A stretch of DNA of 64,000 nt from Alphaproteobacteria bacterium (lineage in GTDB: Bacteria; Pseudomonadota; Alphaproteobacteria; G965222575), in NCBI GenBank assembly GCA_965222575.1, contig OZ244958.1, positions 416,001 to 480,000 of the forward strand. The letters run 5' to 3'. Position numbers and translations under genes: made by a program. Position 1 is the first letter of the stretch. Every line of letters begins with the position of its first letter. Below, piece by piece: positions 1 through 64,000 of the stretch. The notes beneath the pieces were generated by a model. The model was not told the origin of the DNA. It made no database searches and saw nothing but the letters and a program-made list of their open reading frames with translations.

Positions 1-267
1 AAAGAGTCTTGCCTATCTTGTCTTAGAACTTCATAAAAAAGTGTTAAAAATTACAAATTTCGGTACTCATTCTAACATTTTATTTCAATAATAATGTAAA
101 GATAATTCCGCTATAATAACATTGAGATTTAACAGAAGCAATTTTTAATATATTTATACTAGTTAGTTTTGATAGTGTGGGAATTTCAGGCTAAAATATT
201 TTTTTATGATTTCATTAAACAAGGGCATAGTGTTAATGGGGCGTGCATTTTTTAGCGATTTTCTACG

Positions 268-1452
268 ATGAGTCCTCTGATTGAAATAGCAGTTATTGGT
301 TGCATTGCGTTATTGTTAGGCGCCGGGTTTGCGGCACTGCGGCAAGCGCCCTTGTTAGGATATGTTTTAGCAGGCGTCATTTTGGGGCCATCGGTGTTAG
401 GTCTTGTAGGAGATCATGAGGAGATACATATCTTAGCGGATATAGGGGTTTTGTTATTATTATTTTTGATAGGCATAGACTTAAAACTGGAGTGTTTTCT
501 CAAGGTATGGAAGGTTGCCTTAGGGTTTACGGTCTTGCAGTTGGGGGGGTTGTGTTTAGTGGCTTTGATTGTGTGGCAGGTGACAACTATTCCGCTTGGG
601 ATTGCCTTATTTTGTAGCTTCGCGCTTTCTCTTAGTTCTACAGCAGTCGCCATCAAAATGTTGGACCAGTCCGGGGCGGAGAATAAGAAAGTAGGCTCTC
701 TTGTTATAGGAATTTTGATAGCACAGGATTTGAGTGTGATTCCCATGTTGGTGATTCTCCCCGCTTTAGCATCGGCAGGAGGAGGGGTTGAGATTATCAA
801 AGCCTTGACAGTAGCAGGCATAGGATTTTTGCTCTTAGGAGGCATTATCTACGCCATGAGTCGCAAGAAGAAAATACTACCTTCCTTGCTAGCTTTTACG
901 GTCAATTCTGAGATTACAGCCATCAGCGCCGTGGTGTTTTGTCTAGGGAGCGCCGTTGTCTGTGGTTTTTTAGGACTATCAGAGGAATACGGGGCATTTT
1001 TAGCGGGATTATTATTGGGAAATACGCAAGAAAACAAGAAAATCCGAAATGCGACGCACCCGCTACAAGCGCTTTTAATGATGGTGTTTTTTGTTCTTGT
1101 AGGGTTATTGGTAGACATTAAATTTATTGTCGAGAACCTTACGATTATTTCTCTTTTACTCCTTGTTGTCACTGTTGGGAAAACACTGATGAATGCTTTT
1201 TGGCTTAAGATTCTCAGCACGCCTAACCAACAGGCGTTTTTCACCGCAACGATTCTCGGGCAAATTGGAGAATTTTCCTTTATTCTCCTTACTCTAGCGA
1301 AAAAAATCCTGCTGGTGGATTCTTATATGTATGAGTTAAGCGTGTCGTTAATTACCTTGAGTTTGGTTATCAGTCCTATCTGGTTATTGTCTTCACGATT
1401 TTTACAGCAATGGGGGTTAGGCAGGGCGGAACGATTCCCACCTATTCGGTAA
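268..1452 (+). CDS. CPA2-family cation:proton antiporter (KefB/KefC-like membrane domain, no C-terminal KTN domain)
   Basis: 394 aa, highly hydrophobic; motifs LSLSSTAVAIKML, GILIAQD, GAFLAG, LGQIGEFSF. Confidence 0.85.
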   Translation: MSPLIEIAVIGCIALLLGAGFAALRQAPLLGYVLAGVILGPSVLGLVGDHEEIHILADIGVLLLLFLIGIDLKLECFLKVWKVALGFTVLQLGGLCLVALIVWQVTTIPLGIALFCSFALSLSSTAVAIKMLDQSGAENKKVGSLVIGILIAQDLSVIPMLVILPALASAGGGVEIIKALTVAGIGFLLLGGIIYAMSRKKKILPSLLAFTVNSEITAISAVVFCLGSAVVCGFLGLSEEYGAFLAGLLLGNTQENKKIRNATHPLQALLMMVFFVLVGLLVDIKFIVENLTIISLLLLVVTVGKTLMNAFWLKILSTPNQQAFFTATILGQIGEFSFILLTLAKKILLVDSYMYELSVSLITLSLVISPIWLLSSRFLQQWGLGRAERFPPIR

Positions 1453-1482
1453 GGAATAGGGAAAGGGTTGTGGTGGTATTGT

Positions 1483-2046
1483 ATGTTGAAGAATCCAAAG
1501 AATCTGATTGGTGTAGATGAAGTGGGACGCGGGGCTTTGGTTGGGCCTGTGATAGCGGTTGCCTGTTGCTTGAAGAGCAATGTCTCATTAACAGGCATTG
1601 CCGATAGTAAGACCTTGACAGAGGCTAGACGCAACAGAATGATGCGCAAGTTACAACTGCATAGCGTCTTCGGCGTTGGGGCTGTATGGGAGAAGGAAAT
1701 TGACCAACTCAACATTTTACAGGCCTCTTTGAAAGCGGCAAAGCAGGCGTTATTAGCCTTGCCCTCTTTCTGTTCTAAAACCTTCTTGATGGATGGGCTA
1801 CAGGTGCCGGAAATGCCTTCCGGTTTCAAAGGACGGGCGGAAAAAAAGGCGGATGCCACCTATGCCCCTTGTGCAGCAGCTTCTATTATCGCTAAGGTGA
1901 TTCGAGACAGACTGCTTAGGAAACTTCATCTGCTTTATCCCTTTTATGGATGGGACACAAATGTAGGCTATCCTACTCCTTTTCATAAAGAGGCTATCCA
2001 GCGTTATGGTCTCACTCCTTATCACCGCCTTTCTTTTCGGGTTTGA
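1483..2046 (+). CDS. rnhB: Ribonuclease HII
   Basis: GVDEVGRG, DSK, AAASIIAKVIRD, GYPT and HRLSF motifs; ATG at 1483 preferred over the upstream ORF start; adjacent to ccrM as usual in Alphaproteobacteria. Confidence 0.95.
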   Translation: MLKNPKNLIGVDEVGRGALVGPVIAVACCLKSNVSLTGIADSKTLTEARRNRMMRKLQLHSVFGVGAVWEKEIDQLNILQASLKAAKQALLALPSFCSKTFLMDGLQVPEMPSGFKGRAEKKADATYAPCAAASIIAKVIRDRLLRKLHLLYPFYGWDTNVGYPTPFHKEAIQRYGLTPYHRLSFRV

Positions 2047-2097
2047 CTTTACACAGCCTTATCCTTACTCTGATAGGACTGAAACTTAAGGATAAAG

Positions 2098-3243
2098 ATG
2101 CCTGCCTCTTTAGTCTCTCAACAACAAGACCTTCGCCTTCAAGGGGGGCGTTTGCTCATTGGGGATTGCCTAGAGGTCATGTCATGGCTTAAAAGCGATT
2201 CCATAGACATGGTTTTTGCGGACCCTCCTTATAATTTACAGCTTTCCTCTTCTATTTTGCGGCGTCCTGATACATCTGTTGTGTCCGGGGTTCGCTCTCC
2301 TTGGGATCGCTTTCAAAGCTTTCATCATTACGACCGCTTTACAAAGAAGTGGCTTCTACAAGTACAACGTCTACTCAAGCCTAATGGCAGCCTTTGGGTC
2401 ATTGGCACCTATCACAACATTTTTCGAATCGGCAAGATACTACAGGATGTAGGGTTTTGGATTTACAACGATATTTTATGGATTAAAGATAATCCCATGC
2501 CGAATTTTCAAGGGTCGCGTTTTACCAACGCCCATGAGACACTGATTTGGTGCGGAAAAACCCATAGGCGTCCAACTTTTAACTACAACGCCATGAAGGT
2601 TTTTAACGATGGCAAACAAATGCGTTCGGATTGGTACTTGCCTCTGTGTCAAGGCGCTGAACGACTCAAGCGAGATAAAAAGGCGCTACACCCAACGCAA
2701 AAGCCCCTAAGTTTGCTCTACCGCATTGTTTTAGCCTCTACAAACGGCGGTGATTGCATTTTAGACCCTTTTTTCGGCACAGGCACAACAGGGGTTGCGG
2801 CGAAAACTTTGGGACGTACCTTTCTTGGTATTGAAGAAAATCGCCCCTACGCCATGATTGCAAAGAAACGGATTGAAGCAACCTCAGCCACTCCTAAGAG
2901 CTTCACCCTCCCCTTTAGAGAGCCGAAAAAACTGCGCCGCATTCCTTTTGGCTCTTTAGTGTCTTGTGGTATGGTAACGCCGGGGACGCCTCTATGGGAC
3001 CGCTCAAAACGCCACAGCGCCCTCGTCACCGCCGATGGCTCCCTCGTCTTAACAGCAACAGGACAAAGAGGCTCTTTACATCAACTCGCTGCCCTAGTCA
3101 CCGGCAAGACCTCTTGTAATGGCTGGGGCTGGTGGTATATAGAACAAGAAGGCAAGCTTGTTTCCATCGATGACTTGCGGAACACACTACGCCAACAGGA
3201 TACCGAAACTTCCTCCGCGCACTTGCTCAAAGACTATGGATGA
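2098..3243 (+). CDS. ccrM: Cell-cycle-regulated adenine DNA methyltransferase CcrM (GANTC)
   Basis: FADPPYNLQL, NPMPNF.G.RFTNAHETLIW, HPTQKP, DPFFGTGTTG and the C-terminal GSLH..SCNGW domain; rnhB-ccrM synteny. Confidence 0.92.
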   Translation: MPASLVSQQQDLRLQGGRLLIGDCLEVMSWLKSDSIDMVFADPPYNLQLSSSILRRPDTSVVSGVRSPWDRFQSFHHYDRFTKKWLLQVQRLLKPNGSLWVIGTYHNIFRIGKILQDVGFWIYNDILWIKDNPMPNFQGSRFTNAHETLIWCGKTHRRPTFNYNAMKVFNDGKQMRSDWYLPLCQGAERLKRDKKALHPTQKPLSLLYRIVLASTNGGDCILDPFFGTGTTGVAAKTLGRTFLGIEENRPYAMIAKKRIEATSATPKSFTLPFREPKKLRRIPFGSLVSCGMVTPGTPLWDRSKRHSALVTADGSLVLTATGQRGSLHQLAALVTGKTSCNGWGWWYIEQEGKLVSIDDLRNTLRQQDTETSSAHLLKDYG

Positions 3244-5929
3244 CATAAGACAAGCTTTCATAGAGCACTTCAAAAAACACAATCACCGGCTTATAGAAAC
3301 AAGTTCTCTTATACCGGAAGACGACCAAACGCTTTTTTTCACAGCAGCCGGTATGGTGCCCTTCAAAGAGTATTTTCTCACGCCCCCACGCGCCCCTTTT
3401 AAGCGCGTGGTAACCGCTCAAAAATGCTTGCGCGCAGGCGGTAAACACAATGACCTAGAACAAGTAGGCTATACAACGCGACATCATACCTTCTTTGAAA
3501 TGCTTGGCAATTTTTCCTTTGGCGACTACTTCAAAGAAGAGGCTATTCACATGGCTTGGGCGTTCCTTCACAAAATTCTTGGTCTGAAGCAAGAGCAATT
3601 ATTGATAACAGTTTATCATACAGATGAAACAGCTAGACACTTGTGGAAATCTCTCGCGGGATTTTCTGATGGGCGTATTCTCTCTATTAAAACAGAGGAC
3701 AATTTTTGGTCTATGGGGGATGTGGGGCCTTGTGGGCCTTGTTCTGAAATTTTCTATGACCACGGAGCATCCCGACAAGGCACTCCCCCGGGGGCGCCAA
3801 AAGAACAAGGAGACAGATTCGTTGAAATATGGAACCTCGTCTTTATGGAATACAATCGGCAAACAGACGGCACACTCACGCCTTTGCCTTCTCCCTGTAT
3901 TGACACCGGCATGGGCTTAGAACGCGCCACAGCCATCATAGAAGGAAAAACAGACAACTATGAAACCTCTTTATTTCAGCCTTTGCTAGAAAAATGCTGG
4001 GAGAAAACCCGCACGAATACCCTCTCTGCCTCCCACAAGGTCATTGTAGACCATGTACGGGCTTGTAGCTTTTTAATCAGTGATGGTCTTCACCCCTCTA
4101 ATGAAGGGAGAGGCTATGTCCTGCGCCGACTCATCAGACGCGGCATGCGACACGCTTATTTATTAGGCTATGAAAAACCCTTGCTCTACAGCCTCGTACA
4201 AACCCTAGCCCAACACCTCAAAACCCCTTACCCAGAACTCAACAGGCAACAAGCCTTCATTGAAGCCGTTATCAAACAAGAAGAAGAACAATTCTTGAAG
4301 AATCTCTCACAAGGCATGAAACTCCTCTCCCCCTTTCTTTCGACCTCCCAAAAGATACTCAAAGGAGATAAGGTCTTCCTCTTGTACGATACCTATGGAT
4401 TCCCTGTGGATTTAACAGCGGACATTCTCCGTAGCCACAATAAAACGCTGGACTATAAAGGCTTTGAGAACGCCATGGCTGCAAGACGACGAGAATCCCA
4501 ACAAGCAGCTTGGGCGTCTACTACAGAAGGAAGTCGAGTTGGGAAAAAATGGCCCCTAGCAGACTCCTTAAAGGAACAAGCCTTTCCCCCAACGCAATTC
4601 GTAGGGTACGGAAAGTCAGGATTAGGGGGGAAACTGCCGCCTTGCCGTGGGAAAATTCTAGGGATTCAACCATTAGATAAAGAATACCACCAGATTGTAC
4701 TGGATAAAACTCCCTGTTACGCTGAAGGCGGCGGACAAATAGGGGACAGAGGAGACATGTGGGTGGAACTCAATGAGAAAAGGACAATCCTTTTTCATAT
4801 CACAGACACACAAAAAACAAAAGAAGGGGTTTTTGTGCATACTGTGCGCAGAGACGATGTAAAAGTTTCACGTGACACACTTTCCACATGCATTGGAAAA
4901 ACCGCGAAGATTATCGTGAAGGAAGGCTTACGCAAAGCCATCTCTAAGCACCATAGTGCAACGCATTTATTGCATCAGTCCTTACGCAAGGTCTTAGGGG
5001 AACAGGTACAACAAAAAGGGTCTTATATCGATGCCGAAAAGCTGCGTTTTGATATCCAGCACCAAGGGCCTATTCCCCAAGAGGCGTTGTCTGAAGCACT
5101 AGGGGAGGTTAACAGGCAGATTTTAAGGGATACCCCTGTCATGGTGAAAGAAATGCCAAAAGAGGAGGCTTTAGAAACAGGGGCCTTAGCGTTATTCGGG
5201 GAGAAATACGGAGGGAAGGTGCGGGTCATTGCCATGGGGGAGGAAGAGAAGACGCTTTATACGGGGTGGAAGGGGAAGACGCCATTTTCTGTAGAGTTAT
5301 GCGGTGGTACGCATGTGGAGACAACAGGAGATATTGGCGGGGTAGCACTCACGAAGGAATATGGCATAGGCACTGGGATTAGACGTATAGAAGCCTGTGC
5401 GGGGGCTATTGCTATTGAGCATTTAACAGACAAAGAAAAAGCGCTTCAGGATGTTTTTGAGGAGACACAGGAGGCTTTAGCGGGTGAAAGGAAAAAGAAT
5501 CGGCGTCTTCGGCTACAGATTGCTGCGCAAGCTCTTAGGCAACAGAAGGGGAATCTAGTGCGTTCTGTTATGTTCAAGGGGTTAGTGTTGGAGGAGATTT
5601 CTTCTAAGGAGGGTCATACGCTTGTGAAAGAGGCGGTGAAGAATCTGAAAAAAGAGCGGGTTGTCATTGCGTTGGTTGTGAAGGAGGAGAAGGAGAAAGC
5701 TGTGGTGATTGTGGGGGTGAGTGGGGGGGGAGGAGGAGAGGGGGGGGGGGCGTCATACCACAAAGCCCCTGAGATTGTAGCAGTAGGGGTAAAAGCGCTA
5801 GGGGGTACAGGCGGTGGAGGGAGTGATACCTTAGCGCAAGGAGGGGGGCGGAAAGCGGAGCAAGCGGAGCAAGCGCTCAAAGACATGCGGATTTTTTGTC
5901 AAGGTCTTTCGCCTTCCTTGAGAAAATAG
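3236..5929 (+). CDS. alaS: Alanine--tRNA ligase
   Basis: AGMVPFK, RAGGKHNDL, HHTFFEMLGNFSFGDYFK, HSATHLLH, ELCGGTH, GGGG..LAQGGG; ATG at 3236 overlaps the ccrM stop. Confidence 0.97.
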   Translation: MDDIRQAFIEHFKKHNHRLIETSSLIPEDDQTLFFTAAGMVPFKEYFLTPPRAPFKRVVTAQKCLRAGGKHNDLEQVGYTTRHHTFFEMLGNFSFGDYFKEEAIHMAWAFLHKILGLKQEQLLITVYHTDETARHLWKSLAGFSDGRILSIKTEDNFWSMGDVGPCGPCSEIFYDHGASRQGTPPGAPKEQGDRFVEIWNLVFMEYNRQTDGTLTPLPSPCIDTGMGLERATAIIEGKTDNYETSLFQPLLEKCWEKTRTNTLSASHKVIVDHVRACSFLISDGLHPSNEGRGYVLRRLIRRGMRHAYLLGYEKPLLYSLVQTLAQHLKTPYPELNRQQAFIEAVIKQEEEQFLKNLSQGMKLLSPFLSTSQKILKGDKVFLLYDTYGFPVDLTADILRSHNKTLDYKGFENAMAARRRESQQAAWASTTEGSRVGKKWPLADSLKEQAFPPTQFVGYGKSGLGGKLPPCRGKILGIQPLDKEYHQIVLDKTPCYAEGGGQIGDRGDMWVELNEKRTILFHITDTQKTKEGVFVHTVRRDDVKVSRDTLSTCIGKTAKIIVKEGLRKAISKHHSATHLLHQSLRKVLGEQVQQKGSYIDAEKLRFDIQHQGPIPQEALSEALGEVNRQILRDTPVMVKEMPKEEALETGALALFGEKYGGKVRVIAMGEEEKTLYTGWKGKTPFSVELCGGTHVETTGDIGGVALTKEYGIGTGIRRIEACAGAIAIEHLTDKEKALQDVFEETQEALAGERKKNRRLRLQIAAQALRQQKGNLVRSVMFKGLVLEEISSKEGHTLVKEAVKNLKKERVVIALVVKEEKEKAVVIVGVSGGGGGEGGGASYHKAPEIVAVGVKALGGTGGGGSDTLAQGGGRKAEQAEQALKDMRIFCQGLSPSLRK
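4864..4879. promoter_or_regulatory. parS-like palindrome inside alaS
   Basis: AGTTTCACGTGACACA, 2 mismatches to the consensus TGTTTCACGTGAAACA. Confidence 0.4.
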
Positions 5930-5930
5930 C

Positions 5931-6263
5931 TTATGGGCGGGTGTGCTTTACGGGTGGTGGTGCTTCTTCTTCACCCTGTTGTTCAAGGGATAAAAGATGC
6001 GTGTACAGGAGATTATTTTTCTGAAGTGCTAGTAAATCGTCACATCCTCCAATATGAGAAGAGCCGAAAAAAATTTGTGGAACTGTGCGGACATTGAAGC
6101 GCTTTTTCATTGTCTCAAACTCCTCTAGGGCTTGTGTCACCTCAATGGTCTTAAAGGGGTAGCCGGTCTTCTTTAAGAGCGCCATGGCGCGTTGACAAAA
6201 GGGACAATACCACTTGATATAGAGCGTAATTTTTATCTTTTTTTTCTCATCCATCTTGTTCAT
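5931..6263 (-). CDS. grxC: Glutaredoxin 3
   Basis: CPFC active site, TVPQIF, IGGCDDL; follows comF as in many Alphaproteobacteria; start uncertain. Confidence 0.9.
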   Translation of the reverse strand: MNKMDEKKKIKITLYIKWYCPFCQRAMALLKKTGYPFKTIEVTQALEEFETMKKRFNVRTVPQIFFGSSHIGGCDDLLALQKNNLLYTHLLSLEQQGEEEAPPPVKHTRP

Positions 6264-6310
6264 ATCGTCAATGGTAGCATAGAGGGATAATACTAACAAG
6301 GCGGTCTTTT

Positions 6311-7150
6311 TTAGAAGTGGTTAGAGGTGCGTCCCATAGTTCTAGCCAAGGACAAAATGTGTACAGCACGCGCTCCACCTTTCAGACAGACCTTCACGAC
6401 TTCGTTGACTGTAGCGGAAGAAGCCACGATATCATCTACAACAAGGACAATGCGATTTTCTATTGTCTTGCGGTGACGCCATGAAAGAGCAAAAGCTTTC
6501 CGTACATTACGGGCTCGCCTCTCCACATTCTTCCCTTTTTGACTACCTGTATACCGTGTTCTCACAATACAATCAGGGAGATATTGGCTTGAAGGGAACA
6601 AGGCGTTGACATAAGGGAAGAGTCCCTTACACAGAAAGGCTGCTTGATTATAGTGGCGAAAAAACTGCCGCAACCAGTGTAAGGGCACAGGGACTACCAG
6701 CAGTGGTTCTTTTTTCTCTATCACACAAGCCAACTCCTCTAGCAAGCCTGATAATAAGCGGCAAAATATTTTCGTGAGAAACAGCTTATCACCATACTTA
6801 AAGCTGATAATCAAAGGAGAGGAGTTTGAATCATACACCAGCAAGGACTGCATAGAGGCATATAAAGGGGGATGACGCAAGCATTTTAGGCACTTTGCAG
6901 CTTCTCCTAAGTCGTAAGGGAAGGGATAGCCGCATTGTGCACACTTAGGAGACGATATAAAGGTCAATTTTCCCCAGCACCTTGCGCATAGCTGGTGGTG
7001 ATCCAAAGTCGAACCATAACAGCAAACACACACAGGAGGAAACACTAGGTCTAATCCCACCTCTAAAAGAGGCTTGAGCCGTTCAAAAACCAAATCCCTG
7101 CCTTTTTTTTGATACCGCAGTTGTAGAGACACCCTAGCACATACAAACAA
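6311..7150 (-). CDS. comF: ComF family protein (double zinc ribbon plus PRTase-like domain)
   Basis: CxxC pairs, VPVPLH..R...R.YNQA, LVVDDI; true start probably downstream of the ORF start. Confidence 0.9.
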   Translation of the reverse strand: MFVCARVSLQLRYQKKGRDLVFERLKPLLEVGLDLVFPPVCVCCYGSTLDHHQLCARCWGKLTFISSPKCAQCGYPFPYDLGEAAKCLKCLRHPPLYASMQSLLVYDSNSSPLIISFKYGDKLFLTKIFCRLLSGLLEELACVIEKKEPLLVVPVPLHWLRQFFRHYNQAAFLCKGLFPYVNALFPSSQYLPDCIVRTRYTGSQKGKNVERRARNVRKAFALSWRHRKTIENRIVLVVDDIVASSATVNEVVKVCLKGGARAVHILSLARTMGRTSNHF

Positions 7151-7210
7151 AAATTGATAGCAACCTTATCCCTGTGCTAAGGTATACAAAATCCCCTCTT
7201 CAAAGATGGC

Positions 7211-7954
7211 ATGTCAGACCTGCACACCCTCATCACACAAGGCCTCATGGAAAGGCTTGGGGATATCAAAAGAGACTTTCCTACTGTTCTGGAAATAGGA
7301 CAAGGGGCACTTGCCCCTCTTCTGGTGAAACGTACCCGTACCGTCATTCAACTCAGTGATGTGCTCACAACCTCTTCTACCACGCCCTTCCAAGGCGTAA
7401 AAGGAAAGGAAAATGCTCCTCCTTTTCAACCCAACACCTTTGATGCCATCCTAAGTGCAGGAACAATGCAACGGGACAATACGCCCTCCCTCTTAAAAAC
7501 CCTGCTATCACTTTTGAAGCCTGATGGTCTCCTGTTGTATAGCCTCATTGGAAAAGAAAGCCTCAAAGAATATGCCGAACTTCTCATAGAAGCCCAAACA
7601 CACTCTCTAGGAGGCGCCCACGCCCCCCAACAAACCCGCCTTCTAACCCTCAAAGACGCAACAGATATGCTCACCAAAGCAGGATTCGCTCTCACCGTAG
7701 GAGACCGCCAGACCTATACACTCTCCTATACCACCTTCAAAAACTTCCTAAAAGACTACCCTACCCTCACGCCACTTCCCCTACAACCTCTCACAAAAGA
7801 TATTCACCACTACATAGAAAAAGACATCACCGCCCACACGCCGTGGACAGTGACTTGGGAACTCCTCTTCTTAACCGGTTGGAAACCAGACCCTTGCCAG
7901 CCCAAACCTCTCAAGCCTAATGAGGGGGTGATTCCCTTGTCACAAGTCCTATAA
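7211..7954 (+). CDS. SAM-dependent methyltransferase (BioC/NDUFAF5-like), divergent from comF
   Basis: ERLGDIKRDF, LEIG, LKPDGL, GW.PDPCQPKPLKP; conserved divergent pairing with comF. Confidence 0.75.
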   Translation: MSDLHTLITQGLMERLGDIKRDFPTVLEIGQGALAPLLVKRTRTVIQLSDVLTTSSTTPFQGVKGKENAPPFQPNTFDAILSAGTMQRDNTPSLLKTLLSLLKPDGLLLYSLIGKESLKEYAELLIEAQTHSLGGAHAPQQTRLLTLKDATDMLTKAGFALTVGDRQTYTLSYTTFKNFLKDYPTLTPLPLQPLTKDIHHYIEKDITAHTPWTVTWELLFLTGWKPDPCQPKPLKPNEGVIPLSQVL

Positions 7955-8473
7955 AGCCCCCTCATGCTGTAACAACGCTGTCTTAAGACCAAGGGCTTTC
8001 AGAGAACTGCCCCCTCTATAGCCCCGCAACTGCCCATCCTTTCCCACCACTCTATGACACGGCAACACCACACACAAAGGATTGCGCCCAACAGCCCCAC
8101 CCACACTGCGCGCAGACCCCTCCCCCAAACTTTTCGCTAAGTCCTGATAACTCACCGTCTCCCCAAAAGGTATCCCCTTCAACGCCTCCCACACAGCACA
8201 CTGAAATTTTGTCCCCTTCAACACAAGAGGAATATGGCTAAAGGCACACTTCTCCCCCCGAAAATAGGACTCTATAGCCCGCACTGCCTCCTCAATATTA
8301 AAAGAAGACCCAACACACTCACTCTTTGCGTTCCCGCGTTCCGAAGACTGCTCCTCCCCCTCAGAAGGCCCTAATGTCTCCTCCTCACGACCAAAAAACG
8401 CAGCGCATAACCCCTCTTTTGTCCCCCTAAAGGTCATCCAACCAAGAACACTATGAACATATTTTGTCTCCAT
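7949..8473 (-). CDS. ogt: Methylated-DNA--protein-cysteine S-methyltransferase
   Basis: GTKFQ.AVW.AL..IPFGETVSY and the PCHRV active site. Confidence 0.93.
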   Translation of the reverse strand: METKYVHSVLGWMTFRGTKEGLCAAFFGREEETLGPSEGEEQSSERGNAKSECVGSSFNIEEAVRAIESYFRGEKCAFSHIPLVLKGTKFQCAVWEALKGIPFGETVSYQDLAKSLGEGSARSVGGAVGRNPLCVVLPCHRVVGKDGQLRGYRGGSSLKALGLKTALLQHEGAL

Positions 8474-8526
8474 TCCAGCTTCTTTTTTATCCCTTCAAAA
8501 AATTCCACACTGCACACCCTATTCAG

Positions 8527-8599
8527 TGAGCGCGGCAGGATTCGAACCTGCGACCCAGTGATTAAAAGTCACTTGCTCTACCGACTGAGCTACGCGCCC
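8527..8599 (-). tRNA. tRNA-Lys(TTT), CCA not encoded
   Basis: GGGCGCGTAGCTCAGTCGGTAGAGCAAGTGACTTTTAATCACTGGGTCGCAGGTTCGAATCCTGCCGCGCTCA folds as a cloverleaf. Confidence 0.95.
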
Positions 8600-8617
8600 C
8601 TAACCCCCTATGATTTC

Positions 8618-8689
<72 letters not shown>

Positions 8690-8702
8690 ACAACATCTCT
8701 CT

Positions 8703-8731
8703 ATTATACCCTATCCTGCCACAAGATACAA
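8703..8731 (-). promoter_or_regulatory. Sigma70-type promoter for tRNA-fMet/tRNA-Lys
   Basis: Minus strand TTGTAT-17 bp-TATAAT, ending 13 bp upstream of tRNA-fMet. Confidence 0.7.
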
Positions 8732-9023
8732 AAATATCTCCTACAATTAAAGTCCCACAGAAACCCCACGAGAACCCCAACTTGCGCACAACAAAAAGGC
8801 AAGAGGCCTACTTGCGTTTTCTACCAGAAAAAGGGACGAATCCTAATGACACGGAGAGGGGGTTGGACAATGCTAGAGACTACTGTTAGCAGTCAATGAC
8901 GGGGGTGCCTTGTACCTACCACTAGCTACATCGCCTTCAATAGCCATTCTATCCTCCTGCCAACACAACCACCAATGACCAAAAAATTATAAAGAAGAAC
9001 CCGCAACCACTTGTACAAACTCT

Positions 9024-10299
9024 TCAACATAAACTTCCTGCATTACCCGTCTCCTTACTAGTATGTGTCTTTTGATTTCTCCTAAACCTAAGACAGGAGC
9101 CTACTTTACCAAAATAGCCCACCATGTAAAGCTTTTTGACGAGTCGGGAGTAAGAGTATCCACGAGTCATAGCGTACCACAATTTCTCCAGAGAGCGGCA
9201 TTTTATAACAGGTGAGGTGACGAGGAGCGCGTGACTATAGAGGCGTCCTTTTCTGGTCTTTTCCCAAACACAAATAGCCCACCATGTAAAGCTTTTTGAC
9301 CAAAGACAAATAGCCCAAATTTCTCCAGAGAACCATGTGACTAAGCTTTAAAGCTTTTTGACGAGTCGGGAGTGTATCCACGAGTCATAGAATTTCGCAT
9401 TTTATAACAGGTGAGGTGAGTAGCGCGTGACTAGAGGCGTCCTTTTCTGGTCTTTTCCCAAACACAAATAGCCCACCATGTAAAGCTTTTTGACGAGTCG
9501 GGAGTAAGAGTATCCACGAGTCATAGCGTACCACAATTTCTCCATTTTATAACAGGTGAGTGACAAGGAGCGCGTGACTATGTCGGCTTTTTGACGAGTC
9601 GGGAGTAAGAGTATCCACGAGTCATAGCGTACCACGATTTCTCCAGAGAACGGCATTTTATAACAGGTGATGACGAGGAGCGCGTGACTATGGAGGCGTC
9701 CTTTTCTGATCTCTCCTAAACAGGTAAGACAGGGCATTTTATAACAGGTGAAGTGACAAGGAGCGCGTGACTATAGAGGCGTCCTTTTCTGGTCTTTTCC
9801 CAAACACAAATAGCCCACCATGTAAAGCTTTTTGACGAGTCGGGAGTAAGAGTATCCACGAGTCATAGCGTACCACAATTTCTCCAGAGAGCGGCATTTT
9901 ATAACAGGTGAGGTGACCAGGAGCGCGTGACTATAGAGGCGTCCTTTTCTGGTCTTTTCCCAAACACAAATAGCCCACCATGTAAAGCTTTTTGACGAGT
10001 CGGGAGTAAGAGTATCCACGAGTCATAGCGTACCACAATTTCTCCAGAGAGCGGCATTTTATAACAGGTGAGGTGACGAGGAGCGCGTGACTATGGAGGC
10101 GTCCTTTTCTGGTCTTTTCCCAAACACAAATATAGGATAGGGGAACTGAATAACCAGTACGAGTCTGTTTCATACGAATGCACTTGAGCCACTTGGTCAA
10201 AGCTACAGAAGCATTACCATTACTAATATCTTGAGGGAAGGAGCCAGTATGGAACCAAATCTTATAGGATGCCCCCCCCCTTGCAATAAGTGCGTGAGG
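9024..10299 (-). pseudogene. Disrupted HUH-endonuclease rolling-circle replication initiator (phiX174 gpA/Microviridae/inovirus/plasmid-like Rep)
   Basis: Collapsing the repeats gives KIWFHTGSF (motif I-like), YICVWEKTRKGRLHSHALL (motif II) and LYMVGYFGK (YxxxYxxK, motif III), with a stop at 9024-9026. Confidence 0.7.
9111..10132. repeat. Tandem array of a 160-bp unit (about 7 copies: 3 near-perfect, middle copies degenerate or mosaic)
   Basis: Exact 160-bp period at 9111-9270, 9807-9966 and 9967-10126; TTTTATAACAGG occurs 7 times. Confidence 0.95.
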
Positions 10300-10336
10300 T
10301 CATGACCTTTTCAAGCAACCTTCTCCCACACCTTAA
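10266..10336. repeat. Degenerate copy of the 5S rRNA 3' end plus trailer (10458-10535)
   Basis: AGGATGC(n)..CAATAAGTGCGTGAGGTCATG..CTTTTCA..TCTCCCACACCTTAA is present at both sites. Confidence 0.85.
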
Positions 10337-10415
10337 ATTCCGCCCCTAAAAGCTTTGGCCATTAGCAACCTTCTCCCACACCTTAAATTCCGCCCCTAAA
10401 AGCTTTGGCCATTAG
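10314..10415. repeat. Perfect 50-bp tandem duplication
   Basis: AGCAACCTTCTCCCACACCTTAAATTCCGCCCCTAAAAGCTTTGGCCATT x2. Confidence 0.95.
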
Positions 10416-10502
10416 ACGCAAAGCAACAAGCCTTTGTTGTAAATGAGTTGCCAATAGAGGATGCCCCCCCTTCAATAAGTGCGTGAGGTCATGTACTTTT
10501 CA

Positions 10503-10620
10503 GGCCAGGCAACGTCCTACTCTCCCACACCTTAAGATGCAGTACCATCGGCACTGTGGCATTTAACGACCGAGTTCGGAATGGAATCGGGTGGAACCAC
10601 CACGCTATAACCACCTGGCC
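10503..10620 (-). rRNA. rrf: 5S rRNA
   Basis: GGCCAGGTGGTTATAGCG...CCCGATTCCATTCCGAACTCGG...GATGGTACTG...GGGAGAGTAGGACGTTGCCTGGCC, with complementary ends. Confidence 0.95.
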
Positions 10621-10724
10621 AGAAAAATACACCCCCAACAACCCCCTATCATCATCCCCCGCGCTCACTCACCTCCATTAGGAAACTCTAAGATAACTCA
10701 CTACTACACATGAACCCCCTCTCT

Positions 10725-13470
<2,746 letters not shown>

Positions 13471-13575
13471 GAGATTTTAAGTTCATGTGCAGTAATCAGT
13501 CATCAAAGAGAATACACCCCCCTACAAACTCTTCACTCATTACAGCACTTGCGGTGTTGCTTTTCTTATTTACAA

Positions 13576-13587
13576 TCTCAAAGAACC
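13576..13587 (-). promoter_or_regulatory. boxA-like rRNA antitermination element
   Basis: GGTTCTTTGAGA(TTGT) in the 23S leader, between the promoter and the 23S. Confidence 0.55.
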
Positions 13588-13620
13588 ACAGACAACGCCT
13601 GCTATTTTTCCCCCTTCGTC

Positions 13621-13649
13621 ATTATGAGAAAATGAAGGGAAAATGGCAA
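13621..13649 (-). promoter_or_regulatory. Sigma70-type promoter for the 23S-5S unit
   Basis: Minus strand TTGCCA-17 bp-CATAAT, about 150 bp upstream of the 23S, with an A-rich upstream tract. Confidence 0.7.
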
Positions 13650-13860
13650 CCTTTTTTTCTTTTTTCTCAGACCTTCACTTTGCCCGCTACCATAAGCCTA
13701 TTCTCTCCTCTTTTTCGCATCACCCCCCCCAACAAGAAAGCTTTTTTTAACAGATTTCTTTTACACTTTGCTCTCATCACAACCTAACTAATGAACCCTT
13801 TAGCTGGAGCATGCAGATTTAGTATCACCTCCTAGCACTTTATAGAGAGAAAGACAGACT

Positions 13861-16800
13861 ATGACGGCACTTGCCCTTCAAGGGCTCTTCAAAAAAGCAG
13901 TTTTCTATCTTCCGGGAGTCTGTCTTTTTTTTATGCACTTTTCAGCTAGCGCCCTACCGCTTAATCCTCAGATTAAAAAAGGGAACGCCCTTATTTCCAC
14001 CTCTTCCCATAAGCTCACCGTTGACCAAAAAACAGAACTCCTCCATGTAGACTGGGACTCTTTTCAACTACAACGCAACGAAGAAATGGAGATACTCCAC
14101 TCTTTTGGCATGAAAGGACTCAGCATCCACCGCGTCATCGGAGCCAACCCTTCTTTCATCAATGGGCGGCTTACTGCTGCAGGACGCGTCGTACTGGTCA
14201 ATTCCAGAGGCATTATCTTCGGGCCGAATAGTATTGTCAATGTAGGGGCTCTGTTAGCAACAACTTCCGATATACTCACCTCCTATGACGAAAACCTGTT
14301 CGCCTTCGATACCAGACAGACCTCCTCTATAGGCGAAATCCTTGTGGAAAAAGGGGCAGTCATTACCGCTAGAGACAGAGGATGGCTTGCTCTCATCGCC
14401 CCCATTGTCAAAGTGCAACGGGGCGCTATTCTCACTGCAGAAGAAGGGATAATCACCTTGATAGGCGGTAACAAATTCCTCATAGACCTCTATGGAAACG
14501 GGTTGGTGAACTTTATTGTCAATACCACAGAAACAGCTTCTTCCCTTATCAACAAAGGGACACTGAAAGGGAATAAGGTCTTCATGAAAATTCCCGCCTC
14601 AAAAAGCGAATCCCCCCCTTCCATAGAACAAAAAGGGCATATTCTCGCGACACACTTCATAGATGAAAAGAACAAGCTGACTCTCGGTACTGTGAAAATT
14701 GAGGGAGGAAGAAAAGGAGAGGTCTCTTTTGCCCAAGACTCTTCTGTTACAGTGAAAAATAAACCGCCACCGCCTCCTAACGCCGATAATGTCCCCCCTA
14801 GTCAAGATGATACCCCCCCCAGTAAAACCGCCCCCTCTCCTCGCGATATCACCGTCTCCATCACAGGGCGAATCGTCACCATAGACGGAAAAATTACCAC
14901 CCAAAGCGGTAAGATAGGTCTCAAAGCGGATACCCTGCTTGTCAAACAGACAGGCGCCCTCATCGTCAAAACCCTTACAGGAGGAGAAATCTTCCTAAAA
15001 AGTCGCGGGGATAGCTATATCTTAGGCACTATAGCTGTAGGGAATATCGCCTATAAAAAGAAATGGATTGCTAGTACGCATCTCCATGACTACCACTTCG
15101 AGACAACCATTCACCACCAAAGCGGGGGAGAAATTTTAGTAGGGGGACAGTACATAGCAACAGGCGGACAGATTATCCTTGATGCTCAAGGCGCCGTGAA
15201 ATTCATCGGCGGAAGCGCAAAAGCAGGAAATGGTAAAAACGCTCTCCTCTCCATCACAGCACAAAAAGGCCTCTATACCAACGGAGTCAGTCACTTCCAT
15301 ATCGACTCAACGCAAATCGGACTCATCCTCTTCAAAAGCCCTCAATCTTTATCTTTATTCGGCGAAATCTTTATAGGAAAAAAGACACATCTCCGCTTGC
15401 AACACCCCCCAACCCAACCCCTCACCTATTCCATCACCCTTCACCTTAAAAAAAAGCAATATCACCTCATCTCTAAACCCAACGGTATACCGACAACACT
15501 GCCTCAAAAACTCCTGCTCGACGGCTTTGAAGGCCAATCCCTCACCGCACCAGAAACCTTCGACCACAAAAACGCCATCGGAGGATTCCTACCAGTAGCT
15601 AAAGCCCTATCCCATGTGAATAAACCCGTTCGTACCCTCGCTAAAGCTTCCAACACCCAATCCCACTTCCTAGCCCTCAGCATAAAAGACAAAGAACAGG
15701 TCTTCCTCTACAAAAGCGACAAAACAGACACAGAATTCAAACTGCAAGACCTCCTGCTTCTGTCCGTGATTAAATCCCCCTCTTCCAAAACCATAAACTT
15801 CGGGAGCGCTCTTGCCCTCACCATGATAGGGGAAACCCCACTCCTCATTGTAGGCGCCCCCACCTACTCTTCTACCAATCTCCCTAACGCAGGAGCTCTC
15901 TTCGTCTATCAAACCCCTTTCACCGCCCCCACACTCACACAAAGCATAATAGGCAAAATGCCCCAAGGATTCCTCGGCGCAAATCTCGCCTTCGTCAATA
16001 CAAATACCCTCTTCTCCTCCCAGTATTCCCCACCCTCTCCCCGCTTCTTCCGCACCGCACAAAAAATCTTGCCCCACTTCCTCTCCTTCACCCTAAACCC
16101 CAGCACCCTAAACCCCAGCACCCAAACCCTCACCCACAACAACACCTACCTCATCAATAAACAAGGAACTGCACTCACCCCTATCCCCTCCCCTCAAACC
16201 ATCACCAATATCTTCATAACCGTTGACCAATTCAAAGGGGGCGCAAACCTCCTCGTCTTTCGCCTGCTACTCCATGTCCCATCAAAAGACCACACCATTC
16301 CAACAGGAATCGTCATCGTCAACACAGCAACTCCTCAAAATAACAACTACCCCATCCCCCTAGCTTGGAGTACCAACCACCAAATCACCTCCTTTCAGCA
16401 GTCCTTCAAAGACCTCCCTTCAATAGACGCCATAGAAATCTATCAATCCCAAAACGATATCCTAAATGTCATGCTCCTTTCCTACCGTGAGCGCGTTATC
16501 AAACTCTTAAAAATAGAACTGTCCCCACAATCCCTACAAGTCCTTAAAATCGACCGTTATCCCATCGACTTGCCTGACTTTTACACCTCTTCCATGATTG
16601 TCATAGGGGGGAAACTCCTCATAGGCTACGAAAAGGGCGTGCTAGCTTATCAAATGAAGGCAAAACCTCATCCCGCATTACCCCAACGTTTCGGTCCACA
16701 ACAAATCATCGGAGAAGACTTAAGAGGCATTGAAACACTGGCCTTTGGAGTCTCCATGGACAGCTATATTCTACCACCCTCTCAAAAAAGACGCCACAGC

Positions 16801-19800
16801 TTATACCTCCTAGCCGTCGGCGCACCCAATGCCGACCAAGGATTTGGAAGAGTCTATCTGTACAGTGGCTCAGATTATCAATCTCTCACACTCCACACAA
16901 TTCTCTCAGGAAAGCTAGAAGACGGCATCAATCCCAACACAGGATGGGGAGTCTCTTTAGCCCTAGGAGACGGCATTCTCTTCATCGCAACGCCTTACGA
17001 CCAAAAAATACCCTTCATCCACACCTATCTCTTTGAAGAAGACTTTGCCTATTTACGAAAAAGTACCACCATCCCCCTAGACCCTCTCCGCATCCAAGAC
17101 AACGAAATCCTAGCCATACATGGCTTAGACATGGATTATAGCAACGGGGTACTCGCCGTAACAAAAACTACAGAAACTTCTACCCATATGCTAGACCTGT
17201 TCAGAATCATAAGCCTCGATTCCATCCTCCTAGTGCAAAAACCATTTCCCCTCTTTACCCCCTTCTACACAATCGCCAACCAACAGCCCCAAGACACAAA
17301 ATTCTGGCCTAACGCCGTAAGCTTCGACCCCACAGGACAACTCCTCGGCGTGCTCTCACGCAAGAACAATATGCTCCTCCTCTACAGACTGCCACAGAAC
17401 CCCAAAAACCTCTTTATCCCCACTGATATACAAGTTCTCGTCACAAAAGACTTTTCCGTAAACTCCATTTCCCTCCCAACCTCCAAAATCACCAAAAGCA
17501 ATTTCAAAACCATAGGATACGGTCTTGAAATCGGACAAAAATATATCTGGGTCTTCGGCAATAGAATAGACAATACTAGCTTCCTGAAAATCCCCTTCAC
17601 CATAAAAAACAACTCCTTCTCCTTAGGACAGAGCAAGTTCTATGATGTCGCACAACAACTCCTCTCCCAACTTCTTTACAGTGAAGTCAAAAGCCTCAAA
17701 GCTGTCAAAAGAGGACAACTGAAAATAGGACTTCTTGAAGACCAAAACCAAGAAATCTTGTGGGGACGTCCCCAAGATGGATGGGTAGTCACCATGAAAA
17801 GCTATAGCCAAACAGAAGGGGAAAAATACTTCAAAATAAAAAACCTCTTCAAAACCTCCGAACAAATGACAATGTACCTTGAAGAAGGATTCGGACAGAG
17901 ACTTGCTACTATAGTGCGCACTAGTACACTCTCTCAAGCCAAGCACTACATTCTAGCAGCCTCCTCCTTCAAACCCCACGCTTCTGTCATCGCCCTCTTT
18001 TTCTCCCCAGCGCCAGACTTCCAAAACGCCTCCCTCTTCGGACTCATCCCCCCCACCACCCACCAGGGCTTCGGTTTAGCACTAGCCCTAGGGAAAAATA
18101 CCCTCTTCATAGGCGCACCAAACGCTAACACCGTCCTAGCCTACACCTATAGAGAAGAAAGCGAAAGAAGGTACGCCGTCACCAACCCTGTAAACCCCAA
18201 AGACCTCAGTCAAGACCTCCAAAAAGCCTTCCTCCCCCAAGTTCAAGCCGGGTTTTCCTTAGCATACCATGATGGAAAAAAACTCCTAGCCGTCGGCGCA
18301 CCCGGTAAAGGCGGCGGGGTTGCAGTCTTTCAGGTCACAGATACCCTCACCCTCATCCCCTTCAGACTCTTACAAGCTCAAGCACTTCCCTACCAGACCA
18401 ACTCTCCCTTCCAAACACTATGGGGAACATCCCTCGTCCAACAAGTCCCCTTCACAAACACTCCAACAGCCCTCTTCGGCGCCTCAGTAGCCTTCCACCA
18501 CACAGGGAACCTCCTCGCCGTAAGCGCACCCGGCATGGGTAAAGTGTTCCTCTATCACGTCAAAACTACCCACCACAACCTCTGGCCCCTCATAGCCCTC
18601 ATCGGCTCCCCAGCACCCCTCGAAGAACAATTCTTATACGCAACCGATAAAACCGCTATCGCAACACAATCCTCCCCCTCAACCTTCGGCGTGCCACACT
18701 CCTACACCATGAAACCTGTGTACGCTATGACACACTTCGGCTGGAATATCGTCTTCCTACACAACCCCTCCAACCAAGAGAATAAACTCTTAATCCTCGC
18801 AGAAAATACCCAAACAGCACTCTTCGCCTACCCCTTCACAACACAACCCCACTTCCAATGGGAAGACAAAAGTATAGGATATTTCCCCTTATCTCATACC
18901 TTCTCTCAAACCCAATCCATAGAAAACCCCATAGGACTCGCTACCCTCCACTCTATCTATGAAGACAGCACCTTCCTCTTTCTCGGCTACGCCAATAAGG
19001 TGACACGCCTGCACTCCAAAGACTTTTGGGCCTCCTCCGAACCTCCCGTCAATCCCTCAGTCTTAAACCTTCGCACCACGCCACTCCATCAAACCCTAAC
19101 ACTCAACCCTTCTCAACCTCAAGCGTTTGCACTCTTTCAGGGATACCTAGCCCTCGGAAACCCCTGGTATCAAGAAAACCTCGGAAAAGTCACCCTGTAT
19201 AAAATTACAGGGGACAACTTTCTGGACTTGACCCTGCTGACAATCCTCTTAGGCAAAGAACAAACAAAAGATGCTACATATTTCGGCTTCTCCCTAGCCT
19301 TCGCCAATCCTTATCTCCCTGAATACGACGCAACACTCTTCATCGGAGCCCCCGGCGGGCAAACAGGAAAAGTCCTCGCCTTCAGCCTTGCCTCTAACAC
19401 CATCACCCTACTCCCTTTTAACTTCCCAACTCTCCCTAATACAAAAGGCTTTGGCTTCGATATCGCCTTCCACAATGACAGATTAATCATCGGGGCACCC
19501 CTAAGCCAACACCAAAACAATACCCCTACAGGCGCCGTTTACTTCTATTCCATCACCTCCAACAACATACAACCTCAAGTCTCTCCTCTCCTCGTCATCA
19601 CCCAAGACAATACCCAGAATCTCTTCCCCCTCTCCCTCCCTCCTCCTAGTAACCATCACCATCTCGGTAAGGTCTTATCCCTATCAGGAGACTATGCCTT
19701 CTTCCTCAGTGCCAACCCCGACCCCTCCACCTCAACCATACACCTCCTACACTACCCCTCCAACGCACAGCCTCAATTTATCGACTCTTACACCTTCAAC

Positions 19801-22800
19801 GCCCCCCTATACGACCTCGTTGCCCTCCCAACAAAGCATCTCTTCCTCCTCACAAAAGATGCTCTTCTCTTCGCCTCATGGCAAACGCAAAACGGCCTGC
19901 AAATCCTAAAAGAAAAAACCTTCACAGAGATTCCCTTCTTCAAAAAAAATTCCCTCCAACAATACTATACAGGCGCCGCTCAATTCTATGAAAAACCCTC
20001 ATTCGCAATGGATAACATAGAGGAAACCCTCTTCTTCCTCAATCCACAAGGATTGTACAAAATCCATTATGAACATGCCCTGCCCGCCGCCAAACCTCTT
20101 TCCATAGCCGTAATGACCACCACGAAAAAACTTACCCCCCAAACCTCTTCTCCAATTCCCCTCTATGTCATAGCCATAGGCATGAAAGAACAAGACAAAG
20201 TCTATCTCCTAGTCGCCAAACAAAACGCCCCAAAATTATGGCACTTAAAACACATCATACACGGGGAAAAAGACACGCAGTTCGGCACTTCTGTTGCTTT
20301 GTCCTCTCAATGGCTAGCCGTAGGTGCTACGGGCTTGAAAACCAATAACAAAATACAGGGCGGTGCTATCCTCTACAGATTAACGGAAACCGATGAAGTT
20401 GTGCTCTCCTCCCCATTGGGAAAAGGTATCCCCATCATAGCAGGCTTTTCTCACCTTTCCAAAGCCGGCTTCTCTGTGGCCGTCTCCAATCAACGCCTCG
20501 TCATCGGCGCACCGCACACAAGGAAAAATAACAAAAAAATCGGCGCCTTCTTCGTCTATAGCTTCTCTCAAAACCAACCAATACCCTTCTCACAGACCCA
20601 AAATAGCCTCTCCTCTTCTCCTCAACACCCTACTCCTTTCGCTCTCCCCGCCTCTCTCCAGAATCAGGACGCCTCAATCGGCTATAGTATAGCCCTAGGG
20701 CCGCACAACTTGCTTGCCGTCTCCGCCCCCGGACAGAAACAGGTTCTCATCTATAACAGTCTCTCAGGCACCTTCCTCACAACCATAGACCCTAATGAGG
20801 ATACGACCAATGACCTAGACAGCTTTGATGCCATACCTTGGCAAATAAACTTCGGTTACAGCGTCACCTTTCAGCCGGGCGCACTTTTGGTCTTAGGGGC
20901 AAACTCTGGTGAAACTCTCATGTTGTATGAGTATACCTTCAGCTTCAACAACAACCAGCTACTAGGGCAAAATTCTCTCGTATGGAATGAGGGCAAGAAC
21001 ATAGAGGCTTCTACTTTAGGGTTCGAAACTTGGGAGCTAGACGACATCTCCAATGTCATAGCAGCAGTAGGGGATAAACTCTTTGTAGGAGGGCAAAGCG
21101 CAAGCCATGTTCTCCTGCTCGATTTTTCCAACGACAAAACCGCCACCATCAGCACCTTCCACAAAGGTCTTTTTCCTTTGGAAAAACTGTCACAACCCCT
21201 AGAAGAAATCACCCCCCTCGCCACCACAGCACAGCCTTTAGCTGTGGATTTCCTCTCTTTGCCATCTTCCCTCTTCTTAATGGCAATTGGCAAGCCTTAT
21301 AAGGACGAGGTTTACATCCTAACATCAACAGCACAAGACCTCTCAAAGTGGCACTTAAAGTTTGTCTTAAAGGGAGAAGCGCAAAGCGCCTTTGGGGCCT
21401 CGTTATCTTTGTACTCGAATCATCATCTCGCCATTGGCGCTCCCTTATACAATAGCAAAACAGGAGCAGTTTACCTCTATGATATCTCTGGAACTTCCCC
21501 CTTGCTCACTCAACATATAACGGCTTTTCCCGCCGCCTCTCAAGGAGGATACAGTGTGGATATGACGCAACACTATTTGGTCATCGGGGCGCCATTCGCT
21601 AGCAGTAGCCCTTCCCTTAGCAAACAAAGCGGGATTGTATACGGCTATCATTACCAGTCTCAACAGAAACGTTATGTCTTGTCTTTTTTGCTCCTGCCCA
21701 AAGGAGGGCAGAAACCTGCCAGTACGCCTGCCGCCCTACAGACCTTAGTGTTTCCCAAACCTTATAAGAGAAAAATGCAGCTTGGGGCTGCTGTGAGCCT
21801 TGAAGGGGATACTCTAGCCGTAAGCGCCTTAGGCTACCAAAGCGTTTATCTCTACAATTTAAGAACCCGCCGTCTCATCGGGGGCGTTGGAGACCTCATC
21901 CAGAAAGCAGGATATCTTAGGCAGTCCTTTGACTCTTTCGGACACAGCTTAGTCTTAAAGCCTGATGCCCTATGGGTACTAGGCACGCCTGCACAGGCAG
22001 ACGGCCTATTCTTGTACCGATTCCCCCTCACAGCTTTTCAACTCACCTCCACCTCCCCGCAAGACCCAACAGCTCTTACGCCCCTTCCCTCATCAGCAGG
22101 AAGCCCTTTCACCTCCTCTCTTTTCGCCCTAACTAACGGCTTCCTAGCAATAGGCGGTACCGGGCAAACAATCACTTTTTCTACAACCCAACACATCACC
22201 AAGCAACAAATAGGCTTCACCATGGAGGAATCCCAAACAGGGATTTATCAACAAGACACTATACAAGGGAGTACGCTTGCTATCAGAAGTGTCAAGGGAC
22301 GCCTACACACCGAGGAAGACTCCATAGAACAGATGTATCTGATTGCCTTAGGCAACCCTGAGAAGAATCAAATTTATCTCCTTGGGGCCTGGGAGCAAGC
22401 CCCTGAGAAATGGTATGTACAACAAATCATTAAGGGGCCTCAATCCTCTCAATTCGGCTTTGCCTTAGACTTCAGTAAGAACAATATTCTCGCCATCGGC
22501 GCGCCGTCCTATAAGGGACGCGGCGCAGTCTTTCTTTACGAACACCCCTCCGCTTTGAACTTTCCGAACTGGCAACACTTAGTCTTAAAACAAGAGATAT
22601 CAAACTTTGACCCCCAAAGCAAGGCAGGCTATGCCCTCGCCTTCGGCGGCAAAAATGACCAATTCTTAGCCATCGGCGCACCCGGTACCCATAGCGGCCC
22701 CACAGCAGGACAAATAGGGGGCGCAGTTTATGGCTATGAACTCTACCAACAGCACTTCTTGCCCGTGTTCCTCATAGCCCCTGCCGATACAAGACTACAA

Positions 22801-25800
22801 CCTCTTTTTTACAAGTCTTTTAAGATACAACATCTTCCCGATAACTTTGTCCCTTCCATGAGATTAGGGGCTGCTTTAGCCTTTGAAGACGACACTCTAG
22901 CCCTAGCAGCACCGGGCGCACAGGCAATTTATCTCTATCACCTCAGTACAGATACGCCCAAAAACAGAAGATTCTTTCAGAAAATTTCCCTCCCCACTGC
23001 AGACAAAACCGTCGGCGAAATCCTCCTCATGGAAAAAACAAGCCTTTTCATCTCCCAAAGAGATAATAACAATCAAATCACTATGCTTGCTTACTACTTC
23101 TCCCTTACAAAATGGAAAGCCTTAAAGGACAGACAATGGAGTCTCACCCTTCCAACCCCCTTCTCTCCCTATGCTATTGCTTTAGTTGATGGGGTCTTTT
23201 TTAGCGCTACGACCGCAGGAGGCATTGAGAAAAAAATCCTCTCTTCTGTCCCTACTACTAAAGTAGTCCTCATCAACGCCGTTTTCCAACAGCCCACAAA
23301 AACCCCAGGGCTTTCCTTAGATATCGCCCAAGAAAGTCAAGAACGAGACCTCATGGCCATAGCACAAGGACGGACAGTCTTTCTTTACACCCTCACTTAT
23401 AAAACCTTAGAACAACGATTCAAAAAAGTGACGCTCAAACAGATTCTACACCTGCCCTCCTCTTCTCCTAACCCCCCTTCTTTACGCGTCGCCCTAGGGC
23501 CCGATAAACTCTTTGTAGGAGACCCCTCCTATCATGGCGGATGGGGGCGGGTGCTGGTCTATGCTCTTTACCCTCATAAAGGACTCTCACTCTTAAGCTC
23601 CCCTCTCCCAAATCAAGGGATAGAACCCCTGAACTTCGGATATGCCTTAGATTACAACCCTTCAATAGGTCTCTTAGCCGTCGGCGCACCCCTAGCTCAT
23701 AAGGGCAATGGTCAAGTGTTTCTGTACCGCTATCAACCCAGTTCTCCAGACCTGCCAACCAATAAATACGGCACGCACGCTTCCTTCTCCTTCACCGGTA
23801 CAAAACAAAATCCCATAGGAGAAGTAGTCGCTTGGAACCCAAATGGATACCTCACTATAGCAAAAGGAAACAACCTCATCTCTTATGCCATAGACCATAA
23901 CGCACAGCCTACTCTGCTCACAGTCGAAAATCCTCAAGATAGAGAACAGTCACAAGGCCACATCCTCCACGCCGCTTGGTGGGATAACACACTCATCACA
24001 CTCAAACAACAAGGTGACCTCTTCTTTCTCTTTGCACAAACCGCTTCCATCACCTCTTCTACCCTCACATGGCAACAGATTACACCCCTCGGAACCTATC
24101 AAGCCTCCTCTCTCTCCTTCGCGCGCTCCCCCGTACTCAACACCCTAATCACAATCCTACAACAACCTCAAACCCTCGCTCTCCTCCAATTCCTCACCCC
24201 CTCTCCACAAACACACACTCCTCAACACCTCCTCGCCATAACAGCTGTCCCAATCTTAACATTAAAACAATCAATCTCAACTCAACTCCTACATGACCAA
24301 CGATTTGAACACTATACCTCCTCCGTCCTAACAACGAAAATTATCTACTATTCACACCAACTCATAGGACCCTTCGCCCAAAACCATCCTTTCTTTATAC
24401 CCTATAAAGAATACAGAGCTTTCTTGCACTTCCAACGCATCAAAGGCCTGATGCAAAAAATCCCTGCTCTCCTACAACTCCCACCTTCCTCAATAGACAC
24501 CATACTCACTCCCATCCTCATCCAAATACTCAAAGACAATATCATTCCTATAAAACCTCTCCCAACTTCCTTTGCATTCCCCACCTTGCCAACAACCCCA
24601 CACAACATTAACGACCTCACCGCATCCATCACACCAGAGAATAACGATATCGAAAACCCCATAGGGGACGGCGGCTTGCCTCCTGTAGTCATTGAAACCA
24701 CCACCACCCCACCTGATAACAATGATAATGATGACAAGAAGCCTGATGAAGACACTGATAACACGCCTACTGACGGAGGCACCTTACCTCCTGTAACCAT
24801 TACGCCTACTAATGAAGACACTGATGACCCAGACATTGATGACAAGAAGCCTGATGAAGACACTGATAACACGCCTACTGACGGAGGCACCTTACCTCCT
24901 GTAACCATTACGCCTACTAATGAAGACACTGATGACCCAGACATTGATGACAAGAAGCCTGATGAAGACACTGATAACACGCCTACTGACGGAGGCACCT
25001 TACCTCCTGTAACCATTACGCCTACTAATGAAGACACTGATGACCCAGACATTGATGACAAGAAGCCTGATGAAGACACTGATAACACGCCTACTGACGG
25101 AGGCACCTTACCTCCTGTAACCATTACGCCTACTAATGAAGACACTGATGACCCAGCTGATAACAATGATAATGACGACAATACGCCTGAAGAAGAAGAA
25201 GACCCCACCTTACCTCCTGTAACCATTACGCCTACTAATGAAGACACTGATACCCCAGGCATTGATGACAAGAAGCCTGATGAAGACACTGATAACACGC
25301 CTACTGACGGAGGCACCTTACCTCCTGTAACCATTACGCCTACTAATGAAGACACTGATGACCCAGCTGATAACAATGATAATGACGACAATACGCCTGA
25401 AGAAGAAGAAGAAGACCCCACCTTACCTCCTGTAACCATTACGCCTACTAATGAAGACACTGATGCCCCAGGCATTGATGACAAGAAGCCTGATGAAAAC
25501 ACTGATACCACGCCTACTGAAGAAGAAGAAGACCCCACCTTACCTCCTGTAACCATTACGCCTACTAATGAAGACACTGATGACCCAACTGGTAACAATG
25601 ATAATGACGACAATACGCCTGAAGAAGAAGAAGACCCCCTATCTCCTGTAGTCATTGAAAACACCAATCCTCCAGATGATAACAATGATGATGATGGCAA
25701 TACGCCTGATGAAAACACTGATGCCACGCCTACTGAAGAAGAAGAAGACCCCACCTTACCTCCTGTAGTCATTGAAAACACCAATCCCCCCCCTAGCAAC

Positions 25801-26451
25801 AATGATAATGATGATACGCCTGATGAAAACACTGATACCACGCCTACTGACGAAGACAACACCCCCACCTTACCTCCTGTGGTCGTTAATCCCATACTAG
25901 CTGCCCCCATCGTTATGACACCCCTCCCTGCCCCTCTCAACCCCACAGTGGAAAACATCTTCTCTTTTCCCGCACCTCCAACACCTAACAACAACCAACA
26001 AACTCCGAACATCTCACCAATTTCCGTTAGCACGCCTTCTGTGCCAACAGTGGACTCAAAAATCTTAACGCTTACCTTGTTCACAGACGAACCGCCTAAA
26101 GAAAATGACTTTTTGCTCTTTTCCATCCCTCCCGTACCGCCACTCCCACCAGCAGCCACAGCACCACCAGTAGCCTCAGCGCCACCAGCAACCATAGAGA
26201 GTGAAGAGACAGAAAACAATGCGACAGAACAACAAAGAACACAAGCAACTACACAAAAGCCTTGGTGGGAAAGACCTATTGGAGAAGACCTTTTCCAAGC
26301 AAATGGACCGCTTTCACCGGAGAACAAAAATAACGAAGGAAAAGGAAAAAGACGAGACCCTAAAGGACGTAAGAGCTATCGTGTGATTTTTAGTAGCATA
26401 AAATTGCGCTGGAAACCTGAAGATGATACCCTCCTAACTGCTTGGATGTAA
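13861..26451 (+). CDS. Giant secreted adhesin-like protein: signal peptide, filamentous-haemagglutinin/TPS domain, multiple FG-GAP (integrin alpha-like) repeats, D/T/P-rich repeats
   Basis: 4196-aa uninterrupted ORF; N-terminal SFINGRL..GRVVLVNSRGIIFG..VNVGALLATT; about 20 exact or variant FG..LAL..LA(I/V)GAP..G.VYLY motifs. Confidence 0.85.
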   Translation: MTALALQGLFKKAVFYLPGVCLFFMHFSASALPLNPQIKKGNALISTSSHKLTVDQKTELLHVDWDSFQLQRNEEMEILHSFGMKGLSIHRVIGANPSFINGRLTAAGRVVLVNSRGIIFGPNSIVNVGALLATTSDILTSYDENLFAFDTRQTSSIGEILVEKGAVITARDRGWLALIAPIVKVQRGAILTAEEGIITLIGGNKFLIDLYGNGLVNFIVNTTETASSLINKGTLKGNKVFMKIPASKSESPPSIEQKGHILATHFIDEKNKLTLGTVKIEGGRKGEVSFAQDSSVTVKNKPPPPPNADNVPPSQDDTPPSKTAPSPRDITVSITGRIVTIDGKITTQSGKIGLKADTLLVKQTGALIVKTLTGGEIFLKSRGDSYILGTIAVGNIAYKKKWIASTHLHDYHFETTIHHQSGGEILVGGQYIATGGQIILDAQGAVKFIGGSAKAGNGKNALLSITAQKGLYTNGVSHFHIDSTQIGLILFKSPQSLSLFGEIFIGKKTHLRLQHPPTQPLTYSITLHLKKKQYHLISKPNGIPTTLPQKLLLDGFEGQSLTAPETFDHKNAIGGFLPVAKALSHVNKPVRTLAKASNTQSHFLALSIKDKEQVFLYKSDKTDTEFKLQDLLLLSVIKSPSSKTINFGSALALTMIGETPLLIVGAPTYSSTNLPNAGALFVYQTPFTAPTLTQSIIGKMPQGFLGANLAFVNTNTLFSSQYSPPSPRFFRTAQKILPHFLSFTLNPSTLNPSTQTLTHNNTYLINKQGTALTPIPSPQTITNIFITVDQFKGGANLLVFRLLLHVPSKDHTIPTGIVIVNTATPQNNNYPIPLAWSTNHQITSFQQSFKDLPSIDAIEIYQSQNDILNVMLLSYRERVIKLLKIELSPQSLQVLKIDRYPIDLPDFYTSSMIVIGGKLLIGYEKGVLAYQMKAKPHPALPQRFGPQQIIGEDLRGIETLAFGVSMDSYILPPSQKRRHSLYLLAVGAPNADQGFGRVYLYSGSDYQSLTLHTILSGKLEDGINPNTGWGVSLALGDGILFIATPYDQKIPFIHTYLFEEDFAYLRKSTTIPLDPLRIQDNEILAIHGLDMDYSNGVLAVTKTTETSTHMLDLFRIISLDSILLVQKPFPLFTPFYTIANQQPQDTKFWPNAVSFDPTGQLLGVLSRKNNMLLLYRLPQNPKNLFIPTDIQVLVTKDFSVNSISLPTSKITKSNFKTIGYGLEIGQKYIWVFGNRIDNTSFLKIPFTIKNNSFSLGQSKFYDVAQQLLSQLLYSEVKSLKAVKRGQLKIGLLEDQNQEILWGRPQDGWVVTMKSYSQTEGEKYFKIKNLFKTSEQMTMYLEEGFGQRLATIVRTSTLSQAKHYILAASSFKPHASVIALFFSPAPDFQNASLFGLIPPTTHQGFGLALALGKNTLFIGAPNANTVLAYTYREESERRYAVTNPVNPKDLSQDLQKAFLPQVQAGFSLAYHDGKKLLAVGAPGKGGGVAVFQVTDTLTLIPFRLLQAQALPYQTNSPFQTLWGTSLVQQVPFTNTPTALFGASVAFHHTGNLLAVSAPGMGKVFLYHVKTTHHNLWPLIALIGSPAPLEEQFLYATDKTAIATQSSPSTFGVPHSYTMKPVYAMTHFGWNIVFLHNPSNQENKLLILAENTQTALFAYPFTTQPHFQWEDKSIGYFPLSHTFSQTQSIENPIGLATLHSIYEDSTFLFLGYANKVTRLHSKDFWASSEPPVNPSVLNLRTTPLHQTLTLNPSQPQAFALFQGYLALGNPWYQENLGKVTLYKITGDNFLDLTLLTILLGKEQTKDATYFGFSLAFANPYLPEYDATLFIGAPGGQTGKVLAFSLASNTITLLPFNFPTLPNTKGFGFDIAFHNDRLIIGAPLSQHQNNTPTGAVYFYSITSNNIQPQVSPLLVITQDNTQNLFPLSLPPPSNHHHLGKVLSLSGDYAFFLSANPDPSTSTIHLLHYPSNAQPQFIDSYTFNAPLYDLVALPTKHLFLLTKDALLFASWQTQNGLQILKEKTFTEIPFFKKNSLQQYYTGAAQFYEKPSFAMDNIEETLFFLNPQGLYKIHYEHALPAAKPLSIAVMTTTKKLTPQTSSPIPLYVIAIGMKEQDKVYLLVAKQNAPKLWHLKHIIHGEKDTQFGTSVALSSQWLAVGATGLKTNNKIQGGAILYRLTETDEVVLSSPLGKGIPIIAGFSHLSKAGFSVAVSNQRLVIGAPHTRKNNKKIGAFFVYSFSQNQPIPFSQTQNSLSSSPQHPTPFALPASLQNQDASIGYSIALGPHNLLAVSAPGQKQVLIYNSLSGTFLTTIDPNEDTTNDLDSFDAIPWQINFGYSVTFQPGALLVLGANSGETLMLYEYTFSFNNNQLLGQNSLVWNEGKNIEASTLGFETWELDDISNVIAAVGDKLFVGGQSASHVLLLDFSNDKTATISTFHKGLFPLEKLSQPLEEITPLATTAQPLAVDFLSLPSSLFLMAIGKPYKDEVYILTSTAQDLSKWHLKFVLKGEAQSAFGASLSLYSNHHLAIGAPLYNSKTGAVYLYDISGTSPLLTQHITAFPAASQGGYSVDMTQHYLVIGAPFASSSPSLSKQSGIVYGYHYQSQQKRYVLSFLLLPKGGQKPASTPAALQTLVFPKPYKRKMQLGAAVSLEGDTLAVSALGYQSVYLYNLRTRRLIGGVGDLIQKAGYLRQSFDSFGHSLVLKPDALWVLGTPAQADGLFLYRFPLTAFQLTSTSPQDPTALTPLPSSAGSPFTSSLFALTNGFLAIGGTGQTITFSTTQHITKQQIGFTMEESQTGIYQQDTIQGSTLAIRSVKGRLHTEEDSIEQMYLIALGNPEKNQIYLLGAWEQAPEKWYVQQIIKGPQSSQFGFALDFSKNNILAIGAPSYKGRGAVFLYEHPSALNFPNWQHLVLKQEISNFDPQSKAGYALAFGGKNDQFLAIGAPGTHSGPTAGQIGGAVYGYELYQQHFLPVFLIAPADTRLQPLFYKSFKIQHLPDNFVPSMRLGAALAFEDDTLALAAPGAQAIYLYHLSTDTPKNRRFFQKISLPTADKTVGEILLMEKTSLFISQRDNNNQITMLAYYFSLTKWKALKDRQWSLTLPTPFSPYAIALVDGVFFSATTAGGIEKKILSSVPTTKVVLINAVFQQPTKTPGLSLDIAQESQERDLMAIAQGRTVFLYTLTYKTLEQRFKKVTLKQILHLPSSSPNPPSLRVALGPDKLFVGDPSYHGGWGRVLVYALYPHKGLSLLSSPLPNQGIEPLNFGYALDYNPSIGLLAVGAPLAHKGNGQVFLYRYQPSSPDLPTNKYGTHASFSFTGTKQNPIGEVVAWNPNGYLTIAKGNNLISYAIDHNAQPTLLTVENPQDREQSQGHILHAAWWDNTLITLKQQGDLFFLFAQTASITSSTLTWQQITPLGTYQASSLSFARSPVLNTLITILQQPQTLALLQFLTPSPQTHTPQHLLAITAVPILTLKQSISTQLLHDQRFEHYTSSVLTTKIIYYSHQLIGPFAQNHPFFIPYKEYRAFLHFQRIKGLMQKIPALLQLPPSSIDTILTPILIQILKDNIIPIKPLPTSFAFPTLPTTPHNINDLTASITPENNDIENPIGDGGLPPVVIETTTTPPDNNDNDDKKPDEDTDNTPTDGGTLPPVTITPTNEDTDDPDIDDKKPDEDTDNTPTDGGTLPPVTITPTNEDTDDPDIDDKKPDEDTDNTPTDGGTLPPVTITPTNEDTDDPDIDDKKPDEDTDNTPTDGGTLPPVTITPTNEDTDDPADNNDNDDNTPEEEEDPTLPPVTITPTNEDTDTPGIDDKKPDEDTDNTPTDGGTLPPVTITPTNEDTDDPADNNDNDDNTPEEEEEDPTLPPVTITPTNEDTDAPGIDDKKPDENTDTTPTEEEEDPTLPPVTITPTNEDTDDPTGNNDNDDNTPEEEEDPLSPVVIENTNPPDDNNDDDGNTPDENTDATPTEEEEDPTLPPVVIENTNPPPSNNDNDDTPDENTDTTPTDEDNTPTLPPVVVNPILAAPIVMTPLPAPLNPTVENIFSFPAPPTPNNNQQTPNISPISVSTPSVPTVDSKILTLTLFTDEPPKENDFLLFSIPPVPPLPPAATAPPVASAPPATIESEETENNATEQQRTQATTQKPWWERPIGEDLFQANGPLSPENKNNEGKGKRRDPKGRKSYRVIFSSIKLRWKPEDDTLLTAWM
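24660..25880 (+). repeat. In-frame coding tandem repeats (108-bp/36-aa unit plus variants)
   Basis: DDKKPDEDTDNTPTDGGTLPPVTITPTNEDTDDPDI starting at 24730, 24838, 24946 and 25054, followed by mosaic variants. Confidence 0.95.
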
Positions 26452-26551
26452 GACCTCACCCGACCAATCAAGAGATAGAGTATTGCCTTCTGTCCCTTGT
26501 GGCTTTACAGTAATAGGATTAACAGTATCGCTCCCATACCCCTTATTGTCT

Positions 26552-28081
26552 ATGTCCTACCAGATTTTAGCCCGCGCAAAAAGACCTCAGCTCTTCGAGG
26601 AGTTAATAGACCAAGACATCATCGTCAGTACCCTAAAACAAGCCATAGCACAGGGGAAAATTCCCACAGGAATCTTGCTCACAGGCCCCCGTGGAGTAGG
26701 GAAAACTACTCTAGCACGCATCATCGCTAAGAGTCTCAATTGCCTCAAGGACACTACTCCTACAACAACTCCCTGTAATAGGTGTCAAAATTGTAGCGCC
26801 ATCACCGCAAGCCAGCACATAGATGTCCTAGAAATGGACGCCGCTTCTCATACAGGCGTGAACGATATCAGAGAAATCCTATCAGCAACGTCCTACGCGC
26901 CAGTGCAGGGCAGATACAAGGTCTATATCATGGATGAAGTCCATATGCTCTCTCTCAACGCCTTCAACGCCCTGTTAAAAACCTTAGAAGAACCCCCCCC
27001 TTCCGTGGTGTTCATCCTCGCCACCACAGAGCTTGGGAAAGTCCCTAAGACTATTATTTCCCGCTGTCAGCGCTATAAATTACAACGCATCAGTACACCA
27101 GCTCTCGTGTCCTACTTGGAAAAAATCGCCAAGGAAGAAACCATAACATACGAACAAAAAGCCCTAGAAAGAATCGCCATCCTAGCAGACGGCTCCGTTA
27201 GGGACGCCCTTTCCCTTTTAGAGCAAGGAAGCCTCCTAGAACACAATAACATCACAACCAAGGGCTTACACGCCATGGTAGGCACAAACCATGATGCATC
27301 TTTGGCCACCTTACTGCAACTCACCCTAACAGGACACAAAATAGAAGCACTCAAAGCCCTTGAAAACCTCGTCCAACAGGGCATACACCCCATACACCTC
27401 CTAAGTCGCCTCCTAGACTTCACACACTACGCCTTCAAAAATGCTCTTAATCTCCCACTGAACCAAGACCTCCAACAGGAAGTCCTTGACATTCTCCTCC
27501 CCTTACACACACACCCCCCTGCTCTTCTCCTAAGAACTTGGCAAGCACTTTACCAAAGCTATAAAGACCTCGCCTCCCTGAACACCGCTCACCAAGCCGG
27601 CTTAGAAATGGCACTCCTCAAACTGTTATACGCTCAAGACCTCCCCTTACCAGAGGAAATCGTCAAGACCTCAACCTCCCCCGCACCCTCTTCCCCAAAA
27701 CAAGACACAACACCACAAAACTCAAGACTCTTTCACTCTTTTGAAGATGTCCTCACTGCCCTACAGGGTGAAGGACATATTGGCGCTGCCCGTAAGCTCA
27801 GACAGCTTGCAACACTTGTCTCCTTCAACTCTCATGACCGTCACATCACCCTTGCCATTCCAACAGCCCACAACCTCAAAGAAGACCTGCGCACCATGCA
27901 ACAAACACTCAAAAGACTCGGACACTTGGAGTGGACAATCTCCCTCACAAACAGCCCTGAAAACACCCTCCCCACCAAAGAACCCACCCCTCAACAAGAA
28001 CAACAGATACCACAAAATGACCTCCCCCCTGTGGTACAAGAGGCAAAAAAACTCTTCCCAACCCTACAACTTAAACTCTAA
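26552..28081 (+). CDS. dnaX: DNA polymerase III subunit gamma/tau
   Basis: MSYQILARAKRP, GPRGVGKTT, EMDAASHTGV, DEVHMLS..AFNALLKTLEEPP, SRCQ. Confidence 0.96.
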   Translation: MSYQILARAKRPQLFEELIDQDIIVSTLKQAIAQGKIPTGILLTGPRGVGKTTLARIIAKSLNCLKDTTPTTTPCNRCQNCSAITASQHIDVLEMDAASHTGVNDIREILSATSYAPVQGRYKVYIMDEVHMLSLNAFNALLKTLEEPPPSVVFILATTELGKVPKTIISRCQRYKLQRISTPALVSYLEKIAKEETITYEQKALERIAILADGSVRDALSLLEQGSLLEHNNITTKGLHAMVGTNHDASLATLLQLTLTGHKIEALKALENLVQQGIHPIHLLSRLLDFTHYAFKNALNLPLNQDLQQEVLDILLPLHTHPPALLLRTWQALYQSYKDLASLNTAHQAGLEMALLKLLYAQDLPLPEEIVKTSTSPAPSSPKQDTTPQNSRLFHSFEDVLTALQGEGHIGAARKLRQLATLVSFNSHDRHITLAIPTAHNLKEDLRTMQQTLKRLGHLEWTISLTNSPENTLPTKEPTPQQEQQIPQNDLPPVVQEAKKLFPTLQLKL

Positions 28082-28188
28082 TCTCCCCATGACAAACATG
28101 CGAGAAATCCCCCCGCCTATAAGCATCTTATACAACTCCCAAAGGAAAGAGACACCCGCCCGCCACGTGTCAAAAATCGGGGAATGAC

Positions 28189-28785
28189 ATGCTCATAGAA
28201 GACTTAATTGCCCTCTTTGAACGCCTGCCCGGCATAGGAAAACGATCCGCTAGACGATTGGTCTTATTTTTACTCCACCATCCTAAAACCCTCCTGTTAC
28301 CGCTCTCCTCCGCTCTCAGCTCCGTAGGGGAAAAAGTCTCCACCTGCTCTGTCTGTGGTAGCTTAGATATAGACAATCCCTGTAGCATCTGTCAGGACAA
28401 AAACCGCAACACAGAGACAATTTGCGTGGTAGAAACCCTAGTGGATTTATGGGCTATCGAACGCAGCGATAGTTATCAAGGAAGCTATCATGTCCTAGGG
28501 GGCACCTTGTCAACTCAAGGATTTAAGCCAGAAGAGTTAAATATTGCCACACTCCTTAAAAGAATTGAGCAAAAGAAAGCAGAAGGTACCCCCATCAAGG
28601 AAGTGATTTTAAGTATCAATGGGACCTTACAAGGACAAGTAACAGGGCATTTTCTTAAACAAAAACTCAAGCATTTAGATGTGTTGGTCACCGCTCTTGC
28701 CTTTGGAATCCCTGTGGGAGGGGAGCTTGAATACTTAGACGAACAAACCCTACAATTCGCTCTGGACAGCCGCAAGTCTCTCTAA
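28189..28785 (+). CDS. recR: Recombination mediator RecR
   Basis: LPGIGKRSA.R, C4 zinc finger, YHVLGG, GIPVGGELEYLD. Confidence 0.96.
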   Translation: MLIEDLIALFERLPGIGKRSARRLVLFLLHHPKTLLLPLSSALSSVGEKVSTCSVCGSLDIDNPCSICQDKNRNTETICVVETLVDLWAIERSDSYQGSYHVLGGTLSTQGFKPEELNIATLLKRIEQKKAEGTPIKEVILSINGTLQGQVTGHFLKQKLKHLDVLVTALAFGIPVGGELEYLDEQTLQFALDSRKSL

Positions 28786-28802
28786 AGAAACCCCTACCAC
28801 TA

Positions 28803-29747
28803 TCACAAGGCTACCAAAGCCTTTTGGACACAAACATAAGGGGCAATGCTTAAAAACTTCACGAAGGCTTTGGCATTAACAGGAATGTAACTAGGGAAAT
28901 ATTTTTTACTCCATGTCTCCTGGCGCTTTCTGTACTGCTTTGTTCTTAAGACTGTTTGTTTGATAGCATCTTCAAGAGAGAGGTGTCCTTTGTAAAGAGC
29001 AAGGGCTTCTAGCACACCGATACTGTTAGCAATGTTGGGTTTCAGTCCCGCTTTTAAGGCGTGGGCAATTTCTTTTTTAGCACTTTGAAACATCCCTTCT
29101 GTTCGCCTTTGACAGTGCATGTGTAGCCATTCTCGGGGGGCAACGGTTTTGAAGACAATCCATTCTCCGGAAAACAGAGGGACTTTTTTCTGCTGAAAAT
29201 AGGCAAGGGATTTCTTTGTACTATAAAAAACCTCTAAGGCACGCCTTAGCCGATAGGTATCCTTTTCATGAACAGCCGCCGCCATTATGGGATCGCAGGC
29301 TCTTAGCTTACGGTGTAGCTCTTCAGAGGGAACGTCTCTGAGACGGAGACGGAGAGCAGGAGGGATACTAGGGAGAGGAGACAGGCCTTTTCTAAGAGCA
29401 TGGAGATAAAATCCTGAGCCTCCAACAATGAGGGGAATTTTTTTTTGACGCCATGCCTTCAAAATTTCTCTTTTCGCCAACACCAACCATTGCGCGACAT
29501 CAAAAGACTCGGACACATCTAAAAATCCATACAACTTCAGTCCTGTTCCCTTCACCGGTTGCGCCGTTAGGATAGGGAGCTGTTTATAGACCTGAGCTGG
29601 GTCTGCATTGATAATAATGCCCCCGCAAGCCTGCGCAAGATGCGCTGCAAACAGGGATTTTGAAGAGCCTGTAGGGCCTGTGACAATAATTCCCGGTCCT
29701 CTCAAAGTCTGATTTTGCGTATCGACAAGTATTTTTTTTTCTAGCAA
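28803..29747 (-). CDS. miaA: tRNA dimethylallyltransferase
   Basis: GPTGSSKS, IINAD..QVY, VGGSGFY, RRALEV, QY.KRQ.TW; TTG start at 29747 chosen because the longer ORF overlaps tRNA-Leu. Confidence 0.9.
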   Translation of the reverse strand: MLEKKILVDTQNQTLRGPGIIVTGPTGSSKSLFAAHLAQACGGIIINADPAQVYKQLPILTAQPVKGTGLKLYGFLDVSESFDVAQWLVLAKREILKAWRQKKIPLIVGGSGFYLHALRKGLSPLPSIPPALRLRLRDVPSEELHRKLRACDPIMAAAVHEKDTYRLRRALEVFYSTKKSLAYFQQKKVPLFSGEWIVFKTVAPREWLHMHCQRRTEGMFQSAKKEIAHALKAGLKPNIANSIGVLEALALYKGHLSLEDAIKQTVLRTKQYRKRQETWSKKYFPSYIPVNAKAFVKFLSIAPYVCVQKALVAL

Positions 29748-29769
29748 GGAGACGCTCTCTTGTATGATT

Positions 29770-29856
29770 TGGTGCGGTCGAGAAGACTCGAACTTCCACG
29801 GGGTTGCCCCCACAGCGCCCTCAACGCTGCGCGTCTACCTGTTCCGCCACGACCGC
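29770..29856 (-). tRNA. tRNA-Leu(GAG)
   Basis: GCGGTCGTGGCGGAACAGGTAGACGCGCAGCGTTGAGGGCGCTG...GTTCGAGTCTTCTCGACCGCACCA; long variable arm, CCA encoded. Confidence 0.95.
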
Positions 29857-29953
29857 ATAAGCCCTTTATCATATCAAAAAACCACTCCTTGCAACAAGGT
29901 GAGAATCTTTGCTACCATGATATAGCAAAAAAAACAGGAAAATCCGACCCGAT

Positions 29954-30439
29954 ATGTTAAAACCTGACATCCTAGTTGGCATTATCATGGGAAGTCAATC
30001 AGACTGGGCAACCTTACAACCTTGCGCTACTACTCTTAAGACCCTCTCCATAAAGTACGAAACACGCATTGTTTCAGCACACCGGACTCCTAAACGCCTC
30101 TATGAATATGCACAAAGAGCAGAAGAACGAGGGCTTTGCGTCATCATCGCCGGGGCTGGAGGCGCTGCCCATTTGCCGGGCATGACAGCAGCGCTCACCT
30201 CTCTACCCGTGCTAGGCGTCCCCATAGAAACAGGCGCCCTAAGAGGACAGGATAGCCTCTACTCCATCGTTCAAATGCCAAAAGGAGTCCCCGTGGGTAC
30301 CTTGTCCATCGGTACAGCAGGAGCCGTGAACGCAGCCCTATTAGCAGCAGCTATCCTAGCCTTACAACATAAAAAAATCGCACACGCCCTCAAGACCTAT
30401 AAAACAAAACAAGAACAAGCCGTTCCTCTACAGCCCTAA
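29954..30439 (+). CDS. purE: N5-CAIR mutase
   Basis: [35 protein letters not shown]. Confidence 0.97.
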
Positions 30440-31495
30440 ATGTTCATCCCTCCTCCAGCCATCATAGGAATCTTAGGAGGGGGGCAACTAGGAAAAATGC
30501 TCGCCATGGAAGCAGCACGCCTAGGGTATCAAACACATGTCTATGACCCTTCAAAAGACTCCCCTGCTAAACAAGTCGCCACCTATAAGACAACAGCCCC
30601 CTTCGAGGATACAAAAGCCCTACAACAATTCGCCCAAACCGTTGCAGTAGCAACAGTAGAGTTTGAAAATATTCCCCTCAAAACCCTTGAGACAGTGGAA
30701 GCCATAGGGTCTCTTTTTCCTTCCTCCTTTGCCATTGCAGTCTGCCAAGACCGCTTGCGCGAAAAAGCCTTCCTACAGAAACTTGGTATCACCACTCCTC
30801 CTTGGTGCGCTTTAGAAAAGGAAAAAGAAGACAGACTTCAGGACTTCTCTTATCCCGCCTATCTGAAAACCGCACAAGGAGGATACAATGGAAAAGCCCA
30901 AGCACTTGTGCGCTCGAAAAAGGAAGCCTTAGCAATATGGGAAACATGGGGGAAGCCCCGTTGCATTCTGGAGGAAAAAATCCTCTTCTCAAAAGAAATG
31001 GCTTCTGTGATAGGAGTCGGTTGCGGAGAGACTCTCCTATACCCCCTCACAGAGACCCTTCACCAAGAGGGAATCCTGCATAAAGCTTTTGTCCCCTCCA
31101 CCTTACCAGCAACAGCACAACAACAAGCCTATGACATCACCCATCGTATCGTCAAAGCCTTGTCCTATCAAGGGGTTTTAGCAGTAGAATTGTTCTATCT
31201 GAAAGGGGAAGTTCTCGTCAATGAACTAGCACCACGGGTACACAACAGCGCCCACTGGACATGGGAAGGGGCCATAACAAGTCAGTTCGAACAACACATC
31301 AGAGCCATTTGCGGCTTACCACTAGGGGATATCCATCTGTTAGGAGAAGCGGTAGAAATGACCAATCTCCTCGGAAAAATGGACGGCAGAACTTATCTGA
31401 AAGACCCTTATACCTCTGTTCACCTCTATGGCAAAAAGGACGTGAAGGCTAAGAGAAAAATGGGACATGTGACAACAATTAAACCTAGACAATAA
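30440..31495 (+). CDS. purK: N5-CAIR synthetase
   Basis: GILGGGQLG, EFEN, NELAPRVHNS, SQFEQH, RKMGH. Confidence 0.96.
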   Translation: MFIPPPAIIGILGGGQLGKMLAMEAARLGYQTHVYDPSKDSPAKQVATYKTTAPFEDTKALQQFAQTVAVATVEFENIPLKTLETVEAIGSLFPSSFAIAVCQDRLREKAFLQKLGITTPPWCALEKEKEDRLQDFSYPAYLKTAQGGYNGKAQALVRSKKEALAIWETWGKPRCILEEKILFSKEMASVIGVGCGETLLYPLTETLHQEGILHKAFVPSTLPATAQQQAYDITHRIVKALSYQGVLAVELFYLKGEVLVNELAPRVHNSAHWTWEGAITSQFEQHIRAICGLPLGDIHLLGEAVEMTNLLGKMDGRTYLKDPYTSVHLYGKKDVKAKRKMGHVTTIKPRQ

Positions 31496-31514
31496 AACGA
31501 CTCACACAAAAGAG

Positions 31515-32693
31515 ATGGCACAAGAAAAACTCTTTACAAAAACACGTGTCTCCTTAGGAGAGGCAGAAAAGAAACAATGGTTACGGCTCGTACGTAGTAA
31601 AAACATAGGGTCTAAAACACTTTGGCGCCTGTTAGAGGGATATAAAACAGCCTCTACGGTGATAGAGCAATTGCCTTTTTTATCCTCTAGCGGAGAAAGG
31701 GGATTTGGAAGAAATGTGATGCTAGCCTCTGAAGCTAGTATAGAAAAAGAGTGGAAAGCAGGCAAAAAGAACGGGGTGAAATTTTTAGCAGCATGCGAGC
31801 CTGACTATCCTCCTGCTTTAGCGTCAATTGAGGATGCACCGGGTGTCCTGTGCGTCTTAGGCAATCTCTCAGTTTTTCTCAAACACTCCATCAGTATCGT
31901 TGGCAGTCGTAACGCCTCTTTGCCCGGTCGTCATATGGCTAGAAGAATCGCTGCCGACCTTGCAGAGGAAAACTTCGTAATAACCTCAGGTCTAGCCTTA
32001 GGAATTGACACAGAAGCGCACAGAGGAGCGCTGGAAAAGGGAACCATAGGAGTATTAGCAGGAGGAGTAGATGTGGTCTATCCCCCGCAGAATAAAGACC
32101 TGTACCAAGATATCTTACGCCATGGAGGTACCATGGTGTCAGAAAATCCTTTAGGCACAAAACCGCTTCACCGTGCCTTTCCCACAAGAAACCGTATCAT
32201 CGCCGCTCTATCCTTAGCGACCGTTGTTGTGGAAGCGCAAAAGAAATCAGGCTCTATCATCACAGCAGAAAGAGCAGGACATTACGGCCGTCTTGTGGGC
32301 GCCGTGCCGGGATTCCCCTTAGAACCAAGAGCTTCCGGAACAAACACACTCTTAAAAGATGGCGCGCTGCTAGTGGAATCAGCACAAGACATCCTACAAG
32401 AACTCTCCTATGATAAACACGACCTCAGCGTATACGAAAAAGAAGAAACCACTCCCACTCCTCCCACCTTTACGCCCCCACCACCCCCTCAAGAACAAAC
32501 AATACAGGAAATGGAACAGGAAGTATTAGGGCTATTGTCCATAGGCGTAGAAACCTCTGTAGACGAACTCATTGAACAACTGAAAGCGGAAACTGCTGTA
32601 CTGCAAATCGCCGTGGCGCGACTAGAAATCGGCGGCAGAATCGAAAACAGACCCGGCAACAAAATCCTCCTCATCCCAAGACAAGCCACTTAA
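31515..32693 (+). CDS. dprA: DNA-processing protein DprA
   Basis: IVGSR, SGLALGID..AH, FP.RNRII, EA..KSGS.ITA. Confidence 0.95.
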   Translation: MAQEKLFTKTRVSLGEAEKKQWLRLVRSKNIGSKTLWRLLEGYKTASTVIEQLPFLSSSGERGFGRNVMLASEASIEKEWKAGKKNGVKFLAACEPDYPPALASIEDAPGVLCVLGNLSVFLKHSISIVGSRNASLPGRHMARRIAADLAEENFVITSGLALGIDTEAHRGALEKGTIGVLAGGVDVVYPPQNKDLYQDILRHGGTMVSENPLGTKPLHRAFPTRNRIIAALSLATVVVEAQKKSGSIITAERAGHYGRLVGAVPGFPLEPRASGTNTLLKDGALLVESAQDILQELSYDKHDLSVYEKEETTPTPPTFTPPPPPQEQTIQEMEQEVLGLLSIGVETSVDELIEQLKAETAVLQIAVARLEIGGRIENRPGNKILLIPRQAT

Positions 32694-32790
32694 AAAAAAC
32701 CCCACCTCTTTGTACCGCTACTCCGATACAGACCCCCCCCCAACACTACTCTATTTTCTAGGGCAGTGCCTAGTAATCAAAGAAGGAAAA

Positions 32791-33495
32791 CTACCGACGC
32801 TGCCCTAGAAAATAGAGCAAAAACTGAAACAGGTTAATAAAGTCCAAATACAAAGCCACAGCCCCCATGACAGCACTCTTTTCCATGATGGCTTCAGATG
32901 CCCCCTGACTCCTTAAAAAAGTGGTCTTAATCTTTTGCGTGTCATAAGCGGTAAGCAATGTGAAAATCACCACGCCAATTAAGGAAATTAGAAATTGAAG
33001 CCCTGTAGATTGAAGAAAGAAATTCACAATCATTGCAATAATCACCCCAAAAAGCCCCATGATTAAAAATGATCCCATTCTCTCTAAAGAAGACTTCGTC
33101 GTATAACCCCAAAGACTCATGGCCCCAAAAGTCCCCGCCGTAATCAACAAAACCCGCACAACACTCCCTAGCTCATAAACTAAGAAAATCGTCGATAAAG
33201 AAACCCCTATACTCGCCGTAAAAGCCCAATAAAGACCCTGAACCGTCTTGACAGAAAATCGATTTATGCCAAAACTTAACGCAAAAATTAATCCTAAAGA
33301 GAGAAAAGTAAAAACCCACACCAACCCTAATAAAGCAGGATTGCCTACAATGGCTTTCATCATCACACCAGCCACAGCCCCAGAAAGACATAATCCCGCC
33401 GCCATATAATTATAAACCCGTAACATATAAGACCTAAGCGCTTCATTATAACCCGCAAGCGCTGCAGAAGCAGAGTGTAAGTGTTCAGTAGACAT
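32791..33495 (-). CDS. Bax inhibitor-1/YccA family membrane protein
   Basis: LRSYMLRVYNYM, GYTTK, AYDTQKIK, ALYLDFINLF. Confidence 0.92.
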   Translation of the reverse strand: MSTEHLHSASAALAGYNEALRSYMLRVYNYMAAGLCLSGAVAGVMMKAIVGNPALLGLVWVFTFLSLGLIFALSFGINRFSVKTVQGLYWAFTASIGVSLSTIFLVYELGSVVRVLLITAGTFGAMSLWGYTTKSSLERMGSFLIMGLFGVIIAMIVNFFLQSTGLQFLISLIGVVIFTLLTAYDTQKIKTTFLRSQGASEAIMEKSAVMGAVALYLDFINLFQFLLYFLGQRR

Positions 33496-33652
33496 AAGCT
33501 ATACCTATATTCATGAATGGATAGGGTTAGTATAAAGCAAAACCCTGAAAAGTTTCTAAAAATTATAGACTATTGAAAGGAATTTTGTCAAGATTTCTTT
33601 TGTTAGGAACAATTTTTTTCTGAGGCATAAATTGGAAGGGCTTGGTGGTAAG

Positions 33653-35506
33653 ATGAGCATTGCGGAAGTCATTGTAATAGGAGGGGGTCATAGTGGGTGC
33701 GAGGCCGCAGCGGCTAGTGTCCGTCTAGGCGTTAAAACAACCCTCGTGACACAGAAACTAGAAAGTATCGGCACCCTCTCCTGTAATCCCGCTGTAGGCG
33801 GTATAGGGAAAGGACATTTAGTGCGAGAAGTTGATGCCCTAGACGGCTTAATAGGGCGAATAGCTGATACATCCGCCTTACAATTTCGTCTACTCAATCG
33901 CCGCAAAGGACCTGCTGTACAAGGACCGCGCGTACAGGTAGACAGAAAACTCTACAAGCAAGCCATGCAAAAGGAACTAAGACGCCTGAAAAACTTGCAT
34001 CTGGTAAACGGAGAAGTGGTAGACCTCCTTGTACAAGGTAACACCATCAAGGGGGTTCTTTTATCCTCAGGGCGCACACTGTACGCCCCTTGCGTCGTGC
34101 TAACAACAGGCACCTTTCTACGCGGCATGATTCATATAGGGAATCAAAAAAAACCCGCCGGGCGGAGCGGGGAAAACGCTGCAAACGCCCTAGGAGAACG
34201 ACTAGAAGCAAGAGGACTACCAACAGGACGCCTGAAAACAGGCACTCCACCACGCCTGTGCGCTCACTCCATTAACTGGAAAACCTTGTGCCCACAACCC
34301 GGCGACCCAAACCCCGTCTGCCTCTCCTTCCTCTCTGTGCAAAACAAAAAACAACAAAAACCTTGCTACCTCACAGCTACAAACCACAAAACCCACAAAA
34401 TTATTAAAGATAATCTCAAAGCCTCCGCCCTATACAGCGGACAAATCAGCTCAGTCGGCCCCCGCTATTGCCCCTCCTTAGAAGACAAAATTGTAAAATT
34501 CGCACACCAAAAAACACACCAGATTTTCCTAGAACCAGAAGGATGGGATAGTAACGTCATATACCCCAATGGCCTCTCTAACTCCTTACCCGAAGCCATA
34601 CAACACACCTTCCTCACCACCATTACAGGCCTCGAACAAGTGAAAGTCCTACAATGGGGATACGCCATAGAATACGACTATATGGACCCAAGAGCCTTAA
34701 AACCTTCTTTGGAAAGCAAAGCCTTTGAAGGCCTATTCCTAGCAGGGCAAATCAACGGCACAACAGGATACGAAGAAGCCGCCGCTCAAGGACTCATAGC
34801 CGGTATGAATGGCGCCCTAAAAGCCAAAGGAGACCCCCCCGTGATACTCACCAGAGCCCATGGCTATAGCGGCGTCATGGTTGATGACCTAACCCTAAAG
34901 GGCGTCACGGAACCTTACCGTATGTTTACCTCGCGGGCAGAATACCGCCTCTCTCACCGATGGGATAACGCCGATACGCGCCTCACCCCCCTAGGACTAT
35001 CAATGGGACTCATAGGCGAAAAACGACAGAAAGCCTTTGAAGAAAAAACCGCACGGCTCAAAACAGCCCGCACCCTCCTCAATAATTGCTTCCTAACCCC
35101 TAAAGAAAGCGCAAAGGCAGGATTGCCATGTCAACAGGATGGCAGGAGGCGTAATGCCTTTGAACTCCTATGCCACACCCCTTGGGAAGACTTGGAAAAA
35201 ATTTGGCCAGCCCTCAAAACCCTCCACAAAGACTGCCGCTCCCAACTGGAAATTGACGCCCATTACGCCCCCTACCTCAGGCGCCAAGAAACCGCCATCG
35301 CCTCCCTCAAACGCGAGGAAGCCCTCACCATCCCCAAAAACCTCGCTTACCACACCATCCCCGGCTTATCCAACGAAATGAAAGAAAAACTTTCCCAGTT
35401 CAAACCCCTTACCCTAGGACAAGCCAGCCGTATGAGCGGCATGACTCCGGCTGCAGTCGCTCTCTTGCTCTGCGTCATTAAAAAACACAAACCGCCCTTG
35501 TCATGA
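33653..35506 (+). CDS. mnmG: tRNA U34 carboxymethylaminomethyl modification enzyme MnmG
   Basis: [52 protein letters not shown]. Confidence 0.97.
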
Positions 35507-36141
35507 AAGACACAACCGTTAGTAAAAACTGGTTCACAAGTCGCGGCGTGCCTAGACAGGGCATCCCTAAAATTTTACTCAGTGTTTCACATGAAACGCT
35601 TACAAAGCTTGAAGCCTATGTAGAAATGGTAAAAAAATGGAACAAAGCCGTAAAGTTAGTAGGACAAAACGATTACCACATTCTTTGGCCACGCCATGTT
35701 TGCGATAGCGCTTTATTATTAGAAGGCTTGTCTCATTATCCAAAAAAATGGCTGGACTTAGGGAGCGGCGGCGGATTTCCCGGACTCGTCTTAGCAATCC
35801 TAGGCGTGGAAAATATGCACTTAGTAGAACGAAACAGCAAAAAATCTTGCTTCCTCAAGGAGGCTGTACGACAACTGGGTCTTGCCGCTACCGTCCACCA
35901 CAACAGAGTGGAACAACTCACTCATTTAGGCACTTTCCCCTTCATATCAGCTAGAGGAATGGGCAAACTTCATGACCTCCTTCCTTTAATAACTCCTTTT
36001 ATGAACTCCGATACCATTGCCCTTATCCCTTCCGCCCGAAAGATACAACCCCAAAAGTTTGCGCCGTTCAAAATTTCCTCTATTCCCTCTCCTCTTTATC
36101 GCCACCATGTGATTCTGAAAATCAAACGCACCTCTTCTTAA
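35503..36141 (+). CDS. rsmG: 16S rRNA m7G527 methyltransferase
   Basis: [15 protein letters not shown], directly after mnmG. Confidence 0.92.
35583..35598. promoter_or_regulatory. parS centromere site within rsmG
   Basis: TGTTTCACATGAAACG, near the parS consensus; encodes VSHET at the position where alphaproteobacterial RsmG often has VSRET. Confidence 0.8.
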
Positions 36142-36211
36142 CCCCTTTGACCTAAAATCAAATTGTAAAAATGACTTCAGCACACCTATCATTAAGCAGG
36201 AAGGGAACGGT

Positions 36212-37060
36212 ATGAAAAAAAAGAAAACCTCTAGAACATCTTCTAATTTTTCAACAGACCAAAGACAAGAAGAGTTCATAGTCAAAAAACTGCCGCTTCA
36301 CAGTTTAGAGGCCAACACTTATCAGCCAAGAGAACATTGGGATGAAGAGGCGCTAGATGCTCTTGCGGGGTCTTTGAAAAAGAGCGGCGTTTTGCAACCG
36401 ATTTTGGTGCGCCCCCTTGGAGACGAAAGATATCAGATTATAGCCGGAGAGCGGCGTTGGAGGGCAGCAACACAGGCGGGACTCTCTCATATTACTGCTG
36501 TGATACAGTCCTGTACAGAAAGAGAGTCCTTAGAGAAAGCGCTGTTGGAAAATCTACAAAGAGAGAATCTCAAAGCCCTTGAGGAGGCAACGGCTTATCA
36601 ACTGCTCAAAGAGGAATTCCTTTTATCTCCCAACGATATTGCCGAAGTCATAGGAAAAAGCCGTAGTTATGTGGTCAACACCATACGGCTCCTATCTCTG
36701 CCTCAAGAGATTAAAAATTGGTTAAATGAAGGGCTTTTATCCCCGGGAGGTGCTAGGGCTTTACTGAAGGCAGAATCCCCCTTGGACATTGCGAAAAAAG
36801 CCATCAAATGGAAGATGACCGTACGACAAATAGAAAACATGGTCAAAGCAGAAAAACACAGACTGCCCTTTCTGAACCGTTTGCTCATCTCCAAGACAGA
36901 ACAAGCCTTTATCACCTCCATAGCCCAATCCCTCAAAACCTCTGTCCGCATCACACTTCAAGGGAGAAATCGTTATCTCGTCATTACCTTAAATCAACAG
37001 GATATACTACAGCAGTTGAAAACCCTTCTGGAGAAAAATGCAAAGAAAAAAATGCCGTAG
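36212..37060 (+). CDS. parB: Chromosome partitioning protein ParB
   Basis: QPR, GVLQPILVR, IIAGERRWRA, ENLQRE.L, HTH GKSRSYV.N..RLL. Confidence 0.95.
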   Translation: MKKKKTSRTSSNFSTDQRQEEFIVKKLPLHSLEANTYQPREHWDEEALDALAGSLKKSGVLQPILVRPLGDERYQIIAGERRWRAATQAGLSHITAVIQSCTERESLEKALLENLQRENLKALEEATAYQLLKEEFLLSPNDIAEVIGKSRSYVVNTIRLLSLPQEIKNWLNEGLLSPGGARALLKAESPLDIAKKAIKWKMTVRQIENMVKAEKHRLPFLNRLLISKTEQAFITSIAQSLKTSVRITLQGRNRYLVITLNQQDILQQLKTLLEKNAKKKMP

Positions 37061-37147
37061 CCCTTCAAGCTTTGCTGAGAAAATTGAAATTGCCACCCCG
37101 TTTTGTTACTATTTTTCATATCAATAGCGCAATGAACAGTTGAAACA

Positions 37148-37855
37148 GTGAAAAAAGACACACAGGCGGGGTATATTCACTCTCTTTTTTCCTCTGTAGC
37201 ACCCTGTTATGATGTGATGAATGACGCCATGTCTTTGGGGTTACACCGGCTTTGGAAAAAAAGATTGGTAGAAAAGGCAGCCCCTTTATCAACGGAGACC
37301 TTTTTAGACCTAGCAGGCGGTACTGGTGATGTTGCCATCAGCCTAAGCGGTCTTTGTCAGAGGGTACTGGTTGTGGATTCCTGTCAACAGATGGTACAAG
37401 AGGGGAAAAAGACGCAATGGGATAAAGGGTGCGGCGGTCAGATAGAGTGGATTGTGGGGACAGCGGAAGCTTTACCCTTGAGAACGCGTAGCGTGGAGGC
37501 TTGCGTGATGTCTTTTGGCTTGCGTAATGTGGAGTGTCGCCAAAAGACCTATGGTGAAATCTTGCGTATCTTAAAGCCCGGCGGGCGGTTCTTTTGCTTA
37601 GAATTTTCCCCTGTTGACACCACAACGCCTTTCGGTACGCTTTATCACCTCTGGGGGAAGACGGTCATTCCTTTCTTAGGACAAAGTATTGCTAACAATG
37701 AAGACGCTTATAGATATCTTGTGAAGAGCATTGCTCTTTTTCCTCCTCCTTGTGTGATTGCTGAGGAGTTACGAAAAGCCTCCTTTGAGGCGGTGGAGTA
37801 TGAGAGTATGGCTGGGGGGATTGTTAATCTCCACAGCGGAACGAAAAAACCATGA
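37148..37855 (+). CDS. ubiE: Ubiquinone/menaquinone C-methyltransferase
   Basis: YDVMNDAMSLGLHRLWK, LDLAGGTGD, FGLRNV, LKPGG...CLEFS. Confidence 0.95.
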   Translation: MKKDTQAGYIHSLFSSVAPCYDVMNDAMSLGLHRLWKKRLVEKAAPLSTETFLDLAGGTGDVAISLSGLCQRVLVVDSCQQMVQEGKKTQWDKGCGGQIEWIVGTAEALPLRTRSVEACVMSFGLRNVECRQKTYGEILRILKPGGRFFCLEFSPVDTTTPFGTLYHLWGKTVIPFLGQSIANNEDAYRYLVKSIALFPPPCVIAEELRKASFEAVEYESMAGGIVNLHSGTKKP

Positions 37856-39234
37856 TAGGACGCAGTTTCAAAGTCGGGTGGGGACTCCTTTGTTTAGGCC
37901 TATGGACTCTGGGACAAAAAAAGGGGGAACGCTTGTGTAAAATTTTAGAAAGCTTGGGGCCTTCCTTCATTAAAATTGGACAATTCTTAGCGGCTAGACC
38001 TGACCTCATTGGACAAGACCTTGCTCAAAGCTTAGGAAAATTACGGGATGATGTCACCTCTATCAAGAGAGAAAAAATTCTCAACATCATACAAAAAGAC
38101 TTTAAGCAGCCTTGGTACGCACTCTTTGATACCATGGAAAAAGACAGTAAGACTGCCTCTGTGGCCCAAGTGCATTTCGCTACAAAGGACAACAGAAAAC
38201 TTGCCGTGAAAGTCTTAAGACCAGAGATAAAAAATGCAATGCTCATGGATTTGCAGCTATGCTACCGCCTTGTTTCCCTCTTGGAAAAAGTCCGACCCTC
38301 TCTTAAACAACTCAATCTCAAAGGCATCATTAAAGTCATCCGCAGTTCCTTGCTCATGGAAACGGATATGCGTATAGAAGCCGCTGGTATGGAAGAATTT
38401 CGTGATAATTTCCTCAAAGATAAAGACATAGAAGTGCCAACCGTAGACTGGAAACGTACAAAAAAACACTGTTTGACAATGGAACACCTCTCTTTCATTC
38501 CTCTTGAGAGAAAACAACTCCTCCATAAAGGCATAGATGTGGAAACACTAAGCCAACGCCTCGTAGCAATCCTCTTAAAGGGAGCCTTAAGAGACGGCTT
38601 CTTCCACGGCGATTTTCACCAAGGCAATGTTGGACTGAACCCTAAAACCGGACGATTAATCATCCTAGACTTCGGTATCATGGGACGCTTAGAGGAAAAG
38701 GTACGATTTTTTTTGATTCATGTCCTAGAGGCCTTCCTCAAGCGCCAATATCAACAAGTCGCCCACCTCCACAGAAAAATCGGCTACACCCCAAAAGAGT
38801 GTAACGACGCAGACTTCGCTCAAGCCTGCCGCGGCATCGGCTCCACCATCTTAGACCAACCCTCTCACAAAATTTCCCTCGGCGCTCTTCTCCTGCAACT
38901 CTTCTCCGTAAGCCAACAATTCAACATGACCATACAACCACACCTCTTCCTACTCCAAAAAACCCTGATAGCCGTAGAAGGACTCGCCTACCAACTCAAC
39001 CCAAAAGTCAACCTATGGGAAACCTCAAGAAATACCATCTCACAACTCAAAAATACAACTCATCACCCCAAAGCCCTCCTCAAAAGACGTAGCGATTTCT
39101 TAACAGATATGCTATATCTCTTGCCTGAAACCCTAAAAAAATTAGAACGTACACCCCCTCCCCAATCCTTCCCTTGGGCACTCGTCATAAGCTCCTTAGG
39201 GATAGGGCTCTTATTAGGATACTTCTTACTATAG
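37852..39234 (+). CDS. ubiB: Ubiquinone biosynthesis kinase-like protein UbiB
   Basis: LGPSFIKIGQ, ASVAQVH, AVKVLRP, FFHGDFHQGN, DFGIMGRL. Confidence 0.93.
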   Translation: MIGRSFKVGWGLLCLGLWTLGQKKGERLCKILESLGPSFIKIGQFLAARPDLIGQDLAQSLGKLRDDVTSIKREKILNIIQKDFKQPWYALFDTMEKDSKTASVAQVHFATKDNRKLAVKVLRPEIKNAMLMDLQLCYRLVSLLEKVRPSLKQLNLKGIIKVIRSSLLMETDMRIEAAGMEEFRDNFLKDKDIEVPTVDWKRTKKHCLTMEHLSFIPLERKQLLHKGIDVETLSQRLVAILLKGALRDGFFHGDFHQGNVGLNPKTGRLIILDFGIMGRLEEKVRFFLIHVLEAFLKRQYQQVAHLHRKIGYTPKECNDADFAQACRGIGSTILDQPSHKISLGALLLQLFSVSQQFNMTIQPHLFLLQKTLIAVEGLAYQLNPKVNLWETSRNTISQLKNTTHHPKALLKRRSDFLTDMLYLLPETLKKLERTPPPQSFPWALVISSLGIGLLLGYFLL

Positions 39235-39318
39235 ATTGTGCTGAAAGAGGTTGTCAATGCTCACAAAAAACCCTAACATAACAGAAACGTAATCCGCAAA
39301 ACAAAAAAGGGCATAAGA

Positions 39319-41666
<2,348 letters not shown>

Positions 41667-42512
41667 ATGTTCTACTTTCTATCCTATGCTTCACTCTTGA
41701 AACCTAGAGTGATGATCTTGGTCGTCTTCACGGCACTACCAGGCATCACTTTATCGGGCGCAGGGCTAGGGGGCGGACAGACACTACTGATTCTCCTAAG
41801 CATTGCCTTAGGTGCAGGCGGCGCGGCAGCCTTTAATATGTGGTACGAAAAGGATAGTGATGCTAAAATGTCACGTACCTGTCAACGCCCCTTGCCAAAA
41901 GGCTCTATCAATAAAACCTCTGTGTTTTGGCTATCCCTTCTCCTAGCAATGACAGGAAGCCTTTTGCTCTGGTTTATCTCTAACATCTTAGCAGCCTCGC
42001 TACTGGCTTTAGCCATTATCATCTATGGGGGTCTCTATACCATGTGGCTGAAAAAACGTACCCCTCAAAACATTGTCATCGGCGGCTTAGCGGGCGCTTT
42101 ATCGCCCATCATAGGATGGGCCGCCGCCACTGGACATATCTCCCCTCTTGCCTTGACAATGGGAGGCATTATCTTTCTGTGGACGCCCCCTCACTTTTGG
42201 TCTCTAGCACTACAACTCAAAGACGACTATAGCGCCGCAAATATCCCCATGCTCCCCGTTGTCTCAGGGGAAGAAACCACAAGACGCTCAATCCTCCTTT
42301 ACACCCTCCTCCTCACCATGCTAGCACAAGCCCTCCTCTTCCTAGATGTGGGGGGCTTAAGATTTGCCGCATTGTCTGTCCTGCTCAATGCTCTATGCCT
42401 CCTTGCAGCTTGGCGCTTCTGGAAAACAAAACAAGGGGCTATGACCTTCTTCTCTTGGTCTATCTTCTACCTCTTTAGCCTCTTTGCTCTTTTACTATGG
42501 GAAAGCTTCTAA
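41667..42512 (+). CDS. ctaB: Protoheme IX farnesyltransferase
   Basis: LKPRVM, D..M.RT..RP, KKRTPQNIVIGG, WTPPHFW. Confidence 0.95.
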   Translation: MFYFLSYASLLKPRVMILVVFTALPGITLSGAGLGGGQTLLILLSIALGAGGAAAFNMWYEKDSDAKMSRTCQRPLPKGSINKTSVFWLSLLLAMTGSLLLWFISNILAASLLALAIIIYGGLYTMWLKKRTPQNIVIGGLAGALSPIIGWAAATGHISPLALTMGGIIFLWTPPHFWSLALQLKDDYSAANIPMLPVVSGEETTRRSILLYTLLLTMLAQALLFLDVGGLRFAALSVLLNALCLLAAWRFWKTKQGAMTFFSWSIFYLFSLFALLLWESF

Positions 42513-42513
42513 C

Positions 42514-43053
42514 ATGAACAAACCCCTCGCCACCGCCTTCCTCATAGGACTCTTCCCAGTCCTCATGTTCGCCTCAAGCTTCGGCTTCGTTCCTCTTTAT
42601 AACTATTTCTGTAAAGTCACAGGATACGGTGGTACAGTCCAAAAAGTGACTTCTCTTCCGCTTCCTAGCCCCAACACAACAGACACCATCACCGTACAAT
42701 TCCAAGGAACAATCGCTAAAGGACTACCTTGGACAGTTCGACCCTTGCAAAAACAACTCACCGTCCCCATGGGACAACCCTCAACCATCTGGTACGAAAT
42801 CCAAAACCTCTCCTCTCAAGACATAAACGGCATTGCAACCTTCAATATTACTCCTCAAAAAGCAGGAAGGTTCTTTTCAAAACTTGAGTGCTTCTGCTAT
42901 GATGAACAAACCTTGAAAGCTCAGGAAACAAAAAAACTCCCTGTAACCTTCGCCATCAACTCATCGGTAAGAGAGAAAAAAAATACCAAAGACCTTCAAC
43001 ATGTCACACTTTCTTATACCTTTTTTAAGACGGAAGATTTTTATAATGAATAG
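42514..43053 (+). CDS. ctaG: Cytochrome c oxidase assembly protein CtaG/Cox11
   Basis: VPLY..FC.VTGYGGT, ECFC, TLSYTFF. Confidence 0.94.
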   Translation: MNKPLATAFLIGLFPVLMFASSFGFVPLYNYFCKVTGYGGTVQKVTSLPLPSPNTTDTITVQFQGTIAKGLPWTVRPLQKQLTVPMGQPSTIWYEIQNLSSQDINGIATFNITPQKAGRFFSKLECFCYDEQTLKAQETKKLPVTFAINSSVREKKNTKDLQHVTLSYTFFKTEDFYNE

Positions 43054-43085
43054 GAAAAAAAAACCCGCTGTAAAGAGAAGGCTTA

Positions 43086-43874
43086 ATGGCATCACATGAC
43101 TATCATTTGGTAACCCCGAGCTGTTGGCCGCTTCTAAGTGGAATTGCAGCCTTCATCCTAGCCTTAGGAGCCCTTGTTTTTATGAAGTGGCAATTGTCTT
43201 GGCTGTTAATCGGAGGGGGGGGGGCTGTAGCGTATTGTGCCTTTATGTGGTGCCGCGATGTCATAGCGGAAGCACAAACTGAAGGGGTTCATACTTCCGT
43301 TGTACAGCTAGGCTTACGTTATGGCTTTATGTTATTTATTCTCTCTGAGATCATGTTTTTTGTCGCATGGTTTTGGTCTTTCTTCAATAGTGCACTGCTA
43401 CCCTTAGAAGCGACCAGCGCTTTCTGGCCACCAGAGGGCATTCAACCTATAGACCCTTTCGATTGGCCCTTAATTAATACACTCATTTTACTCCTCTCCG
43501 GCACCACTGTCACTTGGGCACACCATTGTTTATTAGAAAACAACCGCAAGGACTTTCTAAAAGGCCTCCTCTTGACCATCCTCTTAGGCGCCGCCTTCAC
43601 CGGCATACAACTATGGGAATACCTCCACGCCTCTTTCAAGTTTCAAGATGGCATTTATTCTTCAGTTTTTTATATGGCTACCGGTTTTCACGGCGCCCAT
43701 GTCATTGCGGGTACCGTGTTTTTAGGCGTCTGCTTCTTGCGCGCCTTGCGGGGGCATTTCACCCCCTCCCAACACTTCGGCTTTGAAGCCGCCGCTTGGT
43801 ATTGGCATTTTGTGGATGTCGTCTGGCTGTTTCTTTTCTTTATGATCTATATCTGGGGAAGCGGACATGCCTAA
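43086..43874 (+). CDS. coxC: Cytochrome c oxidase subunit III
   Basis: HDYHLV.PS.WP, FILSE.MFF, ATGFHG.HV, WYWHFVDVVW. Confidence 0.97.
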   Translation: MASHDYHLVTPSCWPLLSGIAAFILALGALVFMKWQLSWLLIGGGGAVAYCAFMWCRDVIAEAQTEGVHTSVVQLGLRYGFMLFILSEIMFFVAWFWSFFNSALLPLEATSAFWPPEGIQPIDPFDWPLINTLILLLSGTTVTWAHHCLLENNRKDFLKGLLLTILLGAAFTGIQLWEYLHASFKFQDGIYSSVFYMATGFHGAHVIAGTVFLGVCFLRALRGHFTPSQHFGFEAAAWYWHFVDVVWLFLFFMIYIWGSGHA

Positions 43875-43889
43875 AGCAAAAAAGACCCT

Positions 43890-44549
43890 GTGAAAGCCCT
43901 TTTCCTCCTCTTCTGTTGCACCGGTATCCTCCTCTGTATCGCACTTGGTAGTTGGCAAATTAAACGACTGAACCAGAAAACGACTCTTCTACAAAGACTC
44001 AATACCCCCATCTTCCTATCAGAAAAAGAAGTATTTTCTTCCCCCCAACCAGCCTTCCTCCACACGCAATTAAACGGCACTTTCCTCAACCGCCCCATCG
44101 AAATCCTCTCCTACCTCAAGCAAACAAAAGGCTATAAAGTCTATGGCTTGTTCAAAACTCATAATGGCTATGTGAACGTCTTTTGCGGCTTCAGACCTGA
44201 ACACACCCCCTTAGGAAAAAGAAAAGGCTGCCTCCCCCTCACCACACAACCCAACACCACCCTCACCGGATTCCTACAACCCTTTCCTAACAAAAAGGCT
44301 TTCTTCCTCCCCGACAATACCCCCCCAAATTGGATGCTCCTTAACAGAGAAGACTTCCAAAACTATTGGGGCGTCCCTTTACAGGCTTTCTTCCTACACA
44401 GCACCCCCCCGCACACAGGACTCTCCCCCATCAACCCCACCCCACGATTACTGCCCCTCCACCACCTTTTGTACTCACTCACCTGGTTCCTGCTAGCAGG
44501 CATCCTCGTGCTCTTTACTGCCTATTGGTGGCACACACAAAGGAAATAG
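43890..44549 (+). CDS. SURF1 family protein
   Basis: LGSWQIKRL..K, H..Y.LTWF; located at the end of the cox cluster. Confidence 0.88.
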   Translation: MKALFLLFCCTGILLCIALGSWQIKRLNQKTTLLQRLNTPIFLSEKEVFSSPQPAFLHTQLNGTFLNRPIEILSYLKQTKGYKVYGLFKTHNGYVNVFCGFRPEHTPLGKRKGCLPLTTQPNTTLTGFLQPFPNKKAFFLPDNTPPNWMLLNREDFQNYWGVPLQAFFLHSTPPHTGLSPINPTPRLLPLHHLLYSLTWFLLAGILVLFTAYWWHTQRK

Positions 44550-44614
44550 GTTGTGTTTTTCCTCAGATTGTTCCACACTCAAAGTATACCTCAAAAACCC
44601 CATAAGGCGAATAA

Positions 44615-45628
44615 ATGAAAAAACGATATAGTCTCTTTTGTTTCTGCTTCCTCATCATTGGTACCGCTCACGCACAATCCCCTGTCAATCTAAAGATTCA
44701 CCATTTTCTCCCCGCAACCTCCACCGTACAAAAGTGGCTCATAGAACCTTGGGTCGAACGAGTGGAAAAAGACAGCAAAGGGGCTTTGACCTTCACAATT
44801 TATCCCGCTATGCAACTCGGCGGACGCCCCCAGCAACTGGTAAAACAAGCCTCAGATGGCGTGGTGGATATCATCTGGACAGTGGCCGGCTACACCCCCG
44901 GACGCTTTCCGAAACTCGAAGTGTTCGAACTCCCCTTCCTCGCACGTAGCGCAAAAGCGACCTCCGCCGCCGCTCACGAATACGCCAAGACCTACGCCAA
45001 AGAAGAATTTCAACACCTCTACCCCATCCTCATTCATGTCCACTCCCCAGGTACCTTCCATATGCGAAAAGGACAAATCCGCTCCATAGAAGACTTTAGA
45101 GGGAAAAAAATCCGCGTGCCAACAAAAATCGTCCACGAAACACTCAAAAGCCTCGGCGCCGTACCCGTCTTCATGCCCGTTCCACAAGTCAGCCAATCCC
45201 TCTCCTCAGGCGTCATCGATGGAACCGTCCTCCCTTACGAAGTCGTCAAATACCTAAAAGTCGATAAACTCACCTCTTCTCATACCTCCCTCGAAATGAC
45301 AAAAGGTATCTACACCATTGTCTTTTTATTCATCATGAACCAAAACTCCTATTACAAACTCAACTCAACCCTCAGAGCCATTATAAGAAAACACTCCGGT
45401 ATCCCCTTAGCACTGGAAGTCGGACAGTATTGGGACGAACAAGACCTCATAGCAGAGGAAGACATGCGTAAGGCTGGAGATGACTTCCTCACCATCCCAC
45501 TAGCCAACCAAAAAAACTGGCGCCTCAAAACCGACCCAGTCATAGAAAAATGGGTCAAAAACCAAAAACAGGGAACCTCCCTGCTAAAAGCCGCACAAAT
45601 GCTGATTGAAAAATATGAACAACGGTGA
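44615..45628 (+). CDS. dctP: TRAP transporter substrate-binding protein
   Basis: Signal peptide, YPAMQLGG, GYTPGRFP..EVFELPF, GKKIRVP, GVIDG. Confidence 0.9.
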   Translation: MKKRYSLFCFCFLIIGTAHAQSPVNLKIHHFLPATSTVQKWLIEPWVERVEKDSKGALTFTIYPAMQLGGRPQQLVKQASDGVVDIIWTVAGYTPGRFPKLEVFELPFLARSAKATSAAAHEYAKTYAKEEFQHLYPILIHVHSPGTFHMRKGQIRSIEDFRGKKIRVPTKIVHETLKSLGAVPVFMPVPQVSQSLSSGVIDGTVLPYEVVKYLKVDKLTSSHTSLEMTKGIYTIVFLFIMNQNSYYKLNSTLRAIIRKHSGIPLALEVGQYWDEQDLIAEEDMRKAGDDFLTIPLANQKNWRLKTDPVIEKWVKNQKQGTSLLKAAQMLIEKYEQR

Positions 45629-46092
45629 TACAGCGCGCTTCCTCCCTCCTCAGATATGTTATTCTAAAAATCGCTTTGCTAGGGGGAATAGGCCTCCTGC
45701 TTTGCGCCCTCATGGTCAGTATCGGCGCAGGGGGGCGGAAATTCTTCCACACACCCTTCCCCGGTAGCTTCGAAATACTGGAAATCACCACAGCAGTGGT
45801 AGGGTTTTGCTTCTTCCCTTACTGCCAACTCAAAGGAGAAAATATTGCCTTACAACTCATAAAATTACCCCCTCTTCTCCAAAAACTCGGTACCTACATA
45901 GGACATATCCTACAAGGTAGTATCGGTGCCGTCGGCGCCTATTGCTTAGGAACAGCCGTTCTGGATTTCTACCCAAGTCAAGAAGCCACCATGCAACTAG
46001 GTATCCCCCTCTGGATTGTCCTAGCAATCTGTTGCGGGCTATTCTTCTTACTGTTCCTAGCCTCTCTTCTCCCCCTCCAAGAGGACGCATGA
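45625..46092 (+). CDS. dctQ: TRAP transporter small permease
   Basis: Four hydrophobic segments, P.PG.FE, located between dctP and dctM. Confidence 0.8.
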   Translation: MIQRASSLLRYVILKIALLGGIGLLLCALMVSIGAGGRKFFHTPFPGSFEILEITTAVVGFCFFPYCQLKGENIALQLIKLPPLLQKLGTYIGHILQGSIGAVGAYCLGTAVLDFYPSQEATMQLGIPLWIVLAICCGLFFLLFLASLLPLQEDA

Positions 46093-47393
46093 TTATCATA
46101 GGGGGTATACTCCTCTTGATTCTCTTGCTCCTCTTACGCGTCCCCATAGGGGCGGCTTTTTGCACCATAGGCGCAGTCCTTTACATCGCCGCCAACGGAC
46201 TAGACCCGTTCCTCCTGTACATGAAAACTACACCCTATTATCTGTTCGCTCACTATGGATTTTCCCCGTTGCCAATGTTTGTGCTCATGGGCTCCCTAGC
46301 CTTCCGAACAGGTCTATCACAAGAACTCTTTGATGTCGCAAGACTCTGGTTAGGACACCTGCGCGGCGGCTTAGGAATGGCGTGCTTAGGCGCCTGCGGG
46401 GGCTTCGGTTCCCTTTGCGGCTCTTCCGTTGCTACAGCTGCTACCATGACCTCTATTAGCTACAAACCCCTCATCCAAGCCGGCTACGCACCAGCACTCG
46501 CCGCCGGTACCTTAGCCGCAGGAGGAACACTAGGATTCCTCATCCCCCCCTCCATCGCCCTCGTCCTCTATGCCTTCCTCGCAGAACAAAGTATCCTAGA
46601 TATGTTCATCGGCTCCCTACTGCCCGCTATGGTAGCCCTTCTCCTCTTCTCCGCAACAGTCTGGTGCGTAAGCATCCTATACCCGGGCTCAGGCGGCGGC
46701 GTGGATAAAAAAGCCCCACTCGCCCTTAGACTGTATGCCCTCAAAAAACTCATCCCAGCGGCTTCTATCTTCACCATCTCCCTAGGCGGCATGTACGGCG
46801 GTATCTTTACCCCAACGGAAGGTGCCGCCGTGGGCGTCATCGCCCTCACCGCTTGGGGTCTCCTTAACCGCTCCCTATCTTGGCTAACCCTAAAAGCCTC
46901 CCTGTTCGAAACCGCAGGCATCACAGGCATGGTCTTCCTGCTCATCTTAGGCTCTAATATCATGAATACCGCTCTCGCCTTCCACGGACTCCCTTTCACC
47001 CTAGCAAACTTCATAGACGGACTCACCATCCCGGATTTCTACATCATCATCGGTATCCTGCTCGTCTACTTCCTCTTAGGGTGCTTCATGGATAGCCTCT
47101 CCATTCTCCTTGTCACTTTGCCCGTCCTCTTGCCAATAGTAGCAACCCTCAATGTGGGACTCCCCTCTTCAGAACATGTCCTCATATGGTTCGGTATTCT
47201 TTCCGTTATCATCGTAGAACAAGGCCTCATTACCCCGCCTTTCGGACTCAATATTTTTGTCCTGAAATCTCGTATCAAAACCCTCCCCTTGCGTACCATT
47301 TACAAAGGGACACTGCCCTTTGTACTCGTTTCTTTCTTACAAATGGCTATTGTGCTAGCGTTTCCTTGGCTAGTCCTGTGGTTTCTTCCCTAA
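46089..47393 (+). CDS. dctM: TRAP transporter large permease
   Basis: GSSVATAATM, GGTLG.LIPPS, GIFTPTE, ITPPFGLN. Confidence 0.93.
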   Translation: MIIIGGILLLILLLLLRVPIGAAFCTIGAVLYIAANGLDPFLLYMKTTPYYLFAHYGFSPLPMFVLMGSLAFRTGLSQELFDVARLWLGHLRGGLGMACLGACGGFGSLCGSSVATAATMTSISYKPLIQAGYAPALAAGTLAAGGTLGFLIPPSIALVLYAFLAEQSILDMFIGSLLPAMVALLLFSATVWCVSILYPGSGGGVDKKAPLALRLYALKKLIPAASIFTISLGGMYGGIFTPTEGAAVGVIALTAWGLLNRSLSWLTLKASLFETAGITGMVFLLILGSNIMNTALAFHGLPFTLANFIDGLTIPDFYIIIGILLVYFLLGCFMDSLSILLVTLPVLLPIVATLNVGLPSSEHVLIWFGILSVIIVEQGLITPPFGLNIFVLKSRIKTLPLRTIYKGTLPFVLVSFLQMAIVLAFPWLVLWFLP

Positions 47394-47412
47394 AAACCCC
47401 GCCACAAGCGTG

Positions 47413-47772
47413 TTACGAAGAGGATTTTTCCTCTTCTTTCTCCCCTAGAAAAGACACATCAGTGATAGAGGAGGGTTCTTTCTCTTGTGCGTTTTTCTCT
47501 TGTGTGTCTTTCACAACAGGCGCTGTTTTAGAATTCAGGCGCGGAGCACGGCGGTAATAATGTTCCGCACTTTGAAGATATCTCTCTGCCATCACTCTAT
47601 CGCCATCAGCTTTGGAATCTCTTGCTAAGGCACAGTACTGATTGTAAATCTGCATGGCCGTGCCTCTGATTTTGCCTCTAGGACCGTGACTCTCAAGAGG
47701 ACGGGTTTGGACGGATTTCCTATGGGGGAAAAATTTCCGTTGAAAGGGACGTTTATTTACCATTTTCCTCAC
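47413..47772 (-). CDS. DUF4167 domain protein
   Basis: ES.GP..KIRGTA.QI...Y..LARD....GDRVMAE.YLQ.AEHY.R; downstream of prmC. Confidence 0.88.
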   Translation of the reverse strand: MRKMVNKRPFQRKFFPHRKSVQTRPLESHGPRGKIRGTAMQIYNQYCALARDSKADGDRVMAERYLQSAEHYYRRAPRLNSKTAPVVKDTQEKNAQEKEPSSITDVSFLGEKEEEKSSS

Positions 47773-48605
47773 AAAATTGCCACAACATGTCTTTTGATAC
47801 CTGCTAAATCTTTATGAACGTAAACTCGTTGAAAATAGGATTTCATTAGAGACTGTACCTCCTCCGCTTGATTCTCTCCGCACTCTACAATACCCACGCC
47901 ATCAGGCTTGAGAAACTGCCTTAAAGGCGGAAGAATCTCATAAAACGCTTGCAGTCCATTTTCTCCTCCATCAAGAGCCATCGGGGGTTCATAAGTTTGC
48001 CACCTAGACAATCCTATGTCCGCCGTTCTGATGTAGGGGGGATTAGAGACAATAAGATCATAGCGCTGATTATTGCTAAGACCCCTAAACCAGAAGCCCC
48101 TGACAAAAAAAGATCGCCCCTCTACAGATAGCAGTCTAGCATTATCGCAAGCTCGTTGCAAGGCTTTCATTGAGTAATCCACACCGACTCCCCGTGCACG
48201 CTCAAACAAGGATAACAAAGACAAAAGCAAACAGCCACTGCCAGTGCCTAAATCTAAAAGCCACTGAGGTGAACAAGAGACATAATGTTGCGCAAGCTCC
48301 AAGATGAGTTCCGTCTCCGGACGCGGTATGAAAACATGAGAATCTACACAAAATGTGTGGCGAAAAAAATCTTTCCTCCCCAAAATATACGCCATAGGCT
48401 TGTGATAAGTGCGCACAGTAATCAGACTCTCAAAAGTCTTCCTCTCCTCCTCAGACAAACATTGCAACTCCTCCATACACAAAAGCGTTTGTGCACAGAC
48501 CCCAAGCGTCTCTTCCATCAATAACCGCGCCTCTAACACAGGACTTGCAATGTCCGCCTCCGCAAGTCTCCTACTCCCTTTGCCCAAAGCCTCCCATAAC
48601 CTCAT
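47769..48605 (-). CDS. prmC: Release factor glutamine methyltransferase
   Basis: [34 protein letters not shown]. Confidence 0.95.
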
Positions 48606-49678
48606 GAGAAATCTAACCCTTCCAATAAACGCTCTTCCTGCTTCTTATGAAGCCCTCTCATAAACACCCCTAACTCTTCCCCTTGCAATATCTTTTCCAA
48701 ATTATGCACCGTAACCTGAAACCGATGATCCGTTAGACGACCTTGAGGAAAATTGTATGTCCTAATTCTCTCCGACCGATCACCAGTCCCTACTTGCCCC
48801 CGCCGTTTCTCCGCCCTCTTCTCCTGCTGCTTGCGTAACTCCAAATCATACAGACGCGCCTTGAGAATCTTCAAAGCGCGCGCTTTATTCTTATGCTGTG
48901 ATTTCTCATCCTGCTGACTCACCACAAGAGACGAAGGAAGATGGGTAATACGAACAGCAGAATCCGTGGTGTTCACACTTTGTCCCCCAGGACCAGAAGC
49001 TCTAAACACATCAATACGCAGGTCTTTTTCTTCTATCTTTATGTCCAAATCCCTAGGCTCAGGAAGGACCGCTACAGTGGCCGCAGACGTATGAACACGC
49101 CCACCAGACTCCGTCGTCGGGACACGTTGTACACGGTGAACACCAGACTCCAACTGTAAAAACCCGAAAGCCCCCTCCCCTTGAACATCCAATATCCCAT
49201 AGCGTATCCCCCCCACCTCCGTAGACGAAAGACTCATCATCTCCACAGCAAACCCTTCCTGTGATAAACAACGGGTATACATACGCAACAAATCCCGCGC
49301 AAACAACGACGCCTCCTCCCCTCCCGTTCCAGCCCGCACCTCTAAAATCGCCGCTAACTCCCACCCCTCAGGGCGCGGCAATAACTGCCGCTTAAGCTCT
49401 TCTTCCAACACCAAACGCGCCCTTCCAAGCTTCTCAAGCTCCACCGCACATAACCCCAAAAACTCATGACCGCCACTCCCCTCTTCAACCAATCCGCGCG
49501 TCTCCTCAATCTCTTTCACCAATACCTCCCACCGCTGCGCCTTCTCCATAAACCCACACATCTTAGAATACTCTAAACTCAACCGTACCCGCTCCTGTGT
49601 CGTCCCCGCCTCCTGCAGAGCGCGCTCAAGTGCTAAAAAAACACAACGTTTCTTCTCTAAATACCCTTTCAAAGACAT
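48602..49678 (-). CDS. prfA: Peptide chain release factor 1
   Basis: [23 protein letters not shown] (PxT), [15 protein letters not shown]. Confidence 0.96.
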
Positions 49679-49693
49679 AAAACCCAAAACCCC

Positions 49694-50794
49694 CTATTCT
49701 CTCTTCTCACACTCAAGTAACCGCGCCTTCTCTTCCACCGCCTCAACAATCCTGTCAACCAGCGCATCATCCGGGACTTGACCACTTGGCAATCCATGCA
49801 AATACAACATATGTACACCCGCACCGCCTCCCGTCAACCCAACATCCGCCTCCCGTGCCTCCCCAGGACCATTCACAACACACCCCAACACAGACAAAGT
49901 CATAGGAGTCCGTATATGACGTAGCCTAGACTCCAAAACACGAACCGTCTCTATCACATCAAACCCCTGACGCGCACAAGAAGGACACGCCACAATACAC
50001 ACACCCTTACGGCGCAAATTCAACGCCTTCAGTATCTCAAACCCAACCTCCACCTCCCGCACCGGATCATCACACAAAGAAACCCTAATCGTATCTCCTA
50101 TCCCCTCAGACAACAACGTTCCTATCCCTATGGCAGACTTAACAGACCCCGGTAAAAAACTACCAGCTTCCGTTACCCCTAAATGTAACGGATAATCACA
50201 CAAAGCACTCAGCTTGCGGTACGCTTCTATCATCATCAGCGTTTGCGACGACTTTACACTAATTTTGAACTCCCTAAACGCTAACTCTTCAAGACAACGC
50301 ACATGAAAAAGCGCCGACTCAACCATAGCATCCGCACAAGGAGAGCGGTACTTCTCCAAAATAGGCTTCTCCAAACTGCCGCCATTGACACCGATTCGCA
50401 TGGAACAGCCATAATCTCGCGCCGCACGAACTACCTCTTTAATACGCTCCTTACTCCCTATATTTCCGGGATTAATCCTCAGGGCGCTCGCCCCATTCTT
50501 CGCCGCCTCTATAGCCCTTTTATAATGAAAATGAATGTCCGCTATCAACGGAACAGTTGCCATCTTGCTTAAAACCTTAAGCGCCGCCGTAGACGCCTCA
50601 TCGGGACACGATACACGTATAATATCCACGCCCGCCTCCTCCAAAGCCCTGATTTGCGCCCCCGTACGCTGTACATCAGAGGTCGGGGTGTTCGTCATGG
50701 ACTGTACCAAAATAGGATGCTCTCCCCCTATCAAACAAGCACCAACACGAATGACTGATTTTCGTACCCTCTTCGGAACAGTAGCGTAACTCAT
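49694..50794 (-). CDS. ispG: HMBPP synthase (MEP pathway)
   Basis: [43 protein letters not shown]. Confidence 0.97.
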
Positions 50795-51588
50795 GGAAAA
50801 ATAGGGCGCAGTAAGGAAAGAATATCTTGATAATCTAAGGTAACAAAGACGTCCTTCTCCAATAACGGCTTCCCTGTAGACACAAAATAAAGACGACTCG
50901 GGTGAGTCGTGGACAACAAAATCGTCTCCTCAAAGGGAAATTCCCGCTCCCCAGAAAAAAACCCAGAAAAAATCACCTCATGGAAAGTCTTAATTCTCAC
51001 CCAGACAGGCAGAGAAGACCGCAACCGAAATTGGTCCGGAAGAGAGGGGACTCCTCCCTCAGAAGAAGAAATACCCTCTTGAGAAAGAGGCAGCACACCC
51101 TCAGGAGAAACCCTCTCCTCTTGAGGCAAAAAGGGCACTTTATCAGAAACAGAAGGCAGAGATTGCGCTTGGGGAAGAGAAGAGGAAGGCGGCAGAAGAG
51201 AAGAAGAACGAAACAGAGCATTTTCTACAGTAATCCCTATAACCCCTATGAAGACAACACTTGCAATCACCAAAAGAGGAAAGGAAAAATCACGTCTGGA
51301 CTTGAAAAAGGCACGCGGTGCCTTCTTAGACGTTTGCGCATAATAATCCCCTAGGGCAAGAGAGGAAAACTCTATCTCAAGCAAGGGGCATAAAGCCCGC
51401 AAAAGACCCATCACATACGGCCGCGGCGGAAGGCGCGAAACCTCTCCTTTTTCCAAAGCTTCTAAGGTCTCAACCCGGACACAAAGAGAACGAGATAACG
51501 CCTCTAAACTCAGTCCCTTTTCCGCACGCAACTGCGCAATCTGTTCCCCAACTTGTAACCGCTTACGCTTTATCTTTTCCTCAGACAT
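50791..51588 (-). CDS. rodZ: RodZ-like HTH membrane protein
   Basis: N-terminal XRE-like HTH, a single TM segment, upstream of ispG. Confidence 0.7.
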
Positions 51589-51722
51589 TCCTATTCCCCA
51601 ACTATAACCCGTCCATCTTACCTATTGTAGGTTACCATAAAAAGACTCTTTTGACTAAACCCCCCTTTTAGCTATAACATATTGACGTAGCTTTAACACA
51701 ATTTCTCCATTGTCATTTTCAT

Positions 51723-52058
51723 ATGCCACCCTTTACCTTTACCATAACACCCGTTGCACGCCGACGCATTAAAGCTCTCGTCACCAAAACCTCTCCCTGC
51801 TTCAGGTTGGAAATTAAGTCCGGCGGCTGTAAAGGCTTTCAGTATAACTTCGCCATGTGCTATAAACCTCTTAAGGAAGACCACGTCTTTATCATGAATA
51901 AAACAAACGGAAGCGCCGTGGTGATTGATAAAATGTCCGGACAATTCCTCAAAGGCGCTACCTTAGACTTCATAGAAACCGTCATGGAATCCGGATTCAT
52001 CGTCAAAGGCACAGATCTAGGCGCAAGCTGCGGTTGTCAGGTGTCTTTCTCCCTCTGA
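51723..52058 (+). CDS. HesB/IscA/ErpA family Fe-S carrier
   Basis: SGGCKGFQY, LDF, SCGC..SFS. Confidence 0.9.
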   Translation: MPPFTFTITPVARRRIKALVTKTSPCFRLEIKSGGCKGFQYNFAMCYKPLKEDHVFIMNKTNGSAVVIDKMSGQFLKGATLDFIETVMESGFIVKGTDLGASCGCQVSFSL

Positions 52059-52129
52059 AGACCCTTGCTTTCCTCAAAAAGGGTATGCTATTCTCTTCTC
52101 TTCTTCAATAAGGGATACCCCTCTTTTCC

Positions 52130-52450
52130 ATGTTCTACGAACTCACCCTCATTACACGACCTGATTTATCCCAAAAAGAACTAGAGGAAGTCACCTTCCT
52201 CTGTGAAGAAGAACTCAAAAAACAGGAAGCAACCCTCAAAGGTATTGAACATTGGGGAACAAAAACGCTTGCCTACCGCATCGGAAAACACAGAAGAGGG
52301 ACTTATGTCTTCCTCAAAATCGACTCAAAAATGCCGCTCAACGCCTTAGAAAAAACCCTAGCACTCAATAGTAAAATCTTGCGCTCCTTAACAGTGCGCG
52401 TAAAAGAATTCTCCCAAGAAGACACACCTCTTCTTCAGAAAACAACATGA
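52130..52450 (+). CDS. rpsF: 30S ribosomal protein S6
   Basis: YE...I.RPDL, WG...LAY.I.K. Confidence 0.95.
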
Positions 52451-52472
52451 ACCCAATCTCGAAATCCCCCTC

Positions 52473-52721
52473 ATGAAACTCAAAATCATCACTCCCCCAC
52501 AAAAAAACCCCCAGACCCATCCCCATGATAAACAACCCACCATACCAAAGGTCATCGATTACAAAGACCCCAACAGTCTAAAGCCTTTCATCTCCGAACG
52601 AGGACGGATTATGCCCTCGCGTATCTCAGGCGTGCCCCCTAAAAAACAAAAAGAAATCACGTGTGCCATTAAACGTGCTCGATTCCTATGCCTCCTCCCT
52701 TACGTCAACAAAAGATTCTAA
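52473..52721 (+). CDS. rpsR: 30S ribosomal protein S18
   Basis: IDYKD...[26 protein letters not shown]. Confidence 0.95.
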
Positions 52722-52727
52722 ACAATT

Positions 52728-53474
52728 ATGGAGATCATTTTACTGCAGAGAATCAAAAACCTCGGCCAAATGGGCGATGTCGTCTCCGTTAAACGGGGAT
52801 TCGCTAGAAACTACCTCCTACCACAAGCAAAAGCTATACTAGCAACAAAAGAAAACCGCGCGCAACTCAAAGACAATTGGGCCCAACTCGAAGCCCGTAA
52901 CCTCGAAAAGAAAAGCGAGGCTGAAGCCTTACGAAAAAAAATTCAAACCCTAGAAATCATCACCATTGAACATGCCGGAGAAAATGGACACCTCTATGGT
53001 TCCGTAAAAGCACAAAAAATCGCTGCCCTCTTAAAAAATAAACAAAATATTTCCATCCTCACAAACCAAATCCTACTGGAACATCCCATCAAAACCATAG
53101 GTCTACATGAAGTACAACTCCTGCTGCACCCAGAAGTGGAAATGACCCTACCCGTATGGGTTGCACGCACACAAGGAGAAGCGAAAACCCTAAAAGATCA
53201 CTTCAAAAACCAAGAACTTAAAGCCGGCGAAAACCCTATCACAGCCCTCTCAAATCGTAAACCCCCTGCCACAGAAGACCACAAAGAAAAAAAAGAGACC
53301 AGCAAAAAACCTCATAAAGACACCCAAAGTCCGCCACCAAAACAAGGGGAAAAAACCGCAAGCACAACACCCAAAGACAAGAAAGCCATCCCTGTTGCCA
53401 CAAAAAAGAAAGACCCGTCAACAAAGACCAGGACACCAGAAAAAGAGGAAAAAACCCTTCCCACAGAGAGTTAG
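52728..53474 (+). CDS. rplI: 50S ribosomal protein L9 with a long K/T/P-rich C-terminal tail
   Basis: LG.MGDVV.VK.GFARNYLLP, LYGSV, PIK.IG, LHPEV; 248 aa. Confidence 0.95.
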   Translation: MEIILLQRIKNLGQMGDVVSVKRGFARNYLLPQAKAILATKENRAQLKDNWAQLEARNLEKKSEAEALRKKIQTLEIITIEHAGENGHLYGSVKAQKIAALLKNKQNISILTNQILLEHPIKTIGLHEVQLLLHPEVEMTLPVWVARTQGEAKTLKDHFKNQELKAGENPITALSNRKPPATEDHKEKKETSKKPHKDTQSPPPKQGEKTASTTPKDKKAIPVATKKKDPSTKTRTPEKEEKTLPTES

Positions 53475-56003
53475 GGCAGGTTGCACTTGAGAGGGGTAGG
53501 GCAGACTGAGCTTGAGAGGGATAGGGGTAGCGCCTTGCGGGGGACACCAGAGAAAGAGGAAAAAAACCTTCCCACAGAGAGTTAGGGTAGGTTGCACTTG
53601 AGAGGGGTAGGGCAGGAGCTTGAGAGGGTAGGGCAACCTGCGGGGGACACCAGAGAAAGAGGAAAAAAAACCCTTCCCACAGAGAGTTAAGGTAGGTTGC
53701 ACTTGAGAGGGGTAGGGCAGACTGAGCTTGAGAGGGATAGGGGTAGCGCCTTGCGGGGGACACCAGAGAAAGAGGAAAAAAACCTTCCCACAGAAAGTTA
53801 GGGTAGGTTGCACTTGAGAGGGGTAGGGCAGGCTGAGTTTGAGGGGGAGCATCTTGCGGGGGACACCAGAGAAAAAGGAAAAAACCCTTCCCACAGAGAG
53901 TTAAGGTAGGTTGCACTTGAGAGGGGTAGGGCAGGCTGAGCTTGGGAGGGTAGGGCAACCTTGCGGGGGACACCGGAAAGGGAAAAAACCTTTCCCACAG
54001 AAGAGTTAGGGTAGGTTGCACTTGAGAGAGGGGTGTCCTGCGGGGGACACCAGAGAAAGAGGAAAAACCCTTCCCACAGAGAGTTAAGGTAGGTTGCACT
54101 TAGGGTAGGGCACTTGAGAGGGGTGCTTCACTTGAGAGGGTAGGGCAACCCTGCGGGGGACACCAGAGAAAGAGGAAAAAATCCTTCCCACAGAGAGTTA
54201 GGGTAGGTTGCACTTGAGAGGGTTAGGGCAGGCTGAGTTTGAGAGGGTAGGGCAACCCTGCGGGGGACATCAGAGAAAGAGGAAAAAAAACCCTCCCACA
54301 GAGAGTTAAGGTAGGTTGCACTTGAGAGGGGTAGGGCAGACTGAGCTTGAGAGGGATAGGGGTAGCGCCTTGCGGGGGACACAGAGAAAGAGGAAAAAAA
54401 ACCTTCCCACAGAGAGTTAGGGCAGGTTGCACTTGAGAGAGGTAGGGGGAGCATCTTGCGGGGGACACCAGAAAGAGGAAAAAAACCCTCCCACAGAGAG
54501 TTAGGGTAGGCTTCACTTGAGAGAGTTAGGGGTAGCACCTTGCGGGGGACACCAGAAAGAGGAAAAAATCCTTCCCACAGAGAGTTAAGGTAGGTTGCAC
54601 TTGAGAGGGGTACCTTGCGGGGGACACCAGAGAAAGAGGCTCCCACAGAGAGTTTGCAGAGGGGTAGGGCAACCTGCGGGGGACACCAGAGAAAGAGGAA
54701 AAAACCCTTCCCACAGAGAGTTAAGGTAGGTTGCACTTGAGAGGGTTAGGGGTAGCGCCTTGCGGGGGACACCAGAGAAAGAGGGAAAAAACCCTCCCAC
54801 AGAGAGTTAAGGTAGGTTGCACTTGAGAGGGTTAGGGCAGGCTGAGCTTGAGAGGGTAGGGCAACCTTGCGGGGGACACCAGAGAAAGAGGAAAAAAAAC
54901 CCTTCCCACAGAGAGTTAAGGTAGGTTGCACTTGAGAGGGGTAGGGCAGGTTGCACTTGAGAGGGGTAAGGGGAGGGTAGGGCAACCTTGCGGGGGACAC
55001 CAGAGAAAGAGGAAAAAAAACCCTTCCCACAGAGAGTTAAGGTAGGTTGCACTTGAGAGGGGTAGGGCAGGCTGAGCTTGGGAGGGTAGGGCAACCTTGC
55101 GGGGGACACCAGAGAAAGAGGAAAAAAAACCCTTCCCACAGAGAGTTAAGGTAGGTTGCACTTGAGAGGGTAGGGCAACCTTGCGGGGGACACCAGAGAA
55201 AAAGGAAAAAACCCTTCCCACAGAGAGTTAAGGTAGGTTGCACTTGAGAGGGGTAAGGCAGACTGAGCTTGAGAGGGATAGGGGTAGCGCCTTGCGGGGG
55301 ACACCAGAGAAAGAGGAAAAAAACCTCCCCACAGAGAGTTAGAGTAGGTTGCACTTGAGAGGGGTAAGGCAGGCTTCACTTGAGAGGGTAGGGCAACCCT
55401 GCGGGGGACACATCAGAGAAAGAGGGAAAAACCCTTCCCACAGAGAGTTAGGGCAACCCTGCGGGGGACACCAGAGAAAAAGGAAAAAACCCTTCCCACA
55501 GAGAGTTAGGGCAGGTTGCACTTGAGAGAGTTAGGGGTGCCCTCTACGGGGGACACCAGAGAAAAAGGGAAAAACCCTTCCCACAGAGAGTTAGGGTAGG
55601 TTGCACTTGAGAGAGGTAGGGGGAGCATCTTGCGGGGGACACCAGAGAAAGAGGAAAAAACCTTTCCCACAGAAGAATTAGGGTAGGTTGAACTTGAGAG
55701 GGGTAGGGCAGGCTGAGCTTGAGAGGGTAGGGCAACCTTGCGGGGGACACCAGAGAAAGAGGAAAAAAACCCTCCCACAGAGAGTTAGGGCAGGTTGCAC
55801 TTGAGAGAGGTAGGGGGAGCATCTTGCGGGGGACACCAGAAAAAGAGGAAAAAACCCTTCCCACAGAAAGTTAGGGTAGGTTGAACTTGAGAGAGTTAAA
55901 AACAGAAGAATTAGGGTAGGTTGCACTTGAGAGGGGTAAGGCAGGCTTCACTTGAGAGGGTAGGGCAACCCTGCGGGGGACACCAGAGAAAGAGGAAAAA
56001 ACC
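53431..56003. repeat. Modular G-rich tandem array, about 27 units of about 60-150 bp, between the convergent genes rplI and grpE
   Basis: Core GGGGGACACCAGAGAAAGAGGA(n)CCCTTCCCACAGAGAGTTA(G/A)GG(T/C)AGGTTGCACTTGAGAG followed by variable modules; copies counted by eye. Confidence 0.95.
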
Positions 56004-56516
56004 TTACTTTCCCTTAGATACCACAACCCGCGCCGCTCTAATCAGATAATCCCCACAACAATACCCTTGCTGTAACACCTCCAAAATAGTCCCTTGGGGA
56101 ACTACCTCTGATTCTTTATAGGATATCGCTTCATGAAAATAGGCATCAAAAACCTCTCCCTCAGGATTAATAGCGACTATATCCTGAGAAGACAAAAACT
56201 CCATAAACTGTTTATAAATCAACAAAAGACCTTCCTTAAGGGCTTTATCCTGCGTCTTCACAGAAGATAAAGCCCGGTCAAAATTATCTAAAATATCGCA
56301 AAGAGGGCGAACAATTTGCGCTATAGTTAGTAACCGTTGTTGCTCTCTTTCTCTCCGCTCACGCGCCCGGATGTTTTGCTGCTCCGCAAGCGCCCTTAAT
56401 AAATCATCCCTAAGCGTCCTAAGCTCCCCCTCCAACACTTTAACCTTAGAAACTCCCGAACGCTTCTTTTTTCCCTTCAAAGAAACAGGTACTTCAGAGG
56501 ACACTCTCTCAGACAT
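56004..56516 (-). CDS. grpE: Nucleotide exchange factor GrpE
   Basis: LRALAE..N.R.R, DNFDRAL, FD...HEA, Q.GY....IRAARVVVSK. Confidence 0.95.
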   Translation of the reverse strand: MSERVSSEVPVSLKGKKKRSGVSKVKVLEGELRTLRDDLLRALAEQQNIRARERREREQQRLLTIAQIVRPLCDILDNFDRALSSVKTQDKALKEGLLLIYKQFMEFLSSQDIVAINPEGEVFDAYFHEAISYKESEVVPQGTILEVLQQGYCCGDYLIRAARVVVSKGK

Positions 56517-56593
56517 AAAATCACTCTTAACAAAACTATGATAAAAACGCTAACATATGCTACTATAACATAATATATAAGCATCACCACCCC

Positions 56594-57232
56594 ATGATAC
56601 AAGATGCTACCTTGCTCCTAGGGTCCACCAATAAGGGAAAAATCCGCGAATTCCAGCAACTGCTACAGGGAAAAACCCTCCTCACCGTGCCACAAAACCT
56701 CCTAACACCAAAGGAAACCGCCAACTCCTTCGAAAAAAATGCCCTCCTCAAAGCTAAAGCCTACGCCACACAAACACAAACTATCACCTTAGCTGACGAC
56801 TCAGGCTTCTGCGTCAAAGCCCTAGGACATAAACCAGGACTCCTCTCCGCTCAATGGATCCAACAGGCCGGCTCCTCTGAAAAAGCTTGCGAAAAAATCC
56901 ACCAAGACCTCAATTCCCTCAAACACACTACAACACACGCCTACTTCAAAACCGCTCTCGTCCTCTTCTACCCCAACACACAACAAGCCTTTACCTTCAC
57001 AGGAAGTGTACACGGACACATCATATGGCCCCCAAAAGGAAGAAACGGATTCGGTTACGACCCTATCTTCACCCCTCACAAACAAAACAAAACCTTCGCT
57101 CAAATGACACAACAACAAAAAAATACCCTAAGCCACAGAGCCGCCGCCGTGGCTAAACTCATCCAATTCCTATCCCTCTACCCCCTCAACACTATCCCTC
57201 CTAAATCCACTCCCTCACAGATACAATTTTAA
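56594..57232 (+). CDS. rdgB: Non-canonical purine NTP pyrophosphatase
   Basis: STNKGK..E, ADDSG, GFGYDPIF, SHR. Confidence 0.94.
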   Translation: MIQDATLLLGSTNKGKIREFQQLLQGKTLLTVPQNLLTPKETANSFEKNALLKAKAYATQTQTITLADDSGFCVKALGHKPGLLSAQWIQQAGSSEKACEKIHQDLNSLKHTTTHAYFKTALVLFYPNTQQAFTFTGSVHGHIIWPPKGRNGFGYDPIFTPHKQNKTFAQMTQQQKNTLSHRAAAVAKLIQFLSLYPLNTIPPKSTPSQIQF

Positions 57233-57369
57233 AAAAAAATACACAAAATAAGACTTCTCATGACAAAGACCCTCCACAAAAAGACCGACTTTCTCCATTT
57301 TCTCCTTGATAACAATTGCCATTTCACGCTATAAAATTACCCTAGTAACTTCAAAATCCTCAGGACTAC

Positions 57370-57885
57370 ATGACATACCTCTATCCTTCCTCCTTCGCAA
57401 AAAAAGACCTCCTCACCGTAACCATAGGCAAACTCTTCAAACATAACATACACGCACGCCTGCCAAAACCCCCCTTGCTCATGGTAGATAGAATCCTCCA
57501 TATTAGCAAAAAAGGCGGAAAATTCAATAAAGGAGAGGTCATCGCCGAACTCGATATTAAACCAGATATGTGGTTCTTCGATTGCCATTTCGACCGCGAC
57601 CCCGTTATGCCAGGATGCCTCGGATTAGACGCTCTATGGCAACTCATTGGCTTCTTCTTAAGCTGGACAGGCCTCAACGGAAAAGGACGCGCCTTAGGCG
57701 TCGGTAGAGTCAAATTCTCAGGACAAATCTTGCCAGAAAAAACTTGCATCACTTACCACCTGCACTTCCGACGCTTCATGCTCTCTAAAAAAATCTCCCT
57801 CGGCATCGCTTACGGTACCGTCTCCCATAAAGGAGAAATCGTCTACGAGGCAGAAGACCTAAGAACAGGACTCATTCCAGCTTAA
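57370..57885 (+). CDS. fabA: 3-hydroxydecanoyl-ACP dehydratase/isomerase
   Basis: LP.PP.LM.DRI, WFF.CHF..DPVMPGCLGLDA.WQL, GRALG.G.VKF.GQ. Confidence 0.95.
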   Translation: MTYLYPSSFAKKDLLTVTIGKLFKHNIHARLPKPPLLMVDRILHISKKGGKFNKGEVIAELDIKPDMWFFDCHFDRDPVMPGCLGLDALWQLIGFFLSWTGLNGKGRALGVGRVKFSGQILPEKTCITYHLHFRRFMLSKKISLGIAYGTVSHKGEIVYEAEDLRTGLIPA

Positions 57886-57937
57886 AACCTCCCCCTCACC
57901 AAAAAGGACAGAAAACCCCCATGCCAACTACCAAAAC

Positions 57938-59163
57938 ATGACAAAAAATCACAATAGACGCGTCGTCATCACAGGAATCGGTATCGTCTCCTGTATCGGA
58001 AATAATACCACAGAAGTCACTCACTCCCTCAAAAACGGCCTCGGCGGTATCACCTCCTGTGAAGCACAAAAACAATTCGGCCTCAAAAGCCAAGTCTCAG
58101 GACGTACCTCCATAGACACCAAAAGCAAAATCGAAAAAAAAATCCGCCGCTTCATGTCCCCATCAAGCTGCTATGCCTTCATCGCCACAGAAGAAGCCCT
58201 GAAAACCGCTAACCTCAATAAAGAAGATATCGCACAATCCCCAAAAATAGGCCTCATCGTCAGTACAGGCGGTAGCTCCGTGGATACAGAAATCCACGCC
58301 GTGAATATCGGAAAAACCAAAGGCGTAAAATTCGTCAGCCCCTTCACCGTCCCAAAATGTATGTCCTCTACCGCCTCCGCTAACCTCGCTACAGCTTTCC
58401 AAATCACAGGCATCTCCTACTCCATCACCGCCGCTTGCTCCACCTCCGCTCACTGCATCGGACACAGCGCAGACCTCATCATCTCAGGAAAACAAGACCT
58501 CGTCATCGCAGGCGGCGCAGAAGAACATAGCGTCTTCTCCTCCATGATGTTCGATGCCATGGGCGCTCTCACCTCACAATATAATCACACCCCTAATACC
58601 GCCTCCCGTACCTATGATAAAGACAGAGACGGATTCGCCATCGCAGAAGGCGCAGGTATCCTCATCCTAGAAGAAAGAGAAAGAGCTCTACGCAGAAACG
58701 CACCACTCTACGCCGAACTCATCGGATACGGCGCAAACTCAGACGGCGATAGCATGGTACGACCCTCCGGTAACGGCGCCGCCCTCTGCATGAAAGCCTC
58801 CCTACAACAAATCACCGAAAACGATATCTCCTATATCAATACACACGGAACCTCAACTCCCGCAGGCGATATCATAGAACTCATGGCTATCAAAAATGTC
58901 TTCAATCATCATATCCCTCCCATCAGCTCTACAAAATCCCTCACCGGACACAGCCTCGGCGCAGCAGGCGCTCACGAAGCCATCTACAGCATCCTCATGC
59001 TACACCACAGCTTCATCGCCCCTTCCATCAATATCCAAAATATGGACGAAAACGCTAAAAACTTCCCCATCATCACTCAACCAACAAACCAACCCCTCAA
59101 CGCTGTCCTGACTAACTCCTTCGGCTTCGGCGGCACAAATGCTTGCTTGGTCTTCAAAAAACC

Positions 59164-59167
<4 letters not shown>
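57938..59167 (+). CDS. fabB: Beta-ketoacyl-ACP synthase I
   Basis: ACSTSAHCIG, HGTST..GD, TKSLTGHSLGA, NSFGFGGTN; follows fabA. Confidence 0.93.
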
Positions 59168-60815
<1,648 letters not shown>

Positions 60816-60867
60816 CTAGCTCTCAGTCCACCATACCACTATTATTCTGTCAATAAAGGGAAATACT

Positions 60868-61131
60868 TCACCTCTCCTGTAAGCCAACTACTGATACAAA
60901 TAACCGCTCTTTCTTTGCTTTATAAAACAGCACGCGTCCCGGCTTAAGTGCAAACAAAGTATGGTCCCTCCCCATGCCCACACCCTCCCCCGCATAGGCC
61001 TTTGTCCCACGCTGACGTACCAAAATCTGACCGCTTTTCACCACTTGACTACCAAAAGCTTTCACCCCTAGTCGTCGTCCCGCCGAATCACGACCATTAC
61101 GTGACGAACCCCCTGCTTTCTTAGTTGCCAT
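60868..61131 (-). CDS. rpmA: 50S ribosomal protein L27
   Basis: [31 protein letters not shown]. Confidence 0.98.
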
Positions 61132-61447
61132 CCTGCTCTCCTTCCTTCTCTAAGGGCACTGCCTGAATGCTTTTAATCAATACCAATGTATGAACCGACC
61201 GAAAACCCCTCTTGCGCCGAGAATTCTGACGCCGACGCTTCTTAAAAATACAAACCTTAGGCCCCTTCACCTCTTCCTTCAAAACTTCCCCCTCTACCTT
61301 CCCAGTACGAACTCTTCCCCCCTCAATCAACAAAGCTTCAAAGGGAATCCGCTCCCCAGCCTTCACGCCATGTACCCTATCTAAAGCCAATACCGTGCCT
61401 TCCTCCACCTTGTACTGCTTGCCCCCTCCCTCAATCACCGCATACAT
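61121..61447 (-). CDS. rplU: 50S ribosomal protein L21
   Basis: [28 protein letters not shown]. Confidence 0.96.
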
Positions 61448-61565
61448 GCCTAACCCTCTTCTGCACAATTATTACCTCATACATTTTCCCCAACAACACA
61501 CTCCCTTGTCAAGCAAACTCTCACAAACCCCAACAAAAAACCCAATAACCCTTACGCCCTCTCCC

Positions 61566-61595
61566 TTGACAAAAACCTAACCTCTTGACTATCAT
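61566..61595 (+). promoter_or_regulatory. Putative sigma70 promoter for dnaN-recF
   Basis: TTGACA-18 bp-TATCAT, ending 36 bp upstream of dnaN. Confidence 0.5.
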
Positions 61596-61631
61596 GCTCA
61601 TAACCCAACAAAAAAAAATACCCCCTACAAA

Positions 61632-62756
61632 ATGAAACTCTCCATCGAAAGAGAAAAATTCCTCCCCCTTCTCTCCCACGCAAAATCCCTCGTCGAAAAA
61701 CGATACACAGATACTCCACTTAGCTTCATCCTCCTCAAAACCCTACACGCACAACTCCAAGTCCTCTCCACAGATAGAGAAATCTCCTTAGAACAAACAA
61801 CCCCAGCCAAAATCAACGAACAAGGCTTCATCACCGCAAACGCCCACCAACTCTATAGTATCGTAGAAAAACTACCAGAAGGTAGCCAACTCACCTTGCG
61901 TACCTCTGATAATGGAAATGGCCTCCACCTCTCTTGGGGACGTAGCTTCTTTATCCTCCCTTCCCTACAAGACCCCTTCCCCTCTATCCCTCAAAAAGTC
62001 CCAGATTACCAACTGGAATTCCTAAGCTCCGACCTCCTCAAACTCCTAGAGAATGTCCAATTCTCCGTCCCACGCGAAGATGTCAGATACTACTTAAACG
62101 GCATCTACATCCACAAAGAAAACCCCCAACTCCTCTCCGCTATCTCAACCGATGGACACCGACTCGCTAAAATGTCCCTAGAACTCCATAACCTACCAGA
62201 CTCCCTGCACGGCTCCATCATCCCCAATAAAGCCTGCTTGGAAATTATCTCCCTCTTCAAAAATACCGATGATAAAGAAAAAATCTCACTCTATCTCGAC
62301 CAAAGACGACTACAAATCCGCGCCAACACCTTCTTGCTCACCACAAAACTCATCGACGGAAAATTCCCAGACTACCAAAAAGTCATCCCTCAACAAAACC
62401 ACGCCATCGCTACCATCAACGTCAGTACCTTCAAAAACGCCGTCGACAGAATGATAGTCCTCCTCAACCAACCCACCACCTCAAGAGCTATCACCATTAG
62501 CCTCGAAAATAATACCCTAACCCTAGAAGCCGACTCCCAAGACGGCGCGCGTGGAAAAGAAGAACTCCCCATCGATTACACCGCTCAACCCTTCTCCGCC
62601 TCCTTCAAACCAGACTATATCCTCCAATACTTAAGACAAATTAACTCCTCCGATGTCCAACTCGCCGTCTCCACTGAAAAACCCTCAACCCCCATCATTA
62701 TGCGTCCCCCTAACGCAGAACACGCCCTCTATATCGTAGCGCCTATGCAATCCTAA
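61632..62756 (+). CDS. dnaN: DNA polymerase III beta clamp
   Basis: RYYLNG, STDGHRL, KLIDGKFPDY.KVIP, C-terminal PM. Confidence 0.96.
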   Translation: MKLSIEREKFLPLLSHAKSLVEKRYTDTPLSFILLKTLHAQLQVLSTDREISLEQTTPAKINEQGFITANAHQLYSIVEKLPEGSQLTLRTSDNGNGLHLSWGRSFFILPSLQDPFPSIPQKVPDYQLEFLSSDLLKLLENVQFSVPREDVRYYLNGIYIHKENPQLLSAISTDGHRLAKMSLELHNLPDSLHGSIIPNKACLEIISLFKNTDDKEKISLYLDQRRLQIRANTFLLTTKLIDGKFPDYQKVIPQQNHAIATINVSTFKNAVDRMIVLLNQPTTSRAITISLENNTLTLEADSQDGARGKEELPIDYTAQPFSASFKPDYILQYLRQINSSDVQLAVSTEKPSTPIIMRPPNAEHALYIVAPMQS

Positions 62757-62758
62757 AT

Positions 62759-63862
62759 ATGCAAACCCCTCCCGCCGCTGCTCTCCTCTCTCTTACCCTC
62801 AACGCCTTCAGAAACTTCCATAACCTCCACCTCTCCCTCTCCTCAAAACCCATCCTCCTAACAGGGCCCAACGGAAGCGGCAAAACTAACATCCTAGAAG
62901 CCATATCAGCCCTATCCATCGGTAGTACCTTACGCGGCGAACCCCTCGCCAATATGACACAGTGGGGACAACCTCAATGGCAAATCAAAGCAGATGGAAA
63001 AGCTAGAGAAAACTTCAACCTAACCGCGACTTTCCAAAAAAAAAGACGCCTATTCCAAATCAATGGTCTAAACGCAAAACCCCAGGCTATCGCTCACTTC
63101 ATCCCTCTCATCTGGATCACACATACCATGGAAAACCTCTTCTCAGGTCCCATAGCGCACAGACGGCGATTCTTCGATAGAGCTACCTTCTCCCTCTTCC
63201 CCTCCTACGCCCACCATATCATCTCATACCAAAAAGCCCTCAAACAACGACTCACTCTCCTAACACAACAACAACACTATGACCCCCTATGGCTGGACGC
63301 TCTAGAAAATACCATGGCCTCTCATGGCTCCGCAATCGCTCAAACACGACTGCACATGATACAACAACTCAATGCCTCCCTTAACCAAAATTCCCACCAA
63401 CACTCAACACTCAACGCATACGGATTCCTAGAATCCATCCTACAACTCAAAACACAACAAACCTGTACCGACCTCTTCAAACAAAAACTCAAATCCTACC
63501 GCACAAAAGACCAACTCTCTAAAAAAACACTCGTCGGACCTCACAGAACCGATTACCAAGCCTATCACCACCCCCTCAAAAGAAATGCTGCAAATTGCTC
63601 CACCGGACAGCAGAAAACAATACTCCTAGATATCGTCCTCGCCATGGCTCAAGCCATAGGACGCAAACGAAACCTCCTGCCCATCATCCTCATGGACGAA
63701 ATAAACGCTCACCTAGACCAACAAACACTCCAAAACCTCTGTCAACGCATCAAACACAATAATCAACAAATCTGGATCACCACCACTAACGCTCAACCCT
63801 TCAACTCCCTCAAAGATACCGCTCAACACCTCCACCTCACCCCAACCCCCGAAGACGCTTAA
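62759..63862 (+). CDS. recF: DNA replication/repair protein RecF
   Basis: FRN, GPNGSGKTNILEAIS, RRRFFDR, GPHRTD, STGQQK, MDE..AHLD. Confidence 0.95.
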   Translation: MQTPPAAALLSLTLNAFRNFHNLHLSLSSKPILLTGPNGSGKTNILEAISALSIGSTLRGEPLANMTQWGQPQWQIKADGKARENFNLTATFQKKRRLFQINGLNAKPQAIAHFIPLIWITHTMENLFSGPIAHRRRFFDRATFSLFPSYAHHIISYQKALKQRLTLLTQQQHYDPLWLDALENTMASHGSAIAQTRLHMIQQLNASLNQNSHQHSTLNAYGFLESILQLKTQQTCTDLFKQKLKSYRTKDQLSKKTLVGPHRTDYQAYHHPLKRNAANCSTGQQKTILLDIVLAMAQAIGRKRNLLPIILMDEINAHLDQQTLQNLCQRIKHNNQQIWITTTNAQPFNSLKDTAQHLHLTPTPEDA

Positions 63863-64000
63863 TTTTATCCCTCAACCGCGCCGCCGACTCAAACTCCAAT
63901 TCAGACGCCAATACCCGCATCTCTTCCTCTAAAGACTCTATCAGTATGCGCTTCTCACGCGCCCCACCCTTAAACACAGGCACCCTTTGCACTTCCAACC
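63837..64000 (-). CDS. uvrB: 3' end of excinuclease ABC subunit B (partial, continues beyond the window)
   Basis: Own translation ...IESLEEEMRVLASELEFESAARLRDKIKRLRGLG* is a C-terminal UVR motif; overlaps the recF end. Confidence 0.8.
   Translation of the reverse strand, partial: LEVQRVPVFKGGAREKRILIESLEEEMRVLASELEFESAARLRDKIKRLRGLG

Follow-up and report, generated by a model that had tools for sequence, protein, structure and literature searches.

The window, that is, the whole analyzed stretch of 64,000 nucleotides, belongs to a genome of 1.2 Mb that is assembled as a single contig and is 97.6% complete. The host is an alphaproteobacterium, as indicated by a two-piece tmRNA (Rfam RF01849, 174 bits), for which control matches were found only in Caulobacter; among the genomes searched, no relative closer than class level was found. 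The analyzed locus is a spacer of 1813 nt between two RNA genes, both on the minus strand. Its upstream border is a 5S rRNA gene (positions 10504–10618; Rfam RF00001, 81.7 bits), the single match genome-wide and thus the sole 5S gene. Its downstream border is a tRNA-Met(CAT) gene (8617–8690), found with both ARAGORN and Rfam. Read by eye, this tRNA has a C1/A72 mismatch, which is the hallmark of initiator tRNAs. Directly downstream of the 5S gene and in the same orientation lies a sequence related to Rep proteins, herein referred to as the relic. The remaining spacer (8691–9023) is unique within the genome and has no recognizable coding remnant, and a local tblastn search with 11 Reps gave nothing credible below position ~9000. 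The relic region and its surroundings show no contrast in G+C content, and promoter and terminator scans scored the same as, or close to, shuffled sequence.

On the minus strand, an open frame of 122 codons runs from 10299 to 9934 (PHALIARGGASYKIW...KRTPL in the translation of 9024–10299), and a stop is located immediately upstream, at 10300–10302. The unique head of the relic (10133–10267, minus strand), delimited by translation and by alignment to residues 125–180 of a library Rep named P0002 and to the Rep of phage record BK061423, contains a degenerate motif I (FHTGSF, 10237–10254) and the helix preceding the HUH strand (TKWLKCIRMKQ...PLSY). No ATG, GTG, or TTG is found ahead of motif I; the earliest start is the TTG at 10200, which opens an ORF of 89 aa. 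The head is followed by an array of tandem repeats, and the last repeat unit runs in frame into a unique tail (9024–9115, minus strand; ...KKLYMVGYFGKVGSCLRFRRNQKTHTSKETGNAGSLC), which consists of FGKVGSCLRFRRNQKTHTSKETGNAGSLC and the stop at 9024–9026. The head and one unit encode 110 residues up to the second Tyr, which together with the 29-residue tail makes 139 aa. This agrees with an earlier sequence-only reading of this DNA, in which the minus strand was described as open from 10299 and about 140 aa were obtained by removing the extra repeat copies. The joint used there, 9968/9111, and the unit boundary 9972/9115 are equivalent, as both share the 4 nt ATTT. The analyses used two natural overlapping reads, 9934–10299 and 9027–9281, rather than one joined peptide.

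The surviving part corresponds approximately to residues 45–195 of a Rep of ~310 aa and includes the degenerate motif I, the HUH motif, and the Tyr motif. Homology to Reps fades ~10–15 residues past motif III, so that a full Rep would have ~110 aa more at its C-terminus. The C-terminal half is lost, and in place of the N-terminus stands a displaced copy of the 5S 3' end with its flank. The original block, located at 10460–10535 on the minus strand, comprises the last 32 nt of the 5S gene and ~45 nt of the downstream flank and includes repeat D7b (10464–10505). It was delimited by repeat family D7, exact pattern counts, and local alignment, and it is copied distally. One copy (10268–10336, minus strand; D7a, 10275–10316, 88% identity), which aligns to 10460–10535, flanks the Rep-derived sequence on its upstream side, and the initial ~10 codons of the open frame derive from this copy rather than from a Rep. 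Additionally, two exact 50-nt tandem units (10314–10413, minus strand; TRF period 50, 100% matches) each carry the 5S 3' end in shortened form, TTAAGGTGTGGGAGA. This motif occurs three times in the window, as compared with 0.27 expected occurrences.

The array itself (9116–10131, minus strand) is built from a 160-nt unit and extends over 6.35 unit lengths, as established by TRF, a repeat search, and a k-mer map. TRF found 2.5 copies of period 160 with 98% matches at 9733–10132, and the repeat search found sub-segments present in 5–7 copies between 9078 and 10156. Complete units were mapped at 10131–9972, 9971–9812, and 9275–9116; they differ at 1–2 of 160 positions (98.8–99.4% identical). The 536-nt interior (9811–9276) consists of deletion-bearing unit fragments arranged as a mosaic. 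The unit encodes ICVWEKTRKGRL(H/Y)SHALLVTSPVIKCRSLEKLWYAMTRGYSYSRLVKKLYMVG, from the strand preceding HUH through the first Tyr of motif III. Since 160 is not a multiple of three (3 × 53 + 1), every junction breaks the frame by a shift of +1. The unit-to-unit junctions are identical (GGGCT/ATTTG, the slash marking the boundary), the head joins the array as ...CCTAT/ATTTG, and the array joins the tail as ...GGGCT/ATTTT. The array also includes a tail-like piece (9704–9733, minus strand), which is identical to 9070–9097 at 25 of 28 aligned positions, with a 2-nt gap in addition. This piece shows that an earlier, longer duplication took in part of the tail.

Parts of the locus were found in assemblies of public runs, herein referred to as X1–X4. 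Unit-to-unit junctions are spanned by a contig of X1 (9783–9917, 0 differences) and by a contig of X4, from another study (9112–9300, 3 differences), so the array cannot be put down to an error of this one assembly. The unique head is spanned by 180-nt contigs in X1 and X2 (10103–10282, 0 differences) and is ~98% conserved in a contig of X3, also from another study (4 differences in 255 nt). Thus, the tandem junction and the head recur at 98–99% identity in two further studies, X3 and X4; X1 and X2 may represent the source sample. The array interior is covered less completely: 9291–9776 has no cover in X1 and X2 covers only 9534–9695. Short branching unitigs could explain this gap, and part of the fine structure of the interior could be assembly noise. 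The contig depth of the unit pieces is ~2–3.7 times that of the flanks, which is compatible with several copies, though depth is not copy number. One X1 contig joins 8673 to 10516 (depth 10, side 28); this joint would cut both the tRNA and the 5S gene and was attributed to another organism or a chimera. Among these contigs, no joint pointed to a circular form of the kind proposed as a search target in the sequence-only reading.

Relationship of the locus to rolling-circle Reps was analyzed by several searches. In Pfam, the relic matches PF23343 (REP_ORF2-G2P) with 28.2 bits and E 2.3e-6 (28.1 bits in the genome search); this clears the cut-off of 27.8 bits by just 0.4 bits and spans profile positions 18–76 of 99. 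A phmmer search of 1.84 billion representatives gave two matches at E ≤ 0.001. The better one, with a library-wide E-value of 7.9e-5, is P0002, a 341-aa Rep of the PF23343 family (E 9.4e-24); the other, P0003, was rejected as a spurious repeat protein. A tblastn search of 50,697 phage records gave three matches at E ≤ 1, all to Microviridae Rep/VP4 genes, the best with E 3e-5. Comparison by hhalign with a 10-sequence Rep alignment lacking the window gave a probability of 97% and E 1.1e-10. The claim of the sequence-only reading that this is an HUH Rep gene, which it proposed to check against HUH Rep profiles, is therefore sustained at the level of family, as PF23343, P0002, the phage records, and hhalign agree on one family.

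For a genome-wide control, an HMM was built from A2, an alignment of Rep relatives that includes no window sequence. With this HMM, the relic locus ranks first among 21,094 six-frame genome segments (E 6.1e-8), ranks 2 and 3 are other copies in the same locus, and the best unrelated segment has E 0.49. In blastp, 15 of 17 Reps in one set and 18 of 21 in another matched, with identities of 25–39%. Plasmid records gave 53 matches at E ≤ 10, the best being a 5-kb Fusobacterium plasmid (E 8e-3), and several proteins annotated as Rep protein had E 0.4–1; these scores were too weak for assignment of a plasmid donor. No PHROGs family was found for the 122-aa read, and the tail read had one unrelated match (E 0.28). 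No matches were obtained in NCBIfam (four proteins), in PDB sequences at E ≤ 10, in a homologous-protein search with the 'longer' setting, or in a profile search restricted to proteins of 598–2000 aa. The read of the last copy gave only noise against phage records (three matches at E ≥ 3).

Positions of the catalytic residues were compared with those of the relatives in alignments A1 and A3. Across 24 sequences, H71, Y106, and E61 do not vary and H69 is almost invariant; in A1, Y110 is invariant and K113 nearly invariant. The HUH motif of the first unit (10087–10095, minus strand) reads H-S-H, with Ser in the middle position where relatives have Phe or Trp. At unit position 37 (10095 in unit 1), C encodes His in units 1, 4, and 5, and T encodes Tyr (Y-S-H) in units 2, 3, and the last one; thus, His is changed to Tyr in three of six scorable units. 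Unit 1 retains H-S-H and both Tyr residues in the open 122-codon frame. The sole complete motif III, YMVGYFGK (Y-x-x-x-Y-x-x-K; 9105–9128, minus strand), is located at the boundary of the last unit and the tail. The closing Lys is found in this last copy only, and the inner Lys of the relatives (Y-x-x-K-Y-x-x-K) is replaced by Gly. In motif I, FHTGSF aligns with LTLTF of the relatives; the T and F columns are kept, with G in place of L and S in place of T, so that this motif may be degenerate or merely divergent. The His pair and both Tyr residues named in the sequence-only reading fall in invariant or nearly invariant columns of the family, and its caveats (Ser within HUH, a loose motif I, and no capsid or integrase gene) were borne out as well.

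The structure was also predicted and compared for the HUH fold, as suggested there. AF2 model 2 has a pLDDT of 72.5, with residues 11–90 in blocks of 76–92 that form a strand-helix-strand-strand-helix core; the Tyr region is disordered, with pLDDT <50 from residue 97. Foldseek with this model gave no PDB match at E ≤ 0.001, and HUH enzymes made up 9 of the 37 matches listed, the best of them with E 0.02 and TMq 0.44, interspersed among further ferredoxin-like folds. In the wide VIA search, HUH transposases and SIRV1 ORF119 scored Z 7.2–7.7, below ribosomal protein S6 (8.6). Model 1 (12 sequences, pLDDT 59.3) had no meaningful Foldseek or VIA matches. HUH enzymes did not stand out in these fold searches.

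The sequence derives from the PF23343 family and is not a working member of it, because it has no start before motif I, a stop at 10300–10302, frameshifts at the junctions, and no C-terminal half. It is probably a dead relic of the nuclease core of an HUH endonuclease, left by a small replicon of the rolling-circle type (ssDNA phage or plasmid). No second Rep copy was found genome-wide. In the proposed scenario, a piece of the replicon would have landed in the spacer between the sole 5S rRNA gene and tRNA-Met(CAT). A 160-bp segment from just before HUH to the first Tyr would then have been tandemly duplicated, with TATTT, a microhomology of 5 nt present at both ends, as the site of illegitimate recombination or slippage. 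Unequal exchange may have amplified the array to ~6 unit lengths, and interior units may later have shed pieces through further microhomology deletions. The relic would have no function of its own and would at most be transcribed passively, since it sits in sense orientation between the 5S gene and the tRNA.

Three other explanations of the locus were weighed against this one. Expression of the first unit as a domesticated or active mini-nuclease (89 aa from TTG 10200, or the 122 open codons) would fit the open frame, the catalytic residues kept in unit 1, and the ~98% conservation of the head in X3. However, that conservation does not exceed the general strain similarity of the flanks, the ORF from TTG excludes the motif I strand, and it stops 12 frameshifted residues past the second Tyr, without the Lys. 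No promoter-like site was seen upstream in the scan; together with the Ser in place of the hydrophobic HUH residue and the disorder modelled for the Tyr region, this makes a functional enzyme very improbable. The near-identity of the units could instead reflect retention of the array as a working cis element or RNA, such as a fossil or active origin or a processed rRNA-tRNA spacer RNA, and its sense orientation from 5S to tRNA would ensure transcription if the tRNA depends on the rRNA promoter. Yet recent unequal exchange would itself yield such near-identity, and interior units carry deletions throughout. The region 8700–10700 contains no inverted repeats, the pseudo-5S region of 266 nt adjoining the array folds no better than shuffles (z −0.43), and Rfam finds only rRNA and tRNA in the relic region, so that a role of this kind is equally hard to credit. 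Finally, a non-coding repeat might be open and Rep-like by accident, given the narrow margin of the Pfam score and the ease with which short motifs turn up. This is scarcely conceivable, as four different searches agree on one family and the A2 control sets the locus apart by seven orders of magnitude in E-value.

Regarding the donor of the relic, trees and profiles disagree. There is somewhat less than an even chance that the source had a P0002-type Rep and was a filamentous (inovirus-like) phage, a rolling-circle plasmid, or some other integrative element; a microvirus of the Alphaproteobacteria-associated clades (amoy-, reekeekee-, and roodoodoo-like), of whose provirus the relic would be the last piece, is possible but doubtful. 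The best library-wide match, P0002, speaks for the former, and the best of the 50,697 phage records, the Rep of 'rooFreshIt' (BK061423; E 3e-5, 37% identity over 82 aa), for the latter, as does the host being itself an alphaproteobacterium. At E ≤ 1, the phage database gave Microviridae only, but five other roodoodoovirus Reps match weakly (22.7–32 bits). Among six small group profiles, that of eight roodoodoo-, reekeekee-, and amoy-like Reps scores highest (45.8 bits, as compared with 32.7, 18.0, and 17.8), with the inovirus group at just 17.8 bits, and it still gives 37.5 bits after removal of rooFreshIt. However, these groups were picked once the best match was known, and pooled profiles are equal: 46.5 and 12.4 bits for 13 microvirus Reps against 42.6 and 22.2 bits for 8 non-microvirus Reps. 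The first tree groups the window with three microvirus Reps and P0002, though weakly (61/83), whereas a 22-row tree places it with P0002 and inovirus-like, plasmid, and Lachnospiraceae Reps (93/97) on a branch that is not starred and carries a long-branch warning. Relatives of the P0002 group in IMG/VR adjoin Zot-like genes in all three loci examined (four were found), others are integrated in Lachnospiraceae and Clostridia MAGs, and a protein of the 5-kb Fusobacterium plasmid reaches 40 bits; yet nothing is close, all identities being 25–39%. Marker genes favor neither side, as the whole genome has no match to the Phage_F capsid (PF02305) at E ≤ 10 and none to the Zot-like ATPase (PF05707) at E ≤ 1, the Zot control being positive in 13 of 14 genomes.

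Amoy- and roodoodoo-like microviruses, for which no host is known, include the smallest known DNA phages. It is unlikely that the relic is the last provirus trace of such a phage in this deep-branching alphaproteobacterium with its small genome, which the phage would have entered by the 3' end of the 5S gene, leaving the duplicated end as an old attachment site. If true, this would be the first host-anchored evidence for this clade infecting Alphaproteobacteria, reduced lineages included, and the 5S end would be an unusual integration target. Within the host's class, PF23343 Reps are rare, being found in 7 of 300 other sampled genomes at E ≤ 1e-5, and the eight PF23343 loci which that scan of the class yielded are not similar to the read from the window (best E 0.14). 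Matches at E ≤ 0.01 in 3 of 40 same-class genomes were considered chance because they are located in or between housekeeping genes (RNase HII, LpxB/LpxI, and an AMP-binding enzyme). Two metagenome loci matching only residues 57–106 were obtained for P0002; the one examined, L020, has an ABC transporter and no Rep, and was rejected.

Chromosomal relics of ssDNA-phage Rep genes have already been described (Rosenwald et al., 2014; PMC4589997). Among them, the VP4 gene in the chromosome of Chlamydophila pneumoniae, which encodes a putative replication initiation protein (PRIP), comes closest to the relic; it is described there as orthologous to the phage gene and as clearly gokushovirus-derived. 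Like the relic, it is a Rep gene of a small-ssDNA-phage family that stands alone in the chromosome of a bacterium with a small genome, and in most strains no capsid gene adjoins it. In contrast, the relic has lost both ends, is amplified internally, and carries frameshifts, and its donor cannot be named because it has only 25–39% identity to anything known.

The rooFreshIt Rep (OG2) belongs to a roodoodoovirus with a circular genome of 3.6 kb that includes a capsid gene; Alphaproteobacteria have been suggested as hosts of this clade, though not on the basis of host evidence (Olo Ndela et al., 2022; PMC9865509). The span shared with the relic covers the pre-HUH helix, the HUH strand, and the next helix, and the order of motifs is equal. 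The phage protein is a full Rep of 312 aa with a Cys-rich N-terminus, WWITLTY, RLHWH, and YVSKYATK, whereas in the relic both ends are missing and the stretch from the HUH helix to the Tyr motif is shorter by ~15 residues; placement of the relic with this clade has no support in the larger tree. P0002-type Reps, found in inovirus-like IMG/VR contigs and Firmicutes MAGs, have the highest pairwise score (53 bits, 35% identity over 88 aa) and share with the relic PL-YI-VWE-T-KGR-H-H, P-IK, E-W, and YM--Y-GK. Unlike the relic, they are full-length (258–387 aa), and they are located beside Zot-like genes where the context was seen. Integrated ssDNA-phage proviruses likewise represent ssDNA-phage DNA in a bacterial chromosome, but they are whole and located at dif-like sites, whereas the relic is part of a gene beside a duplicated 5S 3' end.

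The finding reveals no new mechanism. The locus is a clean example of a tandem array that arose at a microhomology and was later worn down by small deletions, and also of a gene fragment spread over more than one frame, which annotation pipelines would therefore probably overlook. For the host, the relic shows that a rolling-circle replicon was once present in this lineage, and in practice it can serve as a seed in searches for the mobile element of the lineage.

An open minus-strand frame of 122 codons runs from 10299 to 9934, immediately downstream of a stop at 10300-10302, and a 160-nt tandem unit was found in this region (TRF: period 160, 98% matches; repeat families D1-D5). Three complete units were delimited by k-mer map and unit comparison (10131-9972, 9971-9812, and 9275-9116); these differ from one another at 1-2 of 160 positions. 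The interior of the array (9811-9276, 536 nt) consists of ordered unit fragments with many small deletions and two out-of-order scraps, and its segment 9704-9733 matches the unique tail at 9070-9097. In total, the array is 1016 nt long, which corresponds to 6.35 unit lengths. Because 160 = 3 × 53 + 1, the frame shifts by one at each junction, and thus the gene is not carried by any single frame. The last unit continues into the unique tail with a stop at 9024-9026, and head, one unit, and tail together give 139 residues. The sequence-only reading had described this layout accurately. All searches were run with two natural reads that overlap each other: 9934-10299 (122 aa) and 9027-9281 (85 aa).

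The proposal that the collapsed repeat encodes a Rep was supported by Pfam, phmmer, tblastn, hhalign, and a whole-genome HMM control. The Pfam family PF23343 (REP_ORF2-G2P) matches residues 33-91 at E 2.3e-6, its 28.2 bits lying just above the cut-off of 27.8, and this match is the only one of its kind in the genome. Among 1.84 billion cluster representatives, phmmer found two proteins at E<=0.001. One of them, P0002 (E 7.9e-5; 341 aa), itself carries PF23343 at E 9.4e-24; the other, P0003, is a repeat protein, has no Rep domain, and was discarded. In tblastn against 50,697 phage records, all three matches at E<=1 fall in Microviridae Rep/VP4 genes (E 3e-5, 2e-2, and 8e-2). An alignment of 10 Reps with the window left out (A2) matched over 45 columns in hhalign (97% probability, E 1.1e-10). 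The HMM built from A2 alone was run with all filters off against every stop-free segment of 30 aa or more in the six-frame translation of the genome (21,094 in all). Segment 426299-425934 (window 10299-9934) ranked first (E 6.1e-8), followed by two other array copies (E 0.048 and 0.074), and the best unrelated segment had E 0.49. By these several sequence comparisons, which are independent of the motifs recognized originally, the array is derived from a Rep.

In an alignment of 12 rows, the invariant columns include I57, V59, E61, G66, H71, W89, G95, Y106, and Y110, and T18, F21, H69, and K113 are nearly invariant. After the alignment was widened to 24 rows with varied Reps drawn from IMG/VR, MAGs, and the class of the host, E61, H71, and Y106 are still invariant and H69 nearly so. 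Motif I reads FHTGSF in the relic versus LTLTF in relatives. The HUH motif varies with the base at unit position 37: C gives H-S-H (units 1, 4, and 5), and T gives Y-S-H (units 2, 3, and the last one). Motif III, YMVGYFGK, is complete in the last unit only and has Gly where relatives have Lys. The relic spans approximately residues 45-195 of the 312-aa microvirus Rep of BK061423; in contrast to that protein, it lacks the Cys-rich N-terminus, the last ~110 residues, and ~15 residues that separate the post-HUH helix from the Tyr motif.

The first AF2 model, from 12 sequences, was poor (pLDDT 59). The second, from 24 sequences, reached pLDDT 72.5; residues 11-90 form blocks scoring 76-92, the core is strand-helix-strand-strand-helix, and the Tyr region (97-122) is disordered. 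For this model, Foldseek against PDB gave no matches at E<=0.001. Among the matches listed, 9 of 37 are known HUH nucleases (best E 0.02, TMq 0.44), namely transposases of the IS200/IS605 type, the origin-binding domain of AAV2 Rep, a REP-associated tyrosine transposase, and SIRV1 ORF119; these are interspersed among folds of PII, MoaC, and designed ferredoxins. In VIA wide, three HUH entries scored Z 7.2-7.7, below ribosomal protein S6 at 8.6. Thus, the predicted core is compatible with the HUH fold, but neither comparison singled out HUH enzymes, and the fold is not diagnostic.

No ATG, GTG, or TTG was found upstream of motif I in the open frame. The first start is a TTG at 10200, whose 89-aa product would lack the motif I strand. 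The first ~10 codons of the frame stem from the 5S 3' end and its flank, of which a displaced copy lies here (10268-10336 matches 10460-10535). Additionally, every junction introduces a frameshift, the C-terminal half is missing, and the first His is missing in half of the scorable units. Neither a second Rep copy nor a Zot-like gene was found in the genome; a whole-genome Phage_F search also found no capsid gene, in line with the earlier caveat that none was visible. The remainder of the spacer (8691-9023) is unique in the genome and holds no recognizable remnant. Most likely, the locus is a dead HUH Rep relic of a small rolling-circle replicon, tandemly amplified at microhomology and decaying.

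The host genome is a single contig of 1,215,846 bp (97.6% complete), of which the window covers G000:C1:416001-480000, and the nearest 40 genomes compared are all related to it at the same-class level only. A two-piece tmRNA (RF01849, 174 bits) was found outside the window, at G000:C1:632200-632532 of the host contig; among control genomes this model matched only Caulobacter, and its presence identifies the host as an alphaproteobacterium. On the minus strand, the 23S rRNA gene (13471->10721) is followed by the only 5S rRNA gene of the genome (10618->10504), a spacer of 1813 nt, tRNA-Met(CAT) (8690->8617), and tRNA-Lys (8599->8526). Alphaproteobacterial rRNA operons usually end in 5S-tRNA-fMet, and the tRNA-Met(CAT) appears, by eye, to have the C1/A72 mismatch that marks initiator tRNAs. 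Upstream of the 23S-5S pair there are no 16S rRNA or spacer tRNA genes (region 10721-13860), and the next feature past the 23S 5' end is a giant plus-strand ORF; thus, the rRNA genes appear unlinked. This ORF (13861-26451, 4196 aa) resembles a giant secreted exoprotein of the TpsA type: its N-terminal part holds a TPS (two-partner secretion) domain, it contains FG-GAP repeats, and its C-terminal part is a series of acidic repeats that are rich in Thr/Pro/Asp and almost identical to one another. On the other side, 5931-8473 holds ordinary genes (glutaredoxin, ComF-like double zinc ribbon/phosphoribosyltransferase, methyltransferase, and O6-methylguanine-DNA methyltransferase), none of them phage-like.

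All unit junctions read GGGCT/ATTTG, the head enters the first unit at CCTAT/ATTTG, and the last unit exits at GGGCT/ATTTT; TATTT is thus common to both ends of the duplicated segment. Presumably the array was created by microhomology-mediated tandem duplication at TATTT, a process that leaves this signature. Complete units are nearly identical, which suggests that unequal exchange followed, and the tail-like piece and the many small internal deletions indicate further illegitimate events. The spacer also contains a second, shortened copy of the 5S 3' end with its flank (within 10268-10535) and two exact 50-nt tandem units, each with a shortened 5S 3' end; this is perhaps the scar of a former attachment site, or else a plain local duplication. 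In a related-strain contig from the public run X2, 36 other letters replace 86 nt at 10365-10452, and several single-base differences lie in 8712-9059; the spacer varies from strain to strain. Together with the array events and the 50-nt units, this indicates that the whole spacer turns over fast.

The public runs with this region are short-contig assemblies, two of which (X1, X2) are possibly the source sample. Junction 9812/9811 is crossed without differences by a contig of X1 (9783-9917), and a contig from another study, X4 (9112-9300, 3 differences), crosses junction 9276/9275. The unique head (10103-10282) is covered without differences by 180-nt contigs in X1 and X2, and a third study, X3, yielded 9997-10251 with 4 differences. 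Thus, head, tail, and tandem junction are present in related strains; the short contigs of X1-X4 did not confirm the scrambled interior.

The sequence-only reading had inferred a fragment of a small ssDNA phage or rolling-circle plasmid, and this holds as a Rep relic of a small rolling-circle replicon. Whether the donor was a microvirus is a matter on which the sequence comparisons pull both ways. The best of the exclusively Microviridae phage matches is the roodoodoovirus "rooFreshIt"; Alphaproteobacteria have been proposed as hosts of this clade, without any host evidence (PMC9865509). A profile of 8 roo, ree, and amoy Reps scored 45.8 bits on the relic (37.5 without rooFreshIt), compared with 32.7 for P0002 and Lachnospiraceae, 18.0 for other microviruses, and 17.8 for inovirus-like Reps. 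However, these groups were chosen after the best match was seen, and pooled profiles come out level: 13 microvirus Reps yield 46.5 and 12.4 bits, and 8 others yield 42.6 and 22.2 bits. In an 18-row tree the relic clusters with P0002 and three Reps of microviruses at a support of just 61/83, whereas a 22-row tree, with long-branch warnings, places it with P0002, MG945510, and inovirus-like, plasmid, and Lachnospiraceae Reps, separated from the roodoodoo-amoy-gokusho side by a 93/97 branch.

Zot-like genes adjoin P0002-group relatives in all three IMG/VR loci examined (four found), and further relatives are integrated in Firmicutes MAGs, which also argues against a microvirus. Moreover, PF23343 is rare among genomes of the class to which the host belongs (of 300 others, 7 match at E<=1e-5 and 4 of these exceed the cut-off), and none of these proteins is similar to the relic. 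The IMG/VR contig L017 (7105 nt) has 326-aa ORFs at 1112-2092 and 5908-6888; given their equal length and ~4.8 kb spacing, it probably represents an inovirus-like circular genome whose assembly overran one unit length.

In a limited look at the literature, the closest described case was the chromosomal VP4/PRIP gene of Chlamydophila pneumoniae, a microvirus Rep left behind in the small genome of an intracellular bacterium (PMC4589997). Whole microvirus prophages using XerCD/dif are described for Bacteroidales, Hyphomicrobiales, and Enterobacteriaceae (PMC9753089). The relic is the same sort of thing in a new lineage, but differs in its truncation, internal amplification, and 5S-adjacent site. 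Chromosomal leftovers of such Reps were thus already known, and this relic adds a new lineage to them.
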